IMG/VR virus record: IMGVR_UViG_3300014962_000009
Coordinates: 1-55,836 of that record
Source: a virus
Lineage: Duplodnaviria; Caudoviricetes
DNA length: 55,836 nt
Reading direction: 5' to 3' (one strand)
Shown here: positions 1-55,836 of the stretch, in pieces
How positions within the stretch are numbered: the stretch's first letter is position 1
Layout of the letters: every line of letters starts with the position of its first letter
Program-made: the position numbers and the translations under genes
The notes under the pieces: generated by a model
Databases searched by the model: none
The model's input: only the letters and a program-made list of their open reading frames with translations
Told to the model about the DNA's origin: nothing

Positions 1-3000
1 CACCACCACCACCACCGCCAGTTGAACCTGTTTGAGATTCTAACGGGGGTTCGGTTACAGTTTCTTCAGTAATATCTGTTTCCTCTTCTGTCGGCAAGAC
101 ATCGGTTGGAATAGTTACTGGCAACTCACCAATTCCGCCAAGACCGCCAACAATATTTGTGCCATCAACTCCTGAAGTCCCCCCGGTTTGACCAACCTCA
201 CCAAGACCTCCAAGACCTCCAAGACCGCCGAGTCCTTGAGTTTCCCCTAATGTTCCAGCCCCTGTAGTGTCTACAGTTCCAGTTAACGCCCCCAAACCGG
301 AAGTTTGTCCAGTTCCCTCCGGGGTATTAAATCCTGTAGTTTCGCCGATTCCGGTTGATGTTCCAGTTCCTGAGGTTTCCCCGGTTCCTGTAACTTCACC
401 AATCCCCGTCGATGTTCCAAGATCAGCAATTTCACCAGTTCCTGTTAGCGATCCAAGCCCACCAATTCCCGGCGATTCAATTGGAATTACTTGCCCAATT
501 TCACCAGATCCCTCAGTGCCCGCAGTTACTCCCGGCAGTGGAATTATCTCAGTAGTTCCAGCACCTGTAGAGGATTCAATTCCTTCAGTTCCCCCAGATG
601 TTCCTGACCCAGAAATATCTGTTGTCCCAGCAGTCACCCCACTTAATGCATCAGAAAGCGCTTTTTGTGCCAATTCAGCCTCGAATTGCGCCTGCTGTGC
701 AGCCAAAATATTTTCTAACGTAGGGTCAACTAACGCCTGAACTTTTGCGTCAGTTGCCGCAGTTGTTGCTTCATTTGCCTCATTAAAAACTTGCTCCAGC
801 GGCTTATAAGATAAGTCCTCTGGTTGCGTTGGGGCTGGCGCTGGAGTTGGAGTTGGAGTTGGCGCTGGGAAAGGCTCAACTGGCAATGATTCGGGCTCAG
901 GAGCGGGCGTTGGCTCAGGGACAAACTCAGGCACCGGCTTTGTAATTTCGGCAATCTTAACATTTTCAAGTGCATTTTGAGCCAATTCCGCTTCTAATTG
1001 AGCTCTTTTCGCCGCCTCTTCATTTTCTGGCGTAGGGTAAATCTGTGCAATTACTTCGGCCTCTACAGCAGCATTTATCGCTTCTTCTACTTTTGTTTGA
1101 GCCTCTTCAATAGGTTTTACAATAGGCTCTACTACCAGCTCAGGAACTGGCGTAGGAACTGGCTCAGGAGTAGGCTCAGGAGCAAGCTCAGGAATGGGCT
1201 CAGGAGTGGGCGTCGGAATTGGAACCGGCTCAGGAGCTGGAGTTGGCTCCGGGGTAGGAATAGGCTCTATTACAGAAGGCGACTCAGGAATAACTTCTGG
1301 AATCAGCTCTGGAATAGGCTCTGGAATTAATTCAGGAACAGGTTCAGAAACTGGCTCAGAAGTTGGTTTGGGAGCTTGAGCAGCAAGCTCAGCATTTAAT
1401 GCTTCTGTTGCTATCTGATCAGATGTTTTTGGAAGTTGTGCTGTTGGCACATTTCCAAATAAAGTCTCCTGCAATATGTTTTTATTTAATTCAACCTCTA
1501 ATTCTGCATTTTTTGCAAAATTAATATTTTCAAGCGTCGGATCCAACATTGCCAAAACTTTTGCGTCAATAGCAGTTGCAGCAGATTCATTGACCTTGGC
1601 GTTGATCTGATTAAGATAATCTTTAAAATCTTTATCAAAAGTGCTTACTGCTTCCTGATTTGCTTCAGGTAGAGTATCTTTAGGTAAAGCTCCAATCTCT
1701 GTATTGGCCTTCAAAAGATCTGTGTCGCCAGACAACGCAGCCTTTTTATATGCATCCAAAACCTCAGATTGTTCAGAAGATGTAAGCGGAGTTGTTTCGT
1801 CTCTTTTCCCGCTAACAATAATTTCTGGCAAATATTTGTCTTCGACAGCGTATGGACGAAAATCAACTTCCGGCACATCTATGGGAATATCCGTTGCTGT
1901 GGATTTACCATAAGGGATAATCCCGCCACTCATATCTGCAGCTAATTCAGGGCCGTACTGTTTGCCATAATCAGGGCTTTTAGGTAATGCCTCTGCTTCA
2001 GCAAGTTGCTCTTCAATTGTTTTTGTTTTGGTAGGCTCTACTTCTTGAAGAGTGTTTGTTGGTGTGGGCGCATTTATGGCCTCATCTGCTTTTGCCAAAC
2101 CAAATTCAAGCAACGCATTTTTTGCAGCCTCCTCAGGAGACATGCCAGACGCTACATTTTTTGCAAATTCTGCAGCAGTTGAAGAGGCAGCCTGATCATT
2201 TGTTAATTTTTCTGTTGCGCCGCCTACTACGCCAGCAGCAATACCAGATAACAACGCTTGTTTTACATCACCGCCTAAAAGTGCTGTATTAGAACCAACG
2301 GCAATCGCATTACCCAAAGATTTTTGTATAACAGGATCATTTGTTTTTGATAATCCTGTTACATATTGCGCAACTTGATTAGAAGCCAATCCAGAAAGGG
2401 CTGTTTCTAATGCTTTTTGGGGATCAGCGCCAGCAGCAAGTGAAAAACTTGTGTTAACAATTGCATTACCAACAGCGGTTGATACGCCTAAACTACCAGC
2501 AAGAACACTACCCATCGTTGGCAAGGCAAAAGTTGACATCGCCATTTCGGCAATATCAAAAGCCTTATCTACAAAGCTTTTTTTGTTTTGCCTTGCAAAT
2601 TGCTCTTTGGCATAAACAACGCCATTAGCTTCCGCTTTACCAAGTATTTGTGATATTTCGCTTACAGGCATTTGCTCTTGTGTAAGCAAATACTTTAAAG
2701 TTGGGGTTAATTGTTTTTGATAATCGGAAGCTTGCGCTAAACTTGTTGGATTATTGTATCCAGTCTGGACAATAATATTTTTTACAAGATTATCAACTTG
2801 ATTTAACGCATATTGTTTTGGATTTTTATAAGCATTGTTAATTTTATCAATGAAATGTTGACGAGATTTGTCAAGAGTATTTTTGGTTTGATTTATTCCT
2901 GCTTCAGTATAAAGAAACTCAAGTTGCTCAAGATCGCTTTTTAATGACGGCATTACGTTGCCAAATCCGCCAACAGGCTTTCCATCTTTTAGTATGGAAT

Positions 3001-3238
3001 TTGGCCCACCAGAAACAAACTTTCGTGCATCCTCTACACTTGTAATGCTTTTTGTAGAAGGCTTAGGTGGTGGAGGCGGGGGTGGAAGCTTGGCAATAGC
3101 AGCGGCAATTTTTTTTGCCGCACTTGCATCTAGCGTTGAAGGCTCACCCGTTTTCAGCGGCTCTAGACCAAATTCCTCCCTAGTTGGGCGAGTATTAATT
3201 TTAAGGCCGCCTACAGCCGGAGTTGGACGCTTACCCAT
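1..3238 (-). CDS. Large virion/ejection protein, N-terminal part (>1070 aa; runs off the left edge and continues at 55637-55836)
   Basis: ATG at 3236-3238 (MGKRPTPAVGGLKINTRPTREEFGLE...). The same frame reads poly-Gly at positions 2-19, and spot-checked codons are open. Absent from the ORF track because there is no stop in the window. Contains an Ala/Gly hydrophobic segment and PE/PT repeats. Confidence 0.75.
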   Translation of the reverse strand, partial: MGKRPTPAVGGLKINTRPTREEFGLEPLKTGEPSTLDASAAKKIAAAIAKLPPPPPPPKPSTKSITSVEDARKFVSGGPNSILKDGKPVGGFGNVMPSLKSDLEQLEFLYTEAGINQTKNTLDKSRQHFIDKINNAYKNPKQYALNQVDNLVKNIIVQTGYNNPTSLAQASDYQKQLTPTLKYLLTQEQMPVSEISQILGKAEANGVVYAKEQFARQNKKSFVDKAFDIAEMAMSTFALPTMGSVLAGSLGVSTAVGNAIVNTSFSLAAGADPQKALETALSGLASNQVAQYVTGLSKTNDPVIQKSLGNAIAVGSNTALLGGDVKQALLSGIAAGVVGGATEKLTNDQAASSTAAEFAKNVASGMSPEEAAKNALLEFGLAKADEAINAPTPTNTLQEVEPTKTKTIEEQLAEAEALPKSPDYGKQYGPELAADMSGGIIPYGKSTATDIPIDVPEVDFRPYAVEDKYLPEIIVSGKRDETTPLTSSEQSEVLDAYKKAALSGDTDLLKANTEIGALPKDTLPEANQEAVSTFDKDFKDYLNQINAKVNESAATAIDAKVLAMLDPTLENINFAKNAELEVELNKNILQETLFGNVPTAQLPKTSDQIATEALNAELAAQAPKPTSEPVSEPVPELIPEPIPELIPEVIPESPSVIEPIPTPEPTPAPEPVPIPTPTPEPIPELAPEPTPEPVPTPVPELVVEPIVKPIEEAQTKVEEAINAAVEAEVIAQIYPTPENEEAAKRAQLEAELAQNALENVKIAEITKPVPEFVPEPTPAPEPESLPVEPFPAPTPTPTPAPAPTQPEDLSYKPLEQVFNEANEATTAATDAKVQALVDPTLENILAAQQAQFEAELAQKALSDALSGVTAGTTDISGSGTSGGTEGIESSTGAGTTEIIPLPGVTAGTEGSGEIGQVIPIESPGIGGLGSLTGTGEIADLGTSTGIGEVTGTGETSGTGTSTGIGETTGFNTPEGTGQTSGLGALTGTVDTTGAGTLGETQGLGGLGGLGGLGEVGQTGGTSGVDGTNIVGGLGGIGELPVTIPTDVLPTEEETDITEETVTEPPLESQTGSTGGGGGG
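1130..1380 (-). repeat. Low-complexity Pro-Glu/Pro-Thr coding repeats (PEPIPEPTPEP...)
   Basis: Repeated ggctcagga-type units on the plus strand. Confidence 0.8.
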
Positions 3239-3258
3239 TTTTTATTCCAAAAAATTAT

Positions 3259-3507
3259 TTATTTTGGTTGAATTGAACCTACAACAGCCTGTGCCCAATC
3301 CTGCCAGTCATTAAAAACAGCAGGGCCCGGTATACCTTCATTGGTAAAAACATCAATTGCTTTCAGTCCCTCACCCCATTGACGCCAATCCGTATGAGCG
3401 TCTGGTATGGATAGTTGCTGCGTGGCATAAAGCTCACACATTAAAGATGCCCAAGAATCAAACGTATGCCCCCTCGGATCATAAATAAGCGCTACATTAG
3501 CCATCAA
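3259..3507 (-). CDS. Small Trp-rich conserved phage structural protein
   Basis: 82 aa ORF coupled to the nozzle gene, with a DWQDWA motif. Confidence 0.6.
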   Translation of the reverse strand: MMANVALIYDPRGHTFDSWASLMCELYATQQLSIPDAHTDWRQWGEGLKAIDVFTNEGIPGPAVFNDWQDWAQAVVGSIQPK

Positions 3508-5309
3508 TAACCCCTTACGTCGCCAATATTGGCCGACAACAGTAACCGTCCAAGCTGATAATCGCCATTAATGGTATTAGATACGAATTTAAGCCTACAC
3601 TCACGACGCTGTTCGCGCATATCAATCTTTCCAGTATCTGGACTAAAAACATATGGGGCGGAAGTGTCATCCTGCTCCTGCGCATACGGGCGACCAATAA
3701 CATATAGTTCCATGTCTCCAGTCTGCAGGAAATCAGGCTCAACCCGCTCAATATGCAGCCAGAAATTATCCCCTATTGGAGATGGCTGTGAGGGGCCTCC
3801 AGATATCCATCCAAGATCGGAAGTTTCAAAGTAGCTTTCAATGGCATTAACTTGGGCATTTTTAATCTCATTCGTACCAAATTCATGCTGCCACAAGGAG
3901 ACAAAGCTCATTACATGCGTCAAGGTAATCTTGAAATTCGTTCCGCCGCCGGGTAAGGCATAAGTCAGGTTATCGCCTACCGTATAACCCGTACCGTTTG
4001 CCGTGATTACCACACCGGTAACAACCCCCAAAGCAACCGTAATCGTTGCTTTAGCCCCAGTCCCGGTGCCACCCGTCATTGATACATCTGTGTAGGTACC
4101 ATTGGTATAGCCAGAGCCAGCAGTCAAAGTGAACAGGTTTGCACCGCCAGTTGCGTTGATATATGTCCCAGCATTGATTGGGTAGTGGAAAACCTGAGAG
4201 AAGAAACCAGCAGAGCGACGGGCCCCTAAAGCCTCGCCAGCGTCATACCATGTCTGTTCACGGATGTTGTAAACAATCGCGTCATTGCATTCCGTAGAAT
4301 CACCCCGAGGATAAAACCACCAGATCTCACCGAATCGAGGAACCTTAGTCGCATACACCTTCTGGCGCTGAGCGTAGTTGAGATTATCAAAGAACCAATT
4401 CTGGTTCATGTTGTTGGGTATTTCTTTGACAACGCCGTTGTACATCAAGAAGCGGTCAACGCCACACCAATAATAAATACCGTCGTACTCAATCACTGAC
4501 TGAGAAGACAATATAGAAGACTGACTGGAAATAATGTCGTATCGCCAGTACAAGGTTGTTGTGGTGACGCCCGAGGTAATGGTGGTTGGGTTATACGATA
4601 CCCGGATCAACGAATCCAAAGACCAGAATAAGCCAGACGGTGAGTTAGATCCGCCTCGAACCGGCAAACCTTGGACAATCTTTGTTCCAGCCACATTGGT
4701 TTCATTAGAATCTGCCCCAGTCCAATCTGTCGGATCTCCGGCTGCGCAGTTCTTAATTAGTCCATTATTCCCATATACAAACAAATAAGGGTGCAAGACA
4801 ACGCACCCGCCACTCACCGAAACAGGATTCATGCCATCCATCACTGCGGTCATGGTGGTGCCAGTAATGTCGCCAATCAAAACAGGCGTATTTGTGCTAC
4901 TGGAAATATCGCTTAGGTTTTGTCCCGGATGGGCTATTAAAGACTCTTGGCCGCCGCCAGTGGTGTCATATAAAGTATCAAATTGCCATAAATTATTTAC
5001 ATCTGGCGTAAAGTTGGAAAGCGTAAAGTTGCTTACACCAGAGCCAACCCCATTGTTATCAATCGGGATAACTTGCAGGCCATCAGAATAGCCATTAAAT
5101 ACGTAGCTGAAATTGTTTTGGACATTGACGTAAATACCCCTCGACGGGCCAGCCATGTTTCCAACAATTTGACGGTAACCGAACATCTTACGAGGACGGC
5201 CACGCTGAAATCTTACCCAGCGACCATCGTTGTAAAATTGCTTGTCAAGAACCGTGCCGTCCCGCTGTATTCCGGGTTTTGTGTCTGGACTAAATACTTT
5301 TTTAGTCAT
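3504..5309 (-). CDS. Podovirus tail nozzle/hub (tail tubular B / P22 gp10-like) with a Gly/Thr-rich insertion
   Basis: 601 aa, beta-rich. VRFQRGRPRK near the N-terminus and GEIWWFYP are typical of this family; it lies just upstream of the ejection genes. Confidence 0.65.
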   Translation of the reverse strand: MTKKVFSPDTKPGIQRDGTVLDKQFYNDGRWVRFQRGRPRKMFGYRQIVGNMAGPSRGIYVNVQNNFSYVFNGYSDGLQVIPIDNNGVGSGVSNFTLSNFTPDVNNLWQFDTLYDTTGGGQESLIAHPGQNLSDISSSTNTPVLIGDITGTTMTAVMDGMNPVSVSGGCVVLHPYLFVYGNNGLIKNCAAGDPTDWTGADSNETNVAGTKIVQGLPVRGGSNSPSGLFWSLDSLIRVSYNPTTITSGVTTTTLYWRYDIISSQSSILSSQSVIEYDGIYYWCGVDRFLMYNGVVKEIPNNMNQNWFFDNLNYAQRQKVYATKVPRFGEIWWFYPRGDSTECNDAIVYNIREQTWYDAGEALGARRSAGFFSQVFHYPINAGTYINATGGANLFTLTAGSGYTNGTYTDVSMTGGTGTGAKATITVALGVVTGVVITANGTGYTVGDNLTYALPGGGTNFKITLTHVMSFVSLWQHEFGTNEIKNAQVNAIESYFETSDLGWISGGPSQPSPIGDNFWLHIERVEPDFLQTGDMELYVIGRPYAQEQDDTSAPYVFSPDTGKIDMREQRRECRLKFVSNTINGDYQLGRLLLSANIGDVRGY

Positions 5310-6544
5310 GGGAATATTCCGCCAGCAATACCATTTGTAAAGTTGCCAGTACCAATGACATTCATACCAGACGCAGTCAACTCAACCAAGTCAGATCCCA
5401 ATACAGCAATATTCATTTGACCAACGCCCGGATGGTAAAGGCCCGTACTCGTTTCAGAAGCAAAATTAAGAGCCGGGGTTCCAACGGTGCCGTTAACCAA
5501 ACTAATATTAGTAGCGCCAGCTTGAATGGTATTGGCATTCAAAAAGTTGGTGCCATCGCAAATCAATGTGACTTGTTGCCCCGGAGGAATAACTGCATTA
5601 GCGCCTCCAACTATCCCCGTGGTTATCGTCAATGAATAACCATTGTCAGTTACCTGATTGGAAATCACATACAAATTAACTGCAGGCGGATACTGGGCTA
5701 TGACATTGCCTGAAAGAATACCAACGTACTCTTGAATTGTGTTTGATGCCTCACTGGGCGTAATTAAATAGGTTCCAGAGGTAACTGGCTTTACAAGTGC
5801 CGTAAAAGCAAACGTAGAGCTTTGGCCGTATCCAATTGTGACAAATTCAGCTCCGGTGCAGATAACAAATGCCGACTCATCAGGAGCAAAGTTTTTTGTC
5901 AAATTGCCGTCAATGGTATTTGCGCCAGTGCAATTTACAATCAGAGTTCCTGTTCCATTGTTTTTCAGCAAGAAGAACCAGTTATTACCAATTGTTGAAG
6001 CACTCGGCAACGTAACTGAGCCAGATCCAGATGACCAGATCTTTGTTTGAGCTCGGTCATTTGCAACAAACGTGTACCCATTTACAAAGGAAGAGGCAGG
6101 ATGTCCTTGATTTAGAGTGGTCGATATGGCGACCAAGCCAAGACCAGCCAATACGCTGGCATCCGGACTAGAGGTTGTCGATCCAAAAGCAATAACCCCC
6201 CATATGCCAGCAGCAGATGAGTTGTCAGTAATATAAATATATTGAGCTTTTCCTGATTGAACCGTGCAAATTACGCCGCCGTTGTTGTCCAGAACATCAA
6301 AATCATATGCGCCGAAGTTATTAAGCAGGCAGTCCGTTCCTACCGATGTTTGATCGGCCGCAGGCATCGTCAAGGTGCGGCCTGCAGCGTTCGCAGTAAC
6401 GTCAATAATGCGGGAGGCATAGATATCACTACCCGTGGCAAAAGTCGGCCATACGAGCGTTTTATTTGTTGTCAGCGATATCTCTTGATAGCTGACATCG
6501 GTTGGGATAATGACATTCCCGGTGAACGGACTAGTAAAAGTCAT
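5306..6544 (-). CDS. Tail structural/fibre-attachment protein
   Basis: 412 aa, beta-rich, between adaptor and nozzle. Confidence 0.55.
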   Translation of the reverse strand: MTFTSPFTGNVIIPTDVSYQEISLTTNKTLVWPTFATGSDIYASRIIDVTANAAGRTLTMPAADQTSVGTDCLLNNFGAYDFDVLDNNGGVICTVQSGKAQYIYITDNSSAAGIWGVIAFGSTTSSPDASVLAGLGLVAISTTLNQGHPASSFVNGYTFVANDRAQTKIWSSGSGSVTLPSASTIGNNWFFLLKNNGTGTLIVNCTGANTIDGNLTKNFAPDESAFVICTGAEFVTIGYGQSSTFAFTALVKPVTSGTYLITPSEASNTIQEYVGILSGNVIAQYPPAVNLYVISNQVTDNGYSLTITTGIVGGANAVIPPGQQVTLICDGTNFLNANTIQAGATNISLVNGTVGTPALNFASETSTGLYHPGVGQMNIAVLGSDLVELTASGMNVIGTGNFTNGIAGGIFP

Positions 6545-6546
6545 AA

Positions 6547-7176
6547 TTAGCTATCCTGAGAAATTGCCTGACGGTCACCCAAACGTTGGATATTTTCCGT
6601 CTTCAGTTGAGCAACGATCTTGTCGTATTCTGCTCTCCACATAGGCATCCGTTCATCATTTTTCAGGAACGGCATGGCCTGCAGCAGGGAGCCATACAAC
6701 ATGGCTTGCGGGGCATATTGGGTAAACCAGTTGGTCTGATTGGTACTATCCAAAGGCTGCACCTCTTCGTAATACATCACCTCAAAGTCATAAGCTGCGG
6801 CAGGTGTAGGCACTACCAGCCAATGCGTATAGTCATAATCGCCGTAATACTTCGGAACGCCTTCTTCAGCTTCATCAGGCCAATACTGGCGCATGTATTC
6901 ATAAGTCCGCAGGAAAACAGGCTGCCGCACCCCGGCCACAGTGACGTTCATAGAAACCGTCTTGCGCCAGCGGGCAGGCTTGGTGATCACGGGATTTCCG
7001 GACACCATGTTTGATTGATTGACGGTCAGGTTGCCAAGAAACTTGATTTCGCTGGCAAGCGTCTGCTCGGCCAGCATAATGAATGTTGGGATCTTGTTCA
7101 GGGTTGCAGTATCTGTACGCTCCAGATAGCTGGAAATATCGTTATAAAGCGACGTGTAAGTCATTGAGACAGCCAT
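6547..7176 (-). CDS. Head-tail adaptor (tail tubular A-like)
   Basis: IPTFIMLAE, PKYY...PTP..AY...Y and LYGSLLQA.PFLKNDER motifs. Likely start is the ATG at 7176, overlapping the upstream stop. Confidence 0.7.
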   Translation of the reverse strand: MAVSMTYTSLYNDISSYLERTDTATLNKIPTFIMLAEQTLASEIKFLGNLTVNQSNMVSGNPVITKPARWRKTVSMNVTVAGVRQPVFLRTYEYMRQYWPDEAEEGVPKYYGDYDYTHWLVVPTPAAAYDFEVMYYEEVQPLDSTNQTNWFTQYAPQAMLYGSLLQAMPFLKNDERMPMWRAEYDKIVAQLKTENIQRLGDRQAISQDS

Positions 7177-7343
7177 TACCAACCACCTTTCTTGGCCTTG
7201 GCACCCTGCAAATTAGCTACCAGAGACGGATATTTGGTGCCGGTTTTCTTGGCAAATGCCTTGGCGGCCTTCTTCTGATTGGGGCTCAGCTTTTCGGGCT
7301 TCCCCAAATCCTTTGGCCTTGGTTTCTCCCAAACTTCTTTCAT
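7176..7343 (-). CDS. Small basic protein (55 aa) ending AKKGGW
   Basis: Read by hand: MKEVWEKPRPKDLGKPEKLSPNQKKAAKAFAKKTGTKYPSLVANLQGAKAKKGGW. Confidence 0.7.
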   Translation of the reverse strand: MKEVWEKPRPKDLGKPEKLSPNQKKAAKAFAKKTGTKYPSLVANLQGAKAKKGGW

Positions 7344-7366
7344 TTCTTACCCCAATTGAATGTTTA

Positions 7367-7879
7367 TCAACTTAGCATGGTTTCTGCGTGGGTTTTGACT
7401 TCCGCCAGACGGCGCATCCACCCTTTACCGAAAGTCGCAAACGTAGGCAAACTGCGGTAAAACGCTTCCTTTTCTGCACTGAATTTTGCCACCAATTCGC
7501 CCTGATTGGCAGCTTTTAACGCCGCCATGGTCTTAGGGCCAATAACACCATCTGGAGTTGCTCCGATGGTTTTCTGCATGGTCTTAATCGCCCGTCCGGG
7601 GCCAGCATTGACCGCAAAGTCAAACATCAGGTAATCCAGACCGTCCGGCATCTCATCGCCTTTGACCGCATCCCAATACTTTTTGCGGTACATCGGGGCC
7701 ACCGCCTCAGGCGTTAATGCCCGCATTGTCTTTTCATCAACAGTGCGGCCAACCCATTCTTCCCAGACCTTTTTGGTTACGCCCAAATTGGTCATACCGC
7801 CGGGATCTTTAGGGTGATTTACAAAACCACCCTCATGAAGCAAGACGGCTTGCAGTGCGGCCCTAAAGTTCTCTTTCAT
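7367..7879 (-). CDS. Endolysin, glycoside hydrolase family 108 with peptidoglycan-binding domain
   Basis: HEGGFVNHPKDPGGMTNLGVT, FDFAVNAG, DGVIGPKT and FGKGW.RR motifs. Confidence 0.93.
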   Translation of the reverse strand: MKENFRAALQAVLLHEGGFVNHPKDPGGMTNLGVTKKVWEEWVGRTVDEKTMRALTPEAVAPMYRKKYWDAVKGDEMPDGLDYLMFDFAVNAGPGRAIKTMQKTIGATPDGVIGPKTMAALKAANQGELVAKFSAEKEAFYRSLPTFATFGKGWMRRLAEVKTHAETMLS

Positions 7880-8046
7880 TTCTTGTCAGGCGCAATGATC
7901 CCAATCAGACCCACAATAGCCAGTCCGGTACTGACAATAGCTTCAGCCATCTGAGGCGCAATAGGAATACCAATTGCCGTCAGGAACATCAAAGCGCCGC
8001 GCCATGTGGATGGTTCTTTGGCTCGTGCAAGAAGATATGATTTCAT
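7876..8046 (-). CDS. Holin (56 aa, two hydrophobic segments)
   Basis: MKSYLLARAKEPSTWRGALMFLTAIGI...; ATGA overlap with the endolysin. Confidence 0.75.
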   Translation of the reverse strand: MKSYLLARAKEPSTWRGALMFLTAIGIPIAPQMAEAIVSTGLAIVGLIGIIAPDKK

Positions 8047-8093
8047 GTCGTTTCCTTATTAACAATTAACAAATATTACGCCATCATTTAAAT

Positions 8094-8204
8094 TTAACCG
8101 CCAAAAGAAATATCCGCTATTGGCGCACCAGAAAAAGAGCCGTCAGACACAACAGCTACGCCACCGCCAGCACCACCAAAAAAAGAAATGATAATCCCGC
8201 TCAT
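8094..8204 (-). CDS. 36 aa Gly-rich peptide
   Basis: MSGIIISFFGGAGGGVAVVSDGSFSGAPIADISFGG; ATGA-coupled to the upstream gene. Confidence 0.45.
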   Translation of the reverse strand: MSGIIISFFGGAGGGVAVVSDGSFSGAPIADISFGG

Positions 8205-8470
8205 GCCATTCCCCTCATAAAGACAACCGTGTCAGCGTCAATAAACACTGCATTGACTATACTGCGCGGAGGAAACTCAATAAACCGATGCTTCTTGGTG
8301 TATCCAGAACGATAGCTATTGGCCACGTCACACTGAATAGATCCAAACTCATCCCGGTTATTGAACAAAATCAACATATCGCCTTGCGAAAATTCCCCGA
8401 ATGGAATTATCACCACCGAGGAATTTTCTATATTGACTATCTTATTTGCATGTTCCTTTGTTAACTTCAT
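8201..8470 (-). CDS. Diverged paralogue of the C-terminal domain of 14443-14913
   Basis: IIPFGEFSQGDMLILFNN aligns with EIPNSTFSAGDAVLVFNN. Confidence 0.65.
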   Translation of the reverse strand: MKLTKEHANKIVNIENSSVVIIPFGEFSQGDMLILFNNRDEFGSIQCDVANSYRSGYTKKHRFIEFPPRSIVNAVFIDADTVVFMRGMA

Positions 8471-8898
8471 GGCTTTGGATATTTGGCCTTAATCGCTTCA
8501 ATCTTTGCGGCCATCTCAGCCGCAGCAGCGCCGCCCTTCCACATCGCCCCAAGTTGCTCTGCCAAAGAAGGATATTCAGCGCGGCGCTTAGCGTAATAGT
8601 CTGGCACGTCAGGGCGGACAATCTCTGACTTGTCGATAGGAACAGTCGTTGTCTTACCCGTCATCGGATCAGGAATTTCCCTTGTCTTAGGCGTCAGAGC
8701 TGTCCACGCGGCTTCCTTGGCATCGATGTCAGCCTTGATCGCAGCCTCTTTAGAAGCAAGATAGGCCGACAGATCCGCGCCCGGAGGAACAAAAGTCTGC
8801 CAGTCATAAGACCGACCGTTATGCTGAACTTTCAGATACGCAAGGCTGCGCTCTTCACCTTCAATATTAGAAGCCAACCCTTCAAGAGATACACTCAT
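8467..8898 (-). CDS. Tail-fibre assembly chaperone-like protein
   Basis: C-terminal YYAKRRAEYPSLAEQL...IKAKYPKP, a motif typical of small genes that follow fibre genes. Confidence 0.55.
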   Translation of the reverse strand: MSVSLEGLASNIEGEERSLAYLKVQHNGRSYDWQTFVPPGADLSAYLASKEAAIKADIDAKEAAWTALTPKTREIPDPMTGKTTTVPIDKSEIVRPDVPDYYAKRRAEYPSLAEQLGAMWKGGAAAAEMAAKIEAIKAKYPKP

Positions 8899-10250
8899 TT
8901 TATTGCCTCCAACCTAAAGTTTTTGCCCGGATGCTGCCCAGTTGCGGGCAGAATCTTGATGTCTTTAAATCCCACATGCGTACACAAGTCAGACAACGTC
9001 TTCGGTGTATAGCCCCAGAGATGAGGGGACAATGCACCTTTCTCTTCCGTTTCAGGCGTGATTCTGTCCACATGCGCCCCAAAGATACACATCGCCGTCA
9101 TGTGCTGCTCTGTGCCTTCCTGCTCCAAAAAATCCTTGCACAGCCCTGCCAAGTCCGGCAATTCCATAACAAGTTTGCCGCCTTCCTTCAGTGTGTTCAA
9201 CCATTTTCCCAAAACCTCCGGCGCACGGTGTTGCGGGATATGTTCAATGACATGGCTGGCAAATATCTCGTCAGCGCAGCCCTGAGGCAGATCCAACTTC
9301 ATGATGTCTTGCTTGATGTCGGCCGTGTCGCTGTGCATATCCACGCCCATATAGCCTTCCAAGCGATCCCGCCCACAGCCCATATTGAACCGGATTGGCT
9401 GGCCCTCTGCCATCATTTGGGCAAGGATCGCTTTGTACCCAGCAGTCGCGCCTGTGCCTTCTGGCAGACGATCAGCCCAGCGGCGATCAATGAACTCCTT
9501 GTCGTCCAGCGTCAGCGGTCTGGTCGGCGGGATGTTCGTGTAATAGTTCTTCAAGTCTACAGACGGATGAGCGGTATACATGCCGCTGGCCAAATCCATG
9601 TGCAAACACTGAACGTCCGTATTCACCAACAATTTCGTGCCGCGTTTGTGCAGTCGGTGGACAAAGAAATTGTCCTCACCAATGAACGGGATTTCACCAT
9701 TGATGTTGTTGCCGATGCAGCAAAATGGCATATCCGGCGCTTCTTCTTTCATCTGTTTCAAGAGCGCAATCGGAATCAGCATGATGTCCATACCGGTCTG
9801 CCACGCTTCAATCAACTGCCCCGGATCGACGTTCGGGATGGTGATCCAATCCCCCTCGCGCACCATAATCATCGCGTCTGAACACTTGATGTAATAAACA
9901 CCCGTCACCACCGCGCCGGGGTTTTCTTCGGCGGTCTTCAGCAGCTTCTTGAATCCGTCGTAAGGAACAACCGTGTCCTCGCCGATGAAGAGCATATATT
10001 TAGCCCCTGATTCAAGGGCCTGCTCGATCAGGTAATTGCGGGCCACGTCCACCTTCTCGCCGCCAATGTTCACAAAGCCGTGAGAAAATCCCATCAGGTC
10101 GATGTGCAGCCCTTCGTAACCATCAAAATTTTGTGCTGCGGTTTCTTCTAAGTTCCTTCTAGGCTGAGCAATTACAACGTAAGGTTTTATGGTTTTGGAT
10201 TCGTCGTAAATTTCTTGCATCGTATTTATTATTTTTTCCCTGCTATACAT
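8895..10250 (-). CDS. Glycosyltransferase (GT-A/GT2-like) fused to class I SAM methyltransferase
   Basis: N-terminal ARNYLI...LFIGEDTVVP and GEDNFFVHRL. C-terminal FNMGCG...GVD...ASHVIEH...LKEGG.L.MELPD. Confidence 0.8.
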   Translation of the reverse strand: MYSREKIINTMQEIYDESKTIKPYVVIAQPRRNLEETAAQNFDGYEGLHIDLMGFSHGFVNIGGEKVDVARNYLIEQALESGAKYMLFIGEDTVVPYDGFKKLLKTAEENPGAVVTGVYYIKCSDAMIMVREGDWITIPNVDPGQLIEAWQTGMDIMLIPIALLKQMKEEAPDMPFCCIGNNINGEIPFIGEDNFFVHRLHKRGTKLLVNTDVQCLHMDLASGMYTAHPSVDLKNYYTNIPPTRPLTLDDKEFIDRRWADRLPEGTGATAGYKAILAQMMAEGQPIRFNMGCGRDRLEGYMGVDMHSDTADIKQDIMKLDLPQGCADEIFASHVIEHIPQHRAPEVLGKWLNTLKEGGKLVMELPDLAGLCKDFLEQEGTEQHMTAMCIFGAHVDRITPETEEKGALSPHLWGYTPKTLSDLCTHVGFKDIKILPATGQHPGKNFRLEAIK

Positions 10251-10279
10251 ATTCCCTCCTTGCTGTGGTTGAACAATTA

Positions 10280-11659
10280 TTAGAATTTATTGAAAAACGG
10301 CGACAAACAATAGCCTATATTGCGTTGTGTGTTGGTGGAGATTTTTTGGCCTTTGTCCGCAGAATAAGGAACAAAATACAAATCTCCATTTGGTGTTAAT
10401 ACGCCGCTTGAATAAGCAGTTGCTGCAGTGTAAATAAGAGAATACGTTGAAACTACGCCTGAAGAAGAAATTTTTTGTCCTACAGCGGCAGAATGAGGAA
10501 TGAAATGCATGTCCCCGTTGGGCGCTAATACACCTCCTTGGTATGCGCTTGTTGTTGTGTAAACTAATGAGTAAGTAGAAACAACACCTGCCGCAGATAT
10601 CTTTTGCCCCACAACGGCATTCCTTCCCGCAATGAAATGTATGTCTCCGTTCGGAGCCAGCACACCACCAACATAAGCAAGCGTCGTTGTGTAAGCAAGA
10701 GAATAAGTTGAAACAACACCGGCAGACGAAATTTTTTGTCCTACAGCGGCAGAATAAGGAACAAAATGCACATCCCCATTGGGGGCCAATACACCACCTA
10801 AATATGCAGAATTCGCGGTATAAACAAGAGAATAGGTAGATACAACACCAGAAGATGAAATTTTTTGGCCTACAACGCCAAGGTGAGGAACAAAATGCGT
10901 GTCGCCGTTAGAAGCTAATACACCTCCCCAGTACGCATTTGATGCCGTGTAAACGAGAGAATAAGTTGAAACTACGCCAGACGACGAAATTTTTTGGCCT
11001 CTGTTGGCATTGAAAGGGACAAAGTTTATGTCACCATTGGGCGCTAGTACGCCGCCTCTGTGCGCACCGGACGCCGTATAAACGAGGGAATAAGTCGAAA
11101 CAACACCTGTTGCTGATATTTTTTGGCCTTTGTCAGCAACATAAGGAACAAAATGAATGTCGCCATTTGGGGCTAATACACCGCCTGAATATGCAGCACC
11201 CACCGTGTAAACCAAACTGTACGTGCTCACCATCCCACTAATATTGCTGTTGGCATAGGGCACCCCATTTACCACACCTCTGTCCAGCTCTTTCTTCAGG
11301 TTAGTCCAAGCATAAAGATCCGTGCCCACGCTGCTGTTGTCGGCGGTCGGCACCGTGCCTTCCGTGGCGTCTGCCGGGTAAGTACAAAAAACATCCTTGG
11401 TACCCGCCGACCAATTCACTAATGCGTTGCTGTTGGAAGATTCAAGCACCGTGTCGCGTGAAAGGGTGGTGCCAGAAGCTGTATACGTGCCAATGCCCAC
11501 TTCCCAATCGGTACCGTTGGTGATGCAGTAATAAGTCTGGTTGGCATTGCCGATGACGGAAAAAGATTGAAATCCTGCGACCGCCGCGCCCAGCGTAAAC
11601 GTGCCTGTGCCTGTCGTGGTGCTGGTAACTTTTACTCTGTCTTTGACAACGTAAGGCAT
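10280..11659 (-). CDS. Fibre/receptor-binding protein 3 with seven 43-aa beta-propeller repeats
   Basis: N-terminal fibre domain DRVKVTSTTTGTG...WEVGIGTY plus 7x VVSTYSLVYT..AY.GGVLAPNGDIHFVP...GQKIS. Confidence 0.75.
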   Translation of the reverse strand: MPYVVKDRVKVTSTTTGTGTFTLGAAVAGFQSFSVIGNANQTYYCITNGTDWEVGIGTYTASGTTLSRDTVLESSNSNALVNWSAGTKDVFCTYPADATEGTVPTADNSSVGTDLYAWTNLKKELDRGVVNGVPYANSNISGMVSTYSLVYTVGAAYSGGVLAPNGDIHFVPYVADKGQKISATGVVSTYSLVYTASGAHRGGVLAPNGDINFVPFNANRGQKISSSGVVSTYSLVYTASNAYWGGVLASNGDTHFVPHLGVVGQKISSSGVVSTYSLVYTANSAYLGGVLAPNGDVHFVPYSAAVGQKISSAGVVSTYSLAYTTTLAYVGGVLAPNGDIHFIAGRNAVVGQKISAAGVVSTYSLVYTTTSAYQGGVLAPNGDMHFIPHSAAVGQKISSSGVVSTYSLIYTAATAYSSGVLTPNGDLYFVPYSADKGQKISTNTQRNIGYCLSPFFNKF

Positions 11660-11669
11660 GTTTAAATCC

Positions 11670-13058
11670 TCAGTACTTGTTCAGATAGGAACTCAGGCAA
11701 GTGTCTATGCCGAAGGGTATTGCGGGGTTGGTGGAGATTTTTTGGCCTATAACAGCCCAATAAGGAATAAAATGAACTTCGCCATTTGGTGTTAATGCGC
11801 CGCCGCTGTATGCATTACCTGTTGTGTACAAAATAGAGTAAGTTGAAACAACACCCGTTGTTGAAATTTTTTGCCCTCTATTGGCCCCGAAAGGAATGAA
11901 GTGTATATCGCCGTTAGGCGCTAATACACCCCCTTGATATGCGCCTGCTGCGCTTGTGTAAACAAGGGAATACGTAGAAACCACGCCGGACGACGAGATT
12001 TTTTGGCCGCGATTGGCCAACGATGGAACAAAGTGCATGTCACCATTGGGCGACAATACACCACCAATGTATGCGCCTGCTGCGGTATAAATGAGAGAAT
12101 AAGTGGAGACAACGCCTGCCGCTGAAATCTTTTGCCCTCTATTCGCGATGTAAGGAACAAAATGCATGTCCCCATTGGATGCCAACACACCACCAAAATA
12201 TGCGCCCGATGCTGTATAAACAAGCGAATACGTTGAAACAACGCCCGCAGAGGATATTTTTTGGCCTACAGCAGCGCTGTAAGGAACAAAATGAATGTCC
12301 CCATTAGGCGTTAACACACCACCAGAATATGCGCCTGATGAGTTTGTGTAAACAAGGGAATACGTGGAAACAACTCCAGACGCTGATATTTTTTGGCCAC
12401 GATTGGCGCTGTTGGGTACAAAATGAATATCACCGTTTGGAGCTAATACACCACCAACGTATGCGCTTGCTGCAGTATAAATAAGAGAATAAGTGGAGAC
12501 AATACCTGAGGCTGATATCTTTTGCCCTACAGGGGCGCTGTCAGGGACAAAATGGATGTCTCCATTAGGCGCTAATACACCTCCATTGTATGCGCCTGTG
12601 GTTGTGTAAACAAGCGAATACGTACTAACAATCCCATTTGTGCCGTTATTGTTGAACGTCACGCCACCATTGATGCTGGCTTGCAAATTCTTCTGAAAAT
12701 TGTCAAACGCCACGCCATTTGTACCAATGCTGCTGTTGTCTGCGGTAGGCGCTGATCCCTGCACATTCTCAGCAGGCTGAGGCACGTAAACATCTTTTGT
12801 GCCTGCAGCGAAGTTCACCAACGCATTGCCGTTGGAAGATGCAAGCACCGTGTCTCTTGACAATGTTGTGCCGCTGGACGTGTAAGTGCCGATGCCTACT
12901 TCCCAAGCTGTACCGCCGACAATTGTGTAATAAGTCTGATTACCGTTGCCGATGCCGGAGAAGTCTTGATAACCCGCTATTGCTGCACCGAGCGTGAACG
13001 TACCCGTACCCGTCGATGTGCTGGTTACCCTTATGCGATCTTTGAGTACGAATGTCAT
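11670..13058 (-). CDS. Fibre/receptor-binding protein 2 with seven beta-propeller repeats
   Basis: Same architecture as 10280-11659. Confidence 0.75.
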   Translation of the reverse strand: MTFVLKDRIRVTSTSTGTGTFTLGAAIAGYQDFSGIGNGNQTYYTIVGGTAWEVGIGTYTSSGTTLSRDTVLASSNGNALVNFAAGTKDVYVPQPAENVQGSAPTADNSSIGTNGVAFDNFQKNLQASINGGVTFNNNGTNGIVSTYSLVYTTTGAYNGGVLAPNGDIHFVPDSAPVGQKISASGIVSTYSLIYTAASAYVGGVLAPNGDIHFVPNSANRGQKISASGVVSTYSLVYTNSSGAYSGGVLTPNGDIHFVPYSAAVGQKISSAGVVSTYSLVYTASGAYFGGVLASNGDMHFVPYIANRGQKISAAGVVSTYSLIYTAAGAYIGGVLSPNGDMHFVPSLANRGQKISSSGVVSTYSLVYTSAAGAYQGGVLAPNGDIHFIPFGANRGQKISTTGVVSTYSILYTTGNAYSGGALTPNGEVHFIPYWAVIGQKISTNPAIPFGIDTCLSSYLNKY

Positions 13059-13060
13059 AA

Positions 13061-14443
13061 TCAGAGCTTGTTCAAAAATGGGCTAAGGCACAAACCAATG
13101 CCTAAAGGTTGTCCGGGGTTGGTGGAGATTTTTTGGCCTACGGCAGCGCTATTCGGAACAAAATTAATGGTTCCATCGGGCGACAACACAGCCCCTTGAT
13201 ATGCGGATGACGCCGTGTAAACAAGGGAATACGTAGAGACAACGCCGGAGGCTGATATCTTTTGACCTCTGTTGGCGCTAAAAGGTATGAAATGCACGTC
13301 GCCATTAGGAGCTAATACGCCACCAACATACGCATCTGCAACTGTGTAAACGAGTGAATAAGTAGAAACCACTCCGGAGGATGATATTTTCTGGCCCACA
13401 ACGGCGTCCCTTGGAACAAAATGAATGTCTCCGTTGGGCGCTAGTACACCCGCTTGATATGCTTGCGCCAGTGTATAAACAAGAGAGTAGGTAGAAACTA
13501 CGCCTGCCGCTGATATTTTCTGGCCTACGGCGGCATTGGTGGGAATAAAATGTATGTCTCCGTTAGAAGCCAAAACACCACCAGAATAAGCAAGCGTTGT
13601 TGTGTAAGCAAGAGAATAGGTTGAAACAACACCGGCAGACGAAACTTTCTGCCCTCGATTGGCGCTTCTTGGGGCAAAATGGATGTCACCGTTTGGAGCT
13701 AATACACCACCGTTGTATGCATTCACTGCGGTGTAAACAAGAGAATAGGTGGAAACAACTCCAGAGGCCGACAGCTTTTGTCCTACAGGAGCATTAAAAG
13801 GCACAAAGTGAATTTCTCCATTAGGTGCTAATACGCCTCCAGCGTATGCAGACGCGGCTGTATAAACAAGGGAATAAGTTGAAACTACGCCAGACGACGA
13901 AATTTTTTGTCCTCTAGCGGCAGCAACTGGAACGAAGTGAATGTCTCCGTTGGAAGCCAGCACACCACCAGAATATGCGCTTGCAACTGTATAAACAAGG
14001 GAGTACGTACTTACCACCCCGTTGGTATTATTGTTCCCGAACGTCTGCCCACCCGCCACACCCGCATTCAGCGCAGTAGAAAGTGCCTGCCAACCTGAGA
14101 GATCAGTGCCTACCGAGTTGTTGTCCCCACTAGGCACACCACCCGGCGACGCAGCGGACGGATATGCGCACAGCACATCTTTCGTGCCTGCTGAAAAGTT
14201 TACTAACGCGCCGTTGTTGGAAGAGCCGAACACCAACTGACGAGAAAGCGTTGTGCCAGAAGCCGTGTAAGTTCCCTTACCTACTTCCCACTCTGTCGTG
14301 CCTTTGATGACGTAGTAAGTTTCGTTGCCATCCCCAATCACAGAGAACGCCTGATAGCCGGTCGCAGCAGCGCCTAGCGTGATCGTCCCCGTGCCTGTCG
14401 TGGTCGTCGTGGACTTGACTCTGTTTTTAAGAATGAGTGCCAT
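13061..14443 (-). CDS. Fibre/receptor-binding protein 1 with seven beta-propeller repeats
   Basis: Same architecture as 10280-11659. Confidence 0.75.
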   Translation of the reverse strand: MALILKNRVKSTTTTTGTGTITLGAAATGYQAFSVIGDGNETYYVIKGTTEWEVGKGTYTASGTTLSRQLVFGSSNNGALVNFSAGTKDVLCAYPSAASPGGVPSGDNNSVGTDLSGWQALSTALNAGVAGGQTFGNNNTNGVVSTYSLVYTVASAYSGGVLASNGDIHFVPVAAARGQKISSSGVVSTYSLVYTAASAYAGGVLAPNGEIHFVPFNAPVGQKLSASGVVSTYSLVYTAVNAYNGGVLAPNGDIHFAPRSANRGQKVSSAGVVSTYSLAYTTTLAYSGGVLASNGDIHFIPTNAAVGQKISAAGVVSTYSLVYTLAQAYQAGVLAPNGDIHFVPRDAVVGQKISSSGVVSTYSLVYTVADAYVGGVLAPNGDVHFIPFSANRGQKISASGVVSTYSLVYTASSAYQGAVLSPDGTINFVPNSAAVGQKISTNPGQPLGIGLCLSPFLNKL

Positions 14444-14913
14444 TAGCTTACGTTTCCTGAAATGACGCAGACCGTGCCACTAATGAACAGGATGCTGGCA
14501 ATGCCTCGTGTGGCCAACGTTACTGTTGCCTTATCCGTATCCGTACCGGCAATGTAAGCCGTTGTAATCGTACAAGTAATTGTGATGCCTGCGGAGGTGT
14601 TGTTGAATACCAAAACAGCGTCGCCTGCGGAGAAGGTCGAATTAGGAATCTCCACAGATCCACCGGAGCCAACTTCAATCGTTTGACCAACATCAGTAGT
14701 TAGCAGTGTATAAGCACCTGTTTTGGCAGCGCCAGAAACAGGAATCCCCGGCGCGGCCAACATCTCCACCGTGCCAGAAGAATTCTCGCAATACAACTTC
14801 ATATCCGCAATATTTAACCCTAACTCGCCTGCCAATAAATTGGCTGCTGTTGGGGCGGCACCGGCCGTTGTGCTGTGATAAAGCTGGATTGGGGTGTAAT
14901 TAGTTTGTGCCAT
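14443..14913 (-). CDS. Fibre-associated adaptor protein
   Basis: P.AANL.AGELGLNIADMKLY N-terminal fibre motif plus a beta-rich C-terminal domain. Confidence 0.6.
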   Translation of the reverse strand: MAQTNYTPIQLYHSTTAGAAPTAANLLAGELGLNIADMKLYCENSSGTVEMLAAPGIPVSGAAKTGAYTLLTTDVGQTIEVGSGGSVEIPNSTFSAGDAVLVFNNTSAGITITCTITTAYIAGTDTDKATVTLATRGIASILFISGTVCVISGNVS

Positions 14914-14922
14914 CTCAATTCC

Positions 14923-17271
14923 TTAAAAAGTTCCGCCAGAAATGCCGCCCCATGTGGGCGCAGATGCCCCAGCGACTAATACCTGCCCCTGTGAGCCAAG
15001 CGTAAGATTCGACAATGTCCCCGCACCAGATGCATATAATAAATCGCCTACAGCATAAGAAGTCAAACCAGTGCCGCCGTACAAAGGCTGAATAGCGCCT
15101 GCATTCCAAGTTCCTGCTGTCAGTGTACCAACACCCGTAATGCCAGTATATGAGCCGCTGATGTAAGCAGATCCTACTGTCCCAGAGGTAATCTGGTTGC
15201 CGTTAATGGAGATCGGCGTAGTTGCGGCCAAAGTCAATTGCCCTTGGGCATTAACAGTAAACGTCCCAACCGCCGAGGAAGAACCGTAAGCTGCTGCCGT
15301 TACTCCGGTATTGGTAATACTGAATGTAGTGCCGGTAAGACTTAGGCCAGTGCCAGCAGAATAAACCTGCGCTGAAGAAATTTGAGCAAACGTAATTGCA
15401 GTCGTGCCAAAAGTAATCGTGCCGACCGTATTACAAAGATAAGTCTCGCCCGCGCCCGTATTGCCACTGGTAACAAAAAATGCATCGCCCTGACCAAGAG
15501 CATTGGGGCTAGTAATGCCGTAAGTATCTGTGTCGGTGGAACGAGTCAAAACCCATGCCGTTGAACCATCACCCACGGTTGTGACCGTGTACACGCCATT
15601 CTCAAAAGCATTTGTCTGGTTATAAATCAAAATCCTGTCACCAACCATTGCCGTCGGGCCATCTGGAGCAAAAGCCGCTAAGGTGCCGTTATTGGTCAGT
15701 GTCGCCCCTACACCTACACCGGGGCCGCCGGGTTGGTTGTAGATGGCGTTCAGGTTGCCAGTAGTATTAGGCACCTCGTATTTGACAGGGGCATGGTAAT
15801 TAATACCTGCCGCATATAAGGTATCTACATACTGTTTGGTTGCCAACTGCAAGGCAGTTGTGGGATCTTGCGTAACAGCAACAGAGGTCAATCCGCCCAA
15901 GGTCAGACTGGATGAACCTAAAGAAATTGCCGTTGTTCCAATCGTTACAGACGAGTTGTCTAACGCGGCATTCGGAATGGCAGTCAGCGTATTGGTCGAA
16001 CCAGAGATCGACTTGTTCGTAAAAGTCTGAACGCCAGCCAACGTTGCAACTGTTGAATCTATAGTGATGGTGACAGGAGAAGATCCGTTATAGCTAGTCC
16101 CAGTTAAACCAGTGCCGATTGTTAAGGTACTCAATGTTGGGGCAGGAAGAACTCCAGACGCACCCAATGCAATCGTAACGCCATTAACCGTTATTGAGCT
16201 ATTAGCAAGCTGAACGTTAGAGATCGTTCCAGACAAAGCACTTGTAGGGACGGTGGCAGAAGCAGTCATCGCCCCAGTGCCATTCCCAATCACATAACCT
16301 GTCAGGCTTGTTGCTCCCGTACCGCCATTAGAAACGTTTAATTTGCGGCTCGGTGTAATGGTCCAAGACGTAGTAACTGGGCCGCCAGATGTTGTTAAGC
16401 CGGTGGTTCCACCTGATACTTCAACAGAAGTGACAGACCCAGCGCCCGCAGCTACCCAATAAGTATTGGTACCGTCAGTTGCCAAAACCTTGCCGTTTTC
16501 GCCTGTTTGGGAAGGCAGAAGGTTAGTCAGCGCACCATCCGGTGTTGATGCACCCGTCCCGCCTCGGACAACAGGAAGTTGACCATTGACGATTTGAGAG
16601 GCATCAATAGCAATAGAGACTGATCCTGCAGCCGTCAAACGGCCATAATCATCTACTGCAAAGGTCGATACTGCTGATGCCGATCCATAGCTTCCAATCG
16701 TTACCCCAGTGCTTTGCAGGCTAATTGTCGGGTTTCCGACACCATTGCCATTTGCAACATTAATTTGCCCTGCGGTACCCAAAATGCTGATATTGCCCGC
16801 AGTTGTGCCGTTTTGCACCGCAACAATCCCAGTGCCGCCAATGTTGGCAAATGCAGCAGCAAGCCCACTTAACGATAGTGTCGGATTTCCGGCAATTCCA
16901 TCACCATCAGCAATCGATAAGCCAGCCCCAGTAACCGCAATAGAACGGGCTGTGACGGCATTTGAGGCTGTCTTGACTATCAACCCATTACTAGCCGCCT
17001 CAAGGCTCCCAGAAGCCCCATTTAGCGTAATTGTGAGAGGTGCCTGAGCGCCTCCATCAGTCAACCCCAAGCCTGTGCTGGTAGACAAATACCGGCTGTT
17101 TGGCAAAGACGATTCAAGATCTTTGGTCAGGAACGTCTGCTGCAGGTTTGGAGTGGTTGCAACTTGCCCGGTCGTGGTGCGAACCGTCAATCCATTCTGA
17201 ACAATTGGAACAAGTTCTGTGCCATCGAGCGGTTGCGCCGCTGGCAATTGGGTTATCTGTACGTTTGCCAT
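14923..17271 (-). CDS. Long Gly/Thr/Ser-rich tail fibre
   Basis: 782 aa with GGTG repeats, ATKQYVD and NGVYTVT...WVLTR.TD motifs. Confidence 0.75.
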   Translation of the reverse strand: MANVQITQLPAAQPLDGTELVPIVQNGLTVRTTTGQVATTPNLQQTFLTKDLESSLPNSRYLSTSTGLGLTDGGAQAPLTITLNGASGSLEAASNGLIVKTASNAVTARSIAVTGAGLSIADGDGIAGNPTLSLSGLAAAFANIGGTGIVAVQNGTTAGNISILGTAGQINVANGNGVGNPTISLQSTGVTIGSYGSASAVSTFAVDDYGRLTAAGSVSIAIDASQIVNGQLPVVRGGTGASTPDGALTNLLPSQTGENGKVLATDGTNTYWVAAGAGSVTSVEVSGGTTGLTTSGGPVTTSWTITPSRKLNVSNGGTGATSLTGYVIGNGTGAMTASATVPTSALSGTISNVQLANSSITVNGVTIALGASGVLPAPTLSTLTIGTGLTGTSYNGSSPVTITIDSTVATLAGVQTFTNKSISGSTNTLTAIPNAALDNSSVTIGTTAISLGSSSLTLGGLTSVAVTQDPTTALQLATKQYVDTLYAAGINYHAPVKYEVPNTTGNLNAIYNQPGGPGVGVGATLTNNGTLAAFAPDGPTAMVGDRILIYNQTNAFENGVYTVTTVGDGSTAWVLTRSTDTDTYGITSPNALGQGDAFFVTSGNTGAGETYLCNTVGTITFGTTAITFAQISSAQVYSAGTGLSLTGTTFSITNTGVTAAAYGSSSAVGTFTVNAQGQLTLAATTPISINGNQITSGTVGSAYISGSYTGITGVGTLTAGTWNAGAIQPLYGGTGLTSYAVGDLLYASGAGTLSNLTLGSQGQVLVAGASAPTWGGISGGTF

Positions 17272-17612
17272 TATGGACTCGTGCTCAAATTGTCAAGGTT
17301 TCCATCGTTTTCTGGCGTTGCAGTGTTTTGCTCAGGAGAAATGACAAACTCGTTTGGTGCGTTTGTCGTAATCCCTGAATTGCTATCGGCCACACTCTCG
17401 TCAGGACGCGGGAATCGAATTGTAATTCTCTCAGTCTTCCTCGCCGGAAGTCTATATGGATCAAACTGATCTTTACATCCCTGCTCACACACCATCAGAC
17501 CCGGAAAGTTCGGGTCTTTTGAGAGCTCAGCATGTGGGCGCTTCATCCTACAACGATCACAGACTGCAATCGCAATATCTGAATATCCACGAGTATCAAG
17601 GAAAATGGGCAT
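17271..17612 (-). CDS. Conserved Cys-rich (Zn-binding) virion protein
   Basis: AVCDRC...PGLMVC...C.D..DPY. Probable start is MPIFLD rather than the longer ORF-track start. Confidence 0.6.
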   Translation of the reverse strand: MPIFLDTRGYSDIAIAVCDRCRMKRPHAELSKDPNFPGLMVCEQGCKDQFDPYRLPARKTERITIRFPRPDESVADSNSGITTNAPNEFVISPEQNTATPENDGNLDNLSTSP

Positions 17613-17620
17613 ATTATCCC

Positions 17621-18679
17621 TTACCGTGTATAGCAAGAAATATTTGGCGCAAGGTAAATCGGCGACTTGTCGCGCTCTTCAGATTCAGCCAACTGCAGAT
17701 ATTTTTCGGCCTGAACCTCAAGATATTGCATACGTTGCAAATCAACTCCCGGCAACTCCATCGACATTTGGTGCGCCAGCATATTCTGCACAGCAAGATA
17801 CCAACGATCAGGTATTTCAAGCTGACCATTCAAGGATCCCACATCCATGACCTGCCGGGAATACCAAACCACCATTTGCACAAACGGTTCACTTGGAACG
17901 GGCCACAAGTTGATTTGTGGATTTGGAATCGTTCTGTTAAACCAAAATTGATATGGTTGATTCGCGGTAAAGTTCTTGTTTGGCAGAGAAGTGTAATCAT
18001 CCCGATTTAAACGAGCCATCGGGACTTCGCGGCTATTATTGCCAACATAGAATTCTCGTACCTCAAGCGTATTACCGCCGGTTTCACGCATTCTGTACCA
18101 CTGCTTACTTGCGCCGGGGTCAATTTGATACCAAAGCCATTGGTTATCGACCCAAGTTTCTACCCCTGTATCTTCAAGCAATGACCATGTTAAGCCGTCA
18201 TCGGATACTTCCAACAAGATGTGAAAATTTCCTGATACTCCCGGAAGAATACCAATAGAGCCAGAGTACACAGGGTTATCAGTGCCATAATTCACCGTAA
18301 TGTTGCCGTTAGGGGAAGTTTGAACGTCTTTAGTATTAACGTTGCCATCAAATGCATTTGAAGCAATGCCAGAAGAGGCAGAGTAACTGCCTACCGGACG
18401 GTTCATCGTGCGATAGTTCACGTTTAAAACGTCAATCGCACCCAACGGAAGGTTATAAATAAATTGGTCGGCTTTTAAGCCAATGACTTCTTGACCAATT
18501 GCCCAATAATTGATGCCAATATTAGATAAATTGGCCAGAAGGAAAAAAAGAGACTGTTTGGCAGCGTAAATCTGCTCAGAAGTCAGCTCTTCAGCCAACT
18601 TACCAGAGCGTCGAGCGCCATGATCAATCAGATCTTGGACTGAAACGACTGTTTGTCCTACGGTTCCAGAGTACGCCAT
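17621..18679 (-). CDS. Second adaptor-like virion protein with a discoidin/F5-8-like insertion
   Basis: Adaptor-type ends (L.N.GINYW; RDDY..LPNK...P.QFWF.R...LWPVP) flank a central SNAFDGN...WYRM domain. Confidence 0.6.
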   Translation of the reverse strand: MAYSGTVGQTVVSVQDLIDHGARRSGKLAEELTSEQIYAAKQSLFFLLANLSNIGINYWAIGQEVIGLKADQFIYNLPLGAIDVLNVNYRTMNRPVGSYSASSGIASNAFDGNVNTKDVQTSPNGNITVNYGTDNPVYSGSIGILPGVSGNFHILLEVSDDGLTWSLLEDTGVETWVDNQWLWYQIDPGASKQWYRMRETGGNTLEVREFYVGNNSREVPMARLNRDDYTSLPNKNFTANQPYQFWFNRTIPNPQINLWPVPSEPFVQMVVWYSRQVMDVGSLNGQLEIPDRWYLAVQNMLAHQMSMELPGVDLQRMQYLEVQAEKYLQLAESEERDKSPIYLAPNISCYTR

Positions 18680-18688
18680 GACAATCCT

Positions 18689-19000
18689 TTACCATGAAGA
18701 CGCTTTTTTTGACTTTTGATGAGTGGAGATTTTTGATTTACCCATTTTTATGCTGCCGCCAGACTTCTTGCGCATTGAGCGAAGCCTTTTCATAGCCTCT
18801 TCGTCTTCAGAACTAAAACCCTCAGGCATTGAAGAGCGTGCGCTTTCAGCCTCTGCCCTATTTGAAGCAGCCTGACCTTGAACATTCCGCTTTGACGCAG
18901 CAGCGCGGGCATCAAATTCTTCTTTTGATACCGGCACATTGTCTATCTCATAGACTTGTCCAGTTGCAGTTGGGTATGACCTAAAATTTGTATCTGGCAT
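18689..19000 (-). CDS. Hypothetical protein with KKSGG basic tail
   Basis: 103 aa ORF with RBS. Confidence 0.6.
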   Translation of the reverse strand: MPDTNFRSYPTATGQVYEIDNVPVSKEEFDARAAASKRNVQGQAASNRAEAESARSSMPEGFSSEDEEAMKRLRSMRKKSGGSIKMGKSKISTHQKSKKASSW

Positions 19001-19009
19001 TCTGTTCTC

Positions 19010-19414
19010 CTACCAACCCGGACAGTTCCAACGCTTCATTGATGCTCTAGAACGAGATCCGCGCTCACTTTTTTCTGCAACGGCTCCCATTCGGGCACAG
19101 AAAGAGTCTCGACGCTTCCCGCCTTGGGGTTGCGGAGCCTTCAAATCGCTCCCAGTCTCTCTGTTGTACTTTGCACGACCCTTCGCAGTCAGACCAGCCC
19201 CCTGATCTGCCGATAATTTCTCCCCCCGACCTACGGAAAGAGAAGGGCCACCATCTTTCTTTTTCTCTGGCAGCTTCCCGTAAGCCCTTTTTCCTACATT
19301 AGACTCTGTATATTCAGATGCCACATCCTCTGAAATACCGACCTTCTTGGCAATCTTTGGATTGTGTGCGGCCGCCTGCATCAATCTAAACTGGGCCTTC
19401 GATTTGGCTGGCAT
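19010..19414 (-). CDS. Basic conserved phage protein (DUF6321-like C-terminus)
   Basis: Likely start MPAKSKAQ at 19414; GAGLTAKGRAKYN...RRDSFCARM...RWNC. Confidence 0.6.
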   Translation of the reverse strand: MPAKSKAQFRLMQAAAHNPKIAKKVGISEDVASEYTESNVGKRAYGKLPEKKKDGGPSLSVGRGEKLSADQGAGLTAKGRAKYNRETGSDLKAPQPQGGKRRDSFCARMGAVAEKSERGSRSRASMKRWNCPGW

Positions 19415-19416
19415 GA

Positions 19417-20016
19417 TTACCCCACTTGATTGACGGTGACGATAACGGATGCAGTGGATGGGTGAGCAGGAGATACAGAAGCAGGATAAGCCGGAACAGT
19501 AATAGTTGCAATCGATGGCAACCAAACTATCTCAACATATTGGTTTGCAAGCAAAGTTAAAAAATAATTCCATCCGACAATAGACTTGTCAAAAATTTGC
19601 GCAGTTTTTCTGGCCGCCAAACTTATAAATCCAGCAGATCCGGGAACATCAACGCCATCAATCCGAAGCCAGACAGTTACATCTTGGATTGAATTTTCAA
19701 CGTTTTGGAATTGCCCAGACCATTGGAAGTTATAAACACCATCAACAGGAACGACGAGCTGTGAATTGTTAGCAAGAACAACCCCATCAGAAACGTCTGT
19801 TGTATTAAAAGTAAACACTGTGCCAGCCGTAATACTGCCAGTCTGCGTAGTAGTATCTTGCCAAGCGCCATGATTAAAGTATTTGGTTCGAGCAAAGTCG
19901 CCAAATAGATTAACCGTTGATTTTACGTTGGCACCACTCTGTACAAGAGGAATAAGCTCATTACCAGTAAGAGGGGTAACGGCATTTGGCATTGCCGAAA
20001 TCTTTTGATCAGCCAT
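19417..20016 (-). CDS. Head fibre/decoration protein with C1q/BclA-like jelly-roll
   Basis: MADQKISAMP...PLVQSGAN fibre N-terminus; GVYNFQWS.Q...WLRIDG.DV. Confidence 0.55.
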   Translation of the reverse strand: MADQKISAMPNAVTPLTGNELIPLVQSGANVKSTVNLFGDFARTKYFNHGAWQDTTTQTGSITAGTVFTFNTTDVSDGVVLANNSQLVVPVDGVYNFQWSGQFQNVENSIQDVTVWLRIDGVDVPGSAGFISLAARKTAQIFDKSIVGWNYFLTLLANQYVEIVWLPSIATITVPAYPASVSPAHPSTASVIVTVNQVG

Positions 20017-20255
20017 TACGAAGCCTCCAATACAATCTTGTCATCGTTCTCCTGAAGCACATACCCCGGAGAGGTTTCATCGGCAATGTAGAAAGTTGTC
20101 ACAGGAGTTGCTCCATACACATCAACAACACCATCATCGCCAACATCTAAGCCGTAGTCAGTTCCACCAATAACATTCTGAGCGCCAACGCCTAATGCAA
20201 AGCCGTCGCTAGTGTTTGATTGGTTGGCAACGCCGCCATAGCCGACCTTACCCAT
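20016..20255 (-). CDS. Small acidic virion protein
   Basis: 79 aa, C-terminal YVLQENDDKIVLE. Confidence 0.5.
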   Translation of the reverse strand: MGKVGYGGVANQSNTSDGFALGVGAQNVIGGTDYGLDVGDDGVVDVYGATPVTTFYIADETSPGYVLQENDDKIVLEAS

Positions 20256-20557
20256 TAAATACCTGCCTGAACCAATTTCAAAGTAGCGCTGCCATCACCG
20301 CTGTTCACAAGAACCTTTATGCCGGTCACAGGGAATGCGTAATTTCCATCAGCATTTGCCGCTTGTGAGGCAACCGTCGGATGGGAGAACCAAGTTGAAA
20401 ACCCAACAGCCGGGTCATCAAAAGTATGCTGGACTGTGTAATTTACTGTGCCGGTAGCAATAACACCAAAGCCGACATTGAAGGGGCTGATATTGGTATT
20501 CATGACTAAAGCGGGACTAGAGCCGACACCAGTTTTGGATACGGTTTGTAACTTCAT
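20255..20557 (-). CDS. Small beta-rich structural protein
   Basis: 100 aa, NYTVQHTFDD motif. Confidence 0.6.
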   Translation of the reverse strand: MKLQTVSKTGVGSSPALVMNTNISPFNVGFGVIATGTVNYTVQHTFDDPAVGFSTWFSHPTVASQAANADGNYAFPVTGIKVLVNSGDGSATLKLVQAGI

Positions 20558-20572
20558 GTTTTATCCCCAATT

Positions 20573-20596
20573 AAAAAGAGGGGGCACGAAGCCCCC
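20573..20596 (-). terminator. Rho-independent terminator
   Basis: Minus strand GGGGGC-TTCGT-GCCCCC followed by TCTTTTT, just after the stop at 20602. Confidence 0.75.
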
Positions 20597-20601
20597 ACTT
20601 A

Positions 20602-21636
20602 TTAGCAACCGCCGCCGCGCTTCTTGCCGGGTGCGACTGTCACCGATTCTTTGGATTTAGTCACAGTTCCGGATTTTCCGCGAAGCTCATCAATGGCTTC
20701 TCCAAGCTTACGAGGAATCTTCCTAATGGTGCCAAGAGGATCCTTGAGAGCGCGCATGAATTGATCACGCGTATCTCGGTTTTCCTTCTCTTCATCCTCA
20801 TAAAACTTATCGTAAGCAGTTGCTTCAGCATCACCGCCACCAGCATATTTCTTAACCTTTCCACCCTTTTTAAAGGTACCGGAAAGTTGGTTAATACTCA
20901 CTGGCGTTGATGGGCGCTTACTCCCTTGTGGCATCTTGACGGCACGACCATCATCCTGCACGGCCCCACCGTCAGCATACTTTTTTGGAACACCGCCCTT
21001 CTTGTAGCCGCCAGCATTGCCTTTGATAACGCCGCCGGTTTTATAACCACCGCCGTTACCCATCTTCACGCCACCAGTTTTGGCAGGCGAAGAATCGCGT
21101 TTAGCAGTGTGCATCTTGGTCTCTGTGTAGCCCTCAGCGCCCTTTTTGGAAGCACTGACAGGAATGACGCTGCCGCCATCCTTATAGCCACCCTGACCCA
21201 TGGCAACGCCACCAGTCTTGAGACCTTTATGAGCTTTGGAAGCAGGCATTGACTCATGCTTCTTCAACTCTTTGGCAGTGCCCGCCATTTTCTTCATCTC
21301 GGCCATGTGCTCAGCCTTGCTTTCGCCGCCTTCTTTCATCATGGGGCGAACAGGCATACGAGATGCCATCATTGCCTTACGACGGGAAGCCAGAGAAGGC
21401 TTTTTAGGAGATGGGCCTGCTGGCATGGCTGCTGGCATTACTGCAGGCATTTTAGAAGGCATAGTTGCAGCAGGCATACTGCCTAGACCGCCCATCGCCA
21501 TTTTCTTGGCTTTGGTGGTCGAGCCGCCCTTTTTCATCGTTACCGCGCCGCCTTTTGCGAGTTTTAGCTCAACAGTAGGCTCTGTGGTCATCATTTTGAC
21601 CATTGGTTTGAATTGGCCCATGATGTGCCCTATCAA
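20602..21636 (-). CDS. Basic, low-complexity protein with 11 strict [MLFY][AK]xGG motifs (putative internal head protein)
   Basis: LAKGG, MKKGG, MAMGG, MKEGG, LKTGG, YKDGG, YKTGG, YKKGG, YADGG, FKKGG, YAGGG. Confidence 0.65.
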   Translation of the reverse strand: MIGHIMGQFKPMVKMMTTEPTVELKLAKGGAVTMKKGGSTTKAKKMAMGGLGSMPAATMPSKMPAVMPAAMPAGPSPKKPSLASRRKAMMASRMPVRPMMKEGGESKAEHMAEMKKMAGTAKELKKHESMPASKAHKGLKTGGVAMGQGGYKDGGSVIPVSASKKGAEGYTETKMHTAKRDSSPAKTGGVKMGNGGGYKTGGVIKGNAGGYKKGGVPKKYADGGAVQDDGRAVKMPQGSKRPSTPVSINQLSGTFKKGGKVKKYAGGGDAEATAYDKFYEDEEKENRDTRDQFMRALKDPLGTIRKIPRKLGEAIDELRGKSGTVTKSKESVTVAPGKKRGGGC

Positions 21637-22082
21637 CCTTTCTGAGCGTATACCACGGTAAAGCGGTAAATGCCCTGAGTCGTTACGATAGTGCCGTCTG
21701 GATCAACTGTGAGGAAAACACTGGTATTGGAACCAACATTCGCCATCGCGGCCAATTGTGCGGCAGTGAAAGACAGCGCTGCACGACCACCACCGATGAC
21801 ATCCGTTGCAGACACATATTGTGTGCCTGCAGCAGCAGTGCCAACGGTTGCATTGATCGCAGTAGCAGTACCACCACCAACCGACTCATTTTGAACCTGA
21901 TCAATGATCAGATCAATGATTTGAGAATTTGCTGGAATGGTGACACTGGTGCTAGAGGCGGTGCCGTCTGCGTTTGTAGTTACGGTACTTGTCTGCATCA
22001 AAACGACGAAGCCGCCGTCAGTAGAGTCAGTCAACGTGCCAGAACCGGATCGCAGAGCAGAACCGAAATAAGTTTGTGCCAT
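21633..22082 (-). CDS. Capsid-associated/decoration protein
   Basis: 149 aa, IPANSQIID motif, near the capsid gene. Confidence 0.55.
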   Translation of the reverse strand: MAQTYFGSALRSGSGTLTDSTDGGFVVLMQTSTVTTNADGTASSTSVTIPANSQIIDLIIDQVQNESVGGGTATAINATVGTAAAGTQYVSATDVIGGGRAALSFTAAQLAAMANVGSNTSVFLTVDPDGTIVTTQGIYRFTVVYAQKG

Positions 22083-22095
22083 TTCGTTCTCCTAG

Positions 22096-22758
22096 TTAGG
22101 ATTTCAGGTATTTAATTGCAGATTCCAAAATGCTCACGTCATCACAAAACAGACCGAGGCCTCGATTGCACTTTGTACATATCAATCCTCTCGCATTTCC
22201 AGTTTTATGACAATGATCCACAGGCATTGAGATTACCTTGCCTTTGATAACAGACTTTTCGGACTGTTTACAAATAGCGCAAACATTATTTTGCTCGGAA
22301 AGTTTTTTGCTATACCACTCAAAAGTAACTCCATACCGTTTTTTCAAATACCTATCAGCATAATATTCAGGATTTGCTGCTCTGGCATGTTTATGCCACT
22401 CCTTCATATATTGCTTACGGTCTTGACTTGCGGAACGAGTTTCTTTCCAATAAAAATTATTTACGCCCCAAGGTTTTGTTGGGTCTGACCGTTGCGCTCG
22501 ACTATTTGCAGGTTTTTCTGGAACATCTTTTGCGAAATTCCAAAAATTACTTGCCCAAGAATCTTGCATATTCTGTTGATGGTATCTACACAGATTGCAC
22601 CAAGCTTTGTAAGCCGGGTGCTTTCTACGATTCCCCCAATCATCAGGTCTGGTCTCCCCAACATCTCCATGCCTTTTTACCCTCATGTAATGCTTTTGGC
22701 ATAAGCCTTTGGCAGTTACAGGCTGAGAGCAATTGTGAACGTGGCATTTTTCCGGCAT
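22096..22758 (-). mobile_element. Free-standing homing endonuclease, endonuclease VII-like domain
   Basis: QNNVCAICK...VDHCHKTGNARGLICTKCNRGLG plus an N-terminal C..C...GLC.KHY.R Zn motif. AT-richer than its neighbours and inserted right after the capsid gene. Confidence 0.85.
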
Positions 22759-22788
22759 CGGTAATCTCCTTAATGATTTTCATCTTGG

Positions 22789-22816
22789 ATTTTACCGATT
22801 GCCGTTAATCTGTCAA
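22789..22816 (-). promoter_or_regulatory. Sigma70-like promoter overlapping an RBS-sequestering hairpin of the endonuclease
   Basis: TTGACA-16 bp-TAAAAT; inverted repeat ATCGGTAA/TTACCGAT at 22757-22764 and 22792-22799. Confidence 0.5.
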
Positions 22817-22817
22817 C

Positions 22818-23732
22818 CTACACGCCCGGAGTTCCGTACATTGCACGCCAGTCGGTGAAGCCGACATCGTAACGCTCAGTGGCCTTGTAGCGCATTGAGT
22901 CAGTCTCGAAGTCCCCTTCCATGGTTTTCTCCAGCTTACGGCGCATCAGAAGCTTCATGCCTTCTGGTGCATCGGTCTGAACCCACCATGCGGTCGCAGA
23001 AGTCAGACGCGACAGAACTGCAGCGCCTTCGTCCAGCAGGCCAATCGACTTGATTGGGTTGATGTCGTTGTTAGCGTTGCCGCTACGGAGAACCGACTTC
23101 AGCAGAACTTCAGCTTGGAAGATATTGCCGGGTGCAACCACCAGTTGGCGGGGAACCAGACGAATCTTCTTGCCGTTGTTGTCCACAGCTTGACGGATCT
23201 GGATAAGCATCTGCTCAAGCGAGGTCTGCGACAGGTTGGCTGCTGTTGCCAGCAGGTTGGATGCCGTGCCGTTGACGATTGGGTGCGAAGCCGAGTTCAG
23301 TTGCACACCGTCGCCGCCGGGGTAAGCCGAGTTGAAAGCGCGGTTCAGCACGTTGGCCGACAGTGTTTCTTTGGTCTCAATCAGCGACTGAGCCAAATGA
23401 CGGGCATACACCTGACCGATACGGATATGGTCGCCGTCTTCTACCAGAACTTTGGTCAGGGCAAATGCCAGACCATAGACAGAGTAGACGTAGCGCTTAA
23501 GGAACAGCACACCACCCTGCTGATACGATACTGGCGTACCGTCAGGCAGTTGTGGAGCCGCGCCAAAGCCGTACAGAACTGGCTCTTCGTGGTAGTTACG
23601 TGGGATACCTTCTTGCTCACGGAATACGCGAGACCATTCATCAGTACGTTGATCGTAGACACCATCAAAGCATTCATTCAGGATGGGTTCGACAATGCTA
23701 CGAAAGTCGGTACTTCTCATTGGAGCTGCCAT
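22818..23732 (-). CDS. Major capsid protein (HK97 fold)
   Basis: 304 aa: EE..L.GFG.A, ARHLAQSLIETKE..ANVLN, DGV.L.S..HP, EGDFETDSMRYKATERY..G..DWR..YG. Confidence 0.88.
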   Translation of the reverse strand: MAAPMRSTDFRSIVEPILNECFDGVYDQRTDEWSRVFREQEGIPRNYHEEPVLYGFGAAPQLPDGTPVSYQQGGVLFLKRYVYSVYGLAFALTKVLVEDGDHIRIGQVYARHLAQSLIETKETLSANVLNRAFNSAYPGGDGVQLNSASHPIVNGTASNLLATAANLSQTSLEQMLIQIRQAVDNNGKKIRLVPRQLVVAPGNIFQAEVLLKSVLRSGNANNDINPIKSIGLLDEGAAVLSRLTSATAWWVQTDAPEGMKLLMRRKLEKTMEGDFETDSMRYKATERYDVGFTDWRAMYGTPGV

Positions 23733-23748
23733 GGTTCACTCCTCCTTA

Positions 23749-24324
23749 TTAGATGGCGGTGCCAGCAGCAGGAGCAAACTGGTACTCGCTGATGTTGGCG
23801 CGGACGATCACATACGAATCGCCCCAAGCGTTATCGGAATACGGAGCAATGTCAATAATGCGCATTTGAGCGCTATTGCCAGCACCAACCAGAGATGTGG
23901 AAAGAGTCGCCTGAGAAAGACCGGTGACGTTCGATCCAGCAGTAGTGTTTGAAAGATCAGCCTCGTCACCAATAGCCGATTGGGCCAAGGTGCCGTCAGA
24001 TTGAATTTCATACACGATGTTTTGATCAGCGTAGAAGTACGCAATGCAAGAACCAGTCTGGTATGCAGTGTTTGCAGGCCAATAGTTCGAGACACGGCGA
24101 CGACCAGTGGTGTCAGTCCATTCCACACCAGCAAATGCGCCAACAAAGGCATCACCGGCTGCTGCAGGTTGAATAGTGCCACCAGTGACATACTTCACAG
24201 GTTGACCCTTGAGAATATCGGCGTTGTAAGCCGATGCAATACCGCCAGCCAGAGCTTGAGCGCGATCCAGACCCGAAGGATGAAACGCAGGGCGCAGGCC
24301 GAACGGAGCATTAGTGCTAGACAT
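23749..24324 (-). CDS. Capsid stabilising/minor capsid protein
   Basis: NAPFGLRP N-terminus, directly upstream of the capsid gene. Confidence 0.65.
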   Translation of the reverse strand: MSSTNAPFGLRPAFHPSGLDRAQALAGGIASAYNADILKGQPVKYVTGGTIQPAAAGDAFVGAFAGVEWTDTTGRRRVSNYWPANTAYQTGSCIAYFYADQNIVYEIQSDGTLAQSAIGDEADLSNTTAGSNVTGLSQATLSTSLVGAGNSAQMRIIDIAPYSDNAWGDSYVIVRANISEYQFAPAAGTAI

Positions 24325-24353
24325 AATTGACTCCTATCAGTTTAACAAGTGCC

Positions 24354-24893
24354 TTAACCGGCGAATGACGGTGCAGGCAACGGTTTGTCCAGTTGCTCAA
24401 TGCCCTCACCCTCAACTCGTCCAAGCGTCTTGCCTGAACTATCGCGGCCTTGGATGTTTTCTGCTTGCATTCGGATCTTGTTGGCTTCCTCAAGAGGGGC
24501 CTCGTGGTGGAAATGTGCCATGATGTCTTGGTACATATCCATCGGGATCTTAAACAGCAGCATCTCATTACACGCGATATAACCAGTATGTTCGCCAGCC
24601 TTTACACGGTAATTCTCAAACCCCCTTACATCCTGCTCCATCACAGGGACATAACCGAGGCGAATCCGTTTGTCGATGCTGTCGTAACTATTGGTTGTCG
24701 ATAACCAGCAAACATGCCAGCCGGGAATAACGGGAGCATTTGGCAATGCGCTTTGTGTCCATTCATCCTTCCACATCTTTCGACGTTCATCAGAAGACAC
24801 AAATGTTTCCTCCGGTGCCTCACGAACCGAGTCGTGACTAGCGCGAGATTCGCGCCCACCTGCAGAGAGAGATTTTTTCAGACGAGAATCCAT
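24354..24893 (-). CDS. Conserved head-region protein
   Basis: P.IPGWHVCWLS...GY.PV...LLFKIP. Confidence 0.6.
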   Translation of the reverse strand: MDSRLKKSLSAGGRESRASHDSVREAPEETFVSSDERRKMWKDEWTQSALPNAPVIPGWHVCWLSTTNSYDSIDKRIRLGYVPVMEQDVRGFENYRVKAGEHTGYIACNEMLLFKIPMDMYQDIMAHFHHEAPLEEANKIRMQAENIQGRDSSGKTLGRVEGEGIEQLDKPLPAPSFAG

Positions 24894-24895
24894 GA

Positions 24896-25906
24896 TTAGT
24901 TCCTTCCTTGACGGTTGCGGGCTTCCATTGCATAGCGTTTGATCATGCGGTTACGTTTCTCAGAATCGTCCCACATGCCTGCATCTTTCATAGCCCGAAC
25001 TTGTTCCGGGGTGAGGGTAAAGGTACTTCTTGAACCCCCGCTATTACTCGATGCAACCTCACGACCACTGCTAGTTACCACGCTCCGAGGACGACGCTGT
25101 GCCGGTTTCTCGTTGCTGCGATCATTGTAGCGGTTCGGTAGCCTTTCTGACAAGCGATTGTCAAGCTCATCCCAATAATCAGGAGTTGCCGGATCCCAAC
25201 CTTCTTCGGCCATGGCCTGATCGATGGTCAGAGCGATTTTGGAATCAATGTCACCACCCTGCGGGTCGTACCAAGGATTACTCTCAAGCCAGCGGGAGGC
25301 ATGTCGCTGAATACGGGGATCCTGCTGGATCGTCTGCGGGCGCTCAGGCTGAACCATGCGCTGTTTGTACGATGCCAGATCCTCTGCCTTGCGGCGGGCC
25401 TCAAACCACATCTCTTGAGCAGAAGTCAGCAACGTGCCGTCACCCATTGATGTGGCTTCGGCAATCTTCCGCTTGGCAAACTCAATCCGGTTGTGCTGAT
25501 CTTCAATCGCTTTATCCAGCCGAGCCAACTCGCTACCGGCTGTTTTCTTTTCAATAACAGAGAGGCGTTCTAGAAGCTCTTGGTTCTGGCGCTGCAGGTT
25601 TTGCAGGCGAACATCCTTCTCTACTTGGTTTTGGCGGTGGTATTCCTTACGAGCTTTACGCTTTGCCCGCTTGGCGGCACGTATGCGCTCTTGGTCGGGA
25701 TCTACCTCGCCGTTTGCTTCGATCTCAGCCGCTTGTGCAGCCTCGTCGTCTTCGTCTGAGCCATGATCGTCATCAACGGAACCACCTTGTCTAAGTTCAG
25801 GATCATCGCCCTCCATACCCTCAGGCAAGGTCACGGTTGCAGAACCGTCTTGCCCTTCGTTAATAAGCAGATCAGGCGTCTGCTTGTCAGTTGCGTCAGT
25901 AGCCAT
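24896..25906 (-). CDS. Capsid scaffolding protein
   Basis: Acidic N-terminus, coiled coil, W...NPWY and LTPEQV..MK..G C-terminus; lies between portal and capsid. Confidence 0.7.
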   Translation of the reverse strand: MATDATDKQTPDLLINEGQDGSATVTLPEGMEGDDPELRQGGSVDDDHGSDEDDEAAQAAEIEANGEVDPDQERIRAAKRAKRKARKEYHRQNQVEKDVRLQNLQRQNQELLERLSVIEKKTAGSELARLDKAIEDQHNRIEFAKRKIAEATSMGDGTLLTSAQEMWFEARRKAEDLASYKQRMVQPERPQTIQQDPRIQRHASRWLESNPWYDPQGGDIDSKIALTIDQAMAEEGWDPATPDYWDELDNRLSERLPNRYNDRSNEKPAQRRPRSVVTSSGREVASSNSGGSRSTFTLTPEQVRAMKDAGMWDDSEKRNRMIKRYAMEARNRQGRN

Positions 25907-25915
25907 TGTTACTCC

Positions 25916-26353
25916 TTAGATAAAAGCCCGCATTTCCAGCGGATCACCAGTGACTCGTGCAATAAGCTCATGGTCGTTAAGAATCATGAATAGCGCGGGA
26001 TCTTCGTAATCCTCGTCGCCGGGAACAGGCACTTCCCAACGGTCGCCACCCCACTTCGGGACACGAATGTAATCACCCACTTGAGCCCATGCGCCTTCAG
26101 GCCACGGCTCCATCGTGTCGCGCTTCTTAAATGCCAGAGGGCCGATCATCAGCACCTTGGCTACCATGTTGTTCCACTTCTCGGTCTCTTTGGTTTCTTC
26201 AACCAAGATAATCCCGGCACTGGTTGCTTTCTTCTTGGTACGACGCAGTTGCACCAAAATCCTTGCTCCAAGAGGTTCAGCACCGGGATTAACGCTCGGG
26301 AATGCCCAAGCTAATTCAGCTTCGTTAGAAGCTACCGGTTCATTCATGTTCAT
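25916..26353 (-). CDS. GroES-like co-chaperonin
   Basis: PLGARILV...TSAGIIL...VL.IGP.A...VGD.I...KWGG...LND.EL. Confidence 0.85.
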   Translation of the reverse strand: MNMNEPVASNEAELAWAFPSVNPGAEPLGARILVQLRRTKKKATSAGIILVEETKETEKWNNMVAKVLMIGPLAFKKRDTMEPWPEGAWAQVGDYIRVPKWGGDRWEVPVPGDEDYEDPALFMILNDHELIARVTGDPLEMRAFI

Positions 26354-26525
26354 CCTGTTCCCTTAATAGATTGTTAAGTATTTCAAGGGCATATTCCAGC
26401 CCCTGATATTGGCCGACGAGCCTCTGATATGTCTCAAAGTTGACGCAGTTACCTGCGGCTAACGATGCGGCAATCTCATGCTGACGCGCTTTTACAGCGC
26501 CAATAAAGTCGCTTTCGTACCTCAT
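26340..26525 (-). CDS. Small conserved head-region protein
   Basis: LAAG....FE.YQRLVG.YQGL. Confidence 0.65.
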   Translation of the reverse strand: MRYESDFIGAVKARQHEIAASLAAGNCVNFETYQRLVGQYQGLEYALEILNNLLREQDEHE

Positions 26526-26704
26526 GCGTTTGATTTATCTATGCCTTTCGTACCCCCTTCAAAGTTGCCGTGATCGGAATTGGCTTTCGGCTGAGTAGCC
26601 GAGCCCTGCTCTTGGTACTCTTGACCAGTGATCCACGCACCAGCCGCATTGCGGTGTTGCTGACGCACTGCTTCAGATTGCTCTTCTTTCAAAGTAACGG
26701 CCAT
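26522..26704 (-). CDS. Hypothetical protein
   Basis: 60 aa, RBS AGGAG, coupled to its neighbours. Confidence 0.5.
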   Translation of the reverse strand: MAVTLKEEQSEAVRQQHRNAAGAWITGQEYQEQGSATQPKANSDHGNFEGGTKGIDKSNA

Positions 26705-26705
26705 G

Positions 26706-29192
26706 TCAAACTCCTAAGTTGCGTTGTGCTGCTTCCTGCAGCGATAGGGCAGTCTCCTGCTGTTCCTTCTGTAATTGAACACCGTCAACCGTAATTTCAG
26801 CAGCTTTCATGCGCTCTTTCGTCAGGTTGTTTTCTGTGTTCATCGCAATATCAGCCTGCAACTTCTGATTCTGCATCTGAATATCAGCCTGATCACGCAT
26901 CTGACGGCGTTGAGTTTCAGCCATCGATGCCTGCAGCACTGCCTGAGATTCAGGATCAGACATCTGCTGCGATTGCTTCTGCTGCTGAACCATTTGAGCC
27001 ACCGTCTGACCCAACTGCTGCAGAGCAGGCATTACCTTCTCAAAGACCTTCTGCGTATCCATCTTGACGTGCTCAGAGGCAACGGCAATCGTCTGGTCAA
27101 TCGGTTTGGTCATGCCGCGATCATCGTATTTGTTCAGATCAAGGCCCGTATCAGCCACGGCATACTGCGTCATCTGATCTTTGTACCAAAGCACCATGTG
27201 CTGCTTGATATGCTCCATCTCTTGCGGCAAACAGGCCATAGCCACAATCGGATTACTACCCAAGGTAGGATCCAGAGCAAAGTTCAGGTGGCTCATAATA
27301 TGAGCTAGGTGATCTTGACCGGGATAAGCAAAGGCAGGCTTGCCAAGTGCCATCGACATGTTCTCGTCAATCGCATTCATCTCACCCGGCTTGATTGCGG
27401 CAGGCATCAACTCGGCAATATTCGGCACCTTCATCTGCTTTAGGAACCGGGAAACCACCGCACGGCGGTCAAACAGGTCAGGATTCTCAGTAGCAAGCTG
27501 TTTTACGGCCTGCATCTGCGCAATACGCTGCGTTTCGCTGAAAATATGGGGATCGGATACCGGAACAACGTCAGAATTGCGCTCAAAGTCTGAGTTTTCC
27601 ACAGGCAAATCAGCAACAACGTCGCCTTTTAACTGCTCGTCCAGATACCAGCGGTTAATTCGGCCCAAAATCATCAAAACACGCTTCTGAGACTCATGTA
27701 AACGAGCATGAATGCCAGAAAATACCGCCGCGCCTTGCTCAATCAGCGCCTGAGTCGTACCAACAGGCATATTTGAGTTCACATCGGCAATTTTTTCCTC
27801 TGCCGTGGTCACTACACCCTTAGCTTGCGTGGTCAACCAGCCCAAAAGCTCGAACAAAACCGGGCTCGGAGGGTTAAATGGCAGCGGCATAGCGATCTTG
27901 CGGACATCATCCACGCCCGGAGCGCCCTCAATCTCAATTACCTGAGTCACATCGATCTGATCAGACTGGCCAGAGATCTTTCCGCCCTTCAGTTTCATCA
28001 TCGTGGCGGAGTTATTGATGTGCGCTGTGTCCAAAAGCGCCCGCAAAGCACCCGTCAGAGCTGCAGACATGCCGCCAATGATGTGAGGCAGGCCAACAGC
28101 GTAGGCTCCACGCCATGGGATGAACTTAAACTCAACGATCCAGTCCAACTTGGTCATCGTTTCGTCGCCATCTTCCCAATTACGGTACAGGCCCAAGAGC
28201 TCATGATCCTGCCCATCAATCATCATGATGTACGGGGCCATCTCTCCCTTGCTGTATTCGTCATCCTCAAGCTCTAGCCATGTGTAAACGTGGTAGATGT
28301 TGCGCAGGCCGTCTATGTTGTCGCTCATAGACCGGCCTTCGATCTTGTCGTTGGCCTTCTGTGGGCCGCTCTGCTCAGGCTCCAGCGTCGATCTGATGAA
28401 CGTCACGTCCCGATACAGACCACGGTCAATCCGCTGCCTATATTCAAAGTCAGTGATCTCATGCACCTCAGTCACGCGCTGAGCGGTGTAGAAGTTACCG
28501 GCAGCAAACGGAAGGTAAATATTGTCGATGGGAACGAACTCAGCACAGGGGCGACGCTTCTTCTCGTCGTACCACATCTTCAGGTACTGAGATCCACCCA
28601 GCGGAAGCTGAGTCAGCATCTGTTCCTGCTCGTCGCGGTACTCTTCGATCTGCTCAGTGAGCTGCCAGTTCATGTAGTCGCGCTTGCGCTCAGCCACTTC
28701 AGTCTTCTCAGGCGTTACCTCACCCAGAATCTTGGTGCGGGTTGGGCCATCAGGCGGGAACAGTTCTTTGATCGCACGGGAAGCGAAGTCGATACAGGTC
28801 TCGACCATGATCGGATGCACGACCTTCGAGGCACCATTGAAGTTAGCGCCACCCGGAGAGTCGTTACCCATACCAGTACGGCGCAGGCCTTCCTCGTACT
28901 GCTTATCGCGGCCCTTGCGGTCTTCCTTATCCTTCTCAATCAGATCCAGATAGCGCATGGCAATCGAATCCAAGTCCATCGGATTGAATACATCAGCAAG
29001 GTTTTGATAGAAGTCCTCGTCCTCAGCAGGCGTCTTAAACTCCTTGTCCATGTTTACCACGACCGAACCGTCAGGCAGCTCTTCTAGCTCCTCGTCCTCA
29101 AGATCAAGATCGATCTCAGCCCCGCCATCAGGCATCTCTTTCAAACCGTTGATGAAGCGCCCAAACTCAGGGTCAACAGGCATTTCAGGCAT
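26706..29192 (-). CDS. Portal protein
   Basis: 828 aa: GASKVVHP, ELFP..GP, MNWQL, LPLGGS..K..YD, PVGTT.ALIE, PVSDP.IFS..QR, DH.AH. Confidence 0.88.
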   Translation of the reverse strand: MPEMPVDPEFGRFINGLKEMPDGGAEIDLDLEDEELEELPDGSVVVNMDKEFKTPAEDEDFYQNLADVFNPMDLDSIAMRYLDLIEKDKEDRKGRDKQYEEGLRRTGMGNDSPGGANFNGASKVVHPIMVETCIDFASRAIKELFPPDGPTRTKILGEVTPEKTEVAERKRDYMNWQLTEQIEEYRDEQEQMLTQLPLGGSQYLKMWYDEKKRRPCAEFVPIDNIYLPFAAGNFYTAQRVTEVHEITDFEYRQRIDRGLYRDVTFIRSTLEPEQSGPQKANDKIEGRSMSDNIDGLRNIYHVYTWLELEDDEYSKGEMAPYIMMIDGQDHELLGLYRNWEDGDETMTKLDWIVEFKFIPWRGAYAVGLPHIIGGMSAALTGALRALLDTAHINNSATMMKLKGGKISGQSDQIDVTQVIEIEGAPGVDDVRKIAMPLPFNPPSPVLFELLGWLTTQAKGVVTTAEEKIADVNSNMPVGTTQALIEQGAAVFSGIHARLHESQKRVLMILGRINRWYLDEQLKGDVVADLPVENSDFERNSDVVPVSDPHIFSETQRIAQMQAVKQLATENPDLFDRRAVVSRFLKQMKVPNIAELMPAAIKPGEMNAIDENMSMALGKPAFAYPGQDHLAHIMSHLNFALDPTLGSNPIVAMACLPQEMEHIKQHMVLWYKDQMTQYAVADTGLDLNKYDDRGMTKPIDQTIAVASEHVKMDTQKVFEKVMPALQQLGQTVAQMVQQQKQSQQMSDPESQAVLQASMAETQRRQMRDQADIQMQNQKLQADIAMNTENNLTKERMKAAEITVDGVQLQKEQQETALSLQEAAQRNLGV

Positions 29193-29203
29193 GATCGTTT
29201 CCT

Positions 29204-32200
29204 TTAATTAACCGTCCAGATTGATTTCACTGCGCCGCCATTAGCAAAGGCAGGCGCTTGTACAAATAGACCGCCGTCAGACATATCGGGGTCAGAGTTA
29301 TATGAATTGACTTCACCGCCTTCAGCCATGCCTTGTACATGCTTCTGCAGCATCTCGTTAAAGCGGGACTCGTAGTCCACAGCACCACCTCCTGCCATGC
29401 CTGCGACATGATCTTGCAGCATTTGGTTGAAGCGGGATTCGTAATCGACTGCGCCACCTTCTGCCATGCGGACAGCGCCACCGTCTTTATATGACTGGCC
29501 TATCTTGGCAGACTCACGCATCTTAGGTGTGATGTCGATGTAATACACCTTCTCGCCCATATCAGGCCGGAACTTGCGCAAGACTTGATTGAAGATACGA
29601 GCATATTGATCATCAGACATTTGCAGCGCACTTTTACCGCCTGATAGGCTCATCATCTCCCGAATAAATCCGGGCATAGAAGTGATCTCGTCAATTTGTT
29701 TTAAGGTAAGGTCATGCATACCCTTACCAGCAGCAGGCAGCGTAGTCTCACCCACCTTGGCACCAAACTGCTTGGCATACTTGTCGAGGAAGTTCTTGTA
29801 GGTCTTGTCGTAATACTGGCGCATACCTTCGCCGCCGACTTTAAGGTCATTGCCCTCCAAAGTTTTCCAGCCAGAAAATTCTTTGGCATTAATAATTTTA
29901 TCCGCAGCATCTTTGCCAATGTAATCAGCAAGGCGATCTTTGGTCACATTTTCATATTTGATTGTGCCTTCTCCATTGGCTCTTTGAGCAGCAAAGCTCC
30001 CAGTAGATTCATTCCAAACAACTTTGTCTACTTGTTTACTCAAGTCATAACGATCAGCCTGCCGCGCACCCGTAGTCAGGTACACCCGATCCATGCCAGT
30101 GTCTGCAGCTTCTTTGACCGCACGCTTTAGTCCAAGCTGATACCAATTGTCTTTAAATGGGGCGTCGGGGACGGCTCTGTAATAAGCATTTGAAAGATCA
30201 GTAAATCTCCGCTCTTCTGCCGTTGCCTGATCCAATAATGGCCGTATCTCTTTTTGTCTAGCAGGGTTACCACTGTTTCTGTTGAATTCATTTAACAATT
30301 CTGTCGCCCTACGTCTTGCCGCAACATACTCAGGATCTTCCCAAGAAATTTGGGGCACTTTACTTTTGTATCCCTTTTCTCTCCCCTGCTGATGCCAGTC
30401 AGATTGCAGCTCATCAATCAGCAAGCCCTTCTTGCCTTCAGCGTCAGTGTGGTCAGCTACACGCAGGTGGAATAGGACGTTGGGCTCATCACCGTGGTGG
30501 GTTTGGTGCATGAAGTCCTGAACGTCGCCAGCATCAGCTCTTTCAATGGCTGCGTTGTATTCTGCCCTCGACATATTATTAATTGATGGCCGATTGCTAG
30601 GCAGTCCAACGCGGATCTCGCGGTAGTTCTCACCACCCGGCAGGTTGTATTCAGGCGCTGCATTCGGGCCAAACTTGGCTGGGCCAGAACGCATTGCCTG
30701 CTGGTACTCCTTCTCAAGCGTAGACAGATGACGCTCAATCTCAGCATACTCACGGCTATCAGAGTCGAGGTACTGCAACTCTTCCTTCAGGTTGTCAATG
30801 CTTTCGGCAATAGCGTCTAGCTTCTCATTGCTCTCAGTGCGCACTGTCTCTTGCAGTGGGATGCGATTCTGTTCTGCGGCAGCAACCAACTCCTCACGAG
30901 TTACGTTCGGACGGGAGGCCAGATCACCCAGACCAAGCTCAGTCAGGCGCTCATCGTTCACACCCGGCGTCTTCTTCATCTCAGATACAAACGCTGATCC
31001 CGGCCCCTGCTTACGCTGCACATTGAGTGCCGCCTTCTCTACGGGGTTGTAAAAGCCCAGATCATTTGCCGGAGCCTTGACCTTACCTTTGGGGCCGCTT
31101 TCAGGCACCATACTCATGCGCATCGGGGCTGTGGCCCTCTGGAGTTGCATCTCTAGAATGTCGGCAGGCGTAGGTGCCAATGCCTTAGCACCTGCCGTGC
31201 CGTACTTCAGCGCCTTCTGTGCAGCACCGGGGGCCAAGATGGCCGTGCCAAGCTCAGTCAGAGGACGCTCCTCACCCGTAGTAATGCCAGCCCTGCGCAT
31301 CAGCTCTTGAGCGCTCTCAGTGCCATAAGGCATCGTGCCCTGTGGGCCAACCTGAACCTTGGGCGCATAGCCCATGGGGGGCGTTCTCTCAGGGCCAGTA
31401 TCCATTACAGACGCAGGCTTGCGCAGGCCGGGGATTTTTGTCTGCAGCCAATCCAGTGCCTCGCCACCCATGCCGATGATGTCCATCGGAGCACCAGCAG
31501 CAAACGCCACAGGGCCACGCATCAGGATGTCGGTCAGCGCACCCGGCTTGCGCATCGATCTGCGCTCCCGTTCTATCTGAGCCTTCGCCGCATCAGACAG
31601 GTCAGTTAATGGCTGAGGGATTGTCAGTGGCTTAGGGTTGAACATCTCGCCAATCGACTGCCCCGGCTCGTTACCGCCTGCCATATGCACAGGGCCACCA
31701 TCCTTCTTGCCAGTCAATTCCTTGATGCGACGGCGGTACTCACCAATCTCGTCGAGCAATTGCTGGTCAATGATCTGCTTACCACCAACCATCTGCAGAG
31801 TGCCGAACTCGCTGCCTGCCTGCTTAGGATTAGCGCGGATGCCAGCCACCGTATCAGGGAAGGTCAGCTCATAAGGCATCAGTACATCAGTGCGGCCAAG
31901 GAACTGCCCCGGAATATCATGCGAGTAAGTCGGATGGGCTGATGGTTTCAAACCCTGTACTCCGGGCTCCATCTGCATGAGGGAATAGCCAGTCATGCCG
32001 CGTTCCATGTCCCGCAGCTCAGGCTCACTGACGGCGTGACGGACATTCAATCCGCTGGGCAGGCCAAGCTCTTCTGTTGTCTTAGTGAGCTGCATCACTG
32101 AGTTGTAATGCTTACGGGCCTCAGGATTCTCAGCCATATACAGATAAGCCGCTTCTGGATGCTCAATGCCGGGGAAGTCAGGGAACTCACCTTTGAGGTT

Positions 32201-33025
32201 GCCTGACCGGATGATTCTGTTGAAGTGGTCGATGTTGCGCTGAGTCATCTGCTCTGGCTTAGTCGCCTTTAGCAGGGCGTCGGCATAATGCTGAGCATAG
32301 TTCAGGCCCTCTGGGCCCATCGCCATAAAGTTAGCCAGCACAGGTACGCCACCGTATTGCTCAGATGCCCCAGTCACCAGACGCTGGAATTTGGCGGCAG
32401 GAACCAAGCCAGACGCCCAGCCCGCCTCCTCAGGATGACCAAGGCCAAACCGTGGGCCACCGTACTGACGGGACGGGGCACGTAAGCCCTCGCCACCAAT
32501 GCCAAAGATGTCGTAGTCAGAGATCGAGATATCACCCGGCAATGACAGCATCACGCTGCCTTTGTGCGGCTCCAAATCAATTACGCCAGCCTCTGGCACC
32601 TCCCGGCTGCGCTGAATATCGTGCTCAAGTTCCCGCTCTAAATCGAACTGCTTACGGCTTTTGCCTGCCACGCTGACAGATTCTCCGGGCTTGATGCGGA
32701 CGAACTCGCCCAGCATCTGCGGGGCTATGCGCTCAGCAATCGCACTGATCTCAGCTTTGGTCTTTGGCTTAGCACGGGCAGGCTTCGGGCTCGGGCCCTT
32801 AGACTTACCTTTGGTTGCAACGGGGCCAAGGTCAGCGGGGCGCAACCGGGCAAGCTCTTCGCCTTGTTTCGCAGCCATCTCAGCAATGTACTGGCGCTCA
32901 GCAAGCGACAACTGTTTGCCAGCCTTAGTAAGTTGACTGATGTCCTGCGCAGCCTCGCCAGCCTTCTCAGCGCCTCGGGCTGTTTCAAATAGTTTCTTGA
33001 AGTCTTTAGGGCTAGGCATAGTCAC
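29204..33025 (-). CDS. Large multidomain (polyvalent-like) cargo protein punctuated by xxxGG motifs
   Basis: 1273 aa. GGENYRE...H.R...IDELQSDWHQ...PDAPF...GMRQYYD domain; motifs KKDGG, MAGG, YKDGG, MAEGG (twice), MAGGG, FANGG. Confidence 0.6.
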   Translation of the reverse strand: MTMPSPKDFKKLFETARGAEKAGEAAQDISQLTKAGKQLSLAERQYIAEMAAKQGEELARLRPADLGPVATKGKSKGPSPKPARAKPKTKAEISAIAERIAPQMLGEFVRIKPGESVSVAGKSRKQFDLERELEHDIQRSREVPEAGVIDLEPHKGSVMLSLPGDISISDYDIFGIGGEGLRAPSRQYGGPRFGLGHPEEAGWASGLVPAAKFQRLVTGASEQYGGVPVLANFMAMGPEGLNYAQHYADALLKATKPEQMTQRNIDHFNRIIRSGNLKGEFPDFPGIEHPEAAYLYMAENPEARKHYNSVMQLTKTTEELGLPSGLNVRHAVSEPELRDMERGMTGYSLMQMEPGVQGLKPSAHPTYSHDIPGQFLGRTDVLMPYELTFPDTVAGIRANPKQAGSEFGTLQMVGGKQIIDQQLLDEIGEYRRRIKELTGKKDGGPVHMAGGNEPGQSIGEMFNPKPLTIPQPLTDLSDAAKAQIERERRSMRKPGALTDILMRGPVAFAAGAPMDIIGMGGEALDWLQTKIPGLRKPASVMDTGPERTPPMGYAPKVQVGPQGTMPYGTESAQELMRRAGITTGEERPLTELGTAILAPGAAQKALKYGTAGAKALAPTPADILEMQLQRATAPMRMSMVPESGPKGKVKAPANDLGFYNPVEKAALNVQRKQGPGSAFVSEMKKTPGVNDERLTELGLGDLASRPNVTREELVAAAEQNRIPLQETVRTESNEKLDAIAESIDNLKEELQYLDSDSREYAEIERHLSTLEKEYQQAMRSGPAKFGPNAAPEYNLPGGENYREIRVGLPSNRPSINNMSRAEYNAAIERADAGDVQDFMHQTHHGDEPNVLFHLRVADHTDAEGKKGLLIDELQSDWHQQGREKGYKSKVPQISWEDPEYVAARRRATELLNEFNRNSGNPARQKEIRPLLDQATAEERRFTDLSNAYYRAVPDAPFKDNWYQLGLKRAVKEAADTGMDRVYLTTGARQADRYDLSKQVDKVVWNESTGSFAAQRANGEGTIKYENVTKDRLADYIGKDAADKIINAKEFSGWKTLEGNDLKVGGEGMRQYYDKTYKNFLDKYAKQFGAKVGETTLPAAGKGMHDLTLKQIDEITSMPGFIREMMSLSGGKSALQMSDDQYARIFNQVLRKFRPDMGEKVYYIDITPKMRESAKIGQSYKDGGAVRMAEGGAVDYESRFNQMLQDHVAGMAGGGAVDYESRFNEMLQKHVQGMAEGGEVNSYNSDPDMSDGGLFVQAPAFANGGAVKSIWTVN

Positions 33026-34458
33026 ACCGCGTAAGGGTTAGAGCGCTTGCGGCTCGGCTCGACGTAATCGTCATCGTCATCCACAGGGCGCGGGTCAATG
33101 TCAAGCCAGCCCGCATCACGCAAGTATCTCAAAGCCTGAGTGCAACTGTCCACATAATCGTCATGCGTTGACTCTGGGAAAGAGCAGATCTGACTTACGA
33201 ATCCTTCCGCCCAGTCCCTGACGTATCCCTTGCGCACTGAGCTTTCAGGTATCCATACGCGCCTGTGGGCGATGATATTAGCGACGATGCTAAGTCGCTG
33301 GATCTTATCGGCCTTGCCGGGGTTGTACGCCCTGACTGGGAGATGCGCTCGTTGTAAGTCTTGGATCAGGGATATGCCAGACGCCTTGTCCTCAATAAGA
33401 ATAAGATCCACCTTCTTGCCGCCGGTGAAGTTTCCTCGGCTTTCTTCCTCGGGATCAGCGCCGAAGGAGACTTTGTATTCCTCAATAACTTTCGGACGTA
33501 AATCCGGGTACTGAAGCCGATCCTGCCATGCATCGATGAGCATGACGCCCATGGGGCCGTCTTCGGGTTTAAACACTCCCCAAGTAGTCGCAGCCGTCGG
33601 GTCATTGACAGTCTTTTCCGTGTATGCGCAGTCATAGCTTTGTAGGATGAATTCAAACTTAGGGAAGTTCTTGTGTGTGGGCCAGAGCCGGAACATCTCC
33701 CGCTTAACCATGCCTGACTCTTCGGGGTCGATCAGTTCAGCCTCGATCTCCTGACGGCCAAGCTTAGTGCCTTCGTACTGCAGGATCTGCTTCTTGAAGT
33801 TATCAGCGAGGTTGTCGATGTTGGCATACGTCGAGGCGCGGGTGATCACCACATCGTCGCCTTCACGGCCCACCAGCTCCACGATCAGATCCTTTGGCCT
33901 CGGGGTAGTAGTGCAGATCAGCCTGACCTTCTTACCCAGACGCAGACCGAACTGCATCATGTCCCATGCGTCTTGCAGGTAATCCCATGCAGCCAACTCG
34001 TCACACCATCCGCCATGAAACTGTGGGCCCCGGAAGCGCTCAGGCTCAGATGCCGGAATGCCTTTGATCAGGCTCCCATTGATCAGAATCAACTCATGAA
34101 GCGCCTTGTTGTAATCCTTGACTAGTGAACTGGGGATGACTGAAAGCAGGCCAGAGTCCCCCTCAAAGCAAGTGCCACGCACGTCAGCAGAGGTTGGGGC
34201 TGCCACCACCCAGCGGGTATTGGGATTGCTCCACGCCCACCAGCCGAGCTCTTCGGCAGCCGTTCGGGTTTTGCCAGCGCCTCGGCCAGCCAGCATCAGC
34301 CAGATGTCCCACCAGTCTCCCGGCGGTTTGACTTGGTGCGCATGAGCTTTGGTGAGCCACAAGGAACGCCACTCGAAGGCGGCGCGGTAATTGGCAGGCA
34401 GCTTAGTGTATTGCTGGCGTAGCTCAGGATCCTTGAGCAGTTCGACAATGCCCGTCAT
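33022..34458 (-). CDS. terL: Terminase large subunit (Terminase_6-like)
   Basis: Walker A AGRGAGKT, Walker B WCDELAAW, TTTP, nuclease SYD.A, IEDKASG, HDD.VD. Confidence 0.95.
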   Translation of the reverse strand: MTGIVELLKDPELRQQYTKLPANYRAAFEWRSLWLTKAHAHQVKPPGDWWDIWLMLAGRGAGKTRTAAEELGWWAWSNPNTRWVVAAPTSADVRGTCFEGDSGLLSVIPSSLVKDYNKALHELILINGSLIKGIPASEPERFRGPQFHGGWCDELAAWDYLQDAWDMMQFGLRLGKKVRLICTTTPRPKDLIVELVGREGDDVVITRASTYANIDNLADNFKKQILQYEGTKLGRQEIEAELIDPEESGMVKREMFRLWPTHKNFPKFEFILQSYDCAYTEKTVNDPTAATTWGVFKPEDGPMGVMLIDAWQDRLQYPDLRPKVIEEYKVSFGADPEEESRGNFTGGKKVDLILIEDKASGISLIQDLQRAHLPVRAYNPGKADKIQRLSIVANIIAHRRVWIPESSVRKGYVRDWAEGFVSQICSFPESTHDDYVDSCTQALRYLRDAGWLDIDPRPVDDDDDYVEPSRKRSNPYAV

Positions 34459-34757
34459 TGCTTGACAAAGATGCCTTCCTTATTCATGTAGCCTTTGCGG
34501 TCTTTGATCTCTTCGTAAGCGGCCTTCAGGCAGCGGGTCAGATCCAGATCCTCAAGGGCGGCCACATTGATCAGGCAGACCAGAACGTCCCCTAAACCGT
34601 CAATGATGCCATCCCTGTCGCGGGCTTCGAGCGCCTGCTTGAGCTCAGCCATCTCCTCCTCGGCCTTCTTGTGCTGGGCAAGCGAAGTGCTGTTTGGGAT
34701 GATCTTACGATCCTCAGACCAGCGGATAACGTCCAGCTCTACAATGTTCCAACTCAT
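34455..34757 (-). CDS. MazG-like NTP pyrophosphohydrolase
   Basis: K..EE..EL...DGLGD.LV.L...C...AY.EIKDRKG....G.FVK. Confidence 0.85.
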   Translation of the reverse strand: MSWNIVELDVIRWSEDRKIIPNSTSLAQHKKAEEEMAELKQALEARDRDGIIDGLGDVLVCLINVAALEDLDLTRCLKAAYEEIKDRKGYMNKEGIFVKQ

Positions 34758-34987
34758 CTTTGTTCCCTTTGGCGAATAGCTTCTGCATTTGAAAGCAGCA
34801 CATCAAAAACCATCCCCCCATGAACGCATTTCTCAGCATTTGCGTCGAGAATGGCGGCGCAAGCCTCGCGCTCTGCTGTTGCGACTAGCTTGGCAAAGCG
34901 AGAAAGCTCACTGACTGTCTTATCCCAGCCCTCTGGACTCCAGCCGTTTGCTTTTTCATATAGCCTGACAATATCCTCATCGGTCAT
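34754..34987 (-). CDS. Hypothetical protein (EREACA family)
   Basis: RFA.LVA.AEREACA...A.AIR.R. Confidence 0.65.
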   Translation of the reverse strand: MTDEDIVRLYEKANGWSPEGWDKTVSELSRFAKLVATAEREACAAILDANAEKCVHGGMVFDVLLSNAEAIRQREQR

Positions 34988-35178
34988 CTATGTCTCCCAT
35001 AAACCGCAGCCATCAGGCGGCTAACCTTCTCTGGCGGCGTAAGGCCCCTGCTCTTATATATGCTCTCAGAACGGCAGGCTAGGCAGTCAGCGCAGATCCA
35101 GCGCCTAGTCCGGCGAAGCTTCCTGTCCTCTCCGCCCTCTTCAGTCTTCTTGCTCTGGCAGGATGTGCAGAATCTCAT
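34984..35178 (-). CDS. Small Zn-ribbon protein A
   Basis: FCTSC...RRWICADC. Confidence 0.65.
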   Translation of the reverse strand: MRFCTSCQSKKTEEGGEDRKLRRTRRWICADCLACRSESIYKSRGLTPPEKVSRLMAAVYGRHR

Positions 35179-35693
35179 TTGGCCTTTGCTTGCTTATTGA
35201 GCTCAAGGTTCTGCAGCAGGGTGTCGAAGATCTTGGACTCCACATTCACCTCTAGCGGGTTCTCAGCGTCACCAGCAAGGATCTGGCGCTCACCATACTT
35301 CTTTGGCTTCAGCTTGGCTGCAATCCACTTCCGAGCGTCTATGCGGTTCTTCTGCCATGTCACCCACCCGCTATCAGTGCGGCTCACACCCTTGTCATCA
35401 ACAACCTCAGCAGGCGGCTCGTCAGCAATTGCTTGTATTTCATCAGCAAGCGTATCTGCCTGCTCATCCCTAGCTCTCGCGTAGTTCTCTGAAAATTGCT
35501 TATTCTGCAACAGCCAAAGATAGACAGTGCTTTGTACTGGCATCTTCTCTTCCATGCATATTTGTCTCAGTGATTCTCCACATGAGATTCTTGTGCATAT
35601 CTCTGCTGCTAGTACGGGATCGTATTCTGTCTTGCGCCCGGCTCTTTTTCGGGGCTTTGGTTGCGCTTCGGCAACTGTAGTGGGATCAGACAT
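35175..35693 (-). CDS. terS: Terminase small subunit
   Basis: IC..I..GESLR.IC...MP...TVY.WL...F...YARAR...ID.RKW.A.KL.PKKYG (Sf6/P22-type TerS). Confidence 0.9.
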   Translation of the reverse strand: MSDPTTVAEAQPKPRKRAGRKTEYDPVLAAEICTRISCGESLRQICMEEKMPVQSTVYLWLLQNKQFSENYARARDEQADTLADEIQAIADEPPAEVVDDKGVSRTDSGWVTWQKNRIDARKWIAAKLKPKKYGERQILAGDAENPLEVNVESKIFDTLLQNLELNKQAKAK

Positions 35694-35745
35694 ATCTCAG
35701 TCCTATTGGGTGATTATGAGTGCTGAGAGTGTAATGTCAGGTTGG

Positions 35746-35970
35746 TTAATGCGCAACGTCACTAGAATGCTCTAGTGCGTTAATGGCTATTTTGACCATC
35801 TCACTGACTGCTCTGGTGTGGTTTGCAGTGACGTTCGGGACTTCAGCGATCATCTCTAATGCGTGAAGCAAACGGTCAATTGTTTTTGAGGCGGCGAACA
35901 TGTCATCAGATATCTGACTCAGCGCCACCTTGGCTTTTACGAGATCCAGCTCGGATAAATAGTCTGACAT
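35746..35970 (-). CDS. Hypothetical protein
   Basis: 74 aa helical ORF with RBS. Confidence 0.5.
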   Translation of the reverse strand: MSDYLSELDLVKAKVALSQISDDMFAASKTIDRLLHALEMIAEVPNVTANHTRAVSEMVKIAINALEHSSDVAH

Positions 35971-36011
35971 CTTTCCCTCTTTAAGGTATTCGATTTAATT
36001 GTTTCTTGCGG

Positions 36012-36218
36012 TTAATGCATGAACATCTTCTTGATGAATTCTGCCGCTGCTCCCGGCCCTAATAGAACCATGATCATAACGCCATACAACAGGTACTCAA
36101 TCTTTTGCATCCGGTCAGCGCCCTTTTCGAGCTGCTCTTCTATCTTCTTCGATCTTTCGTTACAGATTGCCTCGTGAATGGCAAAGCGGGTTTCCAAATC
36201 GTGATCCATTTCAATCAA
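36012..36218 (-). CDS. Small coiled-coil plus single-TM membrane protein
   Basis: HEAIC.ER...RM.KIE.LLY..MI.VLLGPG. Confidence 0.65.
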   Translation of the reverse strand: MIEMDHDLETRFAIHEAICNERSKKIEEQLEKGADRMQKIEYLLYGVMIMVLLGPGAAAEFIKKMFMH

Positions 36219-36390
36219 ACCCCCGCAGAGTTTTGGCTAAGCGGGCACGTTGACCTACCTTGCCGGGTTTCTTTGCGGCAGCTTCGAGTTTCTTTGCGGG
36301 AATGTTCTTTCCCTCGGGAACTTTAAGCGCTTTGCGCAGCGATCCCGGTTGCTGAATTGCCTTCTGTATCCACTTCTCCGACATTTTCAT
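36211..36390 (-). CDS. Small basic conserved phage protein
   Basis: KWIQKAI..PG.LR..L....G..IP..KL..AA..PG..G.RARLA.TL. Confidence 0.7.
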   Translation of the reverse strand: MKMSEKWIQKAIQQPGSLRKALKVPEGKNIPAKKLEAAAKKPGKVGQRARLAKTLRGFD

Positions 36391-36547
36391 TCCCCTGAGC
36401 AATAGGCAACTGAGGCGTAGCCTGCAATTGAATATTGTTGATCATTGGAGCCGACTGGTTAAAAGGCAAGGTGCCCAGTAACGTCAACAGATGATTAACC
36501 TCTTCAAGATTATATTGCAGCGTAATGTGGATGTCTTTGTTTTCCAT
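36323..36547 (-). CDS. Hypothetical protein
   Basis: EEVN.LL..LG.LPF.Q....I..I..QA.PQ. Confidence 0.55.
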   Translation of the reverse strand: MENKDIHITLQYNLEEVNHLLTLLGTLPFNQSAPMINNIQLQATPQLPIAQGNENVGEVDTEGNSATGIAAQSA

Positions 36548-36565
36548 TGTCAATCCTGAATTGGT

Positions 36566-36630
36566 GGGTCAGGCTGCAGTGTTGGGGTGAACTGACCAAA
36601 GTCCCCATAACCAGCACCGCAGCCCTTCCC
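36566..36630 (-). ncRNA. Long imperfect hairpin (leader, or last unit of the RNA array)
   Basis: GGGCTGCGGTGCTGG...CCAACACTGCAGCCT; TATAAT just upstream at 36637-36642. Confidence 0.4.
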
Positions 36631-36658
36631 GTTAAGATTATATGCCACCTATAAGTTA

Positions 36659-36737
36659 GGTTGTTGGCAAGCTTTTACAGTCGAGCCTACTTGTCCGTAT
36701 TCTTTCAACGGTGAGCTGATAGCTGTGCTTACCAACA
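36659..36737 (-). ncRNA. RNA array unit A
   Basis: Closing stem TGTTGGTAAGC...GCTTGCCAACA. Confidence 0.55.
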
Positions 36738-36816
36738 CGGCTGAGGACTGGCGCACAACGTCAACCAGCGAACCGATCTTTAGTTGCACTTGTAACCAAT
36801 CCTCATGCGTGTTGGT
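36731..36816 (-). ncRNA. RNA array unit B (ACGCATG/CAGCCGT scaffold)
   Basis: ACCAACACGCATGAGGATTGG-[44 nt]-CCAGTCCTCAGCCGTGTTGGT. Confidence 0.65.
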
Positions 36817-36932
36817 TGTTGGTGGCCGGTGCTGATCTCCGGCTTACTGCGTCCTCTCGCACTTCCCGCAGTCGGTACTTCGACAAAAGCTTTAGTGAGG
36901 AACGGGCGTATCAGCCTACGCATTCACCAACA
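36817..36932 (-). ncRNA. RNA array unit C, tRNA-like scaffold with loop-loop pairing
   Basis: TGTTGGTG-AAT-GCGTA-GGCTGA-TACGC...GCCGG-AGATCAGCA-CCGGC-CACCAACA; the loops GCTGA and TCAGC are complementary. Confidence 0.7.
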
Positions 36933-37005
36933 CGGCTGGAAAGGCTGCACCCATCGGCCGTGTGCGATATGCCACTGTCACCCTTCGCCTCCCCATGCGT
37001 CTTAG
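36927..37005 (-). ncRNA. RNA array unit D (second ACGCATG/CAGCCGT scaffold)
   Basis: CTAAGACGCATGGGGAGGC-[41 nt]-GCCTTTCCAGCCGTGTTGG. Confidence 0.6.
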
Positions 37006-37092
37006 CCCCCGTCTTTCCGGGGTGTCAGGTACTCGCTGCGTCTGTGGCGAGGCGCTCTCCCCGCTGCGGCTTTCACAGCATCCGCTTTCCCC
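37006..37092 (-). ncRNA. RNA array unit E plus small hairpin
   Basis: GGGAAAGCGGATGCTGTG...CACAGACGCAGCGAGTACC, then CCCCG-GAAAGA-CGGGG. Confidence 0.5.
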
Positions 37093-37114
37093 AATCACTA
37101 CTTTAACTCAAGCT

Positions 37115-37312
37115 TTACACTTCTTCCACTGTTACCCTGTATTTCTTGCCGTACCGATCCTCAACGTCAAGGATCTTCTTGGTGGATAGGAAGGCTCCAG
37201 AAGCCGCCAGATGAAGCTGTGGGGCTGAAACGCTGGATAAGAGCTTCTCTACATCATTCGCCTTCAGATTGCCCCGTATAAGGGCTGCAATGTAATCACA
37301 GTAAGCCAGCAT
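37115..37312 (-). CDS. Hypothetical protein
   Basis: 65 aa, STKK...V.D..G..YRVTVEE. Confidence 0.6.
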   Translation of the reverse strand: MLAYCDYIAALIRGNLKANDVEKLLSSVSAPQLHLAASGAFLSTKKILDVEDRYGKKYRVTVEEV

Positions 37313-37474
37313 TTAATCCTCCAGCATCTCACGCAGGTTCTCAATAGCCTCTTCAGGCGTAGCACCATGCGCACATGGATCATCGCCATTGCAGCCTTTC
37401 TCGTAGGCAACGTAAGCCCACTGCGGGAACAGGAAAGCGCCGTCAGACTCCCAAGCTTCGTATTCTTTTTTCAT
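37313..37474 (-). CDS. HicB-like N-terminal domain protein (53 aa)
   Basis: Start ATG at 37474 after RBS AGGAG; GATPEEAIENLREML matches the HicB G.T.EEA..N signature. Confidence 0.55.
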   Translation of the reverse strand: MKKEYEAWESDGAFLFPQWAYVAYEKGCNGDDPCAHGATPEEAIENLREMLED

Positions 37475-37547
37475 GGTCAGTTCTCCTGTTCGCATCCGAT
37501 CAAGTGATCGTAGGTGTAATCTTAGGTTAAACAATTAACCTCGTCAA
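37475..37547 (-). promoter_or_regulatory. Early sigma70 promoter plus conserved leader, copy 1
   Basis: TTGACG-17 bp-TAAGAT; leader CGATCACTTGATCG-GATGCGAAC-AGGAGAACTGACC-ATG. Confidence 0.75.
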
Positions 37548-37641
37548 CACTTTTTTTAAATAACCCCAATGATTACCATAATGGTAACCATCAGAGTCAT
37601 GATGGCTATGCCAGCCAGTACTATGTAATCGGGATCCATGG

Positions 37642-37788
37642 TCAGAACCAGAGATAGAAGCCGTGGAGAATGCCGATAGGGAACATGATCGCCCCGGCAA
37701 TCAGGAAGCCCCACAAGCCATCTGCGAAGCAAGTAAAGACGTGTGTCAGCCATGCCGCAAAACATGTCAGTCCAATAATCCAGCCCAT
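37642..37788 (-). CDS. Small two-TM membrane protein (48 aa)
   Basis: MGWIIGLTCFAAWLTHVFTCFADGLWGFLIAGAIMFPIGILHGFYLWF. Confidence 0.65.
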   Translation of the reverse strand: MGWIIGLTCFAAWLTHVFTCFADGLWGFLIAGAIMFPIGILHGFYLWF

Positions 37789-37800
37789 AATTCCCCCTAA

Positions 37801-38088
37801 TTAACGTGAAGTGACTTTGACAGAGAAGACAGCAGCAGTCTTTGTATAGGCTGCAAGCTGCTCGGCAGTGATACCCAGATCGGCAGACAACTTTTTCCAG
37901 TCAACGGTAGAGCGGTTAGCTTCGATGACGGTAGCCTTGAACAGGTCGCCCTCGAACACCTTGCTGCCGCCGGGAGCAGTAGCGGAATCTTTGAGATCGG
38001 CTTTGATTGCGTCAGCCTGCTTTTCGAGCTCAGCGATCTGAGCCAGCAGTGCGCCGAGAGTGTCGATGGTGTTGAGATCGTTTTTCAT
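37801..38088 (-). CDS. Early coiled-coil protein
   Basis: D.LG.LLAQIA.L.KQAD.IK..LK...FEG.LFKATV...VKVTSR; preceded by promoter copy 2. Confidence 0.7.
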   Translation of the reverse strand: MKNDLNTIDTLGALLAQIAELEKQADAIKADLKDSATAPGGSKVFEGDLFKATVIEANRSTVDWKKLSADLGITAEQLAAYTKTAAVFSVKVTSR

Positions 38089-38167
38089 GGTCAGTTCTCC
38101 TTAGTTCGCATCCGGTCTAATTGGTGACCGTGATGCTAGTGTAAGTCGGACTTAAACGACCTGTCAA
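38089..38167 (-). promoter_or_regulatory. Early sigma70 promoter plus conserved leader, copy 2
   Basis: TTGACA-18 bp-TACACT; leader GCATCACGGTC...GACCGGATGCGAAC-TAAGGAGAACTGACC-ATG. Confidence 0.75.
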
Positions 38168-38175
38168 CAACTTTA

Positions 38176-38469
38176 TTAAAATATTTTTTCTTCTTGCTCA
38201 AGTGGCAACCCATCAGTCAGCAGGCGCTGGATGGTGACGTTCAGGGCGTCGAGCTCGTCCATCTTGCGGATAGCCCATGCCCGCTTCTGGCCGTGCCAAC
38301 CCATCATAGATCCCTGATGGCAGTCGTAACAGAGCGCTACAGTGGTGTACTGCTGGCCTTGGTTGATGTGGTGGGCAGAGCTAGGGGGAGGGGCATTGCA
38401 GACGCTGCAGGGCAGGCTCTTGACCCTTGCCAGATGCTTCCGGTCAGCAGCCGTCAGCTTGTTGTTCAT
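38176..38469 (-). CDS. Ref/DUF968-like HNH-type Zn nuclease
   Basis: HL..VK.LPC.VC...AHH...ALC.DCH.G..GWHG. Confidence 0.7.
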   Translation of the reverse strand: MNNKLTAADRKHLARVKSLPCSVCNAPPPSSAHHINQGQQYTTVALCYDCHQGSMMGWHGQKRAWAIRKMDELDALNVTIQRLLTDGLPLEQEEKIF

Positions 38470-38798
38470 AGCGTAACCTTGCCCTCAGCCCGGTTGCTGG
38501 CCTCCTGAGACCGCCAGACCTCGACCCTTGCTTGAGCTGCCACCATCTCCCAGCGCAGCGTTTCTTCGACCTCTACGGCAGCCTGCAACCCCTTTAAAAG
38601 CGCAACATACTCAGGATGACTGTACGCCTCACGCTCCTGAGCATTAACGGCGTTTTCCATGGATTGCTTCATCAGGATAGCTTTCAGACTCTTACGGTAT
38701 TCTTCCATGTAGATACGGTCTGCTTTGGCCTTTGCATAGTGCTTGCCATTGTCCCGAATAAAATCGACCGCCCTATGTGGGTCAATCTCACGTTCCAT
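38466..38798 (-). CDS. Conserved helical phage protein
   Basis: YA.AKA.R...EE.RKSLKA...AQEREAY.HP.Y...WRS..AS.R. Confidence 0.7.
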   Translation of the reverse strand: MEREIDPHRAVDFIRDNGKHYAKAKADRIYMEEYRKSLKAILMKQSMENAVNAQEREAYSHPEYVALLKGLQAAVEVEETLRWEMVAAQARVEVWRSQEASNRAEGKVTL

Positions 38799-38807
38799 GC
38801 AACCTCC

Positions 38808-38957
38808 TTATTTTTCTGTAGCCCGCTGTTCTTGTTTTTGCTTGCAGTCACTGCAAATCCACCGCTGGCGCATACCGTTATCCAACACAACGTAGGTTCC
38901 GTCTTTAGTTGGCTTTCTGATCTTGCAATTCGTACACAACCTCGGTTCCGATGCCAC
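38808..38957 (-). CDS. Small Zn-ribbon protein B (49 aa)
   Basis: Read by hand with GTG start after GAGG: MASEPRLCTNCKIRKPTKDGTYVVLDNGMRQRWICSDCKQKQEQRATEK. Confidence 0.6.
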   Translation of the reverse strand: MASEPRLCTNCKIRKPTKDGTYVVLDNGMRQRWICSDCKQKQEQRATEK

Positions 38958-39064
38958 GTTCCTCAACAACACGATTAACCACCCTTCTTACTTGCCCTTT
39001 GTCTATTTTATATTTCTTTGCAATCGCGCCAATGGACTCGCCGCGCATCCATGCAATATAAATA

Positions 39065-39250
39065 TCAATGTCTTGTTTTTGCAACTCTGACTCCCATCAT
39101 CATGTCAGCCATATCAAATGCAGCTTCAGCAATAAACCTGAGATTGTGTTCACTCTCAAATATTTCTGGATCCACCGATGACATCAAGCCTTGTAATGCA
39201 AATGCAGCAAAAGCACATCGCATCTGCTCTTCAGTATCAAACATGCTCAT
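39065..39250 (-). CDS. Hypothetical protein (FA..ALQG...A...AD.M family)
   Basis: 61 aa, coupled to the resolvase gene. Confidence 0.6.
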   Translation of the reverse strand: MSMFDTEEQMRCAFAAFALQGLMSSVDPEIFESEHNLRFIAEAAFDMADMMMGVRVAKTRH

Positions 39251-39708
39251 GAGAATGTTCTCCTTGCGTAATCCGCTATAAGTAAAGCTTCAGCCTTGCC
39301 ATGGTCTTTCTTCAGCAGCAGTTTAGCTTGCGGGAAAGCAAGCCGAGCTGCTATTAACGATTTTTCCTTCTCGGAATTCAAGCTCATCGCTTTTTTCCAT
39401 ACTTGAGGTATAACGTAAAAAACCCTATCAGTACTGAGTTCAGCAACAGCACCAATAGCACCAAAGGCGCGCATAAAACGCCCAGAACTGGCAATGCCTT
39501 GTTTGGGCATGACGCCCACCTGCTCAAGACAGATCGCATAATCATCTCCCGGTATCGTCATATCAAGAATCATTTGCTTCAATGTGCGAACATCAATCCT
39601 GTCATTGATTGCAGGAATGTCGTAAGCAGCAATGAAATTACCATTATGGTCTATTGCGCCAATGGCCCCAGTGCGCAGACCGGGGTCAATTCCGATCCAT
39701 ACCGTCAT
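39247..39708 (-). CDS. RuvC-like Holliday junction resolvase
   Basis: IGIDPG..GA, LEQV..MP.QG..S, P..WKK, DHG.AEALLIA. Confidence 0.85.
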   Translation of the reverse strand: MTVWIGIDPGLRTGAIGAIDHNGNFIAAYDIPAINDRIDVRTLKQMILDMTIPGDDYAICLEQVGVMPKQGIASSGRFMRAFGAIGAVAELSTDRVFYVIPQVWKKAMSLNSEKEKSLIAARLAFPQAKLLLKKDHGKAEALLIADYARRTFS

Positions 39709-39983
39709 TGTCTTTGTGCCGGTATTCGATTCAGGATTGCATCAGCAGCATTATTCAATGCTGTGCATAACTCACCCTCTTCTTCTTCACTGGCAAGCTT
39801 CTTGACAAGTTCTGCGCAAGCTTCACGCTCAATAAAAATTGCTTGCTTTGTAGTCTCAATGGCTACCGTCATGATCTCGGCCTTTGCTAAAACCAGCGCA
39901 TCATCAAATTCCTTCTGCGTGAATACCTGAACAGCTCCACTACTAGCTAAAAATTGTTTCTGAAAGTTGCTTAACTCGCTCAT
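39705..39983 (-). CDS. Hypothetical protein (EREACA family)
   Basis: AI..EREACA...A..I..R. Confidence 0.6.
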   Translation of the reverse strand: MSELSNFQKQFLASSGAVQVFTQKEFDDALVLAKAEIMTVAIETTKQAIFIEREACAELVKKLASEEEEGELCTALNNAADAILNRIPAQRQ

Positions 39984-40171
39984 TTCCAATCCCCCTTTTC
40001 ACCTCGATTTCCAAGTTTCCATTGATTCGCCACTTCATTCCGGAGCTTCTGACTGTCATGGTTCTTTTCCCACATTCGCAAAAACTCATAAGCCTTATCC
40101 CTGTCTTCAATCCGCATTCGGATAACTTCTCGAACGAGACACTGCCATATTTCGGTTTGTACATCCGTCAA
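39980..40171 (-). CDS. Hypothetical protein
   Basis: 63 aa, QW.LGNRG..GDW. Confidence 0.6.
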   Translation of the reverse strand: MTDVQTEIWQCLVREVIRMRIEDRDKAYEFLRMWEKNHDSQKLRNEVANQWKLGNRGEKGDWK

Positions 40172-41112
40172 AAATCACCCTTCTGATCAAACGCCATTGG
40201 CATTCCATTGTGCTTATCAATGAATTGCTGGCTGTCATTATGAAAATAAAACTCGAACCAAGGTTCGCGTTCCCCGTTTCTTTGTTTCTCGCACATCAGG
40301 TAAGCATCCGGGATCATCGGATCAACGTCCTCACCACGCTCCAGACTATGCTGCTTCTTCTTATTGCGCCACAGAATCAGAACATTGTCCACCTGATCCG
40401 TAATAGAAGATGATCCACGAAGGTCTGACTTGCTCGGACGGACTTCCTCACTTGCCAACTTACGTATGTGGTGAACCAGATGGATGTGAATGTCATTATC
40501 ACGGGCAATTGCCGTAAGCTTGTCCACAAAGTTCTTTTGCTCATTGTATGAATCCTCCCCCGGTACGCACTTCATCAGGCTATCAATGAACATGTGCTGG
40601 ACACCCAGCTTGGTCGCGCAGTGATGGCATACAGCCTCAATCATTTGGGCATTGACCGTGCCCTGCTGGTCGTACAAGTAAAGCTTTTTGTCCACAAAGA
40701 TCTTGAACCGTCCGTAGGCATCCCGCTTCTGGGAATCAGGCGTCTGAACGTAATGATTGGACTCAAGAGACTTCCCGGCAAACTGCCTGATCATTCGCTT
40801 CAGGGTGATCTTTGGCTTCATCTCAAAGCTGGCAATGCAGATCTTCTGCCCCTGCTTCATGAGCCCCAGAGCAACCTGACCAGTCATCAGGGATTTACCA
40901 GAGCCGTTGCTGCCAGCCCAGACAGTGACTTCGCCGGGACGAAAGGCAAAGCTATCAACCGTAATGCTCCATGGCAACATGACTGATCGATCCACCGGCG
41001 GATTGATCAACTCCTCTTCCAATTCGTCTACCCAGACTCTGGCTTCCTTGACCTTTGCTTCGTGGTCAGTCATCGCCAGATAGGCATCAAAATCAATATC
41101 GTCGTCATTCAG
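40168..41112 (-). CDS. DnaB/T7 gp4-like replicative helicase
   Basis: RPGEVTVWAGSNGSGKS Walker A, SFEM, IDSL, HLVHH.RK, D.RGS..I.D..DNV, KQRNG. Confidence 0.88.
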   Translation of the reverse strand: MNDDDIDFDAYLAMTDHEAKVKEARVWVDELEEELINPPVDRSVMLPWSITVDSFAFRPGEVTVWAGSNGSGKSLMTGQVALGLMKQGQKICIASFEMKPKITLKRMIRQFAGKSLESNHYVQTPDSQKRDAYGRFKIFVDKKLYLYDQQGTVNAQMIEAVCHHCATKLGVQHMFIDSLMKCVPGEDSYNEQKNFVDKLTAIARDNDIHIHLVHHIRKLASEEVRPSKSDLRGSSSITDQVDNVLILWRNKKKQHSLERGEDVDPMIPDAYLMCEKQRNGEREPWFEFYFHNDSQQFIDKHNGMPMAFDQKGDF

Positions 41113-41449
41113 GTACATAGCAATCCCATTCGCCGTTTTCGCTATCAATTATCAAATCACCAACTACAGTGATCACCCTTCTTGCTGCTGCCTTCTTCAA
41201 AGCATCGTGCAGTTTCTTTGCAATTTTGTAATCGTTACAGCCTGAGACATGCACCGTCAGACCAACAACAAACCGCAGATCAAGCGTCTCAGGATTCTCC
41301 GTCGGCAAGATCTCGATTTCTGGGTACGGCAGGGTATCTGCGTACAGATGCCATGTCATGCAGTGAAGAGAGGGCCTGTGGCTTATCCAGACGCCCTGTG
41401 GGCGCTTTTTTTCACTGCGGAGGGTCAGCAGTGCTTGATGACCTCTCAT
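41105..41449 (-). CDS. Hypothetical protein in the replication operon
   Basis: LDLRFVVGL.V.V motif; between initiator and helicase. Confidence 0.6.
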   Translation of the reverse strand: MRGHQALLTLRSEKKRPQGVWISHRPSLHCMTWHLYADTLPYPEIEILPTENPETLDLRFVVGLTVHVSGCNDYKIAKKLHDALKKAAARRVITVVGDLIIDSENGEWDCYVPE

Positions 41450-42195
41450 GAGCTTGTAGCCCGTTTTGGAGCCCAGTCGGGCATCCCAGCTTTAACAGCA
41501 GGTTTGGCATAGCTATCGTTTTTCAGCCAATCGGCGTTGAACCCACCCCAACCCCGCTCGCAGCAAATCGTAATCGCCTGCTGCAAGGTCAAACCAGCTT
41601 TTACGGCTTCCCGTTTGATGGCCTCTAGAGCCGTGTCAGTCATCGGTAATTTTTTAGCCTTTCTGACTTGCAAGAAATCATCCCAAAGAGAATCAGACAC
41701 GCCTTCAGGCGGCTTCTGCTTTTTGTTTTTTATTGGGTTAATGGGTTTATGGGTAGCATCATTTTTTGATTCTGCAGCATTGCTCGAGGTATGCTGCAGC
41801 ATAACTGTTGCATTGCTCTGGCTGTCCTGCGGCATTCCAAGGGCATTGTGCAAATCAACATGCTCTTGATGCTGCTGCATTGCCGCTGCATCTTTCCATC
41901 GTTTCATGGCTTTGTTCCGAGCAACTTCAGATTTTGCGTAAACCTTTGAAAGCTCTTCGTCACAACGGGTATGCCGCCAAAAATCATTTTCCAAATAAAA
42001 ATAAGATTGCAATATCAACAACACCTTTTCTCGTGTTGCACCAATCTGAAAAGCCAGCATGTCGGGATCATTTGGCAACGGACGCTCAGTGTCGTAATAC
42101 GTCCACATAAGCTTCAGGTATGACATCTTGTCAGCATCTGACAAAGACGAGGTGGCTTTTAAAAAGTCACCGATATGGTGGCTGTAATAATGCAT
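41446..42195 (-). CDS. Replication initiator, YdaU/DUF1376 family
   Basis: MHYY.HHIGDF...T..LS.....Y..L...YY..E.PL...H.RCD.E; C-terminal W.DF...RK.KK...C.ERGW.GF.A.W. Confidence 0.82.
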   Translation of the reverse strand: MHYYSHHIGDFLKATSSLSDADKMSYLKLMWTYYDTERPLPNDPDMLAFQIGATREKVLLILQSYFYLENDFWRHTRCDEELSKVYAKSEVARNKAMKRWKDAAAMQQHQEHVDLHNALGMPQDSQSNATVMLQHTSSNAAESKNDATHKPINPIKNKKQKPPEGVSDSLWDDFLQVRKAKKLPMTDTALEAIKREAVKAGLTLQQAITICCERGWGGFNADWLKNDSYAKPAVKAGMPDWAPKRATSS

Positions 42196-42200
42196 GTTTG

Positions 42201-42290
42201 CCTCACGTTATTGGCTGTCGTTACTTGAATAGGTGGGACGCAGCAGGCCGGTAACGAATCGGCTTTTCAGGAGCTACCCTAGCTGTTCCC
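42201..42290 (-). ncRNA. Three-way-junction leader RNA with an antisense loop toward downstream sites (c4/CI-like logic)
   Basis: GGGAACAGCTAGGGTAGCTCCTGAAAAGCCGATTCGTTACCGGCCTGCTGCGTCCC. Loop TCGTTAC is complementary to GTAACGA at 42218-42224 and to TAACG beside the RBS at 42206-42210. Confidence 0.6.
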
Positions 42291-42300
42291 GTTAATCATA

Positions 42301-42501
42301 CTAGCCGAAAATGTCGGCCCGCAAGGTTTTTCTGCTGACTTTACCTTTGGTATAACCGCTTATGGCTACCGCCAAAGCAGGGCTTGGCAGCTCCTTGCCA
42401 GAAACAATCAGAGACAACCAAGTCTTGCTAATACTTAAAGCCCTAGCCATTGCTGTTTTAGCACCACGGGGCTGCGATAGAAAATATTCTTGTAATGTCA
42501 T
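42301..42501 (-). CDS. Cro-like HTH regulator
   Basis: MTLQEYF...G.K..MA..L.IS..WLS....G...PS..LA..I...T.G.V....LR.DIF. Confidence 0.8.
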   Translation of the reverse strand: MTLQEYFLSQPRGAKTAMARALSISKTWLSLIVSGKELPSPALAVAISGYTKGKVSRKTLRADIFG

Positions 42502-42606
42502 AAGAAATCCTTGTTGAAGGCTCAATTACAACACGACAAAAAAATTTGCGCAAGAACTTGTAATGCCTAATTAAATGTTGTAATCTGTGAATACTTAATT
42601 GGAGGT
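42490..42606. promoter_or_regulatory. Divergent control region with four TTGTAAT copies
   Basis: TTGTAAT at 42490, 42558 and 42578, and inverted at 42525; extended -10-like TG-T-TGTAAT facing the plus-strand operon. Confidence 0.5.
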
Positions 42607-42612
42607 TACACA

Positions 42613-42840
42613 ATGGACGAACCAAAAAAGAAAGTCATTCCGTACCGCACTTCAACGGGCATCATGATTGGGAAGTTGTACGAAGCACGAGAGCCTATGG
42701 AATATTGCCCTGATATGGAACGTATTCAGACAGCTCTAATTTATGATCAGGAGTTTCTGCGCAAGTTCTGGCTGAAGAATGTCACCTATGTCAGCACAGT
42801 CGTCATCACCATCATAACTCTTGCCATATTTGCAAAATGA
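42613..42840 (+). CDS. Hypothetical protein with C-terminal TM
   Basis: PY.T.TG..IG..Y motif; RBS GGAGG. Confidence 0.65.
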   Translation: MDEPKKKVIPYRTSTGIMIGKLYEAREPMEYCPDMERIQTALIYDQEFLRKFWLKNVTYVSTVVITIITLAIFAK

Positions 42841-42931
42841 TGATCGCGGGGATCCTACTCATAGGGGCTGGCCTTGCCTTAATGGTAATAGGTATAGCGT
42901 TAGGCATTTGTTTAATGATGGGAGATGACGA

Positions 42932-43123
42932 TTGAAAACCATTGAAGCTGCGGCTGTCTCTTACGTTATTTGTATTGCGCTGTTCTCTGTCTTTTGGGGA
43001 TACGCCGCACTATCAAAACCGATGCCGAAACTAAAACCGCTATGCGGTGTAGTAGAAATAAGCCCTGACGTTAACCACGCAGACAAAGAACAATGCAGAA
43101 AAATGAGGAGGCGCTCTTTGTGA
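42932..43123 (+). CDS. Small membrane-anchored protein
   Basis: TM segment followed by C...EISPD......C. Confidence 0.55.
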   Translation: MKTIEAAAVSYVICIALFSVFWGYAALSKPMPKLKPLCGVVEISPDVNHADKEQCRKMRRRSL

Positions 43124-43869
43124 TTCATTATCATGGGTTACCAATTACGCCAGCAACAGCAGCTTTAAGGGCGATAAATAGTGGTCATGCATTTATCAGT
43201 TTTCGCCATCCAGATCAATTAACGCTTGCTCTAGAAGTTGCGCAATCTTTTGCTTTAGATAATGGTGCGTTTTCTGCATGGCGTAGCGGGGAACCAATTA
43301 CCGATTGGTCTATGTATTATGAATGGGTTGCACAACTTCACAGGTATCCGGGGTTTGATTTTGCGGTAATACCAGACGTAATTGATGGCAGTGAAATAGA
43401 TAACGATATCTTGATGTATCAATGGCCTTGGAGGCAGTCAGCCCCATGGGTTGGTGCTCCGGTTTGGCACTTACATGAGTCATTAGAAAGGCTAGACAGA
43501 CTGGTATCAAAATGGCCCCGGATTTGTTTAGGCAGCTCAGGGGATTACGGTCAAATTGGAACCCAAGCTTGGTGGCATCGGATGGCGGAAGCCATGGATG
43601 TAATCTGCGATAAACAGGGAAGACCGGCCTGCAAGATACATGGATTACGAATGCTAAATCCCGAAGTATTTTCTAGATTCCCATTTGCCTCTGCTGATAG
43701 CACAAACATTGGGCAAAACATTGGCATTGATTCTGCATGGAAAGGAACATATACGCCGCCAACAAAAGAGGCAAGGGCAGCGATTATGAGGGAGCGTATT
43801 GAATCTCATCAAAGCCTAACCTTTTGGGATCGTAAATTAAATCCAATTCAGGAGACTCTGTTTGGTTGA
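43120..43869 (+). CDS. TGT-fold / DpdA-like putative DNA base-exchange enzyme
   Basis: IHYHG.PITP, ALDNGAFSAW, IPDVIDG, PVWH, KIHGL, FASADSTN. Likely GTG start at 43120. Confidence 0.55.
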   Translation: MIHYHGLPITPATAALRAINSGHAFISFRHPDQLTLALEVAQSFALDNGAFSAWRSGEPITDWSMYYEWVAQLHRYPGFDFAVIPDVIDGSEIDNDILMYQWPWRQSAPWVGAPVWHLHESLERLDRLVSKWPRICLGSSGDYGQIGTQAWWHRMAEAMDVICDKQGRPACKIHGLRMLNPEVFSRFPFASADSTNIGQNIGIDSAWKGTYTPPTKEARAAIMRERIESHQSLTFWDRKLNPIQETLFG

Positions 43870-44038
43870 TGCTGAAACAAAATTTTGTACCTGCTGTCAA
43901 CGTAGAAAACCAATTGCAGGAGGCAAACAAATGCCGGGGAGGCGCAGAAACTGGCGTTGCCTAAGTTGTGTTGAACGAAGAAGCGTAAGTATTTATTTAT
44001 CAAAAAAAGTTACAACAAATAAAGGAAATAAATTATGA
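43862..44038 (+). CDS. Small Zn-ribbon protein C (58 aa)
   Basis: Read by hand with TTG start after AGGAG: ...KFCTCCQRRKPIAGG...RNWRCLSCVERRSVSIY. Confidence 0.55.
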   Translation: MVDAETKFCTCCQRRKPIAGGKQMPGRRRNWRCLSCVERRSVSIYLSKKVTTNKGNKL

Positions 44039-44316
44039 AAAAATTTTTATTGCTACTTACGTTGTTGTGCGCAACCGCACAGGCAGAGACATGGTTTGAG
44101 ATGCCGAACAAAGTAGGCGGCAAGATTCTTTTGTTATCGCAGAAATGCAGTGGAAACGAAGGGAAGATGGTGATTGCAACGTCACCACAGGGAACAAACG
44201 CAAATGGCTGCTGGTTTTACTTTGCTGACATGGTTCATATCGTGTGGCTGGATGGGGGTGAAATAAAAACATCGACGTTTGACCCGAGGGACTTTCAGAT
44301 GAAGGAACGGAAATGA
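44035..44316 (+). CDS. Secreted/periplasmic protein with signal peptide
   Basis: MKKFLLLLTLLCATAQA signal peptide; N..GG.I.L...C...GCW. Confidence 0.7.
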   Translation: MKKFLLLLTLLCATAQAETWFEMPNKVGGKILLLSQKCSGNEGKMVIATSPQGTNANGCWFYFADMVHIVWLDGGEIKTSTFDPRDFQMKERK

Positions 44317-44543
44317 ATGATGCCGTGAAGAACCCACCCCACTACACGGTAGGTGGTATCGAGACGATTGATTACATGGCGGCTAAGTCCACACCAGAAG
44401 AATTCCATGGGCACCTGCGACTGACAGCATTGAAGTATTTGTCCCGTGCTGGGCATAAGGGGGAAGCACTGGAGGACTACAAGAAAGCAGCGGTATACCT
44501 CGGTTGGCTGATCAACCACATGGAGACGGGGGCGATACGATGA
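44313..44543 (+). CDS. DUF3310 / T7 gp1.7-like protein
   Basis: V.NP.HYT.GGIETIDY...KYL.R.G.K...ED..KA..YL. Confidence 0.85.
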   Translation: MNDAVKNPPHYTVGGIETIDYMAAKSTPEEFHGHLRLTALKYLSRAGHKGEALEDYKKAAVYLGWLINHMETGAIR

Positions 44544-44788
44544 AACCAACACAAGAGCAAGTCATTGCATGGGCGCTGAAATGCGGGGCAAGCATCAAGA
44601 CTGATTGCAACGGAAATGGCGCGTTTGGAAGCGGTGTTGATTTGAATGCGTTTGCCGCTCTCGCCCATGAAGCAGGTCGCAAGGATGAGAATGAGGCGTG
44701 TGCGAAGGTGTGTGATGAGCAAGACCATGACGGTGTAATGATCGCAAAAGATTGCGCTGACGCTATCCGCGCAAGGAGAGAACAATGA
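44540..44788 (+). CDS. Hypothetical protein (ENEACA family)
   Basis: FA.L......ENEACAKVCD...CA.AIRAR. Confidence 0.6.
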   Translation: MKPTQEQVIAWALKCGASIKTDCNGNGAFGSGVDLNAFAALAHEAGRKDENEACAKVCDEQDHDGVMIAKDCADAIRARREQ

Positions 44789-45018
44789 CTGACAAACAAC
44801 CAGAAGCATTACGGCTGGCTGAACAAGATGAAAAGCTTTCACGACTGCTTCGAGCAGAGCCAACATATGCTCCAGAACTACGCCGACTGCATGAAGCGAA
44901 TGCGGAGTTAATAAGAGCATTGATAGATATTGAAGGTAATTATCCTCATCTCTGGGCGGGAGAAAGAGCAAGAGAAGCACTCGCCAAAGCACAAGGAGAG
45001 AACAATGCCAACGGATAG
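44785..45018 (+). CDS. Hypothetical protein
   Basis: KQPEALRLA...ELRRLH..N.EL..AL...AR.A.AKA.G. Confidence 0.65.
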   Translation: MTDKQPEALRLAEQDEKLSRLLRAEPTYAPELRRLHEANAELIRALIDIEGNYPHLWAGERAREALAKAQGENNANG

Positions 45019-45490
45019 AGAGCTAATGCAGCAGGCGCTGGATTGCTTTGAATATAAAAACGGAAACTTGTATTGGAAAATAAATAGATCAATGATGAAA
45101 GTGGGGGATCAGGCTGGTAACATCAATGATCGTGGTTATTCTTATGTTGGAATTAACAACAGAAAATATTCTACGCATCGAATAATTTTTTTAATGCACT
45201 ATGGATATATGCCTGAGTGTATTGACCATATTGACGGCAACAAAGCAAATAACAATATAAAAAATTTGCGTTTAGCAACAGTTTCTCAAAATAATCAAAA
45301 CGTAAAAATCAGGAAAGACAATAAAACAGGCATAAAGGGGGTAAGCAAAGATAGAGGAATGTTCCGTGTTTGTGTTTCTGTAAAGGGAAAAAATAAACAT
45401 TGCGGATATTTTGACGATATTGAATTGGCTGAACTTGTGGCTATTGAGGCGAGAAATAAATTTCACGGGGAGTTTGCAAATCATGGATAA
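45005..45490 (+). mobile_element. HNH-AP2 homing endonuclease
   Basis: HR.IF..HYG..P..IDHIDGNK.NN.I.NLR....QN..N plus AP2-like G.F...E.A...AR...HGEFA; AT-rich. Confidence 0.9.
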
Positions 45491-46010
45491 AAAAGATCGA
45501 CTCGCGCAGCCAGAGCAGAAGGGAAAAGAACAAATCATCTATGACATTCTCTGTTCAGACGAGCAGCCACCAGAAGGGCAGCATTGGGAAGGCTTTGTAG
45601 CAAGCAAGATTGCCGCAGCACTAGCGCAGCCAGAGCAGGAACAAACACGTTCACAAAAAATGCGTGACGCAGGAATAACACGTAGACTAAAAAGATGGGA
45701 CAAAAACGGTGATGACACAGAGCAGGAGCCGGTGGCGTGGGTGAGATGGGACGATGAGGAAAGCTACTGGGACGTTCGCCGCAATCCACCATCGGACGAA
45801 GCGGTTCAATACTTGAAATCGATCAAACGACCGCCGTGGGTTCCTGCTTATCCGCATCCACCACAGCGCGAATGGCAAGGGCTGACGGATGAAGAGATTC
45901 GTGAGTTTGAAATATGGCTTGATGATGAAGAGGAGAAGCATGGCTGGAATCCGCCAGCAGACATTGTTAAGTACATCGAAGCCAAGCTGAAGGAGAAGAA
46001 CAATGGCTAA
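45483..46010 (+). CDS. Modular protein 1 (LAQPEQ / WQGLTDEEI / IEAKLKEKN family)
   Basis: Repeated family motifs; likely ATG start at 45483. Confidence 0.7.
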   Translation: MDKKDRLAQPEQKGKEQIIYDILCSDEQPPEGQHWEGFVASKIAAALAQPEQEQTRSQKMRDAGITRRLKRWDKNGDDTEQEPVAWVRWDDEESYWDVRRNPPSDEAVQYLKSIKRPPWVPAYPHPPQREWQGLTDEEIREFEIWLDDEEEKHGWNPPADIVKYIEAKLKEKNNG

Positions 46011-46592
46011 ACCAATGACCCGTGAGGAAGTAAAGAAGTGGGCAAAAGAATTTGTTGAAGAATTCAATGCCAGACAAGAAGAGATTGCTGGGTGTGACTG
46101 CGACAGCCCTACATGGTGTCAGCAGTACGGCAAATGTCACCGCGTATCTTGTGGGTTTGCACCCGCAAAGAAAGAATGGCAAGGGCTGACGGAGAATGAA
46201 ATCAAACACCTTTGGTACGAAGCGTGTCAGACAAATCTTGAATTAACTTCACAACTTATTGTGCATTTGGCTAGAAACATCGAAGCCAAGCTGAAGGAGA
46301 AGAACACATGAATTACGAAACGCAAATTGCGTTACTAACGGAGATGCTAAAAACACAGCAGAAGTTGCACGAGACTGCGGTGGATATGCTTAAACCAGCC
46401 GTCGATGCCGCGTATAAAAAAGGTTATGCAGATGCAATGGGGTGGAAGACGCAGAACCACCTTGAACATTTGCCTACACGAGAATGGCAAGGGCTGACGG
46501 ATGAGGAAATCATGGATGCGTGTTCGGCTGTATGGGCATCGCACCCTATTGAGGTTGGTCGTGTTGTCGAAGCCAAACTGAAAGAAAAGAAT
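45870..46592 (+). repeat. Three copies of paired DNA boxes
   Basis: GAATGGCAAGGGCTGACGGA at 45870, 46174 and 46482; TCGAAGCCAA(G/A)CTGAA(G/A)GA(G/A)AAGAA at about 45976, 46280 and 46567. Confidence 0.85.
46003..46311 (+). CDS. Modular protein 2 (WQGLT...IEAKLKEKN)
   Basis: Shared C-terminal boxes. Confidence 0.7.
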   Translation: MAKPMTREEVKKWAKEFVEEFNARQEEIAGCDCDSPTWCQQYGKCHRVSCGFAPAKKEWQGLTENEIKHLWYEACQTNLELTSQLIVHLARNIEAKLKEKNT

Positions 46593-46598
46593 GCCTAA
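46308..46598 (+). CDS. Modular protein 3 (WQGLT...EAKLKEKN)
   Basis: Shared C-terminal boxes. Confidence 0.7.
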   Translation: MNYETQIALLTEMLKTQQKLHETAVDMLKPAVDAAYKKGYADAMGWKTQNHLEHLPTREWQGLTDEEIMDACSAVWASHPIEVGRVVEAKLKEKNA

Positions 46599-46830
46599 GC
46601 TGCCCAAGGTTGATCCACACTGGCAAGCGGTTATTGATGCGTACCGTGAAGGTGTAATGCGTGTCATCAACAGCATCAATAAGGGTGAAGTCAAGGAGAC
46701 GGACTTGGAGAAGCTACATAACTTTGCGCAGTTCTCGCTGGCCCTGATGCAGATCAGCGGGCCAGAAAAATGGGCACGGGCAAAGATGAACGCTGAGATG
46801 ATGATGTATATGAAAGCAAAGAATGACTGA
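46591..46830 (+). CDS. Hypothetical protein
   Basis: 79 aa coupled ORF. Confidence 0.55.
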   Translation: MPKLPKVDPHWQAVIDAYREGVMRVINSINKGEVKETDLEKLHNFAQFSLALMQISGPEKWARAKMNAEMMMYMKAKND

Positions 46831-47173
46831 GTTTCCGCAAGCCACCACTGACCAGCTTTATTTTAGAGATCCTGCAATTGAGCCACCCCCTCGGGCTACC
46901 AGCATGTTGTTGTTAAATCCCGGCGGGGTATGCATCATAGGGGTTTGGGATGATAGTTGCATTGGCTGGTGCCCAAAACCAAAGATACCTAAAACATTAA
47001 AAAGAAAAATGACTACTGCAGAATACCAACAGATGATGCTTGAGCGTCAAGAAATGCTAGAACAAGCGTTTGATAACGCATACAAAGGTTTTGCCACCGA
47101 AGAAGACTGGGCGATTCTTCGATCTGAATGTGGTTTACCCGCCCTGAAGCGAAAGGAAGAATCATGTCTTTAA
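46823..47173 (+). CDS. Hypothetical protein
   Basis: PPP...MLLLNPGGVC.IG.W......W.P.PK.P. Confidence 0.6.
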   Translation: MTEFPQATTDQLYFRDPAIEPPPRATSMLLLNPGGVCIIGVWDDSCIGWCPKPKIPKTLKRKMTTAEYQQMMLERQEMLEQAFDNAYKGFATEEDWAILRSECGLPALKRKEESCL

Positions 47174-47796
47174 TAGCGAAAGCAGAGTCCAATAACTCTT
47201 CATTTACCCCCGTGCCAACAGGTATGCATCTGGCCCGGTGCTTCCGTATTGTCGATCTCGGCACACAGAAGTCCACCTACAAGGGCACTGATCAATATAA
47301 GCGGAAGATACTAATCCAGTTTGAGATCCACTCAGAAGACGCACAAGGCAGCCCCTTGCTGACCGATAAGGGTGAGCCTTTGTCTATATCAAAGCGCTAT
47401 ACCTTGTCTCTCAATGAGAACGCTACCCTATCTCATGATCTGGAGTCGTGGCGTGGATCTGCATTTACTGCAGACGAGCGCAAAGGATTCAACCTTGAGA
47501 AGCTCTTGGGCGTCTGGGCCATGCTGAACGTCACAAAGAGTCTTGGTAACGATGACAAGGAATACACCAATATCGAGACTATTAACCCAGTCCCAGCACA
47601 GATCAAGAAAGCTGGCCTTCCAGCTCCTCACAATGATACTTTGATCTATAGCATTGATAGCAGCGGTGAAGATGTTTTCAATAAGCTATCGGAAGGTGTA
47701 CGCAAAACCATTTCCAATAGCCCTGAGTTTCAAGCAAAGAGCAAACAAGCGCCATATGACGATGGATTTGGCGATAACCCCAACGAACCATTCTAA
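47164..47796 (+). CDS. Phage ssDNA-binding / NGO0469-like replication protein
   Basis: P.G.H.ARC..I.DLGTQ...FE...SK.YTLSL.E.A.L...LE.WRG..F; acidic tail ending in PF. Confidence 0.7.
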   Translation: MSLIAKAESNNSSFTPVPTGMHLARCFRIVDLGTQKSTYKGTDQYKRKILIQFEIHSEDAQGSPLLTDKGEPLSISKRYTLSLNENATLSHDLESWRGSAFTADERKGFNLEKLLGVWAMLNVTKSLGNDDKEYTNIETINPVPAQIKKAGLPAPHNDTLIYSIDSSGEDVFNKLSEGVRKTISNSPEFQAKSKQAPYDDGFGDNPNEPF

Positions 47797-47806
47797 GGAG
47801 AAATAA

Positions 47807-48043
47807 ATGTACCTAACGCATCCGCTACTCGATTTCATTAAAAAAGAATACAAGCTGAAAAATGACGCCGCCCTAGCGAAGGCGTTAGGTATCAAGCCTC
47901 CGACTATAAGCAAGCTCCGGGCAAATAGGCAGTCCATGAGCGCGGAGATCAAGATCATCATTCACAAAAAGACAGGCATGTCGATTGAAGACATTGAGTC
48001 GTTTTTGGGAGAAGGCAATGATTCAGAAAGAGATCCGGTTTGA
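47807..48043 (+). CDS. XRE-family HTH protein
   Basis: LKND..LA..L...PP.ISK.R. Confidence 0.75.
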   Translation: MYLTHPLLDFIKKEYKLKNDAALAKALGIKPPTISKLRANRQSMSAEIKIIIHKKTGMSIEDIESFLGEGNDSERDPV

Positions 48044-48311
48044 TGGGGCGGACTATTGCCCAGACAGAGACAATCTCAGACTCAAAGGCCAGTTGCTCAG
48101 GGTTTGGGATGTCATGAAGGATGGAAAGTGGCGAACCCTGCGGCAGATTGCAGATACCACCAAAGACCCCGAGGCCAGCATTAGTGCGCAATTACGGCAC
48201 CTCAGAAAAGAAAGATTCGGGGCCCATCAAATTGAGCGCGAATATACAGACAACGGTATATACCAGTACCGGCTAGTCATTAACGAAGAGAAAGGTTTCC
48301 ATGTTAGCTAG
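48018..48311 (+). CDS. Winged-HTH DNA-binding protein
   Basis: Q..RV...M.DG.WRTL..I......PEASISA.LR.LRK..FG. Confidence 0.7.
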   Translation: MIQKEIRFDGADYCPDRDNLRLKGQLLRVWDVMKDGKWRTLRQIADTTKDPEASISAQLRHLRKERFGAHQIEREYTDNGIYQYRLVINEEKGFHVS

Positions 48312-49068
48312 AGACTCAAGAGCTGCGGAGAGCTCGCACTGGTATACGAGGGATGGCGTTCCTACGTATACCGTGCCATCAAAGAAAGACGGCTCCCCAA
48401 GAAATACAACGCTTAGGGATGCCAGAGAGCTCGATCTAATCCCCAGCGTCACCACTATCCTGAATGTGGCCGCTAAGCCGGGGCTGACTGCTTGGCTGCA
48501 GGAGCAGGCTATTCTGGCTGCTCTGACCCTCCCACGGGACGAGGATGAGCCGGAGTCAGTCTGGCTCAAGCGGGTGGTACAGGATTCTAAACAGCAGGCT
48601 AAGGACGCCGCAGATAAGGGTACGGAGATCCATGAGGCCATCCAAAGCTATTACGAGGGCAAGAAGGAGTCCAGATACCCATTCCATGTCTCGGCCTGCG
48701 TTAACCTCATTAAAGGCCGCTACGGCGATTTAAAGTGGGTTGCTGAGCAATCCTTCGGCCATGAGCTAGGTTTTGGCGGCAAGTGCGATCTGCACACTAC
48801 GGATGCCGGGGGAATTGTCATTGACGTAAAAACCAAGGAATTTACAGACGCCTCTAAGCCCCTTTGGTATGACGAACACCTGCTCCAGCTTGCTGCCTAC
48901 CGGGTAGGTCTTGGGATGCCTGCAGCCCGCTGCGCCAACGTCTTTGTGTCACGCTCTGACCCTGAGCTTGCTGTAATCAAAGAATGGGACGAAGAAGATC
49001 TTCAAAGAGGGTGGGAGATGTTCGTCTGCCTCCTGAAATATTTCCAAATTAAAAACCAACACGAGTAA
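48301..49068 (+). CDS. PD-(D/E)xK exonuclease
   Basis: PSVTTIL, GT.IH, GFGGKCDL...IDVKT...QL.AY. Confidence 0.85.
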   Translation: MLARDSRAAESSHWYTRDGVPTYTVPSKKDGSPRNTTLRDARELDLIPSVTTILNVAAKPGLTAWLQEQAILAALTLPRDEDEPESVWLKRVVQDSKQQAKDAADKGTEIHEAIQSYYEGKKESRYPFHVSACVNLIKGRYGDLKWVAEQSFGHELGFGGKCDLHTTDAGGIVIDVKTKEFTDASKPLWYDEHLLQLAAYRVGLGMPAARCANVFVSRSDPELAVIKEWDEEDLQRGWEMFVCLLKYFQIKNQHE

Positions 49069-49072
49069 ACCT

Positions 49073-49324
49073 ATGAGTAAAGAACTACGCGAAGAGGCGC
49101 AGAAATTCGTCAACGAAGATCTGATCAAGCAAGTCTATTTCCAATGTAATAACCAACTCAAAGACGGGATCTTCCCGGATGAGATCGAGCTAATTGAGTT
49201 CTCAGAAAAGCTCATTCTGGTGGTGGGGGCGGATATTGCCAGAGCAGAACGTAGAGAGATTCTGAAGATTCTGGATGCCGTTAATCCAGAAGTCGCCAAC
49301 CTAATCAGAGAACGAAGAGGATAA
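49073..49324 (+). CDS. Hypothetical protein
   Basis: 83 aa, last gene of the plus-strand block. Confidence 0.55.
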   Translation: MSKELREEAQKFVNEDLIKQVYFQCNNQLKDGIFPDEIELIEFSEKLILVVGADIARAERREILKILDAVNPEVANLIRERRG

Positions 49325-49404
49325 AAAAACCCCGAGCAAGGAGGGGGACTCGGGGGCCATCCACACAGGGACGAAAGCCACCCGCCGTTGCAAAACGGGT
49401 GGCA
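49323..49404 (-). terminator. Convergent terminator region (two hairpins)
   Basis: CCCCGAG...CTCGGGG followed by T7 on the minus strand; second hairpin GCCACCCG...CGGGTGGC. Confidence 0.6.
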
Positions 49405-49412
49405 CTACAGAC

Positions 49413-50792
49413 TTACCTTTCGGAGGATGGCATAAGTTCCCCCGGCCTAATTTGCTGAACCCTCTCCATAATGCTCGGGGCACCCGGCAACATCATCTTG
49501 GGAACAATCATTCCCAAACCGCCAATCGTTCCAAGTCCCTTGACTGTAGCCATGGGGAGATTGACAGGCGGAACCGCAGCCATGGTATTGAGAGCGCCAG
49601 AGACAAAGTGAACCGCAGCTCCCAGAGGATCCTTATTGCTCATGCGGTCAAAGGCTTCACTAACGTCATAAGCCGCACCAGCACCTGACAAGACGTTCCC
49701 AACCATCGGCAGGAATCCCTTCCCGCCCATAGCAGCCCCAACACGAGGCAAAATACCTAGATTGGCTTGCTGGGGAATAGTTACGCCACCCTTGAGCCTG
49801 CTTTGAGCCAGCCCCTGCATCCTACGTAATTCATCCAGCCGCCTCGTGTAATTAGAGACATCTTTTCCCATCGACTGCAGTTTGGCTATTTCGGCCTGCG
49901 TAGCGGCGATTTGAGGGTTAAGAATCTTTAGGGCATCTTGGGCTACCTGACGCTGCTGGGCAGCCGCTGCAGCCTCCTGAGCTGCAGCCTGAGTATTGAC
50001 TTGACCGGCAACATCCGGCGGCAACATCAACTGTCCTCGGCCCTGACCAGCAAGTTGGTACTGGCCTGCGCCTAACTGCTTAATCTTTTCCAAACGAGCC
50101 AAGTCTTCATTGATCAACGCCTGACCGCCAGTTGGGCTGGCTTTGGTCATATCGGTAGCTCTGGCAAGCACACCCTCAGGTAGTTGATGGCCCTCACCAG
50201 CCATTGCCCGCATCCAGTTAGAGGCACCAGAAGCACCCTCTACTTTAGGGCCAGAGGCACGACCAGCCTGCAATACGTCTTCAATCGGAGAGGAAATACC
50301 CGTGCCAATCGGAGGCTCCGGCGGCAATGCACTACGAAACTGCGCAGCCTGCTTCTCTAGATTAGCTAACGACGCCTCTTTCCCCGCCATCTGCTGACCA
50401 GTCAGATTACGAGCCATGTCAATTACCGTGGCCTCATCTTTGACCTTGGTTATATCAATACCGGCATTCAACAATGTATTCTTGATTGCCCGCAAATAAA
50501 TCTCTTTTTGCAGACTGCTTTTAGATAAAAGGTATTTTTCAAGAAGACCTTTAATGCCGCCAGCAGCACCGCCAACCATTGCATAATCAGCAGAACGATT
50601 ACTCGTTCTTTCTTCACCGGGGGCCGCAGCGGCTTCATTAACAGCGGGCTCAGAAGCAATTATTTCAGCTTCTGTTCTCTCTTCAGAAGGAAACACGCCA
50701 GCATCTTGAGCAGACCCTTGTTTAGAAACCGCCCATTCATCTTCTGACAAAGGTTTTGTTTCTACGACATCCCATTCATTTGTATCGGCCAT
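49413..50792 (-). CDS. Putative ejection (internal virion) protein
   Basis: 459 aa, Ala/Gly-rich with a hydrophobic C-terminus; end of the ejection cluster. Confidence 0.55.
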   Translation of the reverse strand: MADTNEWDVVETKPLSEDEWAVSKQGSAQDAGVFPSEERTEAEIIASEPAVNEAAAAPGEERTSNRSADYAMVGGAAGGIKGLLEKYLLSKSSLQKEIYLRAIKNTLLNAGIDITKVKDEATVIDMARNLTGQQMAGKEASLANLEKQAAQFRSALPPEPPIGTGISSPIEDVLQAGRASGPKVEGASGASNWMRAMAGEGHQLPEGVLARATDMTKASPTGGQALINEDLARLEKIKQLGAGQYQLAGQGRGQLMLPPDVAGQVNTQAAAQEAAAAAQQRQVAQDALKILNPQIAATQAEIAKLQSMGKDVSNYTRRLDELRRMQGLAQSRLKGGVTIPQQANLGILPRVGAAMGGKGFLPMVGNVLSGAGAAYDVSEAFDRMSNKDPLGAAVHFVSGALNTMAAVPPVNLPMATVKGLGTIGGLGMIVPKMMLPGAPSIMERVQQIRPGELMPSSER

Positions 50793-50800
50793 AATCTCAC

Positions 50801-53155
50801 CTATTTAACCCGTACAGGCTTACCTTTTTGGAGCGTCCACACCTGACCATTTTTGAAAGTGGTTACCTGACCTTGTTTCAATTGTTTAACGGCCTGCGGT
50901 GGTAATGTCGTTTGTGGTACAGGAGCAGATGGCGATTTACGGCCACTCAAGAGTTGAGCATTGTTTTCCCGAATACGATCAAGCCTGTCTTCATAAGACT
51001 TGCGAATAGACTTGTATTCTTCGCTATGCGTAAAGTCTTCGTAAGAGCCACCCGTTTTTTTCTTGTACTGATAGAAAGCATCACCCAGTTTTTCAGTGAC
51101 GTTTGCACGTTGCTCAATCAGTTCAGCCTTGAGGCGAATTCCCAATGCGCTATCAGATGGCAACAGGTTAACCTGCTGGAATAGCCCAGTTTCTTTATCG
51201 CTGATTGTGCCCTCACCGCGAGACATACGACGTTCAAGAACCGTAAGTTGGGCAAGATTACGCAAGAATAGGCCGTAAGCATCCCTATCTTTTTTCGTAA
51301 TATTTTTCTTGCCTGCGGCGAAATTATCAACAGCAATATACAAGTCTTTGGGATCAACGCTGACACTACCCCACGGGGTTTGCAGACCATTTTGAACCGT
51401 TCTAGACAATGCATCAGCAACGCCTGTGTCTTGCATAACGTCAAATATCTTCGGATTACTTGAGGCAATTGATCTCAGATCTTTGGCAATGATTCTCAAA
51501 TTAGGCGCATCATTACCGGCCTTCATCATCTGATTGCCAAACTCAACGTCAGCCTTGGTTTCCTCTTTGGCCCGCTCTCTCGGAGCCACTTGCCCTGTCT
51601 CTATTTTTGCTTCTTCCTGTTTCTTGCGTAGTTCTCTCTGAAGCTCTTCTTCTTTTCTCTGACGTTCAAGCTCTTCTGCGCTCTGTATTCTTGCGGGAGG
51701 AGCATTTACGTACGGCTGTGGAGGCGTTACCTCTTTCCTCGCTGCAGGTGCAGGTGCGGGAACAGGCACGGGAACAGGTGCTGGCTGTTTTTTAATAGCC
51801 GGAACAGGAACAGGAGCAGGGGCAGCCCTACGCTCAGGAGTTGGCGCAGGCACAGGCTCAAAAACTGGCTCAGTAACTGGTGCAGCTTCAGGAGCAACTG
51901 GTTCCGCTTTTGGAGGTGCAGTAAGCTCAGGACTGTTAAATTGCGTGCCAATTTTGGATCCGCGAATAACAGTGCCTTGGAATGGACTACCATTAAACCA
52001 GTGCTGCAAAGCATCAGCGCCTTTTGCTTTTGCGGCTTTATACTCGTTGTATTCAATAGGCGTCAAATCGTAAGTGCCAGCACCATACTCAGGAATTTGT
52101 ACTTTAATTGGTTGCTGAGTAAATTTGGCCTCGTTCCTCTTGCTTCTTTCTTCAATTTCACTAGGCGTCATAAAACGAACTGCGCCATCTTTATCAACAG
52201 TTGTGTTGATAGGAAGATTATTTTGCTTGTAAAGATCAAGTAGTTGATTAAAATCGCCAGATTTTGTAATCGAATTAACTTCGTTCCAAAAGCTTACTGG
52301 CATCTTCACATTGCCAATACCCGGCAAAGTACGCTCAACGCTTTCTTCCTCAAGCTTAATCTTGCGCTCTCTAAATCCAGACTCTTTTTCTTCGCGGATA
52401 TCTTTGCGACGAGCAAATTCAAGCTCCTGCAATTTCCTATTCAGATCAACCTCTGAAATTTGAAGCTGACGATTCTCGCGGAAAGCCTTGCGGTAATCTT
52501 CAAGAATTTTGCCCATGGATGGATTGAATGCTTTAAGCATAGCAATCTGCTCATCAGTCATACGAGCAATCTTGTTTGCAGGGACAGCAGGAAGCGCCAA
52601 CTCAGGCATGTTCAATGTCCTAGCTGCTTGTACAATTTGTGCTTGAGTAGACTCTGCTGGAGCCGGAGCTTCTGCAGGTGCCGCCTCTCCAGCCTCACCC
52701 CTTGATGGCACTGGAGCAGTAGGCGGCAATTCAGCTTTCGCAACCTGCGGAGCCGGAGCGGCTTGAGGCTCTTCAGCACCGAACATATTGGCCATTAATT
52801 GCTGACCCATCAATTCACGCTTCTGCTGTTGTGCCCCAACTTCTAGTTCATAACCAAGCTTTGCTTCTTCTTGCTCTCGGCGGAATTGCTTTTCTGCCTC
52901 ACCAGCATAACCAGATAAACCATAACCAAGAGACTCACCAAAACCACCCGTTTTGGTAGGCGCAAGCATCCCCGCAGCAAAAGCCAATCCTGCCGGATCA
53001 AATGGCATTTGTTGACGAGAGGACATCAGACTCATTAGTCTTTTACGATGCTCGTCCAAAATACGCTGACTTTCGCTTGTTTGCTGCTGTAGCTTCTGCG
53101 CAAAAGTTAGCGTTGGATCAACGGATGACAATCCACCCTTTTCAGTATCTGCCAT
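50801..53155 (-). CDS. Putative ejection protein
   Basis: 784 aa, GMLAPTKTGGFGESLG motif, coiled coils and Pro-rich linkers. Confidence 0.6.
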   Translation of the reverse strand: MADTEKGGLSSVDPTLTFAQKLQQQTSESQRILDEHRKRLMSLMSSRQQMPFDPAGLAFAAGMLAPTKTGGFGESLGYGLSGYAGEAEKQFRREQEEAKLGYELEVGAQQQKRELMGQQLMANMFGAEEPQAAPAPQVAKAELPPTAPVPSRGEAGEAAPAEAPAPAESTQAQIVQAARTLNMPELALPAVPANKIARMTDEQIAMLKAFNPSMGKILEDYRKAFRENRQLQISEVDLNRKLQELEFARRKDIREEKESGFRERKIKLEEESVERTLPGIGNVKMPVSFWNEVNSITKSGDFNQLLDLYKQNNLPINTTVDKDGAVRFMTPSEIEERSKRNEAKFTQQPIKVQIPEYGAGTYDLTPIEYNEYKAAKAKGADALQHWFNGSPFQGTVIRGSKIGTQFNSPELTAPPKAEPVAPEAAPVTEPVFEPVPAPTPERRAAPAPVPVPAIKKQPAPVPVPVPAPAPAARKEVTPPQPYVNAPPARIQSAEELERQRKEEELQRELRKKQEEAKIETGQVAPRERAKEETKADVEFGNQMMKAGNDAPNLRIIAKDLRSIASSNPKIFDVMQDTGVADALSRTVQNGLQTPWGSVSVDPKDLYIAVDNFAAGKKNITKKDRDAYGLFLRNLAQLTVLERRMSRGEGTISDKETGLFQQVNLLPSDSALGIRLKAELIEQRANVTEKLGDAFYQYKKKTGGSYEDFTHSEEYKSIRKSYEDRLDRIRENNAQLLSGRKSPSAPVPQTTLPPQAVKQLKQGQVTTFKNGQVWTLQKGKPVRVK

Positions 53156-53167
53156 GATTAATCTCTC

Positions 53168-54031
53168 TTACGGAGCAACAGCCGGAGGTGTCGAAGATGT
53201 GGTGGTCGTTGTGGTCGGCGGCTTATAGCTGTTCAAAGCAGCCAGCAGTCCAGTAATCTGCGCCAGCGGGCTTGTGCTGTATCCAGTAGAACCAACAACT
53301 TGTTTTGTCTCGCCCATTGGCACTTGGTAGCCTTGCAGAAGCTTAGAGTAAGCCTGAGCTTGAGCCATTGGGTAATCCAGCATTTGTTGAGCCACTCCCC
53401 GCTCTTGAGCTCCGAGCGTACCCAAAGTACCCAAACCAGTCGTGGCAGCTTGACTCTGAAGTTGACCTAGTCCGCCTAAAGCTTGACCAGACTGAAGAGC
53501 CCGAGAAAGATCGGCCTGAGCCGCTGTCATGGCATTCTGGTAACCCTGAGAAAGCGCACCATATTGTTTACCCAGCAAATCAGACTGCAGGTCACGCAAA
53601 GTATTACCAGTCGCTTGATACTGGCGCTGAGATCCAAATTGACCCATGGCACCAGCCGCACCCTTCAATGAAGGCAAAATGCTTTCTTGAATCTGGCGGT
53701 TCTGCAGACGGGCCATCTCGTCCACCACGTTCTGGGTATACGGATTCATGTACTGGTTGACCATCTGAGGGGCTGTAGTGGCCCCAGCAGCTGTTGCCAG
53801 TTGCGCCCCTGTGTCCATGGTGCCCATACCAGAAAAAGCCGCTGTAGGTGCCATAGCAAGCGCCTGCTGCTGCAGCGGGGACATACCTGCCACACCACCC
53901 ATCTGCACACCAGCCTGACCTAAATTGGCAATATCTTGCAGGTAATTGGTATAGAACTCAGGCGCAGTCTGCTGGCCTTGGGTAATGGTGGTTAGCGCTG
54001 GTAGTGCTTCACCTTGGAAAAGATTAGCCAT
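53168..54031 (-). CDS. Putative DNA pilot/ejection protein
   Basis: Gln/Ala/Gly-rich; YMNPY..NVV and G.FGS.R motifs. Confidence 0.65.
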   Translation of the reverse strand: MANLFQGEALPALTTITQGQQTAPEFYTNYLQDIANLGQAGVQMGGVAGMSPLQQQALAMAPTAAFSGMGTMDTGAQLATAAGATTAPQMVNQYMNPYTQNVVDEMARLQNRQIQESILPSLKGAAGAMGQFGSQRQYQATGNTLRDLQSDLLGKQYGALSQGYQNAMTAAQADLSRALQSGQALGGLGQLQSQAATTGLGTLGTLGAQERGVAQQMLDYPMAQAQAYSKLLQGYQVPMGETKQVVGSTGYSTSPLAQITGLLAALNSYKPPTTTTTTSSTPPAVAP

Positions 54032-55634
54032 TTTTCTTGCTCCTCGATTGAGCTTGCTTCAGATACTGTAAAGGCGATTTAGATGCCGGTGGGATTTTAT
54101 TCACAGGCGCTGAACGCTTATGAGCGCGAATTTCTTCTCGGAACTTATCCAGCATGTCAGATCCGGCCTTTGAAGATCCATTGCCGAGTTGAGCTACTGT
54201 CTCTGCGTCAATGACGTACTCGCCATCAGCCAGCATGGCAGGGATATCATCAGACTGACCATCCCCCGGCCCCATAACTCGCGCACCAGCGCGATAATCA
54301 TGGCGGCCCTCAACAGTGGGCACATGCAAACCAATTTGGGGACGACCACCATGCGCCATACCATTACCTTGGGATGCGTTCATCATCTGCATGGGATCGA
54401 CAACAGTGCCGTAGGTGTAAAAGCTTGGTTCAGGGACTTGACCACCATCTGCCATCAATGGGGTTGCCATGCCTCCTTTTTTAAACCCAAAACTACCGTA
54501 GTCAGAATAGTCGCCATAAAAATTATCAAAATCACCAAAATAGTCGTTTTGATAATCATCATACCAACCAGAATAACCACCATAATTATCATCGCCGCCA
54601 GTTAAGTAACTGGGTGTATAAGTTGGCGTCCAATATGAACTAGATGATGATGTGTAATCTGGGCTACTTGGATTCATCCAACTAGGGGTATCTCCACCAA
54701 ATTGTTCTGGATCATAAATTCCAGCGGAACCTGCGCCAGTTGATGGGTTGTACACCAGCCTTGTAGACCCATCCGGGTTAACAGCATAGGTATTTCCATA
54801 CTGCTGATAATAAGTTTCGCCTTTCGATCCAAGAATTGGAATTTTATTGCCTCCCACATCAGTAGTCAGAACAGGCGATTTTTTTAATGGAGAAATTATT
54901 CCAGAAATTAAATCTCCAATATTTGACATAAGTCCACCAGAACCGCCAGAACCACCACTCACGGCTTTTTTTGCAAGATCATATAAATTTCCCGTAGCGC
55001 GAGCGCCAGCCTCTGACGACGCGCTAGTGGGCGAAAATAAATAACCCATAGCGCCGCCAAGCAATGCGCCCGTTAAAGGGCTAATAGGTTTATCAGAACG
55101 TGGAGTTATATTAATTGCTGGCATTATGTTGCGACCACTGCCCGCAGAGGAAAAAGTCATTGGGGCACCAGATGACATAGCAGGCTTCGCAGTGTATTGG
55201 CTGGTCGGCATCAAAGATCCAAGACCAGCCGGAGCGCCAAATGAACGCATCATCTCATCAGACATTGCAGGCACATCACGAGCGCCGTATTCTGAATAGG
55301 GAACAAACCTCGGCGCAGCAACTGTAGTCTGTCTACTCGGAATAGAGTATTGAGACATATCCAATGGTCTCGCAACACCCTGACCAGAAGAAGATTGCCG
55401 CAGAAGCTCAGAAAACAAAGCACCAAGTACAGCGCCTTTGCCTGTCCCTGTCCCCATAATGGCACCGGCGATGTCTGCCAATGACTTTCCAGTATCAGTA
55501 CCGGTAGTATCCGTATTGGTAGATACCGTTGACGGATCATTTAATGCCGAGTATTCCGTACCAACGCTCTCAACATCAGAGAGAGGGGCGTTTGATCCGA
55601 GAGTTGCATAATCTGTTACGCTTGGGTCTGGCAT
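54024..55634 (-). CDS. Internal virion protein with xxxGG motifs and a C-terminal GPGDG.SD.IPAML.DGEYV domain
   Basis: FKKGG, MADGG, MAHGG, then GPGDGQSDDIPAMLADGEYVIDAETV. Confidence 0.65.
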   Translation of the reverse strand: MPDPSVTDYATLGSNAPLSDVESVGTEYSALNDPSTVSTNTDTTGTDTGKSLADIAGAIMGTGTGKGAVLGALFSELLRQSSSGQGVARPLDMSQYSIPSRQTTVAAPRFVPYSEYGARDVPAMSDEMMRSFGAPAGLGSLMPTSQYTAKPAMSSGAPMTFSSAGSGRNIMPAINITPRSDKPISPLTGALLGGAMGYLFSPTSASSEAGARATGNLYDLAKKAVSGGSGGSGGLMSNIGDLISGIISPLKKSPVLTTDVGGNKIPILGSKGETYYQQYGNTYAVNPDGSTRLVYNPSTGAGSAGIYDPEQFGGDTPSWMNPSSPDYTSSSSSYWTPTYTPSYLTGGDDNYGGYSGWYDDYQNDYFGDFDNFYGDYSDYGSFGFKKGGMATPLMADGGQVPEPSFYTYGTVVDPMQMMNASQGNGMAHGGRPQIGLHVPTVEGRHDYRAGARVMGPGDGQSDDIPAMLADGEYVIDAETVAQLGNGSSKAGSDMLDKFREEIRAHKRSAPVNKIPPASKSPLQYLKQAQSRSKKNG

Positions 55635-55636
55635 GA

Positions 55637-55836
55637 TTACCTCTGTTTTCTAAGCGTGATCAAACCACCACGCGCCAATCTAAAAAATTTTGATAACTGC
55701 ATTCTTGCCGCATATTCCTGTGGTGACATGTAAATATTTGTTTCGGTGTCAATTTGCGGAACTTCTCCTGCTGGATATGACGTTGTTGTCGTTGTGTATA
55801 GTGGGCTAAACACCGGCCTTCCACCACCACCACCGC
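55637..55836 (-). CDS. C-terminal end of the gene starting at 3238 (across the circular junction)
   Basis: Reads GGGGGRPVFSPLY...FRLARGGLITLRKQR-stop; same Gly frame as positions 2-19. Confidence 0.7.
   Translation of the reverse strand, partial: GGGGGRPVFSPLYTTTTTSYPAGEVPQIDTETNIYMSPQEYAARMQLSKFFRLARGGLITLRKQR

Follow-up and report, generated by a model that had tools for sequence, protein, structure and literature searches.

Proteolytic processing of tape-measure proteins is documented for phages T5 and lambda. T5 pb2 is cut after R1127 to give pb2* and pb2C, as established by mass spectrometry (PMC10038345, available portion), and lambda gpH loses a C-terminal piece of ~14 kDa through a cut somewhere in “the glycine-rich region” to give gpH* and gpHC; in the available part of that paper, the authors describe both the cleavage site and the catalyst as still to be identified (PMC12617516). 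For polyvalent proteins of phages and conjugative elements, the available text of Iyer et al. (2017; PMC5512222) proposes processing into separate domains and attributes it to embedded zincin-like peptidases, a domain present in only about 36% of members and therefore not obligatory; “glycine” and “linker” are absent from the main text of that paper, and a joint motif is not described there. The available part of the crassvirus atlas paper reports packed cargo proteins, with no mention of proteolysis and no such motif. Our literature searches found no description of Gly-Gly cleavage or of a joint motif in phage virion proteins.

Short cutting and targeting signals are also found elsewhere. The adenovirus-type protease adenain follows the consensus (M/L/I)-x-G-G↓x, with a hydrophobic residue at P4. 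Phage T4 processes internal proteins carrying capsid-targeting sequences at L/I-x-E sites with its own prohead protease (gp21), and encapsulin cargo-loading peptides are short, Gly-containing terminal peptides that dock cargo inside an HK97-fold shell. Here we compare these systems with a tailed-phage locus, referring to the whole stretch of DNA analysed (55,836 nucleotides) as the window.

A Gly-Gly motif confined to late proteins

Scored over the 85 ORFs of the window, the strict pattern [MLFYK][AK]xGG has 27 matches against a mean of 4.89 (sd 2.16, maximum 13) in 2000 per-protein shuffles. All 27 fall in the 45 late ORFs (4.37±2.05 expected, maximum 12, 1000 shuffles) and none in the 40 early ORFs (0.60 expected). 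The excess persists when the 339-aa target protein is left out, with 15 matches against 4.28 expected (maximum 12, 2000 shuffles of each protein). Taken singly in 2000 shuffles, the target has 12 copies against 0.61 expected (maximum 4), a 1273-aa polyvalent-type protein has 7 against 0.51 (maximum 4) and a 536-aa tape-measure-like protein has 3 against 0.26 (p=0.0025). Lone copies in the ORFs at 8895-10250 and 50801-53155 and in the junction-spanning gene are each non-significant by themselves (p 0.10-0.28); the last, L-A-R-G-G, lies 13 residues from the end (p=0.28 alone). Capsid (22818-23732), portal and terminase have no strict copy, and the non-bearing proteins of the window have 0 matches against ~2.8 expected from the shuffles, a depletion that is not significant.

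Table 1. Features of the window that carry the motif or bear on it, with coordinates
Feature	Position	Strand	Basis
Target gene, 339 aa, pI 10.1, Gly/Lys/Met-rich, 12 copies	20602..21621	(-)	translation, homologue-supported start, alignment A1, AlphaFold2
Basic protein, 134 aa: small N-terminal domain, K-K-D-G-G (nt 19247-19261), then DUF6321	19010..19414	(-)	Pfam; alignment A3
Basic protein, 103 aa, K-K-S-G-G 21 residues before C-terminal Trp	18689..19000	(-)	p=0.0085 alone
Basic protein, 55 aa, ends A-K-K-G-G-W (loose match only)	7176..7343	(-)	matches PHROG 34011
Junction-spanning gene, 3' end, 1145 aa, continues from 3238..1	55637..55836	(-)	window ends read as circle
Scaffold-like protein, 336 aa, no strict motif in window copy	24896..25906	(-)	related loci
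Polyvalent-type protein, 1273 aa, 7 copies, between large terminase and portal genes	29204..33025	(-)	motif count; homologue domains
Polyvalent C-terminal tail, residues 1179-1273, 5 copies, conserved 9-residue end	29204..29491	(-)	alignment of homologues
Internal K-K-D-G-G, residues 440-444, joining N-terminal and middle regions of polyvalent protein	31694..31708	(-)	alignment A9
Tape-measure-like (ejection) protein, 536 aa, 3 copies at residues 384-430	54024..55634	(-)	motif count; tblastn module match

A first-pass annotation, made from the letters of this DNA, had drawn attention to the motif and expected it to be enriched over composition-matched shuffles and in late over early proteins, as it proves to be in this genome. 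Its description of the motif as genome-wide was overstated, since the signal lies in about six late proteins. The inventory itself was close to complete: the 11 copies given for the target become 12 when the C-terminal K-K-R-G-G is counted, the six given for the 1273-aa protein are all present together with a seventh, L-K-V-G-G, and the three in the 536-aa protein, the one at the end of the junction gene and the single copies in the 134-aa and 103-aa proteins were all found. The 55-aa protein does end as described, outside the strict pattern. The L-K-E-G-G at 8895-10250, which had been called isolated, is there, and one K-K-T-G-G at 50801-53155 had been passed over. The absence noted for capsid and terminase extends to the portal.

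A logo of 1967 GG sites from 120 target homologues, with Y/M/L/F at -3 in 73% and K/A at -2 in 70%, is part of a fuller motif, K-[YMLF]-[KA]-x-G-G-[AVS]-V. Conservation falls on the hydrophobic residue and both glycines and not on charges, and it lies mostly N-terminal to GG, as for a cleavage site. The motif is found both in basic proteins (pI about 10) and in acidic ones (polyvalent tail, pI 4.7; 536-aa protein, pI 4.8), so that richness in Lys and Gly does not account for it. It is a real motif under selection, confined to late proteins and placed at termini or module boundaries; the earlier remark on its placement agrees with the module ends of the polyvalent tail, the DUF6321 protein and the 536-aa protein.

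The same assignment of motif to protein is observed in related genomes. Among 1321 ORFs of 80 related loci, taken as 20-kb pieces, the motif stays with the same orthogroups: 78/78 members of the target family, 67/83 of the DUF6321 family and 14/14 of the polyvalent family carry it, against 0/68 for capsid and 0/73 for adaptor. These orthogroup counts, like the homologue counts given elsewhere in this report, cover kindred sequences, not independent events.

Carriers of the motif and their module ends

The target lies in the head-gene block as an open frame of 344 codons, 20602-21636 on the (-) strand. The mechanical ORF reaches a TTG at 21636, while homologues support an ATG at 21621 and so a protein of 339 aa. 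In alignment A1 (27 sequences) none of its GG sites varies. Residues 1-21 show little or no variation at most positions and lead into K-G-G, a leader without counterpart in the other motif-bearing proteins. The protein is predicted to be disordered (AlphaFold2 mean pLDDT 52.5, pTM 0.17, 69 sequences), with only isolated helices; all motif regions are modelled as coil with low pLDDT, and would therefore be accessible to an enzyme. A folded repeat, such as a beta-solenoid or similar, was considered for this protein and dropped on the same model. It belongs to no Pfam family at E<=1 and no PHROG family, and in the same Pfam search does not match PF10685, the KGG stress repeat. The family to which it belongs is nevertheless very large, unannotated and metagenomic, with >5000 clusters at 90% identity among 8000 candidates scored. 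A tblastn search of 50,697 phage records returned one record, itself metagenomic, and the low-complexity filter probably hides others.

Within this family, 75 of 93 insertions of at least 12 residues begin no more than 3 residues from the end of a GG, where 30.6 would be expected. A cut after each motif GG would split the target into 13 pieces of 2-74 residues, 11 of them net positive and 2 neutral, so the protein could be a string of short basic segments. Its composition (67 K+R vs 30 D+E), its predicted disorder and the position of its gene among head genes would also suit a histone-like internal protein in which K-x-G-G units bind and condense DNA, the copies in other proteins being coincidental. 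We consider this very improbable: the motif is equally conserved in acidic settings, including the N-terminus of the scaffold in relatives, and it is a hydrophobic residue and glycines that are conserved, not charge.

The 1273-aa protein resembles polyvalent proteins in that its family carries ART-PolyVal (PF18760) or LPD22 (PF18834), found in 17 of 30 scanned homologues, and in that its gene adjoins the portal gene. The window's own copy has no Pfam match at E<=0.001; the part queried (residues 860-1273) aligns over 100% with ART-PolyVal/LPD22-type proteins. It differs from them in that no window ORF contains HExxH or HDxxH and no peptidase domain is present in the 30 homologues. Across 120 homologues there are 569 motifs against 48.8 expected, 295 of them inside the last 100 residues. 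In the window's protein, the tail motifs separate two helical repeat units of ~23 residues, each motif coming after a predicted amphipathic helix, and the conserved 9-residue end follows. The internal copy is equally constrained, with G441, G442 and V444 invariant in alignment A9 (34 sequences).

The arrangement in this tail is what might be expected if the motif were a favoured flexible hinge or helix-stop between modules, read by no enzyme or receptor, which could for example let long proteins unfold and thread the tail channel. G-G is a natural hinge, the target is predicted to be disordered, and no reader protein has been found. A plain hinge, on the other hand, needs neither Y/M/L/F at -3 nor K/A at -2, nor invariance across families that are only 45-75% identical; most target copies are not beside a predicted helix, and a string of the same five to seven residues turns up in protein families that are unrelated to one another. 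A purely passive hinge is thus, in our judgement, unlikely.

In the 134-aa protein the GG is invariant (alignment A3, 25 sequences), and tblastn matches of DUF6321 in other phages mostly start at residue 58 or later, just past GG 55-56. Some DUF6321 relatives have an extra module, itself motif-ended, inserted at the joint, and in this family whole motif-bounded modules are gained and lost among relatives. We found no description of DUF6321/DUF3008 in the literature. In the 103-aa protein the motif is kept in 4/4 homologues in related loci. Homologues of the scaffold-like protein have it in the acidic N-terminal part in 18 of 53 cases. Portal C-termini were also considered as a motif site; two homologues end exactly in the motif, but these ends vary widely and form no pattern.

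Possible cutting or docking at the motif

Our preferred reading, drawn from sequence and held tentatively, is that the motif is a processing joint at module ends, cut by site-specific proteolysis. The joint would be a selected signal in proteins that this short-tailed phage most likely packs in its head and expels through its tail: the disordered basic 339-aa protein, made almost wholly of joints; the polyvalent protein, with its tail and one internal joint; small basic two-domain proteins; and the tape-measure-like ejection protein. Cutting might occur after G-G, or just before [A/K]-x-G-G as in T5 pb2, and would break the 339-aa protein down into some twelve short peptides, most of them basic, while freeing the modules of the other cargo proteins. 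Both the status of the window's motif proteins as virion cargo and their cutting are inferences.

The enzyme would not be recognisably phage-encoded. No protease or peptidase of any clan was found with Pfam on the 85 ORFs or with PHROGs on 43 late ORFs, which bears out the first-pass annotation in recognising no HK97-type prohead protease. Matches of the capsid to PHROG “protease” families span just the capsid part of fusion profiles. Between portal and capsid lie genes for a GroES-like protein (145 aa), the scaffold-like protein and proteins of 179 and 191 aa, none with a protease match. PDB profile searches gave only weak GroES matches for the first and were empty for the last two. The 179-aa protein gave a poor AlphaFold2 model (pLDDT 65.4) with no Foldseek PDB match at E<=0.001, and a protease search in the ESM Atlas returned only unnamed viral clusters. 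The cut might be made by a protease of the host, by a phage protein that goes unrecognised, or by the substrate on itself. The earlier proposal of a polyprotein of basic peptides fits the pieces that cuts in the target would yield.

The adenovirus and African swine fever virus (ASFV) enzymes (adenain and pS273R) cut next to G-G and have basic core proteins among their substrates. The analogy, on which the first-pass annotation had leaned, fails on both testable features: there is no clan-CE cysteine protease in any window ORF, and for a cut after GG the hydrophobic residue here would be at P5, not P4. The capsid lineage also differs (HK97-type fold). T4 capsid targeting is similar in that a short signal is common to several otherwise unrelated head-interior proteins and that small basic products would be expected to remain with the DNA; the target's conserved N-terminal segment, which ends in the motif, may be comparable to a T4-type leader. 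It is different in that the motif is not L/I-x-E and that no prohead protease is recognisable in the window.

The main rival is that the motif is a docking rather than a cutting signal, remaining uncut and bound by a repeated procapsid site (capsid inner face, portal or scaffold), with multiple copies giving avidity. The basic protein and the polyvalent cargo would then be loaded into the head much as encapsulin cargo is loaded by its peptides. Several observations are consistent with this. Copies are multiple and at times back-to-back; pairs only 0-5 residues apart would be unusual for cleavage sites and are explained no less well by an avidity tag. Conservation runs past GG, and the A-V that is also conserved in the polyvalent tail is explained equally well by a binding motif. 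Copies stand at the extreme C-termini of cargo-type proteins, the motif appears in the scaffold of relatives, and no protease gene was found.

Caulobacter phage RW bears on both sides of this question. Its head and tail modules are shared with the window, whereas the target, the DUF6321 protein and the polyvalent protein are all missing and the motif is no more frequent than chance predicts (5 vs 5.2); the motif-bearing genes are gained or lost together, as clients of one docking site might be. Yet RW, which has none of these clients, retains the window's portal and scaffold families and a capsid of 76% identity, so that a dedicated receptor is not evident. When the capsid protein was co-folded with residues 1168-1271 of the polyvalent tail, the score was 0.00 in two runs made without controls, which weighs on neither side. 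Internal copies at domain joints are unneeded for loading, and the same motif heads a module in many of the tape-measure proteins examined, which are located in tails, not heads. Encapsulin peptides share with the putative tag a terminal, Gly-containing form that would dock cargo, but have another consensus; here, numerous copies lie away from the termini, and tail proteins carry some of them. We regard docking as a doubtful but serious possibility; were it correct, the motif would serve directly as a tag for bringing foreign proteins into phage heads. If instead the joints are cut, as we prefer, tailed phages have a processing specificity that is new and works with no recognisable protease of their own; this would also explain how long polyvalent cargo and the basic head proteins of a very abundant, unannotated family are made ready for ejection.

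A look-alike signal in tape-measure proteins

What may be the closest precedent for the window's motif, overlooked by the earlier annotation, is a look-alike signal in tape-measure proteins. Residues 419-536 of the 536-aa protein match annotated tape-measure proteins (tblastn, 153 records) through a shared module of the lambda gpH/actinophage type, G-P-G-x-G-x-S-D-x-I-x-A-x-L-x-x-G-E-[FYH]-V. In the window's protein, all three copies are upstream of its conserved G-P-G...D-G-E-Y-V form, the nearest by 31 residues. Across 120 homologues there are 372 motifs against 24.8 expected, with 364 of 369 located 20-100 residues ahead of the module. In this class the motif may flank the module: among 13 module-bearing proteins hand-picked from hit lists, a strict copy stands directly before the module in 8 and a near-match in 4 more, and a second strict copy lies 30-100 residues downstream in 8.

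In T5 pb2 (1219 residues, 5 GG sites), A-E-G-G directly follows R1127, and no other GG site there has the form A-x-G-G; the cut precedes the A-E-G-G and does not follow G-G. The C-termini of T5 pb2 and lambda gpH have no detectable similarity (BLASTP E=14), which leaves the T5 link resting on four residues and their position. Lambda and the window's 536-aa C-terminus align only at E=0.089 over 17 residues (BLASTP). Copy number and setting differ as well, a tape-measure protein of the tail having one or two, against 12 here in a protein of the head block and many in the cargo; cleavage of tape-measure proteins is known from published work, the window's proteins being known from their sequence.

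A broader proposal would make the motif an ancient Gly-Gly joint code common to all proteins that leave a tailed-phage particle via the tail channel, read by a single kind of enzyme. Such a code would span siphophage tape-measure proteins, with the lambda gpH and T5 pb2 cuts, and the ejection and cargo proteins of short-tailed phages, and would make the 339-aa protein a true polyprotein of internal basic peptides. Its reader would be something other than a classical prohead protease, perhaps the G-P-G...G-E-[FY]-V module acting in cis and in trans, or a host protease; Zweig and Cummings (1973) reportedly point, by their title, to host involvement for a T5 tail protein. We think so general a code improbable.

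The narrower link to lambda yields specific candidates for a 50-year-old gap. The gpH sequence holds exactly two strict copies, F-A-T-G-G and Y-A-T-G-G at 733-737 and 778-782, beside the Gly-rich stretch and within the region where the cut is placed; a cut after 737 would give products computed at 80.1 and 12.2 kDa.

A Gly-Gly motif in the late proteins

The first-pass annotation held that a strict motif, [MLFYK][AK]xGG, recurs in several late proteins. Here we report that it does, with small corrections: 85 ORFs (18,367 residues; chosen by a simple greedy rule) contain 27 copies, against 4.89±2.16 expected from 2000 per-protein shuffles (maximum 13). The 339-aa basic protein singled out earlier holds 12 rather than the 11 first counted, the 1273-aa protein 7, the tape-measure-like 536-aa protein 3, and five other proteins one each; taken alone, none of the single copies in the junction gene, the 784-aa protein and the methyltransferase-type 451-aa protein reaches significance. 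With the 339-aa protein left out, 15 copies stand against 4.28 expected (shuffle maximum 12). The two checks proposed earlier, enrichment over composition-matched shuffles and late against early genes, agree within the window: all 27 copies fall in the 45 late ORFs (4.37±2.05 expected) and none in the 40 early ORFs (0.60 expected).

We also compared 80 related loci, with 1321 called ORFs assigned to the window's proteins by BLASTP. At least one copy is present in all 78 members of the 339-aa family (10.9 per protein), all 14 of the polyvalent family, all 4 of the 103-aa family, 67 of 83 of the 134-aa DUF6321 family and 18 of 53 of the scaffold family. It is absent from the capsid (0/68), adaptor (0/73), 191-aa protein (0/59) and GroES-like (0/49) families, and the portal family has it in just 2 of 44. 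In these sequences the motif tracks orthogroups rather than composition; since the loci are mutually related, the counts describe conservation and do not stand for separate events. A natural contrast is offered by Caulobacter phage RW. Its capsid is 76% identical to the window's, and it shares the portal, scaffold, GroES-like and tail genes; the 339-aa, polyvalent and DUF6321 proteins are missing from it. Across its whole 62-kb record the motif occurs at chance (5 vs 5.2), one of the five copies falling in the RW homologue of the 536-aa protein.

Modules joined at Gly-Gly

Homologues support a 339-aa form of the basic protein, with its ATG at 21621 (pI 10.1; 53 Gly, 67 Lys+Arg, 26 Met, 22 Pro). 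It matched no family in Pfam or PHROG, and its own family comprises at least 5083 clusters at 90% identity (E<=0.001, among 8000 candidates scored) and at least 387 representatives at 50% identity, all metagenomic and unnamed. Across 27 aligned sequences every GG pair is invariant and the stretches in between are variable, with indels. A logo of 1967 GG sites from 120 homologues has K at -4 (38%), Y/M/L/F at -3 (73%), K/A at -2 (70%), a variable -1, and V/A/S then V (29%) after the GG. A passive hinge at these sites seems unlikely, as it leaves the conserved hydrophobic and K/A positions unaccounted for. Insertions of at least 12 residues start within 3 residues of a GG end in 75 of 93 cases (30.6 expected), while their other end is not enriched (23 vs 30.6). 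The AlphaFold2 model (69-sequence alignment) has a mean pLDDT of 52.5 and pTM of 0.17, with isolated helices only (77-87, 102-123, 265-313) and every motif in coil; the protein is therefore best described as a predicted intrinsically disordered chain of short conserved segments, each closed by the motif. A folded repeat was rejected on the strength of this model.

The 1273-aa protein is a polyvalent protein (ART-PolyVal or LPD22 in homologues) whose 120 homologues carry 569 motifs against 48.8 expected, 295 of them within the last 100 residues. The tail order is conserved: a motif, two to four helical units of ~20 residues, each closed by M-A-x-G-G, and a final copy nine residues before the end; the glycines of an internal copy (residues 440-444) are invariant in a 34-sequence alignment. 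In the 134-aa protein the motif, with invariant GG, joins a small N-terminal domain to DUF6321, and some relatives insert an extra motif-ended module exactly at this joint. DUF6321 was found by tblastn in 544 phage records, the match starting mostly just past GG. The 120 homologues of the 536-aa protein hold 372 motifs against 24.8 expected; a conserved module follows 364 of 369 copies at a distance of 20-100 residues, and some copies are back to back.

We conclude that the motif is a joint signal under selection. It is found alike in basic and acidic surroundings, so that Lys/Gly richness does not account for it and it is more than a DNA-binding repeat; the latter reading is contradicted by the acidic contexts, and we consider it very improbable.

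Several observations accompany these families. Cys is the last residue of the 339-aa protein in 27/27 sequences of the unfiltered alignment, 2-4 residues past the last G-G (20602-20610; family pattern K-K-R-G-G-x-x-C), and three small basic neighbours end in Trp (Table). Three loci (L004, L050, L057) have a second small basic module, starting L-Y-A-N-I-H-A-K-R, at the Gly-Gly joint of the DUF6321 protein. Most of the DUF6321-bearing records are from cyanophages or pelagiphages, of T4-like as well as T7-like type. Across related loci capsids are 90-95% identical and the 339-aa proteins of the same loci only 45-75%; by this comparison the constraint on the head shell is much stronger than on what it presumably contains.

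Tape-measure proteins and possible cleavage

By tblastn, the module at the C-terminus of the 536-aa protein matches annotated tape-measure proteins from many siphophages, in 153 records. No Pfam model covers this stretch, lambda's Tape_meas_lam_C stopping at residue 701. Thirteen module-bearing proteins were hand-picked, all but lambda from the match list (window, RW, lambda, phiE125, and seven actinobacteria, one cyanobacterium and one Pseudomonas phage). Among these, a strict [hydrophobic]-[A/K]-x-G-G lies immediately ahead of the module in 8, with a near-match in 4 more, and a second strict copy follows 30-100 residues further downstream in 8. In lambda gpH there are two strict copies and no more, 733-737 and 778-782, adjoining a glycine-rich run; a hypothetical cut after residue 737 would give products of 80.1 and 12.2 kDa (computed). 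The main value of the motif is that it offers specific, easily tested candidate sites for the unmapped gpH cut.

The T5 tape-measure protein pb2 is cut after R1127, as placed by mass spectrometry (PMC10038345). The next four residues in the T5 record are A-E-G-G; its 1219 residues contain five GG sites, and no other one is an A-x-G-G. The likeness is partial: pb2 has R at -3 where the window's motif is hydrophobic, and the cut precedes the A rather than following GG. T5 and lambda C-termini have no BLASTP similarity (E=14). The portions consulted of the T5 paper and of a lambda paper (PMC12617516) describe cleavage and no motif.

The earlier statement that no HK97-type prohead protease is recognisable can be widened: Pfam on all ORFs and PHROGs on late ORFs revealed no protease of any kind, clan CE included. 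The ORFs contain no HExxH, and the small head-module proteins have no PDB or fold match. One of them, of 179 aa, has many invariant residues (among them His60, Cys62, Cys108 and His129), with no family, no PDB match and a poor predicted model; motif-free RW has it too, which makes a role as a motif-specific reader unlikely. The proposed analogy with adenovirus and African swine fever virus did not survive. Their cleavage consensus has a hydrophobic residue at P4, which by the logo would be P5 here, and their system uses a clan-CE protease, none being recognisable in the window; as both testable defining features differ, the motif system is not a member of that type.

The most likely reading, held tentatively, is that the motif is cut site-specifically by a protease that the phage does not recognisably encode: conservation is mainly N-terminal of GG, the modules closed by motif copies are gained and lost as units, the copies sit in a disordered, accessible chain, and the sole experimentally mapped cut in a look-alike-bearing protein (T5) falls on the look-alike. 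A docking or loading tag, which we regard as possible and rather less probable, accounts at least as well for copies in tandem, for the A-V conserved behind GG and for the lack of a recognisable protease, and leaves the tape-measure copies unaccounted for. Gene position, the polyvalent and tape-measure-like families, and the basic disordered small proteins suggest that the motif-bearing proteins may be virion cargo. The consulted portion of the crassvirus atlas (PMC10172136) reports packed cargo proteins without mention of proteolysis; neither it nor that of the polyvalent-protein paper (PMC5512222) describes the joint motif. Phage internal proteins were already known to share short signals, and tape-measure proteins to be processed; we found no description of the joint motif in phage proteins in the literature searched, most subscription journals being outside its scope.

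Genome layout

The window reads as a complete, circularly permuted phage genome. One gene leaves the low end (3238..1) and resumes in frame at 55836..55637, giving a 1145-aa product. The minus strand holds the late genes (Table). The head block also includes the GroES-like gene, two small head-module genes and an endonuclease VII/HNH insert; the 339-aa gene comes next, and beyond it lie adaptor-type proteins, fibres and an endolysin. The phage is putatively short-tailed, a call made from Pfam SU10_adaptor matches only. Among cultured phages it is closest to the RW cluster of Caulobacter phages, with which it has head and tail modules in common; morphology is not stated in the portion of PMC11053796 consulted.

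Features of the window discussed in the text
Feature	Position	Strand	Remark
Small terminase	35175-35693	-	
MazG-like nucleotide pyrophosphatase gene	34455-34757	-	directly upstream of large terminase gene
Large terminase	33022-34458	-	
1273-aa protein	29204-33025	-	
Portal	26706-29192	-	
GroES-like (Cpn10) gene	25916-26353	-	within head module
Scaffold-like gene	24896-25906	-	
179-aa head-module protein	24354-24893	-	
Capsid	22818-23732	-	
Endonuclease VII / HNH protein, 220 aa	22096-22758	-	between capsid gene and next head gene
339-aa basic protein	20602-21621	-	
134-aa protein	19010-19414	-	ends P-G-W
103-aa protein	18689-19000		ends S-S-W
Three tandem paralogues, ~460 aa each	10280-14443	-	Vgb_lyase beta-propeller matches, E 5e-16 to 2e-14
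451-aa protein	8895-10250	-	in tail-gene block
Small basic protein	7176-7343		ends G-G-W
Junction gene	55637-55836 + 1-3238	-	
287-aa neighbour of junction gene	53168-54031		

Across the related loci 49 ORFs match the conserved GroES-like gene, which in RW is annotated as a co-chaperonin; by analogy with T4 gp31, the co-chaperonin for capsid folding, it probably has that role. The endonuclease looks like a mobile homing-endonuclease insert, since only 6 ORFs in the 80 loci match it; at the corresponding position RW carries another endonuclease-like gene. The junction gene and its 287-aa neighbour have no family match; the former encodes a 14-Gly run, shortly followed by a 5-Thr run, ~90 residues before its end, and the latter ends in a Thr/Ser/Pro run. 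In the 451-aa protein the N-terminal part is glycosyltransferase-like (PHROG 34859) and the C-terminal part has weak methyltransferase matches, and the Vgb_lyase-type paralogues are probably receptor-binding or tail-fibre modules.

Follow-up and report, generated by a model that had tools for sequence, protein, structure and literature searches.

The stretch at positions 37094-36563 of the phage genome studied here, read on the minus strand, is an array of seven stem-closed RNA modules, which we consider, with slightly better than even confidence, to be a polycistronic array of stable-RNA cassettes that would be cut out by the host enzymes that mature tRNAs. Distinct modules, covarying stems, constant frames and the exchange of inserts (here termed cargos) between frames are all observed, and related frames that hold different contents are found in hundreds of phages, P1 and Shiga-toxin phages among them. 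The array has the replication genes on one side and the packaging operon on the other in the window, that is, the whole stretch of DNA analysed, a phage record of 55,836 bp (55.8 kb) with a CheckV completeness of 99%.

The array contains no credible gene, as the initial annotation had proposed for about 530 nt at this position. A protein-coding reading was rejected, as none of the six overlapping ORFs (46-96 aa) has a match in Pfam or PHROG. Folding of a 541-nt stretch gave z = -4.4 against 100 shuffles. ARAGORN found no tRNA gene in the window, and the tRNA model RF00005 gave no match there, either at gathering score or at E up to 10. The idea that individual scaffolds may match phage motifs in Rfam did not survive, since Rfam returned nothing for the window at gathering score and, at E up to 10, two chance-level matches only. 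Searches of 19 array-bearing loci (143 kb in total) and of four enterobacterial loci returned tRNAs only, with no ROOL or GOLLD RNA in the former. The promoter and terminator scan of the minus strand gave no consensus promoter directly 5' of unit E.

Units E, D, C, B and A and a final hairpin, all read on this strand in the initial annotation, are present (Table 1); hairpin h is an addition to that description, and unit F, the final hairpin, reaches 3 nt past the start given there. Relatives of hairpin h precede leader hairpins at three other loci (L277, L199 and L029), with GAAAGA or GACAGA as the loop and a stem that covaries (CCUCG/CGAGG, GCCG/CGGC). Because the ACC of unit E overlaps the stem of hairpin h, the role of ACC in the window copy is uncertain.

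Table 1. Modules of the array and their parts, in 5' to 3' order on the minus strand.
Feature	Position	Strand	Description
Unit E	37021..37094	-	E frame; exact 3' motif located in window
Unit E, P1	37094-37090 with 37029-37025	-	UUGGG/CCUGA
Unit E, invariant 5' part	37089-37078	-	GAAAGCGGAUGC
Unit E, P2 and cargo	37077-37043	-	35-nt cargo
Unit E, invariant 3' part	37042-37030	-	GACGCAGCGAGUA
Unit E, tail	37024-37021	-	C-ACC
Hairpin h	37007..37022	-	CCCCG-GAAAGA-CGGGG, CUGAC just before; between E and D
Unit D	36932..37000	-	Leader-hairpin frame: ACG, CAU/AGC internal loop, 8-bp upper stem, cargo, AGC, CGU
Unit D, cargo	36986-36946	-	41 nt
Unit C	36814..36932	-	tRNA-mimic frame: acceptor-like stem, D-like and T-like hairpins, variable centre
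Unit C, acceptor-like stem	36932-36925 with 36824-36817	-	UGUUGGUG/CACCAACA
Unit C, D-like hairpin	36921-36906	-	GCGUA-GGCUGA-UACGC
Unit C, T-like hairpin	36843-36825	-	GCCGG-AGAUCAGCA-CCGGC
Unit C, ACC	36816-36814	-	After acceptor-like stem
Unit B	36737..36810	-	Leader-hairpin frame: CCAAC-ACG, CAU/AGC loop, 9-bp upper stem, cargo, AGC, CGU
Unit B, cargo	36795-36752	-	44 nt
Unit A	36659..36737	-	Closing stem UGUUGGUAAGC/GCUUGCCAACA, then ACC at 36661-36659
Unit A, conserved core motif	36725-36678	-	
TATAAT	36637..36642	-	-10-like hexamer, 6 nt 5' of unit F; putative promoter element
Unit F	36563..36630	-	GGG/CCC closing stem, AA/UGA loop, 10-bp stem, cargo GGGGACUUUGGUCAGUUCACCCC
Unit F, ACC	36565-36563	-	After CCC

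Units D and B are built on a common scaffold, ACG-CAU...AGC-CGUGUUGG, and the internal loop seen in it from the start (CAT/AGC in DNA letters) is indeed shared. CAGCCGTGTTGG occurs exactly twice in the window (36927-36938 and 36732-36743), and there are two occurrences of the direct repeat ACCAACACGGCTG. The upper stems differ yet pair around inserts of 41 and 44 nt, again in agreement with the first reading: GGGGAGGC with GCCUUUCC in D (8 bp, including two G-U pairs) and GAGGAUUGG with CCAGUCCUC in B (9 bp), the latter unit being found as an inverted repeat as well. UGUUGG, the 3' strand of D and B, is also the 5' strand of C and A, both of which close with CCAACAACC, a sequence present in the window only at 36814-36822 and 36659-36667; the doubling of this strand and the common 3' end had both been recognized correctly. 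UGUUGG thus has two pairing options. Upstream, it can pair with CCAAC-ACG, giving a leader helix of ~20 bp; downstream, it can pair with CCAACA to form the acceptor-like stem, which leaves AGCCGU single-stranded 5' of it. The sharing of this strand supports the earlier view that neighboring stems are mutually exclusive. P1-like, Ackermannviridae and lambdoid phages preserve the three-strand interlock in other letters, and its conservation suggests that folding and cutting follow a programmed order, which would be of general interest for RNA processing.

Unit C, first taken for a loop display, is instead a tRNA-shaped frame and a full cloverleaf-like mimic: it has a four-arm layout with non-tRNA loops, its loops GCUGA and UCAGC are complementary, and a centre of ~59 nt stands where a tRNA has its anticodon arm. 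More generally, frames E, C/A and F present a short closing helix followed by ACC, an arrangement that resembles the acceptor end of tRNAs. In 65 of 113 E copies, ACC directly adjoins the last base of P1, irrespective of the length of this helix (3 to 7 bp), and in 53 of these copies the helix is preceded by C. Among the leader-frame matches listed, CCARCA is followed by ACC in 38 of 86 copies and by ACT in 10 of 86. The ACC tail is absent in 30-40% of freshwater copies. Units C, A and F have the arrangement of an RNase P substrate, a helix 3' strand and then R-C-C. According to the accessible text of PMC11143913, RNase P RNA pairs with D73, C74 and C75, its GGU contacting R-C-C, and pre-4.5S RNA is a natural substrate of the enzyme.

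The frames recur far beyond the window. At least 107 distinct copies of the E frame, with cargos of 13-92 nt, are found in viral contigs; among these listed copies, the P1 pairs are 98, 99, 99 and 89% paired and covary, and P2 opens with UA/CG/UG, then GC/AU pairs. The AGUA/GAA of this frame is presumably of the sarcin-ricin type. The E frame was also seen on six bacterial contigs, including Cupriavidus, Fluviibacter and an uncultured betaproteobacterium. The D/B leader-hairpin frame has at least 118 distinct copies in viral contigs, with eight upper-stem pairs that are 85-92% paired. Twelve distinct copies of the C frame have centres of 42-152 nt and D-like and T-like inner stems that covary, and the acceptor-like stem is compensatory between lineages (UGUUGGUG/CACCAACA, GUUGUGGUG/CACCACAAC and GUUGUGAUG/CAUCACAAC). 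In each of these three sets, constant adaptor stems hold a differing folded RNA.

Closer relatives display the same behavior. In the syntenic relative L038, the frames are kept with other cargos, an extra small ORF and a relocated unit F. Contigs of four other samples retain the frames and skip cargo, the skipped part being 36751-36795 in the case of unit B, and metagenome contigs keep the C frame with a replaced centre, the joints lying at 36843-36845 to 36905-36920. Modules also occur singly, in other orders and in other numbers. Constant, covarying scaffolds with exchangeable inserts and a variable number of units, the comparative pattern that the initial annotation called for, were therefore found, and they support its proposal of a phage-encoded array of structured small RNAs.

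Among the matches listed, at least 293 distinct cargos fall into at least 221 clusters, of which 173 are singletons. Nine of the 221 listed clusters occur in more than one type of frame, at least one of these being a nesting artefact; the cluster of the unit D cargo includes two AC-frame cargos from other loci, one of them L157. The unit F cargo occurs on 10 viral contigs in two different frames (the F frame and an E-like one), and most copies end in a helix and ACC, with AAC in L281, L284 and L287. Compared with shuffles, the cargos have mean z scores of -0.97 (E), -0.74 (leader hairpin) and -0.43 (AC); as they are only mildly structured, single-stranded display of some of them is possible. 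The number of clusters bears out the variability first ascribed to the inserts, but the core of unit A departs from it, being nearly invariant and having a covarying fold of its own.

This core (~50 nt) is 94-98% identical in 50 phage records found by blastn, where it lies within tRNA arrays, and it is present in 35 viral contigs. Its holders include T4-like and other phages, unrelated to one another and with different hosts; no Escherichia phage is among the 50 records. The fold has 14 pairs, 97.5% paired as opposed to 20-35% when slid, with five pairs changed on both sides, and on three of five measures none of 500 shuffles scored as high. Copies in a plain stem are found no more than 300 nt from a same-strand tRNA in 17 of 26 cases, mostly at 20-42 nt, and the remaining 13 copies are embedded in E, leader or AC frames at loci in which ARAGORN found no same-strand tRNA. 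A role for the core as a mimic of a host RNA was considered and rejected: the 59-nt core has no match in 5,426 E. coli genomes by blastn at E up to 10. It has none in plasmids either.

The proximity to tRNAs extends to whole arrays. The last cassette is followed by tRNA-Met at four loci, 6 nt past CAACAACC in L170, 5 nt past CGACAACC in L223, and also in L210 and L236. At L194, GUUGGUG/CACCAAC is the acceptor stem of a tRNA scored by Rfam (40.9 bits), directly behind a leader hairpin. The orientation of the arrays is always that of the flanking genes and tRNAs.

In enterobacteria, the C frame is present in 735 of 5426 complete E. coli genomes (approximately one in seven) and in 131 phage records, including P1-like and Stx2 phages, where it is unannotated. 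In the P1-like phage JL22, the C-type layout follows tRNA-Asn and tRNA-Thr; in lambdoid prophages, including Stx2 prophages, the C-frame element adjoins the repressor gene. These enterobacterial relatives have AGCC, ACAAC or CCAAU after the stem in place of ACC. In the CPS-53 prophage of E. coli K-12, the gap before yfdP is without the element, and the P1-like, lambdoid and Klebsiella loci gave no match to C4 (RF01695) at E up to 0.1. The assessment that the interlocked array is not a described system agrees with both Rfam and the searched literature: no description of the frames or core was found in openly searchable papers. The Pas sRNAs of 10.64898/2026.05.13.724894 map elsewhere in prophages, close to the esterase, holin and Q genes, and the accessible parts of 10.64898/2025.12.28.696737 and PMC10695390 do not mention these frame RNAs.

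How such an array would be expressed we infer from sequence, and this applies to transcription, to each cleavage step and to function; none of the sequencing runs listed with this DNA is recorded as RNA. The acceptor-like stems, which directly follow the leader hairpins D and B, would be cleaved on their 5' side by RNase P; the leader helix in its long form may be a substrate of RNase III; and exonucleases would trim the 3' ends to the helix and ACC. Terminal C residues block RNase T. The products would be stable small RNAs, a natural counterpart of the engineered 'tRNA scaffold', with the cargo of frame C in place of the anticodon arm and complementary loops in place of the elbow. Because RNase P binds a single-stranded leader, an abutting leader hairpin could hinder it, and the model therefore needs the strand switch to free the leader. 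Processing by host RNase P and/or RNase III, as first proposed, is plausible in view of the tRNA-end mimicry, the ACC after the closing helix, the adjacent tRNAs in relatives and the ~20-bp leader hairpins. Our best guess is that, instead of serving as guides, the cargos bind to proteins or ligands or work as decoys. A protein partner encoded nearby was rejected; the commonest neighboring protein cluster occurs at 26 of 111 loci, and no TROVE gene was found.

The alternative that survives best, although we regard it as unlikely, is that the frames are cis-acting mRNA leaders and the cassettes not independent small RNAs. E and F would lie at, or become, the 5' terminus of a message shortly upstream of a ribosome-binding site, and would stabilize this message, control its translation or act on polymerase, in the way that HK022 put RNA acts on the transcribing polymerase. 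In 76 of 103 E copies, an ORF of at least 45 aa starts no more than 70 nt past the frame, usually at a distance of 15-20 nt, and a promoter-like site placed to start at P1 is present in 15 of 109 copies, compared with 0-1 at six control offsets. TATAAT lies 6 nt before F in four relatives (CATATAAT, or CATACAAT in L286, at the same distance in the window, L038, L099 and L286), uncalled by the consensus scan because it has no good -35, and unit F is followed by AGGA and, 16 nt past its end, by the ATG of the next ORF (36547). The scan also gave no terminator-like site after unit F on the minus strand. From the P1-placed sites and the TATAAT before F, it follows that some units may need no 5' cut, and that some may act in cis as mRNA leaders. 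However, unit E of the window precedes five more cassettes and not a gene, the same cargos recur within tRNA arrays and within D/B and C/A frames that are remote from any start codon, and a need for about 200 different cargos is left unexplained. Nor do E cargos show complementarity to adjacent sequence, the comparisons covering 70 nt downstream, 82 nt upstream and 400 nt downstream (z = 0.03, -0.17 and -0.16).

More doubtful still is the initial proposal that the cassettes are scaffolded antisense or guide RNAs against host or rival-phage transcripts, organized like a CRISPR array without Cas; such RNAs could also work in the manner of P1 C4 and P4 CI RNAs after their processing by RNase P. 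The high diversity of cargos, with so many singletons among the matches listed, and their mild structure would suit such a role, phage antisense RNAs with variable loops that are processed by RNase P provide a precedent, and in lambdoid prophages the element is beside the repressor gene. Yet neither the phage's own genome nor adjacent sequence contains more complementary words than expected: 24 antisense matches of at least 10 nt to the genome were counted, where 200 shuffles average 18.7, the longest of them, 12 nt, has a length that shuffled sequence commonly gives, and the adjacent z values are close to 0, in tests that cover the phage genome and adjacent sequence and are insensitive to host targets and to short kissing loops of the P1 C4 kind. 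In addition, the cargo with the best sampling hardly varies among phages of different hosts and possesses a covarying fold itself, and the C4 family of Rfam is unmatched. The likeness to CRISPR, in which constant elements alternate with variable ones, does not extend further, since the 'spacers' of the array are structured modules of 35-100 nt and unequal length, some of them conserved. Regular repeats of CRISPR length are absent from 36400-37300, where the longest exact repeats are 13-14 nt, in two copies (spacing 195 for the 13-nt repeat), and the largest family comprises three 9-nt copies, irregularly spaced (277 and 406 nt). No Cas family was found in 10 neighboring small ORFs (Pfam) or eight ORFs (PHROGs), using general libraries only.

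It is very unlikely that all 530 nt form a single large ornate RNA, folded or assembled as one in the manner of ROOL or GOLLD, RNAs that lie near tRNAs in phages. The dense structure and the location by tRNAs in relatives would fit, and the interlocking strands could be long-range contacts, but neither ROOL, GOLLD nor any other family was matched in Rfam at E up to 10, and the modules are single, reordered or present in other numbers in relatives. We consider it hardly credible that the repeats act as DNA (cassette recombination sites, an origin or a packaging site, with hairpins in single-stranded DNA only), despite the clear exchange of cargos between frames and the location just upstream of the terminase genes, given the strand-specific G-U pairs (upper stem of D, P1 of E), the constant orientation and the tRNA-like shapes. 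Exchange at the DNA level may still be how cargos moved.

If the reading as stable-RNA cassettes is correct, phages would make many stable small RNAs without proteins of their own, the host tRNA enzymes doing the cutting, and the array would be the natural form of a trick independently invented by biotechnologists. Tentatively, we suggest that a plug-and-play system for expressing effector RNAs, which hijacks tRNA maturation, may be common to phages ranging from freshwater podovirus-like ones to P1, Ackermannviridae and Stx2 prophages. The tRNA-mimic frames and strand-switching leaders would release and stabilize hundreds of different effector RNAs (aptamers, decoys or sponges), whose targets might be conserved host machinery or anti-phage defence; decoys for tRNA-cutting nucleases would be one example. 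Because the element in lambdoid prophages is in a rex-like position by the repressor, effectors might take part in exclusion in lysogens. The frames mark a large uncatalogued pool of phage RNA, with no fewer than 221 cargo clusters, and the occurrence of the C frame in P1, Stx2 phages and about one in seven complete E. coli genomes makes it testable in standard laboratory systems.

Several known systems share features with the array. P1 C4 and P4 CI are RNAs that RNase P releases from operon transcripts; their closing stem is tRNA-like and their loops are variable. The array differs in having no RF01695 match in the window (gathering score and E up to 10), no targets nearby and cargos that are far larger and more varied. 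The irregular RNase III hairpins of T7-type phages, of ~20 bp with an internal loop, lie between the units of a polycistronic transcript, and the long form of D/B resembles them in layout (7-8 bp, a 3x3 loop, 8-9 bp); D and B, by contrast, hold cargo and are coupled to the next stem. The TMERs of MHV68 combine tRNA-like structures with hairpins, from which host tRNA enzymes release small RNAs; they belong to a eukaryotic virus, depend on RNase Z and Dicer, place the tRNA-like part before the hairpins and have no interlock. Y RNA/YrlA (RF02553) is likewise modular, with a constant handle and a tRNA-like module. In Y RNA, Ro60 is bound by the constant handle and the tRNA-like module serves as cargo, whereas in the array the tRNA-like part is the frame; the window has no RF02553 match at gathering score or E up to 10, and TROVE (PF05731) has no match in the 55,836-bp record, controls being positive in two of 14 named genomes.

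Closer parallels are provided by T4 and by engineering. T4 rnaC and rnaD (species 1 and 2 RNA) are structured non-tRNAs that are cotranscribed with tRNAs and matured by the tRNA-processing machinery, and the core of unit A similarly sits in phage tRNA arrays. To our knowledge, the T4 RNAs do not use interchangeable frames; unlike their locus, the window is without any tRNA, and the blastn records holding the core are without an Escherichia phage. The tRNA scaffold engineered in E. coli by Ponchon and Dardel works by the same principle of frame and insert and, according to the accessible text of PMC3753655, has the layout of unit C: the insert replaces the anticodon arm, the acceptor stem and the T and D arms are kept, and the chimera is processed by the cell and stable. 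The phage array is natural and forms its elbow from complementary loops instead of a contact between T-loop and D-loop, and it adds the E and F frames, the leader hairpins and the interlocking of units.

Read on the minus strand, positions 37094-36563 of this genome (an entire IMG/VR virus record, 55,836 bp long, CheckV completeness 99%) form seven stem-closed RNA modules, in which constant frames hold variable inserts, here called cargos. The structural details given in the initial annotation are all borne out in the sequence of this strand: units D and B share the scaffold ACG-CAU...AGC-CGUGUUGG, their upper stems differ in letters but still pair and enclose 41 and 44 nt, UGUUGG serves D/B as 3′ strand and C/A as 5′ strand, and CCAACAACC terminates both C and A. 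The genome has no further occurrence of CCAACAACC, the 12-mer CAGCCGTGTTGG of the D/B scaffold has exactly two occurrences in the window, and the array stretch folds with z = -4.4. As also claimed, there is no credible gene here, the six overlapping ORFs (46-96 aa) having no Pfam or PHROG match; the suggested Rfam run on the window matched nothing. The array corresponds to no Rfam family, RefSeq E. coli annotation or description in the searchable literature. New here are the statistics of tRNA-end mimicry, the link between a core motif in unit A and tRNA arrays, unit C as a putative tRNA mimic, the occurrence in P1-like and Stx2 phages and many E. coli prophages, an interlock that is conserved from lineage to lineage, and tests of the guide reading with negative outcome.

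Array modules and neighbouring genes, with coordinates in the window
Feature	Coordinates	Strand	Remark
E	37094-37021	minus	read in sequence
h (small hairpin)	37022-37007	minus	read in sequence
D	37000-36932	minus	read in sequence
C	36932-36814	minus	read in sequence
B	36810-36737	minus	read in sequence
A	36737-36659	minus	read in sequence
F	36630-36563	minus	read in sequence
Primase/helicase	40168-41148	minus	upstream of array
Primosomal/O-like protein	41446-42195	minus	upstream of array, then small ORFs
Sf6-type small terminase	35175-35693	minus	downstream of array; Pfam E = 1e-38

All genes around the array lie on the minus strand, those downstream being small ORFs, the small and large terminase subunits and the portal. 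Two small minus-strand ORFs, of 76 aa (36323-36553) and 65 aa (37115-37312), flank the array; the syntenic relative L038 conserves both, and neither matches a Pfam or PHROG family. The window contains no tRNA gene and, at 99% completeness, no TROVE/Ro60 gene; no close relative was found in the phage collection. Bearing on the host, both halves of the E frame are present in six bacterial contigs, including Cupriavidus gilardii, Fluviibacter and an uncultured betaproteobacterium; three of the six (MAG or unclassified) may be binned phage DNA.

The mutually exclusive neighbouring stems proposed initially are retained, with other letters, in three lineages compared by eye: CCAAC-ACG-CAU-(stem, cargo)-AGC-CGU-GUUGG...CCAACA in freshwater contigs, (G)CAAC-GAU-GAGGGCAUU...AGUGCUCUC-AGC-GUUGUGGUG...CACCACAAC in lambdoid phages, and CACAAC-A-GGUAAGGG...CCCUUACC-GUUGUGAUG...CAUCACAAC-ACAACA-GGUAAGGG... 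in P1 and Magnus. In every lineage, two like-sequenced partners are open to the strand that follows the leader hairpin (the D/B frame): it can pair with one that precedes the hairpin or with one located behind the next cargo. Because the three strands of this interlock changed together in each lineage, it provides the strongest sign that the alternative pairings may be functional.

The compared loci contain 159 occurrences of CAG[C/T]CGTGTTGG, 103 with ACGNATG upstream, the others including chance matches within genes. Among the matches listed, 118 distinct leader hairpins have an 8-bp upper stem (85-92% paired, mostly GRGGAUUG/CAGUCYYC); their 5′ flank (CAAC or CAAG) can pair with GUUGG, in 62-92% of copies per position, and CCARCA follows within 260 nt in 86 of the 118, with ACC behind it in 38/86 and ACT in 10/86 of these C/A frames. 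Hairpins lacking CCARCA, among those displayed, mostly have variants such as CACCAAC-U or CAUCAAC. The cargo of F was found in 10 contigs within two different frames, its copies mostly ending in a helix plus ACC (AAC in L281, L284 and L287); TATAAT 6 nt upstream of F is common to four relatives, with CATACAAT in L286. E-like frames with F cargo retain only GAAAGCGGAUG and GAGCGAGUA.

A scan with a 15-mer from the 3′ strand of the E frame identified at least 120 viral contigs. Over the 107 distinct copies among the matches listed, the four pairs of the outer stem P1 are 98, 99, 99 and 89% paired, with UA, AU, CG and GU as variants, the strands GAAAGCGGAUGC and GACGCAGCGAGUA are invariant, and the inner stem P2 opens with UA, CG or UG, then GC or AU. 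Cargo lengths among the matches listed are 13-92 nt. Also among these matches, P1 is directly followed by ACC in 65/113 copies, irrespective of its length (3-7 bp); C precedes P1 in 53 of the 65, and the letter after ACC is U in 41, C in 14 and A in 10. In 76/103 copies listed, the start of an ORF of 45 aa or more lies within 70 nt downstream, and in 15/109 a promoter-like site is positioned for a transcription start at P1, compared with 0-1 at six control offsets. In the window's own E frame, the two invariant strands (37078-37089 and 37030-37042) set AGUA opposite GAA beside P1, an arrangement that we take to be the signature of the sarcin-ricin/loop-E (bulged-G) motif, a common protein-binding module.

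Cargos are swapped between frames. The matches listed contain 293 distinct cargos (leader hairpins 122, E frames 110, C/A frames 61), which fall into at least 221 clusters, 173 of them singletons; nine clusters span more than one frame type, at least one being a nesting artefact. By eye, the core was found in four contexts, a tRNA-like cargo in an E frame (L135) and a C/A frame (L190), the cargo of D inside a C/A frame (L157), and the inner part of E closed by GUGUUGG/CCAACAACC in L116, L127, L170 and L198. L038 has the same flanking genes and frames, but its cargos differ, a small ORF follows E, and F is located elsewhere; contigs from four other samples match the frames, the B and C cargo being skipped or replaced. 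Cargo structure is only mildly above shuffles (mean z -0.43 to -0.97). The L038 ORF, absent from the window, lies inside the RNA array between E and F, starts ~15 nt after CCAACAACC and encodes 48 aa with a signal-peptide-like start and many Cys; its cluster occurs in 11/111 loci.

Judged by its layout across 12 distinct copies, unit C is a predicted tRNA mimic: an acceptor-like stem UGUUGGUG, AA, a D-like hairpin GCGCA-GGCUGA-UGCGC that covaries (GCGUA/UACGC, GCGAA/UUCGC, GUGCA/UGCAC), a variable centre of 42-152 nt, a T-like hairpin GCCGG-AGAUCAGCA-CCGGC covarying to GCCAG/CUGGC, and the 3′ strand CACCAACA followed in most copies by AC and C or U. The loops GCUGA and UCAGC are complementary and both invariant, which places them outside the reach of covariation. 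A weak blastn match led to Klebsiella phage ST11-OXA245phi3.2, whose unit C frame has the stem GUUGUGGUG/CACCACAAC; with its 161-nt copy as blastn query, two frame halves around a variable centre were found in 735/5,426 complete E. coli genomes and 131 phage records, including Klebsiella (60), Escherichia (37), Stx2-converting phages, mEp460, P1, P1-like phages and the Ackermannviridae phage Magnus. E. coli K-12 is without the element. It is unannotated, or lies under 'hypothetical protein' or opposite plp, and Rfam found only neighbouring tRNAs at these loci. In P1-like JL22 the frame lies behind tRNA-Asn and tRNA-Thr; in E. coli CE10, mEp460 and an Stx2a phage it stands downstream of a CI-like repressor that shares its strand, and its end is a terminator-like hairpin with a U run. 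This site beside the repressor of lambdoid prophages points to a possible role in lysogens.

Lambdoid E. coli prophages, an Stx2a phage among them (L292 ~1230-1695, L291, L294), have a ~470-nt unannotated RNA-like unit downstream of that repressor, with a ~200-nt domain closed by GUUGUAAC/UGCAAC, then leader hairpin, unit-C-type mimic and terminator; CE10 and the Stx2a phage have different leader-hairpin cargos, that of the Stx2a phage containing T-arm-like hairpins. In JL22 (L290 1420-1750) the array overlaps the annotated opposite-strand lipoprotein gene plp; either that gene or the RNA reading calls for a check in P1. In Magnus (L295 400-3230), a run of annotated 30-70 aa 'hypothetical proteins' covers a region with a unit-C-type frame and T-arm-like hairpins; these ORFs are probably spurious calls made across an RNA array.

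The core connects the array with tRNAs. A blastn search of 50,697 phage records with a 901-nt query matched 50, of which 49 (Aeromonas, Enterobacter, Acinetobacter, Salmonella, Serratia and Pseudomonas phages) are confined to window 36679-36726, mostly at 94-98% identity; the other, a Klebsiella prophage, matches the frame of unit C. In three records inspected, the core is unannotated inside a tRNA array, on the tRNAs' strand. Exact pattern matching located it in 35 viral contigs. When 34 distinct copies are aligned without gaps, pairing across the 14 proposed pairs reaches 97.5%, versus 20-35% when slid, and five pairs are altered on both sides; 0/500 shuffles reached the observed value on three of five measures, and 1/500 reached the count of both-side-changed pairs. 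The closing stem varies among copies; 33/89 aligned columns are invariant. A plain stem closes 26/39 occurrences, 17 of these with a same-strand tRNA within 300 nt (mostly 20-42 nt); the other 13 sit in C/A (6), E (5) or D/B (2) frames, and ARAGORN found no same-strand tRNA in their loci. The core RNA is thus either tRNA-flanked or wrapped in a window-type frame. No look-alike was found in E. coli genomes or plasmids. The near-invariance of the core in phages whose hosts are distant suggests a possible conserved target in the host.

tRNA-Met lies behind the last cassette in L170 (6 nt after CAACAACC), L223 (5 nt after CGACAACC), L210 and L236. In L194, from an uncultured phage, a 98-nt tRNA (8825-8922 on the locus's minus strand; Rfam 40.9 bits, gathering score 29) has GUUGGUG/CACCAAC, directly behind a leader hairpin, as its acceptor stem. 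ARAGORN calls it tRNA-Stop with anticodon UUA, and it may represent a suppressor tRNA that contains a long insert.

The guide or antisense role first proposed for the inserts gave no signal in antisense tests against the phage's own genome and the sequence adjoining E cargos. That the frames are cis-acting leaders is a live rival, since transcripts probably begin at some E and F copies, with genes following them. No protein neighbour is shared (best cluster in 26/111 loci). We read the frames as putative processing and stability signals, mainly because the core is either tRNA-flanked or frame-wrapped. According to PMC11143913, the GGU of RNase P RNA pairs with substrate D73, C74 and C75, and the enzyme also cleaves pre-4.5S RNA and minimal acceptor/T-stem helices. 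A helix plus ACC is present in units C, A and F and in most E copies, and the following letter, mostly U and not A, would suit recognition by a nuclease better than aminoacylation. However, ACC is absent in a third of copies and in all enterobacterial relatives inspected, and that of the window's own E is buried in hairpin h. With UGUUGG paired downstream, only ACG/CGU and the CAU/AGC loop would stay below the leader hairpin, freeing AGCCGU as a single-stranded leader; with UGUUGG paired upstream, the leader helix would have 7-8 bp and 8-9 bp on either side of a 3x3 loop, as large as an RNase III site. From the helix plus ACC, the strand switch and this helix size, we infer that the chain would be cut in order into stable RNAs, in the manner of engineered tRNA scaffolds (PMC3753655).

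What the first reader, a model, noticed from the sequence alone, without database searches (positions are those of the whole stretch)
36817..36932. tRNA-mimic unit with a Watson-Crick elbow and an anti-RBS-like insert
Seen: an acceptor-like stem TGGTG/CACCA, a D-arm-like hairpin GCGTA-GGCTGA-TACGC and a T-arm-like hairpin GCCGG-AGATCAGCA-CCGGC. The two loops are complementary (GCTGA/TCAGC). The anticodon arm is replaced by about 60 nt starting CCGTTCCTCACTAAAGC, whose complement contains AGTGAGGAAC, a Shine-Dalgarno-like sequence. Established: P4 CI and P1 C4 antisense RNAs are matured by RNase P from cloverleaf-like precursors. Inference: an RNase P-released antisense RNA that blocks translation of a specific mRNA.
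Basis: partly seen in the sequence, partly recalled or inferred. Interest (0 to 1): 0.7.

Follow-up and report, generated by a model that had tools for sequence, protein, structure and literature searches.

The report
tRNA-shaped phage RNA with variable insert
The flagged stretch is a real member of a large, unannotated family of phage and prophage RNAs that fold like a tRNA frame and carry a different insert in nearly every phage; what the insert does is unknown.

Summary
Observation confirmed. On the minus strand, 36932->36817 holds an 8-bp closing stem, AAU, a 5-bp hairpin with loop GGCUGA, a 62-nt insert, and a 5-bp hairpin with loop AGAUCAGCA that abuts the closing stem. ARAGORN and Rfam 15 find nothing.

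It is not chance. Pattern scans found the same architecture in hundreds of viral contigs, in three named Klebsiella and E. coli phages, and in prophages of alpha-, beta- and gammaproteobacteria. One variant matches 254 of 5,426 complete E. coli genomes. All three helices covary. The loops are nearly invariant and mutually complementary. The insert is hypervariable, 99 non-redundant of 114. A model built on 48 members hits the window once (E 9e-22).

Where tRNAs are near, units share their strand, in five loci 6-9 nt upstream of one. RNase P processing is therefore plausible but untested.

The anti-RBS reading is not supported. Anti-SD motifs are not enriched, the CCUC strand pairs inside the insert, and no phage target was found.

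The closest known architecture is STnc100/PasD. It is not C4/CI. Function is unknown.

The parts
36925..36932 (-). P1 5' strand (UGUUGGUG), the acceptor-like closing stem
   Evidence: Sequence. In alignment A2, 8 of 8 P1 pairs show changes on both sides.
36922..36924 (-). Junction AAU between P1 and the D-like hairpin
   Evidence: AAT in 74 of 83 unique units.
36906..36921 (-). D-like hairpin GCGUA-GGCUGA-UACGC (5-bp stem, 6-nt loop)
   Evidence: In A3, 5 of 5 stem pairs show changes on both sides. When the loop was left free in the scan it was GGCTGA in 114 of 118 matches.
36844..36905 (-). Variable insert, 62 nt, in the place of the anticodon and variable arms
   Evidence: Inserts differ in nearly every phage: 99 non-redundant of 114, 29-176 nt, and no 7-mer shared by 6 or more.
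36825..36843 (-). T-like hairpin GCCGG-AGAUCAGCA-CCGGC (5-bp stem, 9-nt loop), directly abutting the P1 3' strand
   Evidence: In A2, 4 of 5 stem pairs show changes on both sides. Loop positions 4-8 are near-invariant.
36817..36824 (-). P1 3' strand (CACCAACA), followed by ACCA
36932..37000 (-). Leader hairpin upstream of the unit. Arms are ACGCAUGGGGAGG (36988-37000) and CCUUUCCAGCCGU (36932-36944), ending at the first base of P1.
   Evidence: In the family, 52 of 105 units have an upstream arm pairing at least 17 of 20 nt with leader plus P1 5' strand, against 3 of 105 in a control region.
36731..36816 (-). Linker hairpin between unit A and unit B: 21-nt arms, 86% complementary, 44-nt loop
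   Evidence: Inverted repeat I1. The same ACACGCAUGrGGAUUG...CAGUCCyCAGCCGUG motif precedes units in other phages.
36662..36737 (-). Unit B: an 11-bp closing stem around a 48-nt core (36679-36726). It shares unit A's flanks (CAGCCGUGUUGG... and ...CCAACAAC).
   Evidence: The core is 94-98% identical to unannotated DNA in 40 phage records. The closing stem covaries.
37028..37092 (-). Module Z: stem GGGGAAAGCGGAUGCUGUG / CACAGACGCAGCGAGUACC around a small hairpin
   Evidence: The same outer stem holds a unit-A scaffold in L071 and a unit-B core in L207, L208, L209, L217 and L241; L222 carries a variant of it. Metagenome contigs match 37028-37092 as a block.
37006..37022 (-). Small hairpin CCCCG-GAAAGA-CGGGG between module Z and the leader hairpin
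   Evidence: Sequence. The same hairpin with compensating stem changes sits at this position in L152, L143, L167 and L176.

Best explanation
Unit A is a gene for a structured non-coding RNA read from the minus strand. It belongs to a large, so far unannotated family of phage and prophage RNAs.

The conserved part is a tRNA-shaped frame.
- A 7-8 bp closing stem (P1) continues without a break into a 5-bp T-like stem. Together they make a 12-13 bp helix, like the acceptor/T minihelix of a tRNA.
- After an AAU junction comes a 5-bp D-like hairpin.
- The near-invariant loops GGCUGA and AGAUCAGCA dock on each other through up to five Watson-Crick pairs.
- The anticodon and variable arms are replaced by a segment that differs in sequence and length in nearly every phage.

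Shown here: the family exists, its helices covary, its strand is fixed, it takes the place of a tRNA in tRNA arrays, and its insert is hypervariable.

Inferred:
- The RNA is transcribed with its neighbours as part of a highly structured array (module Z, leader hairpin, unit A, linker hairpin, unit B).
- It is cut out by the host's tRNA maturation enzymes. RNase P would cut at the U(-1)/G(+1) start of P1, followed by 3' trimming, possibly after cleavage of the long leader and linker hairpins.
- The frame gives a stable RNA that displays the insert as its specificity module.
- By analogy with STnc100/PasD, the prophage sRNAs closest in architecture, the insert most likely acts by pairing with host or rival-phage RNAs.

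My odds: about 0.9 that this is a real structured RNA family, about 0.55 for tRNA-type processing, and about 0.3 that the insert works by base pairing.
For: Family:
With the window's own copy that makes 124 matches, and 98 of them close into the full architecture under a strict rule.
- A scan anchored on the T arm with both loops free found 77 loci.
- A scan with the D loop free found at least 120.
- R1 found 103 hits in 100 loci and 81 hits in 100 other loci.

Covariation:
- P1 8 of 8 pairs and T stem 4 of 5 pairs with changes on both sides.
- D stem 5 of 5 pairs.

Strand:
- G-U pairs occur on this strand.
- In 10 of 10 loci with tRNAs the unit shares their strand, out of 60 loci scanned.
- In L016, L036, L010, L104 and L200 the unit ends 6-9 nt before a tRNA.
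- Five units are followed at once by an intrinsic terminator: L127, L143, L152, L167 and L195.
- SD-like words are depleted in inserts on this strand: GGAG in 22, against 32.2 expected.

Loops: across 155 units, the five proposed pairs are compatible in 153-155 units. T-loop position 8 is C in 126, U in 28 and G in 1. Unpaired loop positions vary more.

Distribution:
- Klebsiella phage KP591P1, E. coli phage vB_EcoM-ep3 and Klebsiella phage ST11-OXA245phi3.2.
- 61 of 80 checked bacterial genome loci, spanning alpha-, beta- and gammaproteobacteria.
- 254 of 5,426 complete E. coli genomes; none of the 25 listed matches is annotated.

Architecture: Rfam STnc100 has the same UGGUG-AAU-hairpin ... 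hairpin-CACCA plan. STnc100-like units stand beside a unit of this family between tRNAs in L084.
Against: - No expression data. No RNA run holds the stretch.
- No promoter or terminator of its own was found in the gap in this window.
- RNase P cleavage is untested, and a 3' CCA is not conserved in the family.
- No target was found. The longest complement of the insert in its own phage is 12 nt, which is chance level. Phage start regions pair no better than with shuffled inserts.
- Inserts share no motif and have no general closing helix: 18 of 99, against 16.4 in shuffles. A neutral spacer is therefore not excluded.
- Loop-loop pairing has only weak covariation, because the D loop hardly varies. 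GACUGA goes with U at T8 in 3 of 5 cases. An earlier pooled tally gave Fisher p = 0.02, without correction for relatedness. Two units with AGAUAAGCA break one pair.
- The near-invariance of both loops across three proteobacterial classes suggests they are read by something beyond each other.
- A2 was selected for closed stems, so its 'percent paired' figure is circular. Only the compensatory changes count.
Confidence: 0.5

Rival explanations
1. The frame itself is the working part. It would be a tRNA-elbow mimic that binds or occupies a conserved host factor of tRNA metabolism or defence. The insert would be a tolerated spacer that drifts freely.
For: - Both loops and the junctions are near-invariant across phages of alpha-, beta- and gammaproteobacteria, while every stem covaries.
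- Inserts have no shared motif, no common closing helix and no detectable targets.
- No conserved neighbouring protein: at most 2 of 75 downstream and 3 of 70 upstream ORFs share a PHROG family.
Against: - Inserts never shrink below about 27-29 nt.
- Inserts are somewhat more structured than shuffles: mean z -0.51, p 1.6e-5.
- Some insert types are kept, with compensatory changes, across many phages. Examples are the L022/L046 type and the ep3 type, present at 95-97% identity in 142 E. coli genomes.
- No candidate host factor was identified.
Confidence: 0.25
2. Unit A is only one domain of a single large composite RNA, the roughly 460-560-nt array from 37100 to 36554. That RNA would act as a whole, for example as the leader of the late (packaging) operon or as an RNA that assembles through its loops.
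For: - The 461-nt array folds far better than shuffles: z -3.72, 0 of 100 as stable.
- It lies between the replication genes and the terminase genes on the same strand, with no promoter or terminator of its own.
- The same modules recur in the same order in other phages: GAAAGA hairpin, leader hairpin, then unit.
- The P1 5' strand can also pair with an upstream arm in 52 of 105 units.
Against: - The modules occur independently and in different combinations.
- Units stand alone next to tRNAs or terminators in other phages.
- No match to ROOL, GOLLD or any other large Rfam RNA.
Confidence: 0.15
3. One reading: an RNase P-released antisense RNA whose CCUC-containing insert pairs with a ribosome-binding site and blocks translation of one mRNA, as C4 and CI do.
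For: - tRNA-like ends and tRNA-array context.
- The C4 precursor is an RNase P substrate. I saw this only as a citation (Hartmann 1995) in passages of the review PMC4919922.
- The insert contains UUCCUCAC.
Against: - Anti-SD words are not enriched in inserts: CCTC 11 of 99 against 13.1 expected, TCCTC 4 of 99 against 2.6.
- The CCUC strand is paired within the insert in the predicted fold.
- No phage start region pairs better than with shuffled inserts.
- No second site for TTTAGTGAGGAACGG with fewer than 3 mismatches. Three matches in all, counting the unit's own, against 1.05 expected; 8 of 100 shuffles reach 3.
- No Rfam C4 match.
Confidence: 0.08
4. A DNA-level element, such as a recombination or attachment site or a single-strand initiation signal, rather than an RNA gene.
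For: - Modules are shuffled between holder stems, as if by recombination at conserved sequence.
- The T loop usually contains GATC.
Against: - G-U pairs and compensatory changes on one strand only.
- Constant co-orientation with tRNAs.
- Terminators directly behind units.
- Strand-specific depletion of SD-like words.
Confidence: 0.02

Closest known systems
STnc100 (Rfam RF02076) and PasD, prophage-encoded Hfq-associated sRNAs of Salmonella and E. coli
   Same: - Same plan: closing stem UGGUG/CACCA, AAU junction, a 5-bp hairpin with a 6-nt loop, a variable middle, and a 5-bp hairpin abutting the closing stem (consensus shown).
- Phage or prophage origin, near tRNAs.
- In L084, STnc100-like units and a unit of this family alternate with tRNAs.
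- According to passages of the preprint 10.64898/2026.05.13.724894, PasD and STnc100 have different seed regions and bind distinct target sets.
   Different: - Different hairpin sequences and loops: CCCCC..GGGG and CCGGG-AGGCA-CCCGG in STnc100.
- The STnc100 model includes its own terminator.
- The window's unit and six short-insert members get no RF02076 match.
- The function of STnc100 is itself unclear in the passages I read.
C4 antisense RNA of P1/P7 and CI RNA of P4 (Rfam RF01695)
   Same: Small phage RNAs with paired 5' and 3' ends. The C4 precursor is cut by RNase P; I saw this as a citation in the review PMC4919922.
   Different: - Different scaffold: a long stem with two adjacent hairpins.
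- Their targets lie in the same phage, whereas none was found here.
- No RF01695 match in the window at E<=10.
T4 stable RNAs rnaC and rnaD (species 1 and 2), encoded in the T4 tRNA cluster
   Same: Non-tRNA RNAs of about 120-140 nt that stand in a phage tRNA array on the tRNA strand (annotation). rnaC ends in a T-arm-like hairpin and rnaD ends in CCA.
   Different: No sequence or model similarity: the best R1 hit in the T4 region scores 7.6 bits. rnaC has a canonical GGTTCGAATCC T arm, which this family does not.
Canonical tRNA
   Same: - A 7-8 bp closing stem continuous with a 5-bp stem.
- A second hairpin after a short junction.
- Loop-loop docking.
- Sits in the place of a tRNA in tRNA arrays, with 6-9 nt spacers.
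   Different: - No anticodon arm.
- No GG...TPsiC loop sequences.
- A 9-nt T loop and a 6-nt D loop.
- Not found by ARAGORN or Rfam tRNA.
Engineered 'tRNA scaffold' for expressing RNAs in E. coli; mascRNA and viral tRNA-linked small RNAs (the first and last recalled, not from a call; mascRNA seen in passages of PMC4919922)
   Same: A tRNA-like fold used to get an unrelated RNA segment processed and stabilised.
   Different: Those use true tRNA arms. Here the arms are a distinct conserved design.

Membership tests
tRNA (Rfam RF00005 / ARAGORN) | Cloverleaf with anticodon arm and canonical D and T loops, detected by tRNA finders | tested here: not met
   ARAGORN finds 0 genes in the window. No RF00005 match at E<=10 on 36300-37300. 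True tRNAs in other loci were found by the same tools.
tmRNA | tRNA-like domain plus tag reading frame, detected by ARAGORN | tested here: not met
   ARAGORN finds no tmRNA. No Rfam tmRNA match.
C4 / CI antisense RNA (RF01695) | Match to the C4 covariance model: a long stem enclosing two hairpins | tested here: not met
   No match at E<=10. The positive control, P4 CI, scores 74.9 bits against a gathering score of 45.
C4 / CI antisense RNA (RF01695) | Complementary target sites in the same phage | tested here: not met
   The longest complement in the whole 55.8-kb phage is 12 nt, as in control loci. Start regions pair no better than with shuffles. Short 8-9 nt sites cannot be excluded.
C4 / CI antisense RNA (RF01695) | 5' end made by RNase P | not testable with these tools
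   Needs an in vitro or in vivo cleavage assay.
STnc100 / PasD (RF02076) | Match to the RF02076 covariance model | tested here: not met
   No match for the window or for six short-insert members. In L084 three neighbouring units do match, at 90.6, 58.9 and 54.7 bits.
STnc100 / PasD (RF02076) | Architecture: UGGUG-AAU-hairpin ... hairpin-CACCA with a variable middle | tested here: met
   Comparison of the RF02076 consensus with alignment A2.
STnc100 / PasD (RF02076) | Hfq-associated, base-pairing sRNA | not testable with these tools
   Needs RIL-seq, CLASH or co-immunoprecipitation.
The family defined here (model R1) | P1, AAU, 5-bp hairpin with GGCUGA loop, insert, 5-bp hairpin with AGAUCAGCA loop abutting P1 | tested here: met
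   90.3 bits, E 9.1e-22, full-length match 1-121. The unit was one of the 48 training sequences, so the score is partly by construction. Members not used for training score 34-92 bits.

The most novel reading that the evidence does not exclude
Phages of proteobacteria share a modular RNA 'display' system. A conserved tRNA-shaped chassis is excised by the host's tRNA-processing enzymes and presents a hypervariable cargo. The cargo is exchanged like a cassette between phages and sets the specificity of a regulatory or counter-defence activity against host or rival-phage RNAs. The chassis, the leader and linker hairpins, the unit-B core and the GGGGAAAGCGG...GCGAGUACC holder would be interchangeable parts of one RNA toolkit. 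That toolkit would also account for the non-tRNA occupants of phage tRNA arrays.
Probability: 0.3. Interest if true: 0.85.

Novelty: new variant of a known kind. Interest (0 to 1): 0.7.

Why it matters
A structured RNA present in hundreds of phage contigs is missing from Rfam 15 and from RefSeq annotation. It also occurs in prophages of three proteobacterial classes and in about 5% of complete E. coli genomes.

It is a natural counterpart of the engineered tRNA scaffold. It joins STnc100/PasD, C4/CI and the T4 stable RNAs as tRNA-cluster-associated phage RNAs. Its combination of an almost invariant frame with a hypervariable insert points either to programmable specificity or to a conserved host target of the frame.

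Either answer would be new biology. Both are directly testable in cultured phage-host pairs.

Tried and rejected
- Rfam at gathering score and at E<=10 on the window, and at E<=1 on 13 and then 6 family loci: no family covers the unit.
- ARAGORN: nothing.
- Thermodynamic z-score of the unit alone: unremarkable, -0.78.
- Target search. No long complement of inserts in their own loci: best 12 nt, as in controls, over 114 inserts. No favoured phage start region. Host targets could not be searched because the host of this window is unknown.
- Shared motif or closing helix in inserts: none.
- Conserved neighbouring protein: none.
- T4 rnaC/rnaD as relatives: no model hit.
- P4 CI / C4 as the family: rejected.
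- Sequencing runs: no RNA holder listed. Contigs of four metagenome runs were laid. Two are labelled RNA-Seq, but the tool marks that label as a guess. They match the two scaffold halves and skip or replace the insert. Being contigs, they say nothing on expression.
- Literature. No paper holds the hairpin sequences (six strings, 0 papers). Keyword searches returned nothing that describes this family. Supplements were closed and not seen. Supplementary tables of the Pas sRNA preprint may list related hits.
- A weak R1 hit at 2335-2445(+), E 0.58, was looked at and dropped as not significant.
Full report
WHAT IS THERE

The window is a whole viral record of 55,836 bases, estimated 99% complete. 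The finding lies in a 560-base gap without ORFs, 36554-37114, between small minus-strand ORFs. The replication genes lie upstream on the same strand: a primosomal/O-like gene at 41446-42195 and DnaB at 40168-41148. The packaging genes lie downstream: TerS 35175-35693, TerL 33022-34458 and portal 26706-29192.

- UGUUGGUG, the P1 5' strand;
- AAU;
- GCGUA-GGCUGA-UACGC;
- a 62-nt insert;
- GCCGG-AGAUCAGCA-CCGGC;
- directly after it, CACCAACA, the P1 3' strand.

ARAGORN finds no tRNA or tmRNA in the window. Rfam 15 finds nothing at gathering score and only two noise matches at E<=10. The unit's folding energy is ordinary, z = -0.78. The case for it therefore rests on comparison with other sequences.

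A LARGE FAMILY

Printing the flanks showed the same plan in nearly all of them:
- a closing stem that changes on both sides (UGUUGGUG/CACCAACA, UGAUAGUU/AACUAUCA, UGUUAGUG/CACUAACA, UUGUGGUG/CACCACAA and others);
- AAU;
- the hairpin;
- an unrelated middle segment;
- the T-like hairpin.

Counting the window's copy there were 124 matches. Under a strict rule (T hairpin fully paired, P1 at least 7 of 8 pairs), 98 closed, giving 83 unique units. A few of these closures are false hairpins found by the rule.

A second scan fixed only the T stem and the P1 3' strand and left both loops free. It found 77 loci, of which only 3 had been seen before. In that set the commonest D-like hairpin is GCGCA-GGCUGA-UGCGC, with 31 cases. 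The window's GCGUA...UACGC form has 10. GCGAA/UUCGC, GCACA/UGUGC, GUGCA/UGCAC and GCCGG/CCGGC also occur.

The loop was GGCUGA in 114 of 118 matches, GACUGA in 3 and GGCUUA in 1.

STRUCTURE

I aligned 48 units with distinct inserts (A2).
- All 8 P1 pairs and 4 of 5 T-stem pairs show changes on both sides.
- 101 cells have double changes, against 22.9 +/- 3.5 in shuffles.
- Sliding the partner by 1-3 columns destroys the signal.
- These 48 were chosen for closed stems, so the 98.7% 'paired' figure is circular and only the compensatory changes count.
- The D stem was invariant in A2 because of how the sequences were found.

The model R1 built on A2 was then run on 100 other loci. It gave 81 hits, and in their alignment (A3) all 5 D-stem pairs show changes on both sides.

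In the window, R1 finds the unit at 90.3 bits (E 9.1e-22) and nothing else above 11.5 bits.

For the loops I used a definition that constrains only helix geometry and the two junction A residues. It gave 155 units with distinct inserts.
- D loop: GGCUGA in 149, GACUGA in 5, AGCUGA in 1.
- T-loop positions 4-8 (UCAGC) are near-invariant. Position 8 is C in 126, U in 28 and G in 1. Position 5 is C in 149, U in 4 and A in 2.
- The flanking loop positions 2, 3 and 9 vary more.
- The five proposed loop-loop pairs are compatible in 153, 155, 154, 153 and 153 of the 155 units.
- The rare D-loop A at position 2 goes with U at T8 in 3 of 5 cases.

An earlier pooled tally gave Fisher p = 0.02, but the sequences are related and the numbers are small. 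Several scans also fixed one loop.

So the 'Watson-Crick elbow' is consistent with the data and weakly supported. It is not proven. The invariance of both loops suggests an additional reader.

THE STRAND, AND THE tRNA CONNECTION

G-U pairs occur in all three helices on this strand. ARAGORN on 60 family loci found tRNAs in 10, always on the unit's strand.

In five loci the unit ends 6-9 nt before a tRNA, which is the spacing between tRNAs in phage arrays:
- L016, L036, L010 and L104;
- Klebsiella phage KP591P1 (L200), where the order is unit, tRNA-Ser, tRNA-Arg, tRNA-Met.

Other units are followed at once by an intrinsic terminator.

P1 plus the T-like stem form 12-13 continuous pairs. The base before P1 is usually U and the first base of the 7-bp core is usually G. 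From general knowledge of RNase P, these are the features of a good substrate. That is inference: no cleavage was tested, and a 3' CCA is not conserved, although the window reads CACCAACA-A-CCA.

THE INSERT

Of 114 distinct inserts, 99 share fewer than three 12-mers with any other.
- Lengths run from 29 to 176 nt, median 64.
- No 7-mer occurs in 6 or more inserts.
- Only the last two bases are constrained: A at -2 in 95 of 99, and A or U at -1 in 97 of 99.
- Inserts are slightly more structured than shuffles: mean z -0.51, p 1.6e-5.
- They have no general end-to-end closing helix: 18 of 99, against 16.4 +/- 3.7.
- Anti-SD words are not enriched. SD-like words are depleted: GGAG 22 against 32.2, GAGG 19 against 31.9, AGGA 21 against 34.2.

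In the window's insert the CCUC strand is predicted to pair with GAGAGGACG of the same insert. The insert has no complement longer than 12 nt anywhere in its phage, which is chance level. Its best duplex with 76 phage start regions is matched by 76 of 200 shuffled inserts. For the 17-nt 'anti-RBS' part, 195 of 200 shuffles do as well.

The specific anti-RBS mechanism is therefore not supported. A host target cannot be excluded, because the host of this window is unknown.

DISTRIBUTION AND ANNOTATION

R1 finds the unit in Klebsiella phage KP591P1, E. coli phage vB_EcoM-ep3 and Klebsiella phage ST11-OXA245phi3.2. It is unannotated in the first two and lies under a 'hypothetical protein' CDS in the third.

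Of 80 loci checked with R1, 61 have a hit. They include Enterobacterales, Pseudomonas, Xanthomonadales, Burkholderiales, Nitrosomonas, Rhizobium, Martelella and Pelagibacterium. A few hits are in MAGs of other phyla and may be binning errors. The other 19 loci gave no hit; about 17 chance matches to the pattern are expected over the whole collection by my estimate.

The ep3 unit matches 254 of 5,426 complete E. coli genomes.
- 142 genomes carry the same insert at 95-97% identity.
- The rest match only the 5' scaffold half.
- None of the 25 listed matches lies under an annotated feature.

Contigs from four aquatic or aquaculture metagenome runs match the two scaffold halves and skip or replace the insert. 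No RNA run holds the stretch.

No PHROG family recurs next to the unit: at most 2 of 75 downstream ORFs and 3 of 70 upstream ORFs.

THE SURROUNDINGS ARE MODULAR

Unit B. 190 nt downstream lies unit B (36737->36662), with the same flanks as unit A.
- Its 48-nt core is 94-98% identical to unannotated DNA in 40 phage records. These include T4-like Aeromonas, Enterobacter and Serratia phages, a Pseudomonas phage and 72-kb Salmonella phages.
- In the four of those records I inspected it sits inside tRNA arrays on the tRNA strand.
- Its closing stem covaries.
- Internal positions also covary: AUC[N]GCU with GGC[N']CGA, and UAUC/UAUU with CGAC/CAAC.
- Across 39 distinct copies the same core is held by four kinds of stem: the UGUUGG-type P1, the loop of the linker hairpin, the GGGGAAAGCGGAUGCUG...CAGACGCAGCGAGUACC stem, and arbitrary stems in tRNA arrays.

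Module Z. The third of those stems is the window's module Z (37092->37028). In L071 it holds a unit-A scaffold.

Leader and linker hairpins. Units are preceded by a hairpin ACACGCAUGrGGAUUG-loop-CAGUCCyCAGCCGUG.
- In 52 of 105 units an upstream arm can pair with at least 17 of 20 nt of leader plus P1 5' strand, against 3 of 105 in a control region.
- This arm changes together with the P1 class.
- The P1 5' strand therefore often has two possible partners.
- In the window's unit A the leader hairpin stops at P1, and both helices can form together.

Whole array. The 461-nt array folds with z = -3.72. I cannot tell whether this reflects a processing pathway, a switch, or concerted evolution of repeats in arrays.

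COMPARISON WITH KNOWN FAMILIES

- C4/CI is a different scaffold.
- STnc100 (RF02076) has the same plan but different hairpins, and its model does not match this family. STnc100 and PasD are prophage sRNAs detected with Hfq, with distinct seeds and unclear function. I read this in passages of 10.64898/2026.05.13.724894 and PMC12370729.
- T4 rnaC and rnaD are analogous non-tRNA occupants of a tRNA array, but they are unrelated by the model.
- I found no paper that holds the hairpin sequences and none that describes the family. Supplements could not be read.

VERDICT

- The unit is a genuine member of a widespread, unannotated phage RNA family with a tRNA-shaped frame and a hypervariable insert.
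- tRNA-type processing is likely but untested.
- The anti-RBS antisense reading is not supported.
- What the insert, or the frame, does remains open.

Noticed in passing
window 36662-36737 (-), core 36679-36726: Unit B is a 48-nt core, ACAGCUAUCAGCUCACCGUUGAAAGAAUACGGACAAGU(A/C)GGCUCGACU. It is 94-98% identical in 40 phage records of very different phages and in 41 viral contigs. It is unannotated and not called by ARAGORN; in the records inspected it lies in tRNA arrays. The closing stem and several internal positions covary. Function unknown.
   Followed up: partly
window 37028-37092 (-); L071, L207, L208, L209, L217, L222, L241: The holder stem GGGGAAAGCGGAUGCUG...CAGACGCAGCGAGUACC recurs around different contents: a small hairpin here, a unit-A scaffold in L071, and a unit-B core in the others (L222 carries a variant). 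Its GAA / AGUA strands look like a loop-E or sarcin-ricin-type internal loop. That resemblance is recalled and not tested.
   Followed up: partly
window 36731-36816 and 36932-37000 (-); family loci: Each unit is preceded by a long imperfect hairpin whose 3' arm runs into the P1 5' strand. In 52 of 105 units the upstream arm can pair with P1's 5' strand as well, which gives two alternative partners.
   Followed up: partly
L143:4124-4240 (+): In this phage the insert of the scaffold contains a tRNA D arm (GUAGCUCAGUUGGUAGAGC) and a T arm (GUGGGUUCGAGUCCCAC) but no anticodon arm. It is a truncated tRNA nested inside the tRNA-shaped frame.
   Followed up: no
L084:1507-3075 (+): Three Rfam STnc100 matches (90.6, 58.9, 54.7 bits) are interleaved with tRNA-Met, tRNA-Gly and tRNA-Arg and with a unit of the family described here. 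The 3' 'terminator' part of the STnc100 model is aligned onto the 5' part of the next tRNA.
   Followed up: no
99 non-redundant inserts from family loci: Shine-Dalgarno-like words (GGAG, GAGG, AGGA, GGAGG) are depleted to about 60% or less of expectation on the RNA strand of the inserts. Their complements are not clearly depleted.
   Followed up: no
L127, L143, L152, L167, L195: In these phages the unit is followed at once by an intrinsic terminator. In L127, L152 and L167 it reads AACCCGCUCACAAGGCGGGUUUUUU; L143 and L195 carry variants of the same hairpin. A conserved T-rich, promoter-like stretch comes next. The layout is like a leader RNA ending at a terminator ahead of downstream genes.
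   Followed up: no
window 29204-33025 (-): A 1,273-aa ORF lies between the large terminase and portal genes. It has no Pfam match and only a partial PHROG 'endolysin' match, residues 648-1006, E 2.6e-17.
   Followed up: no
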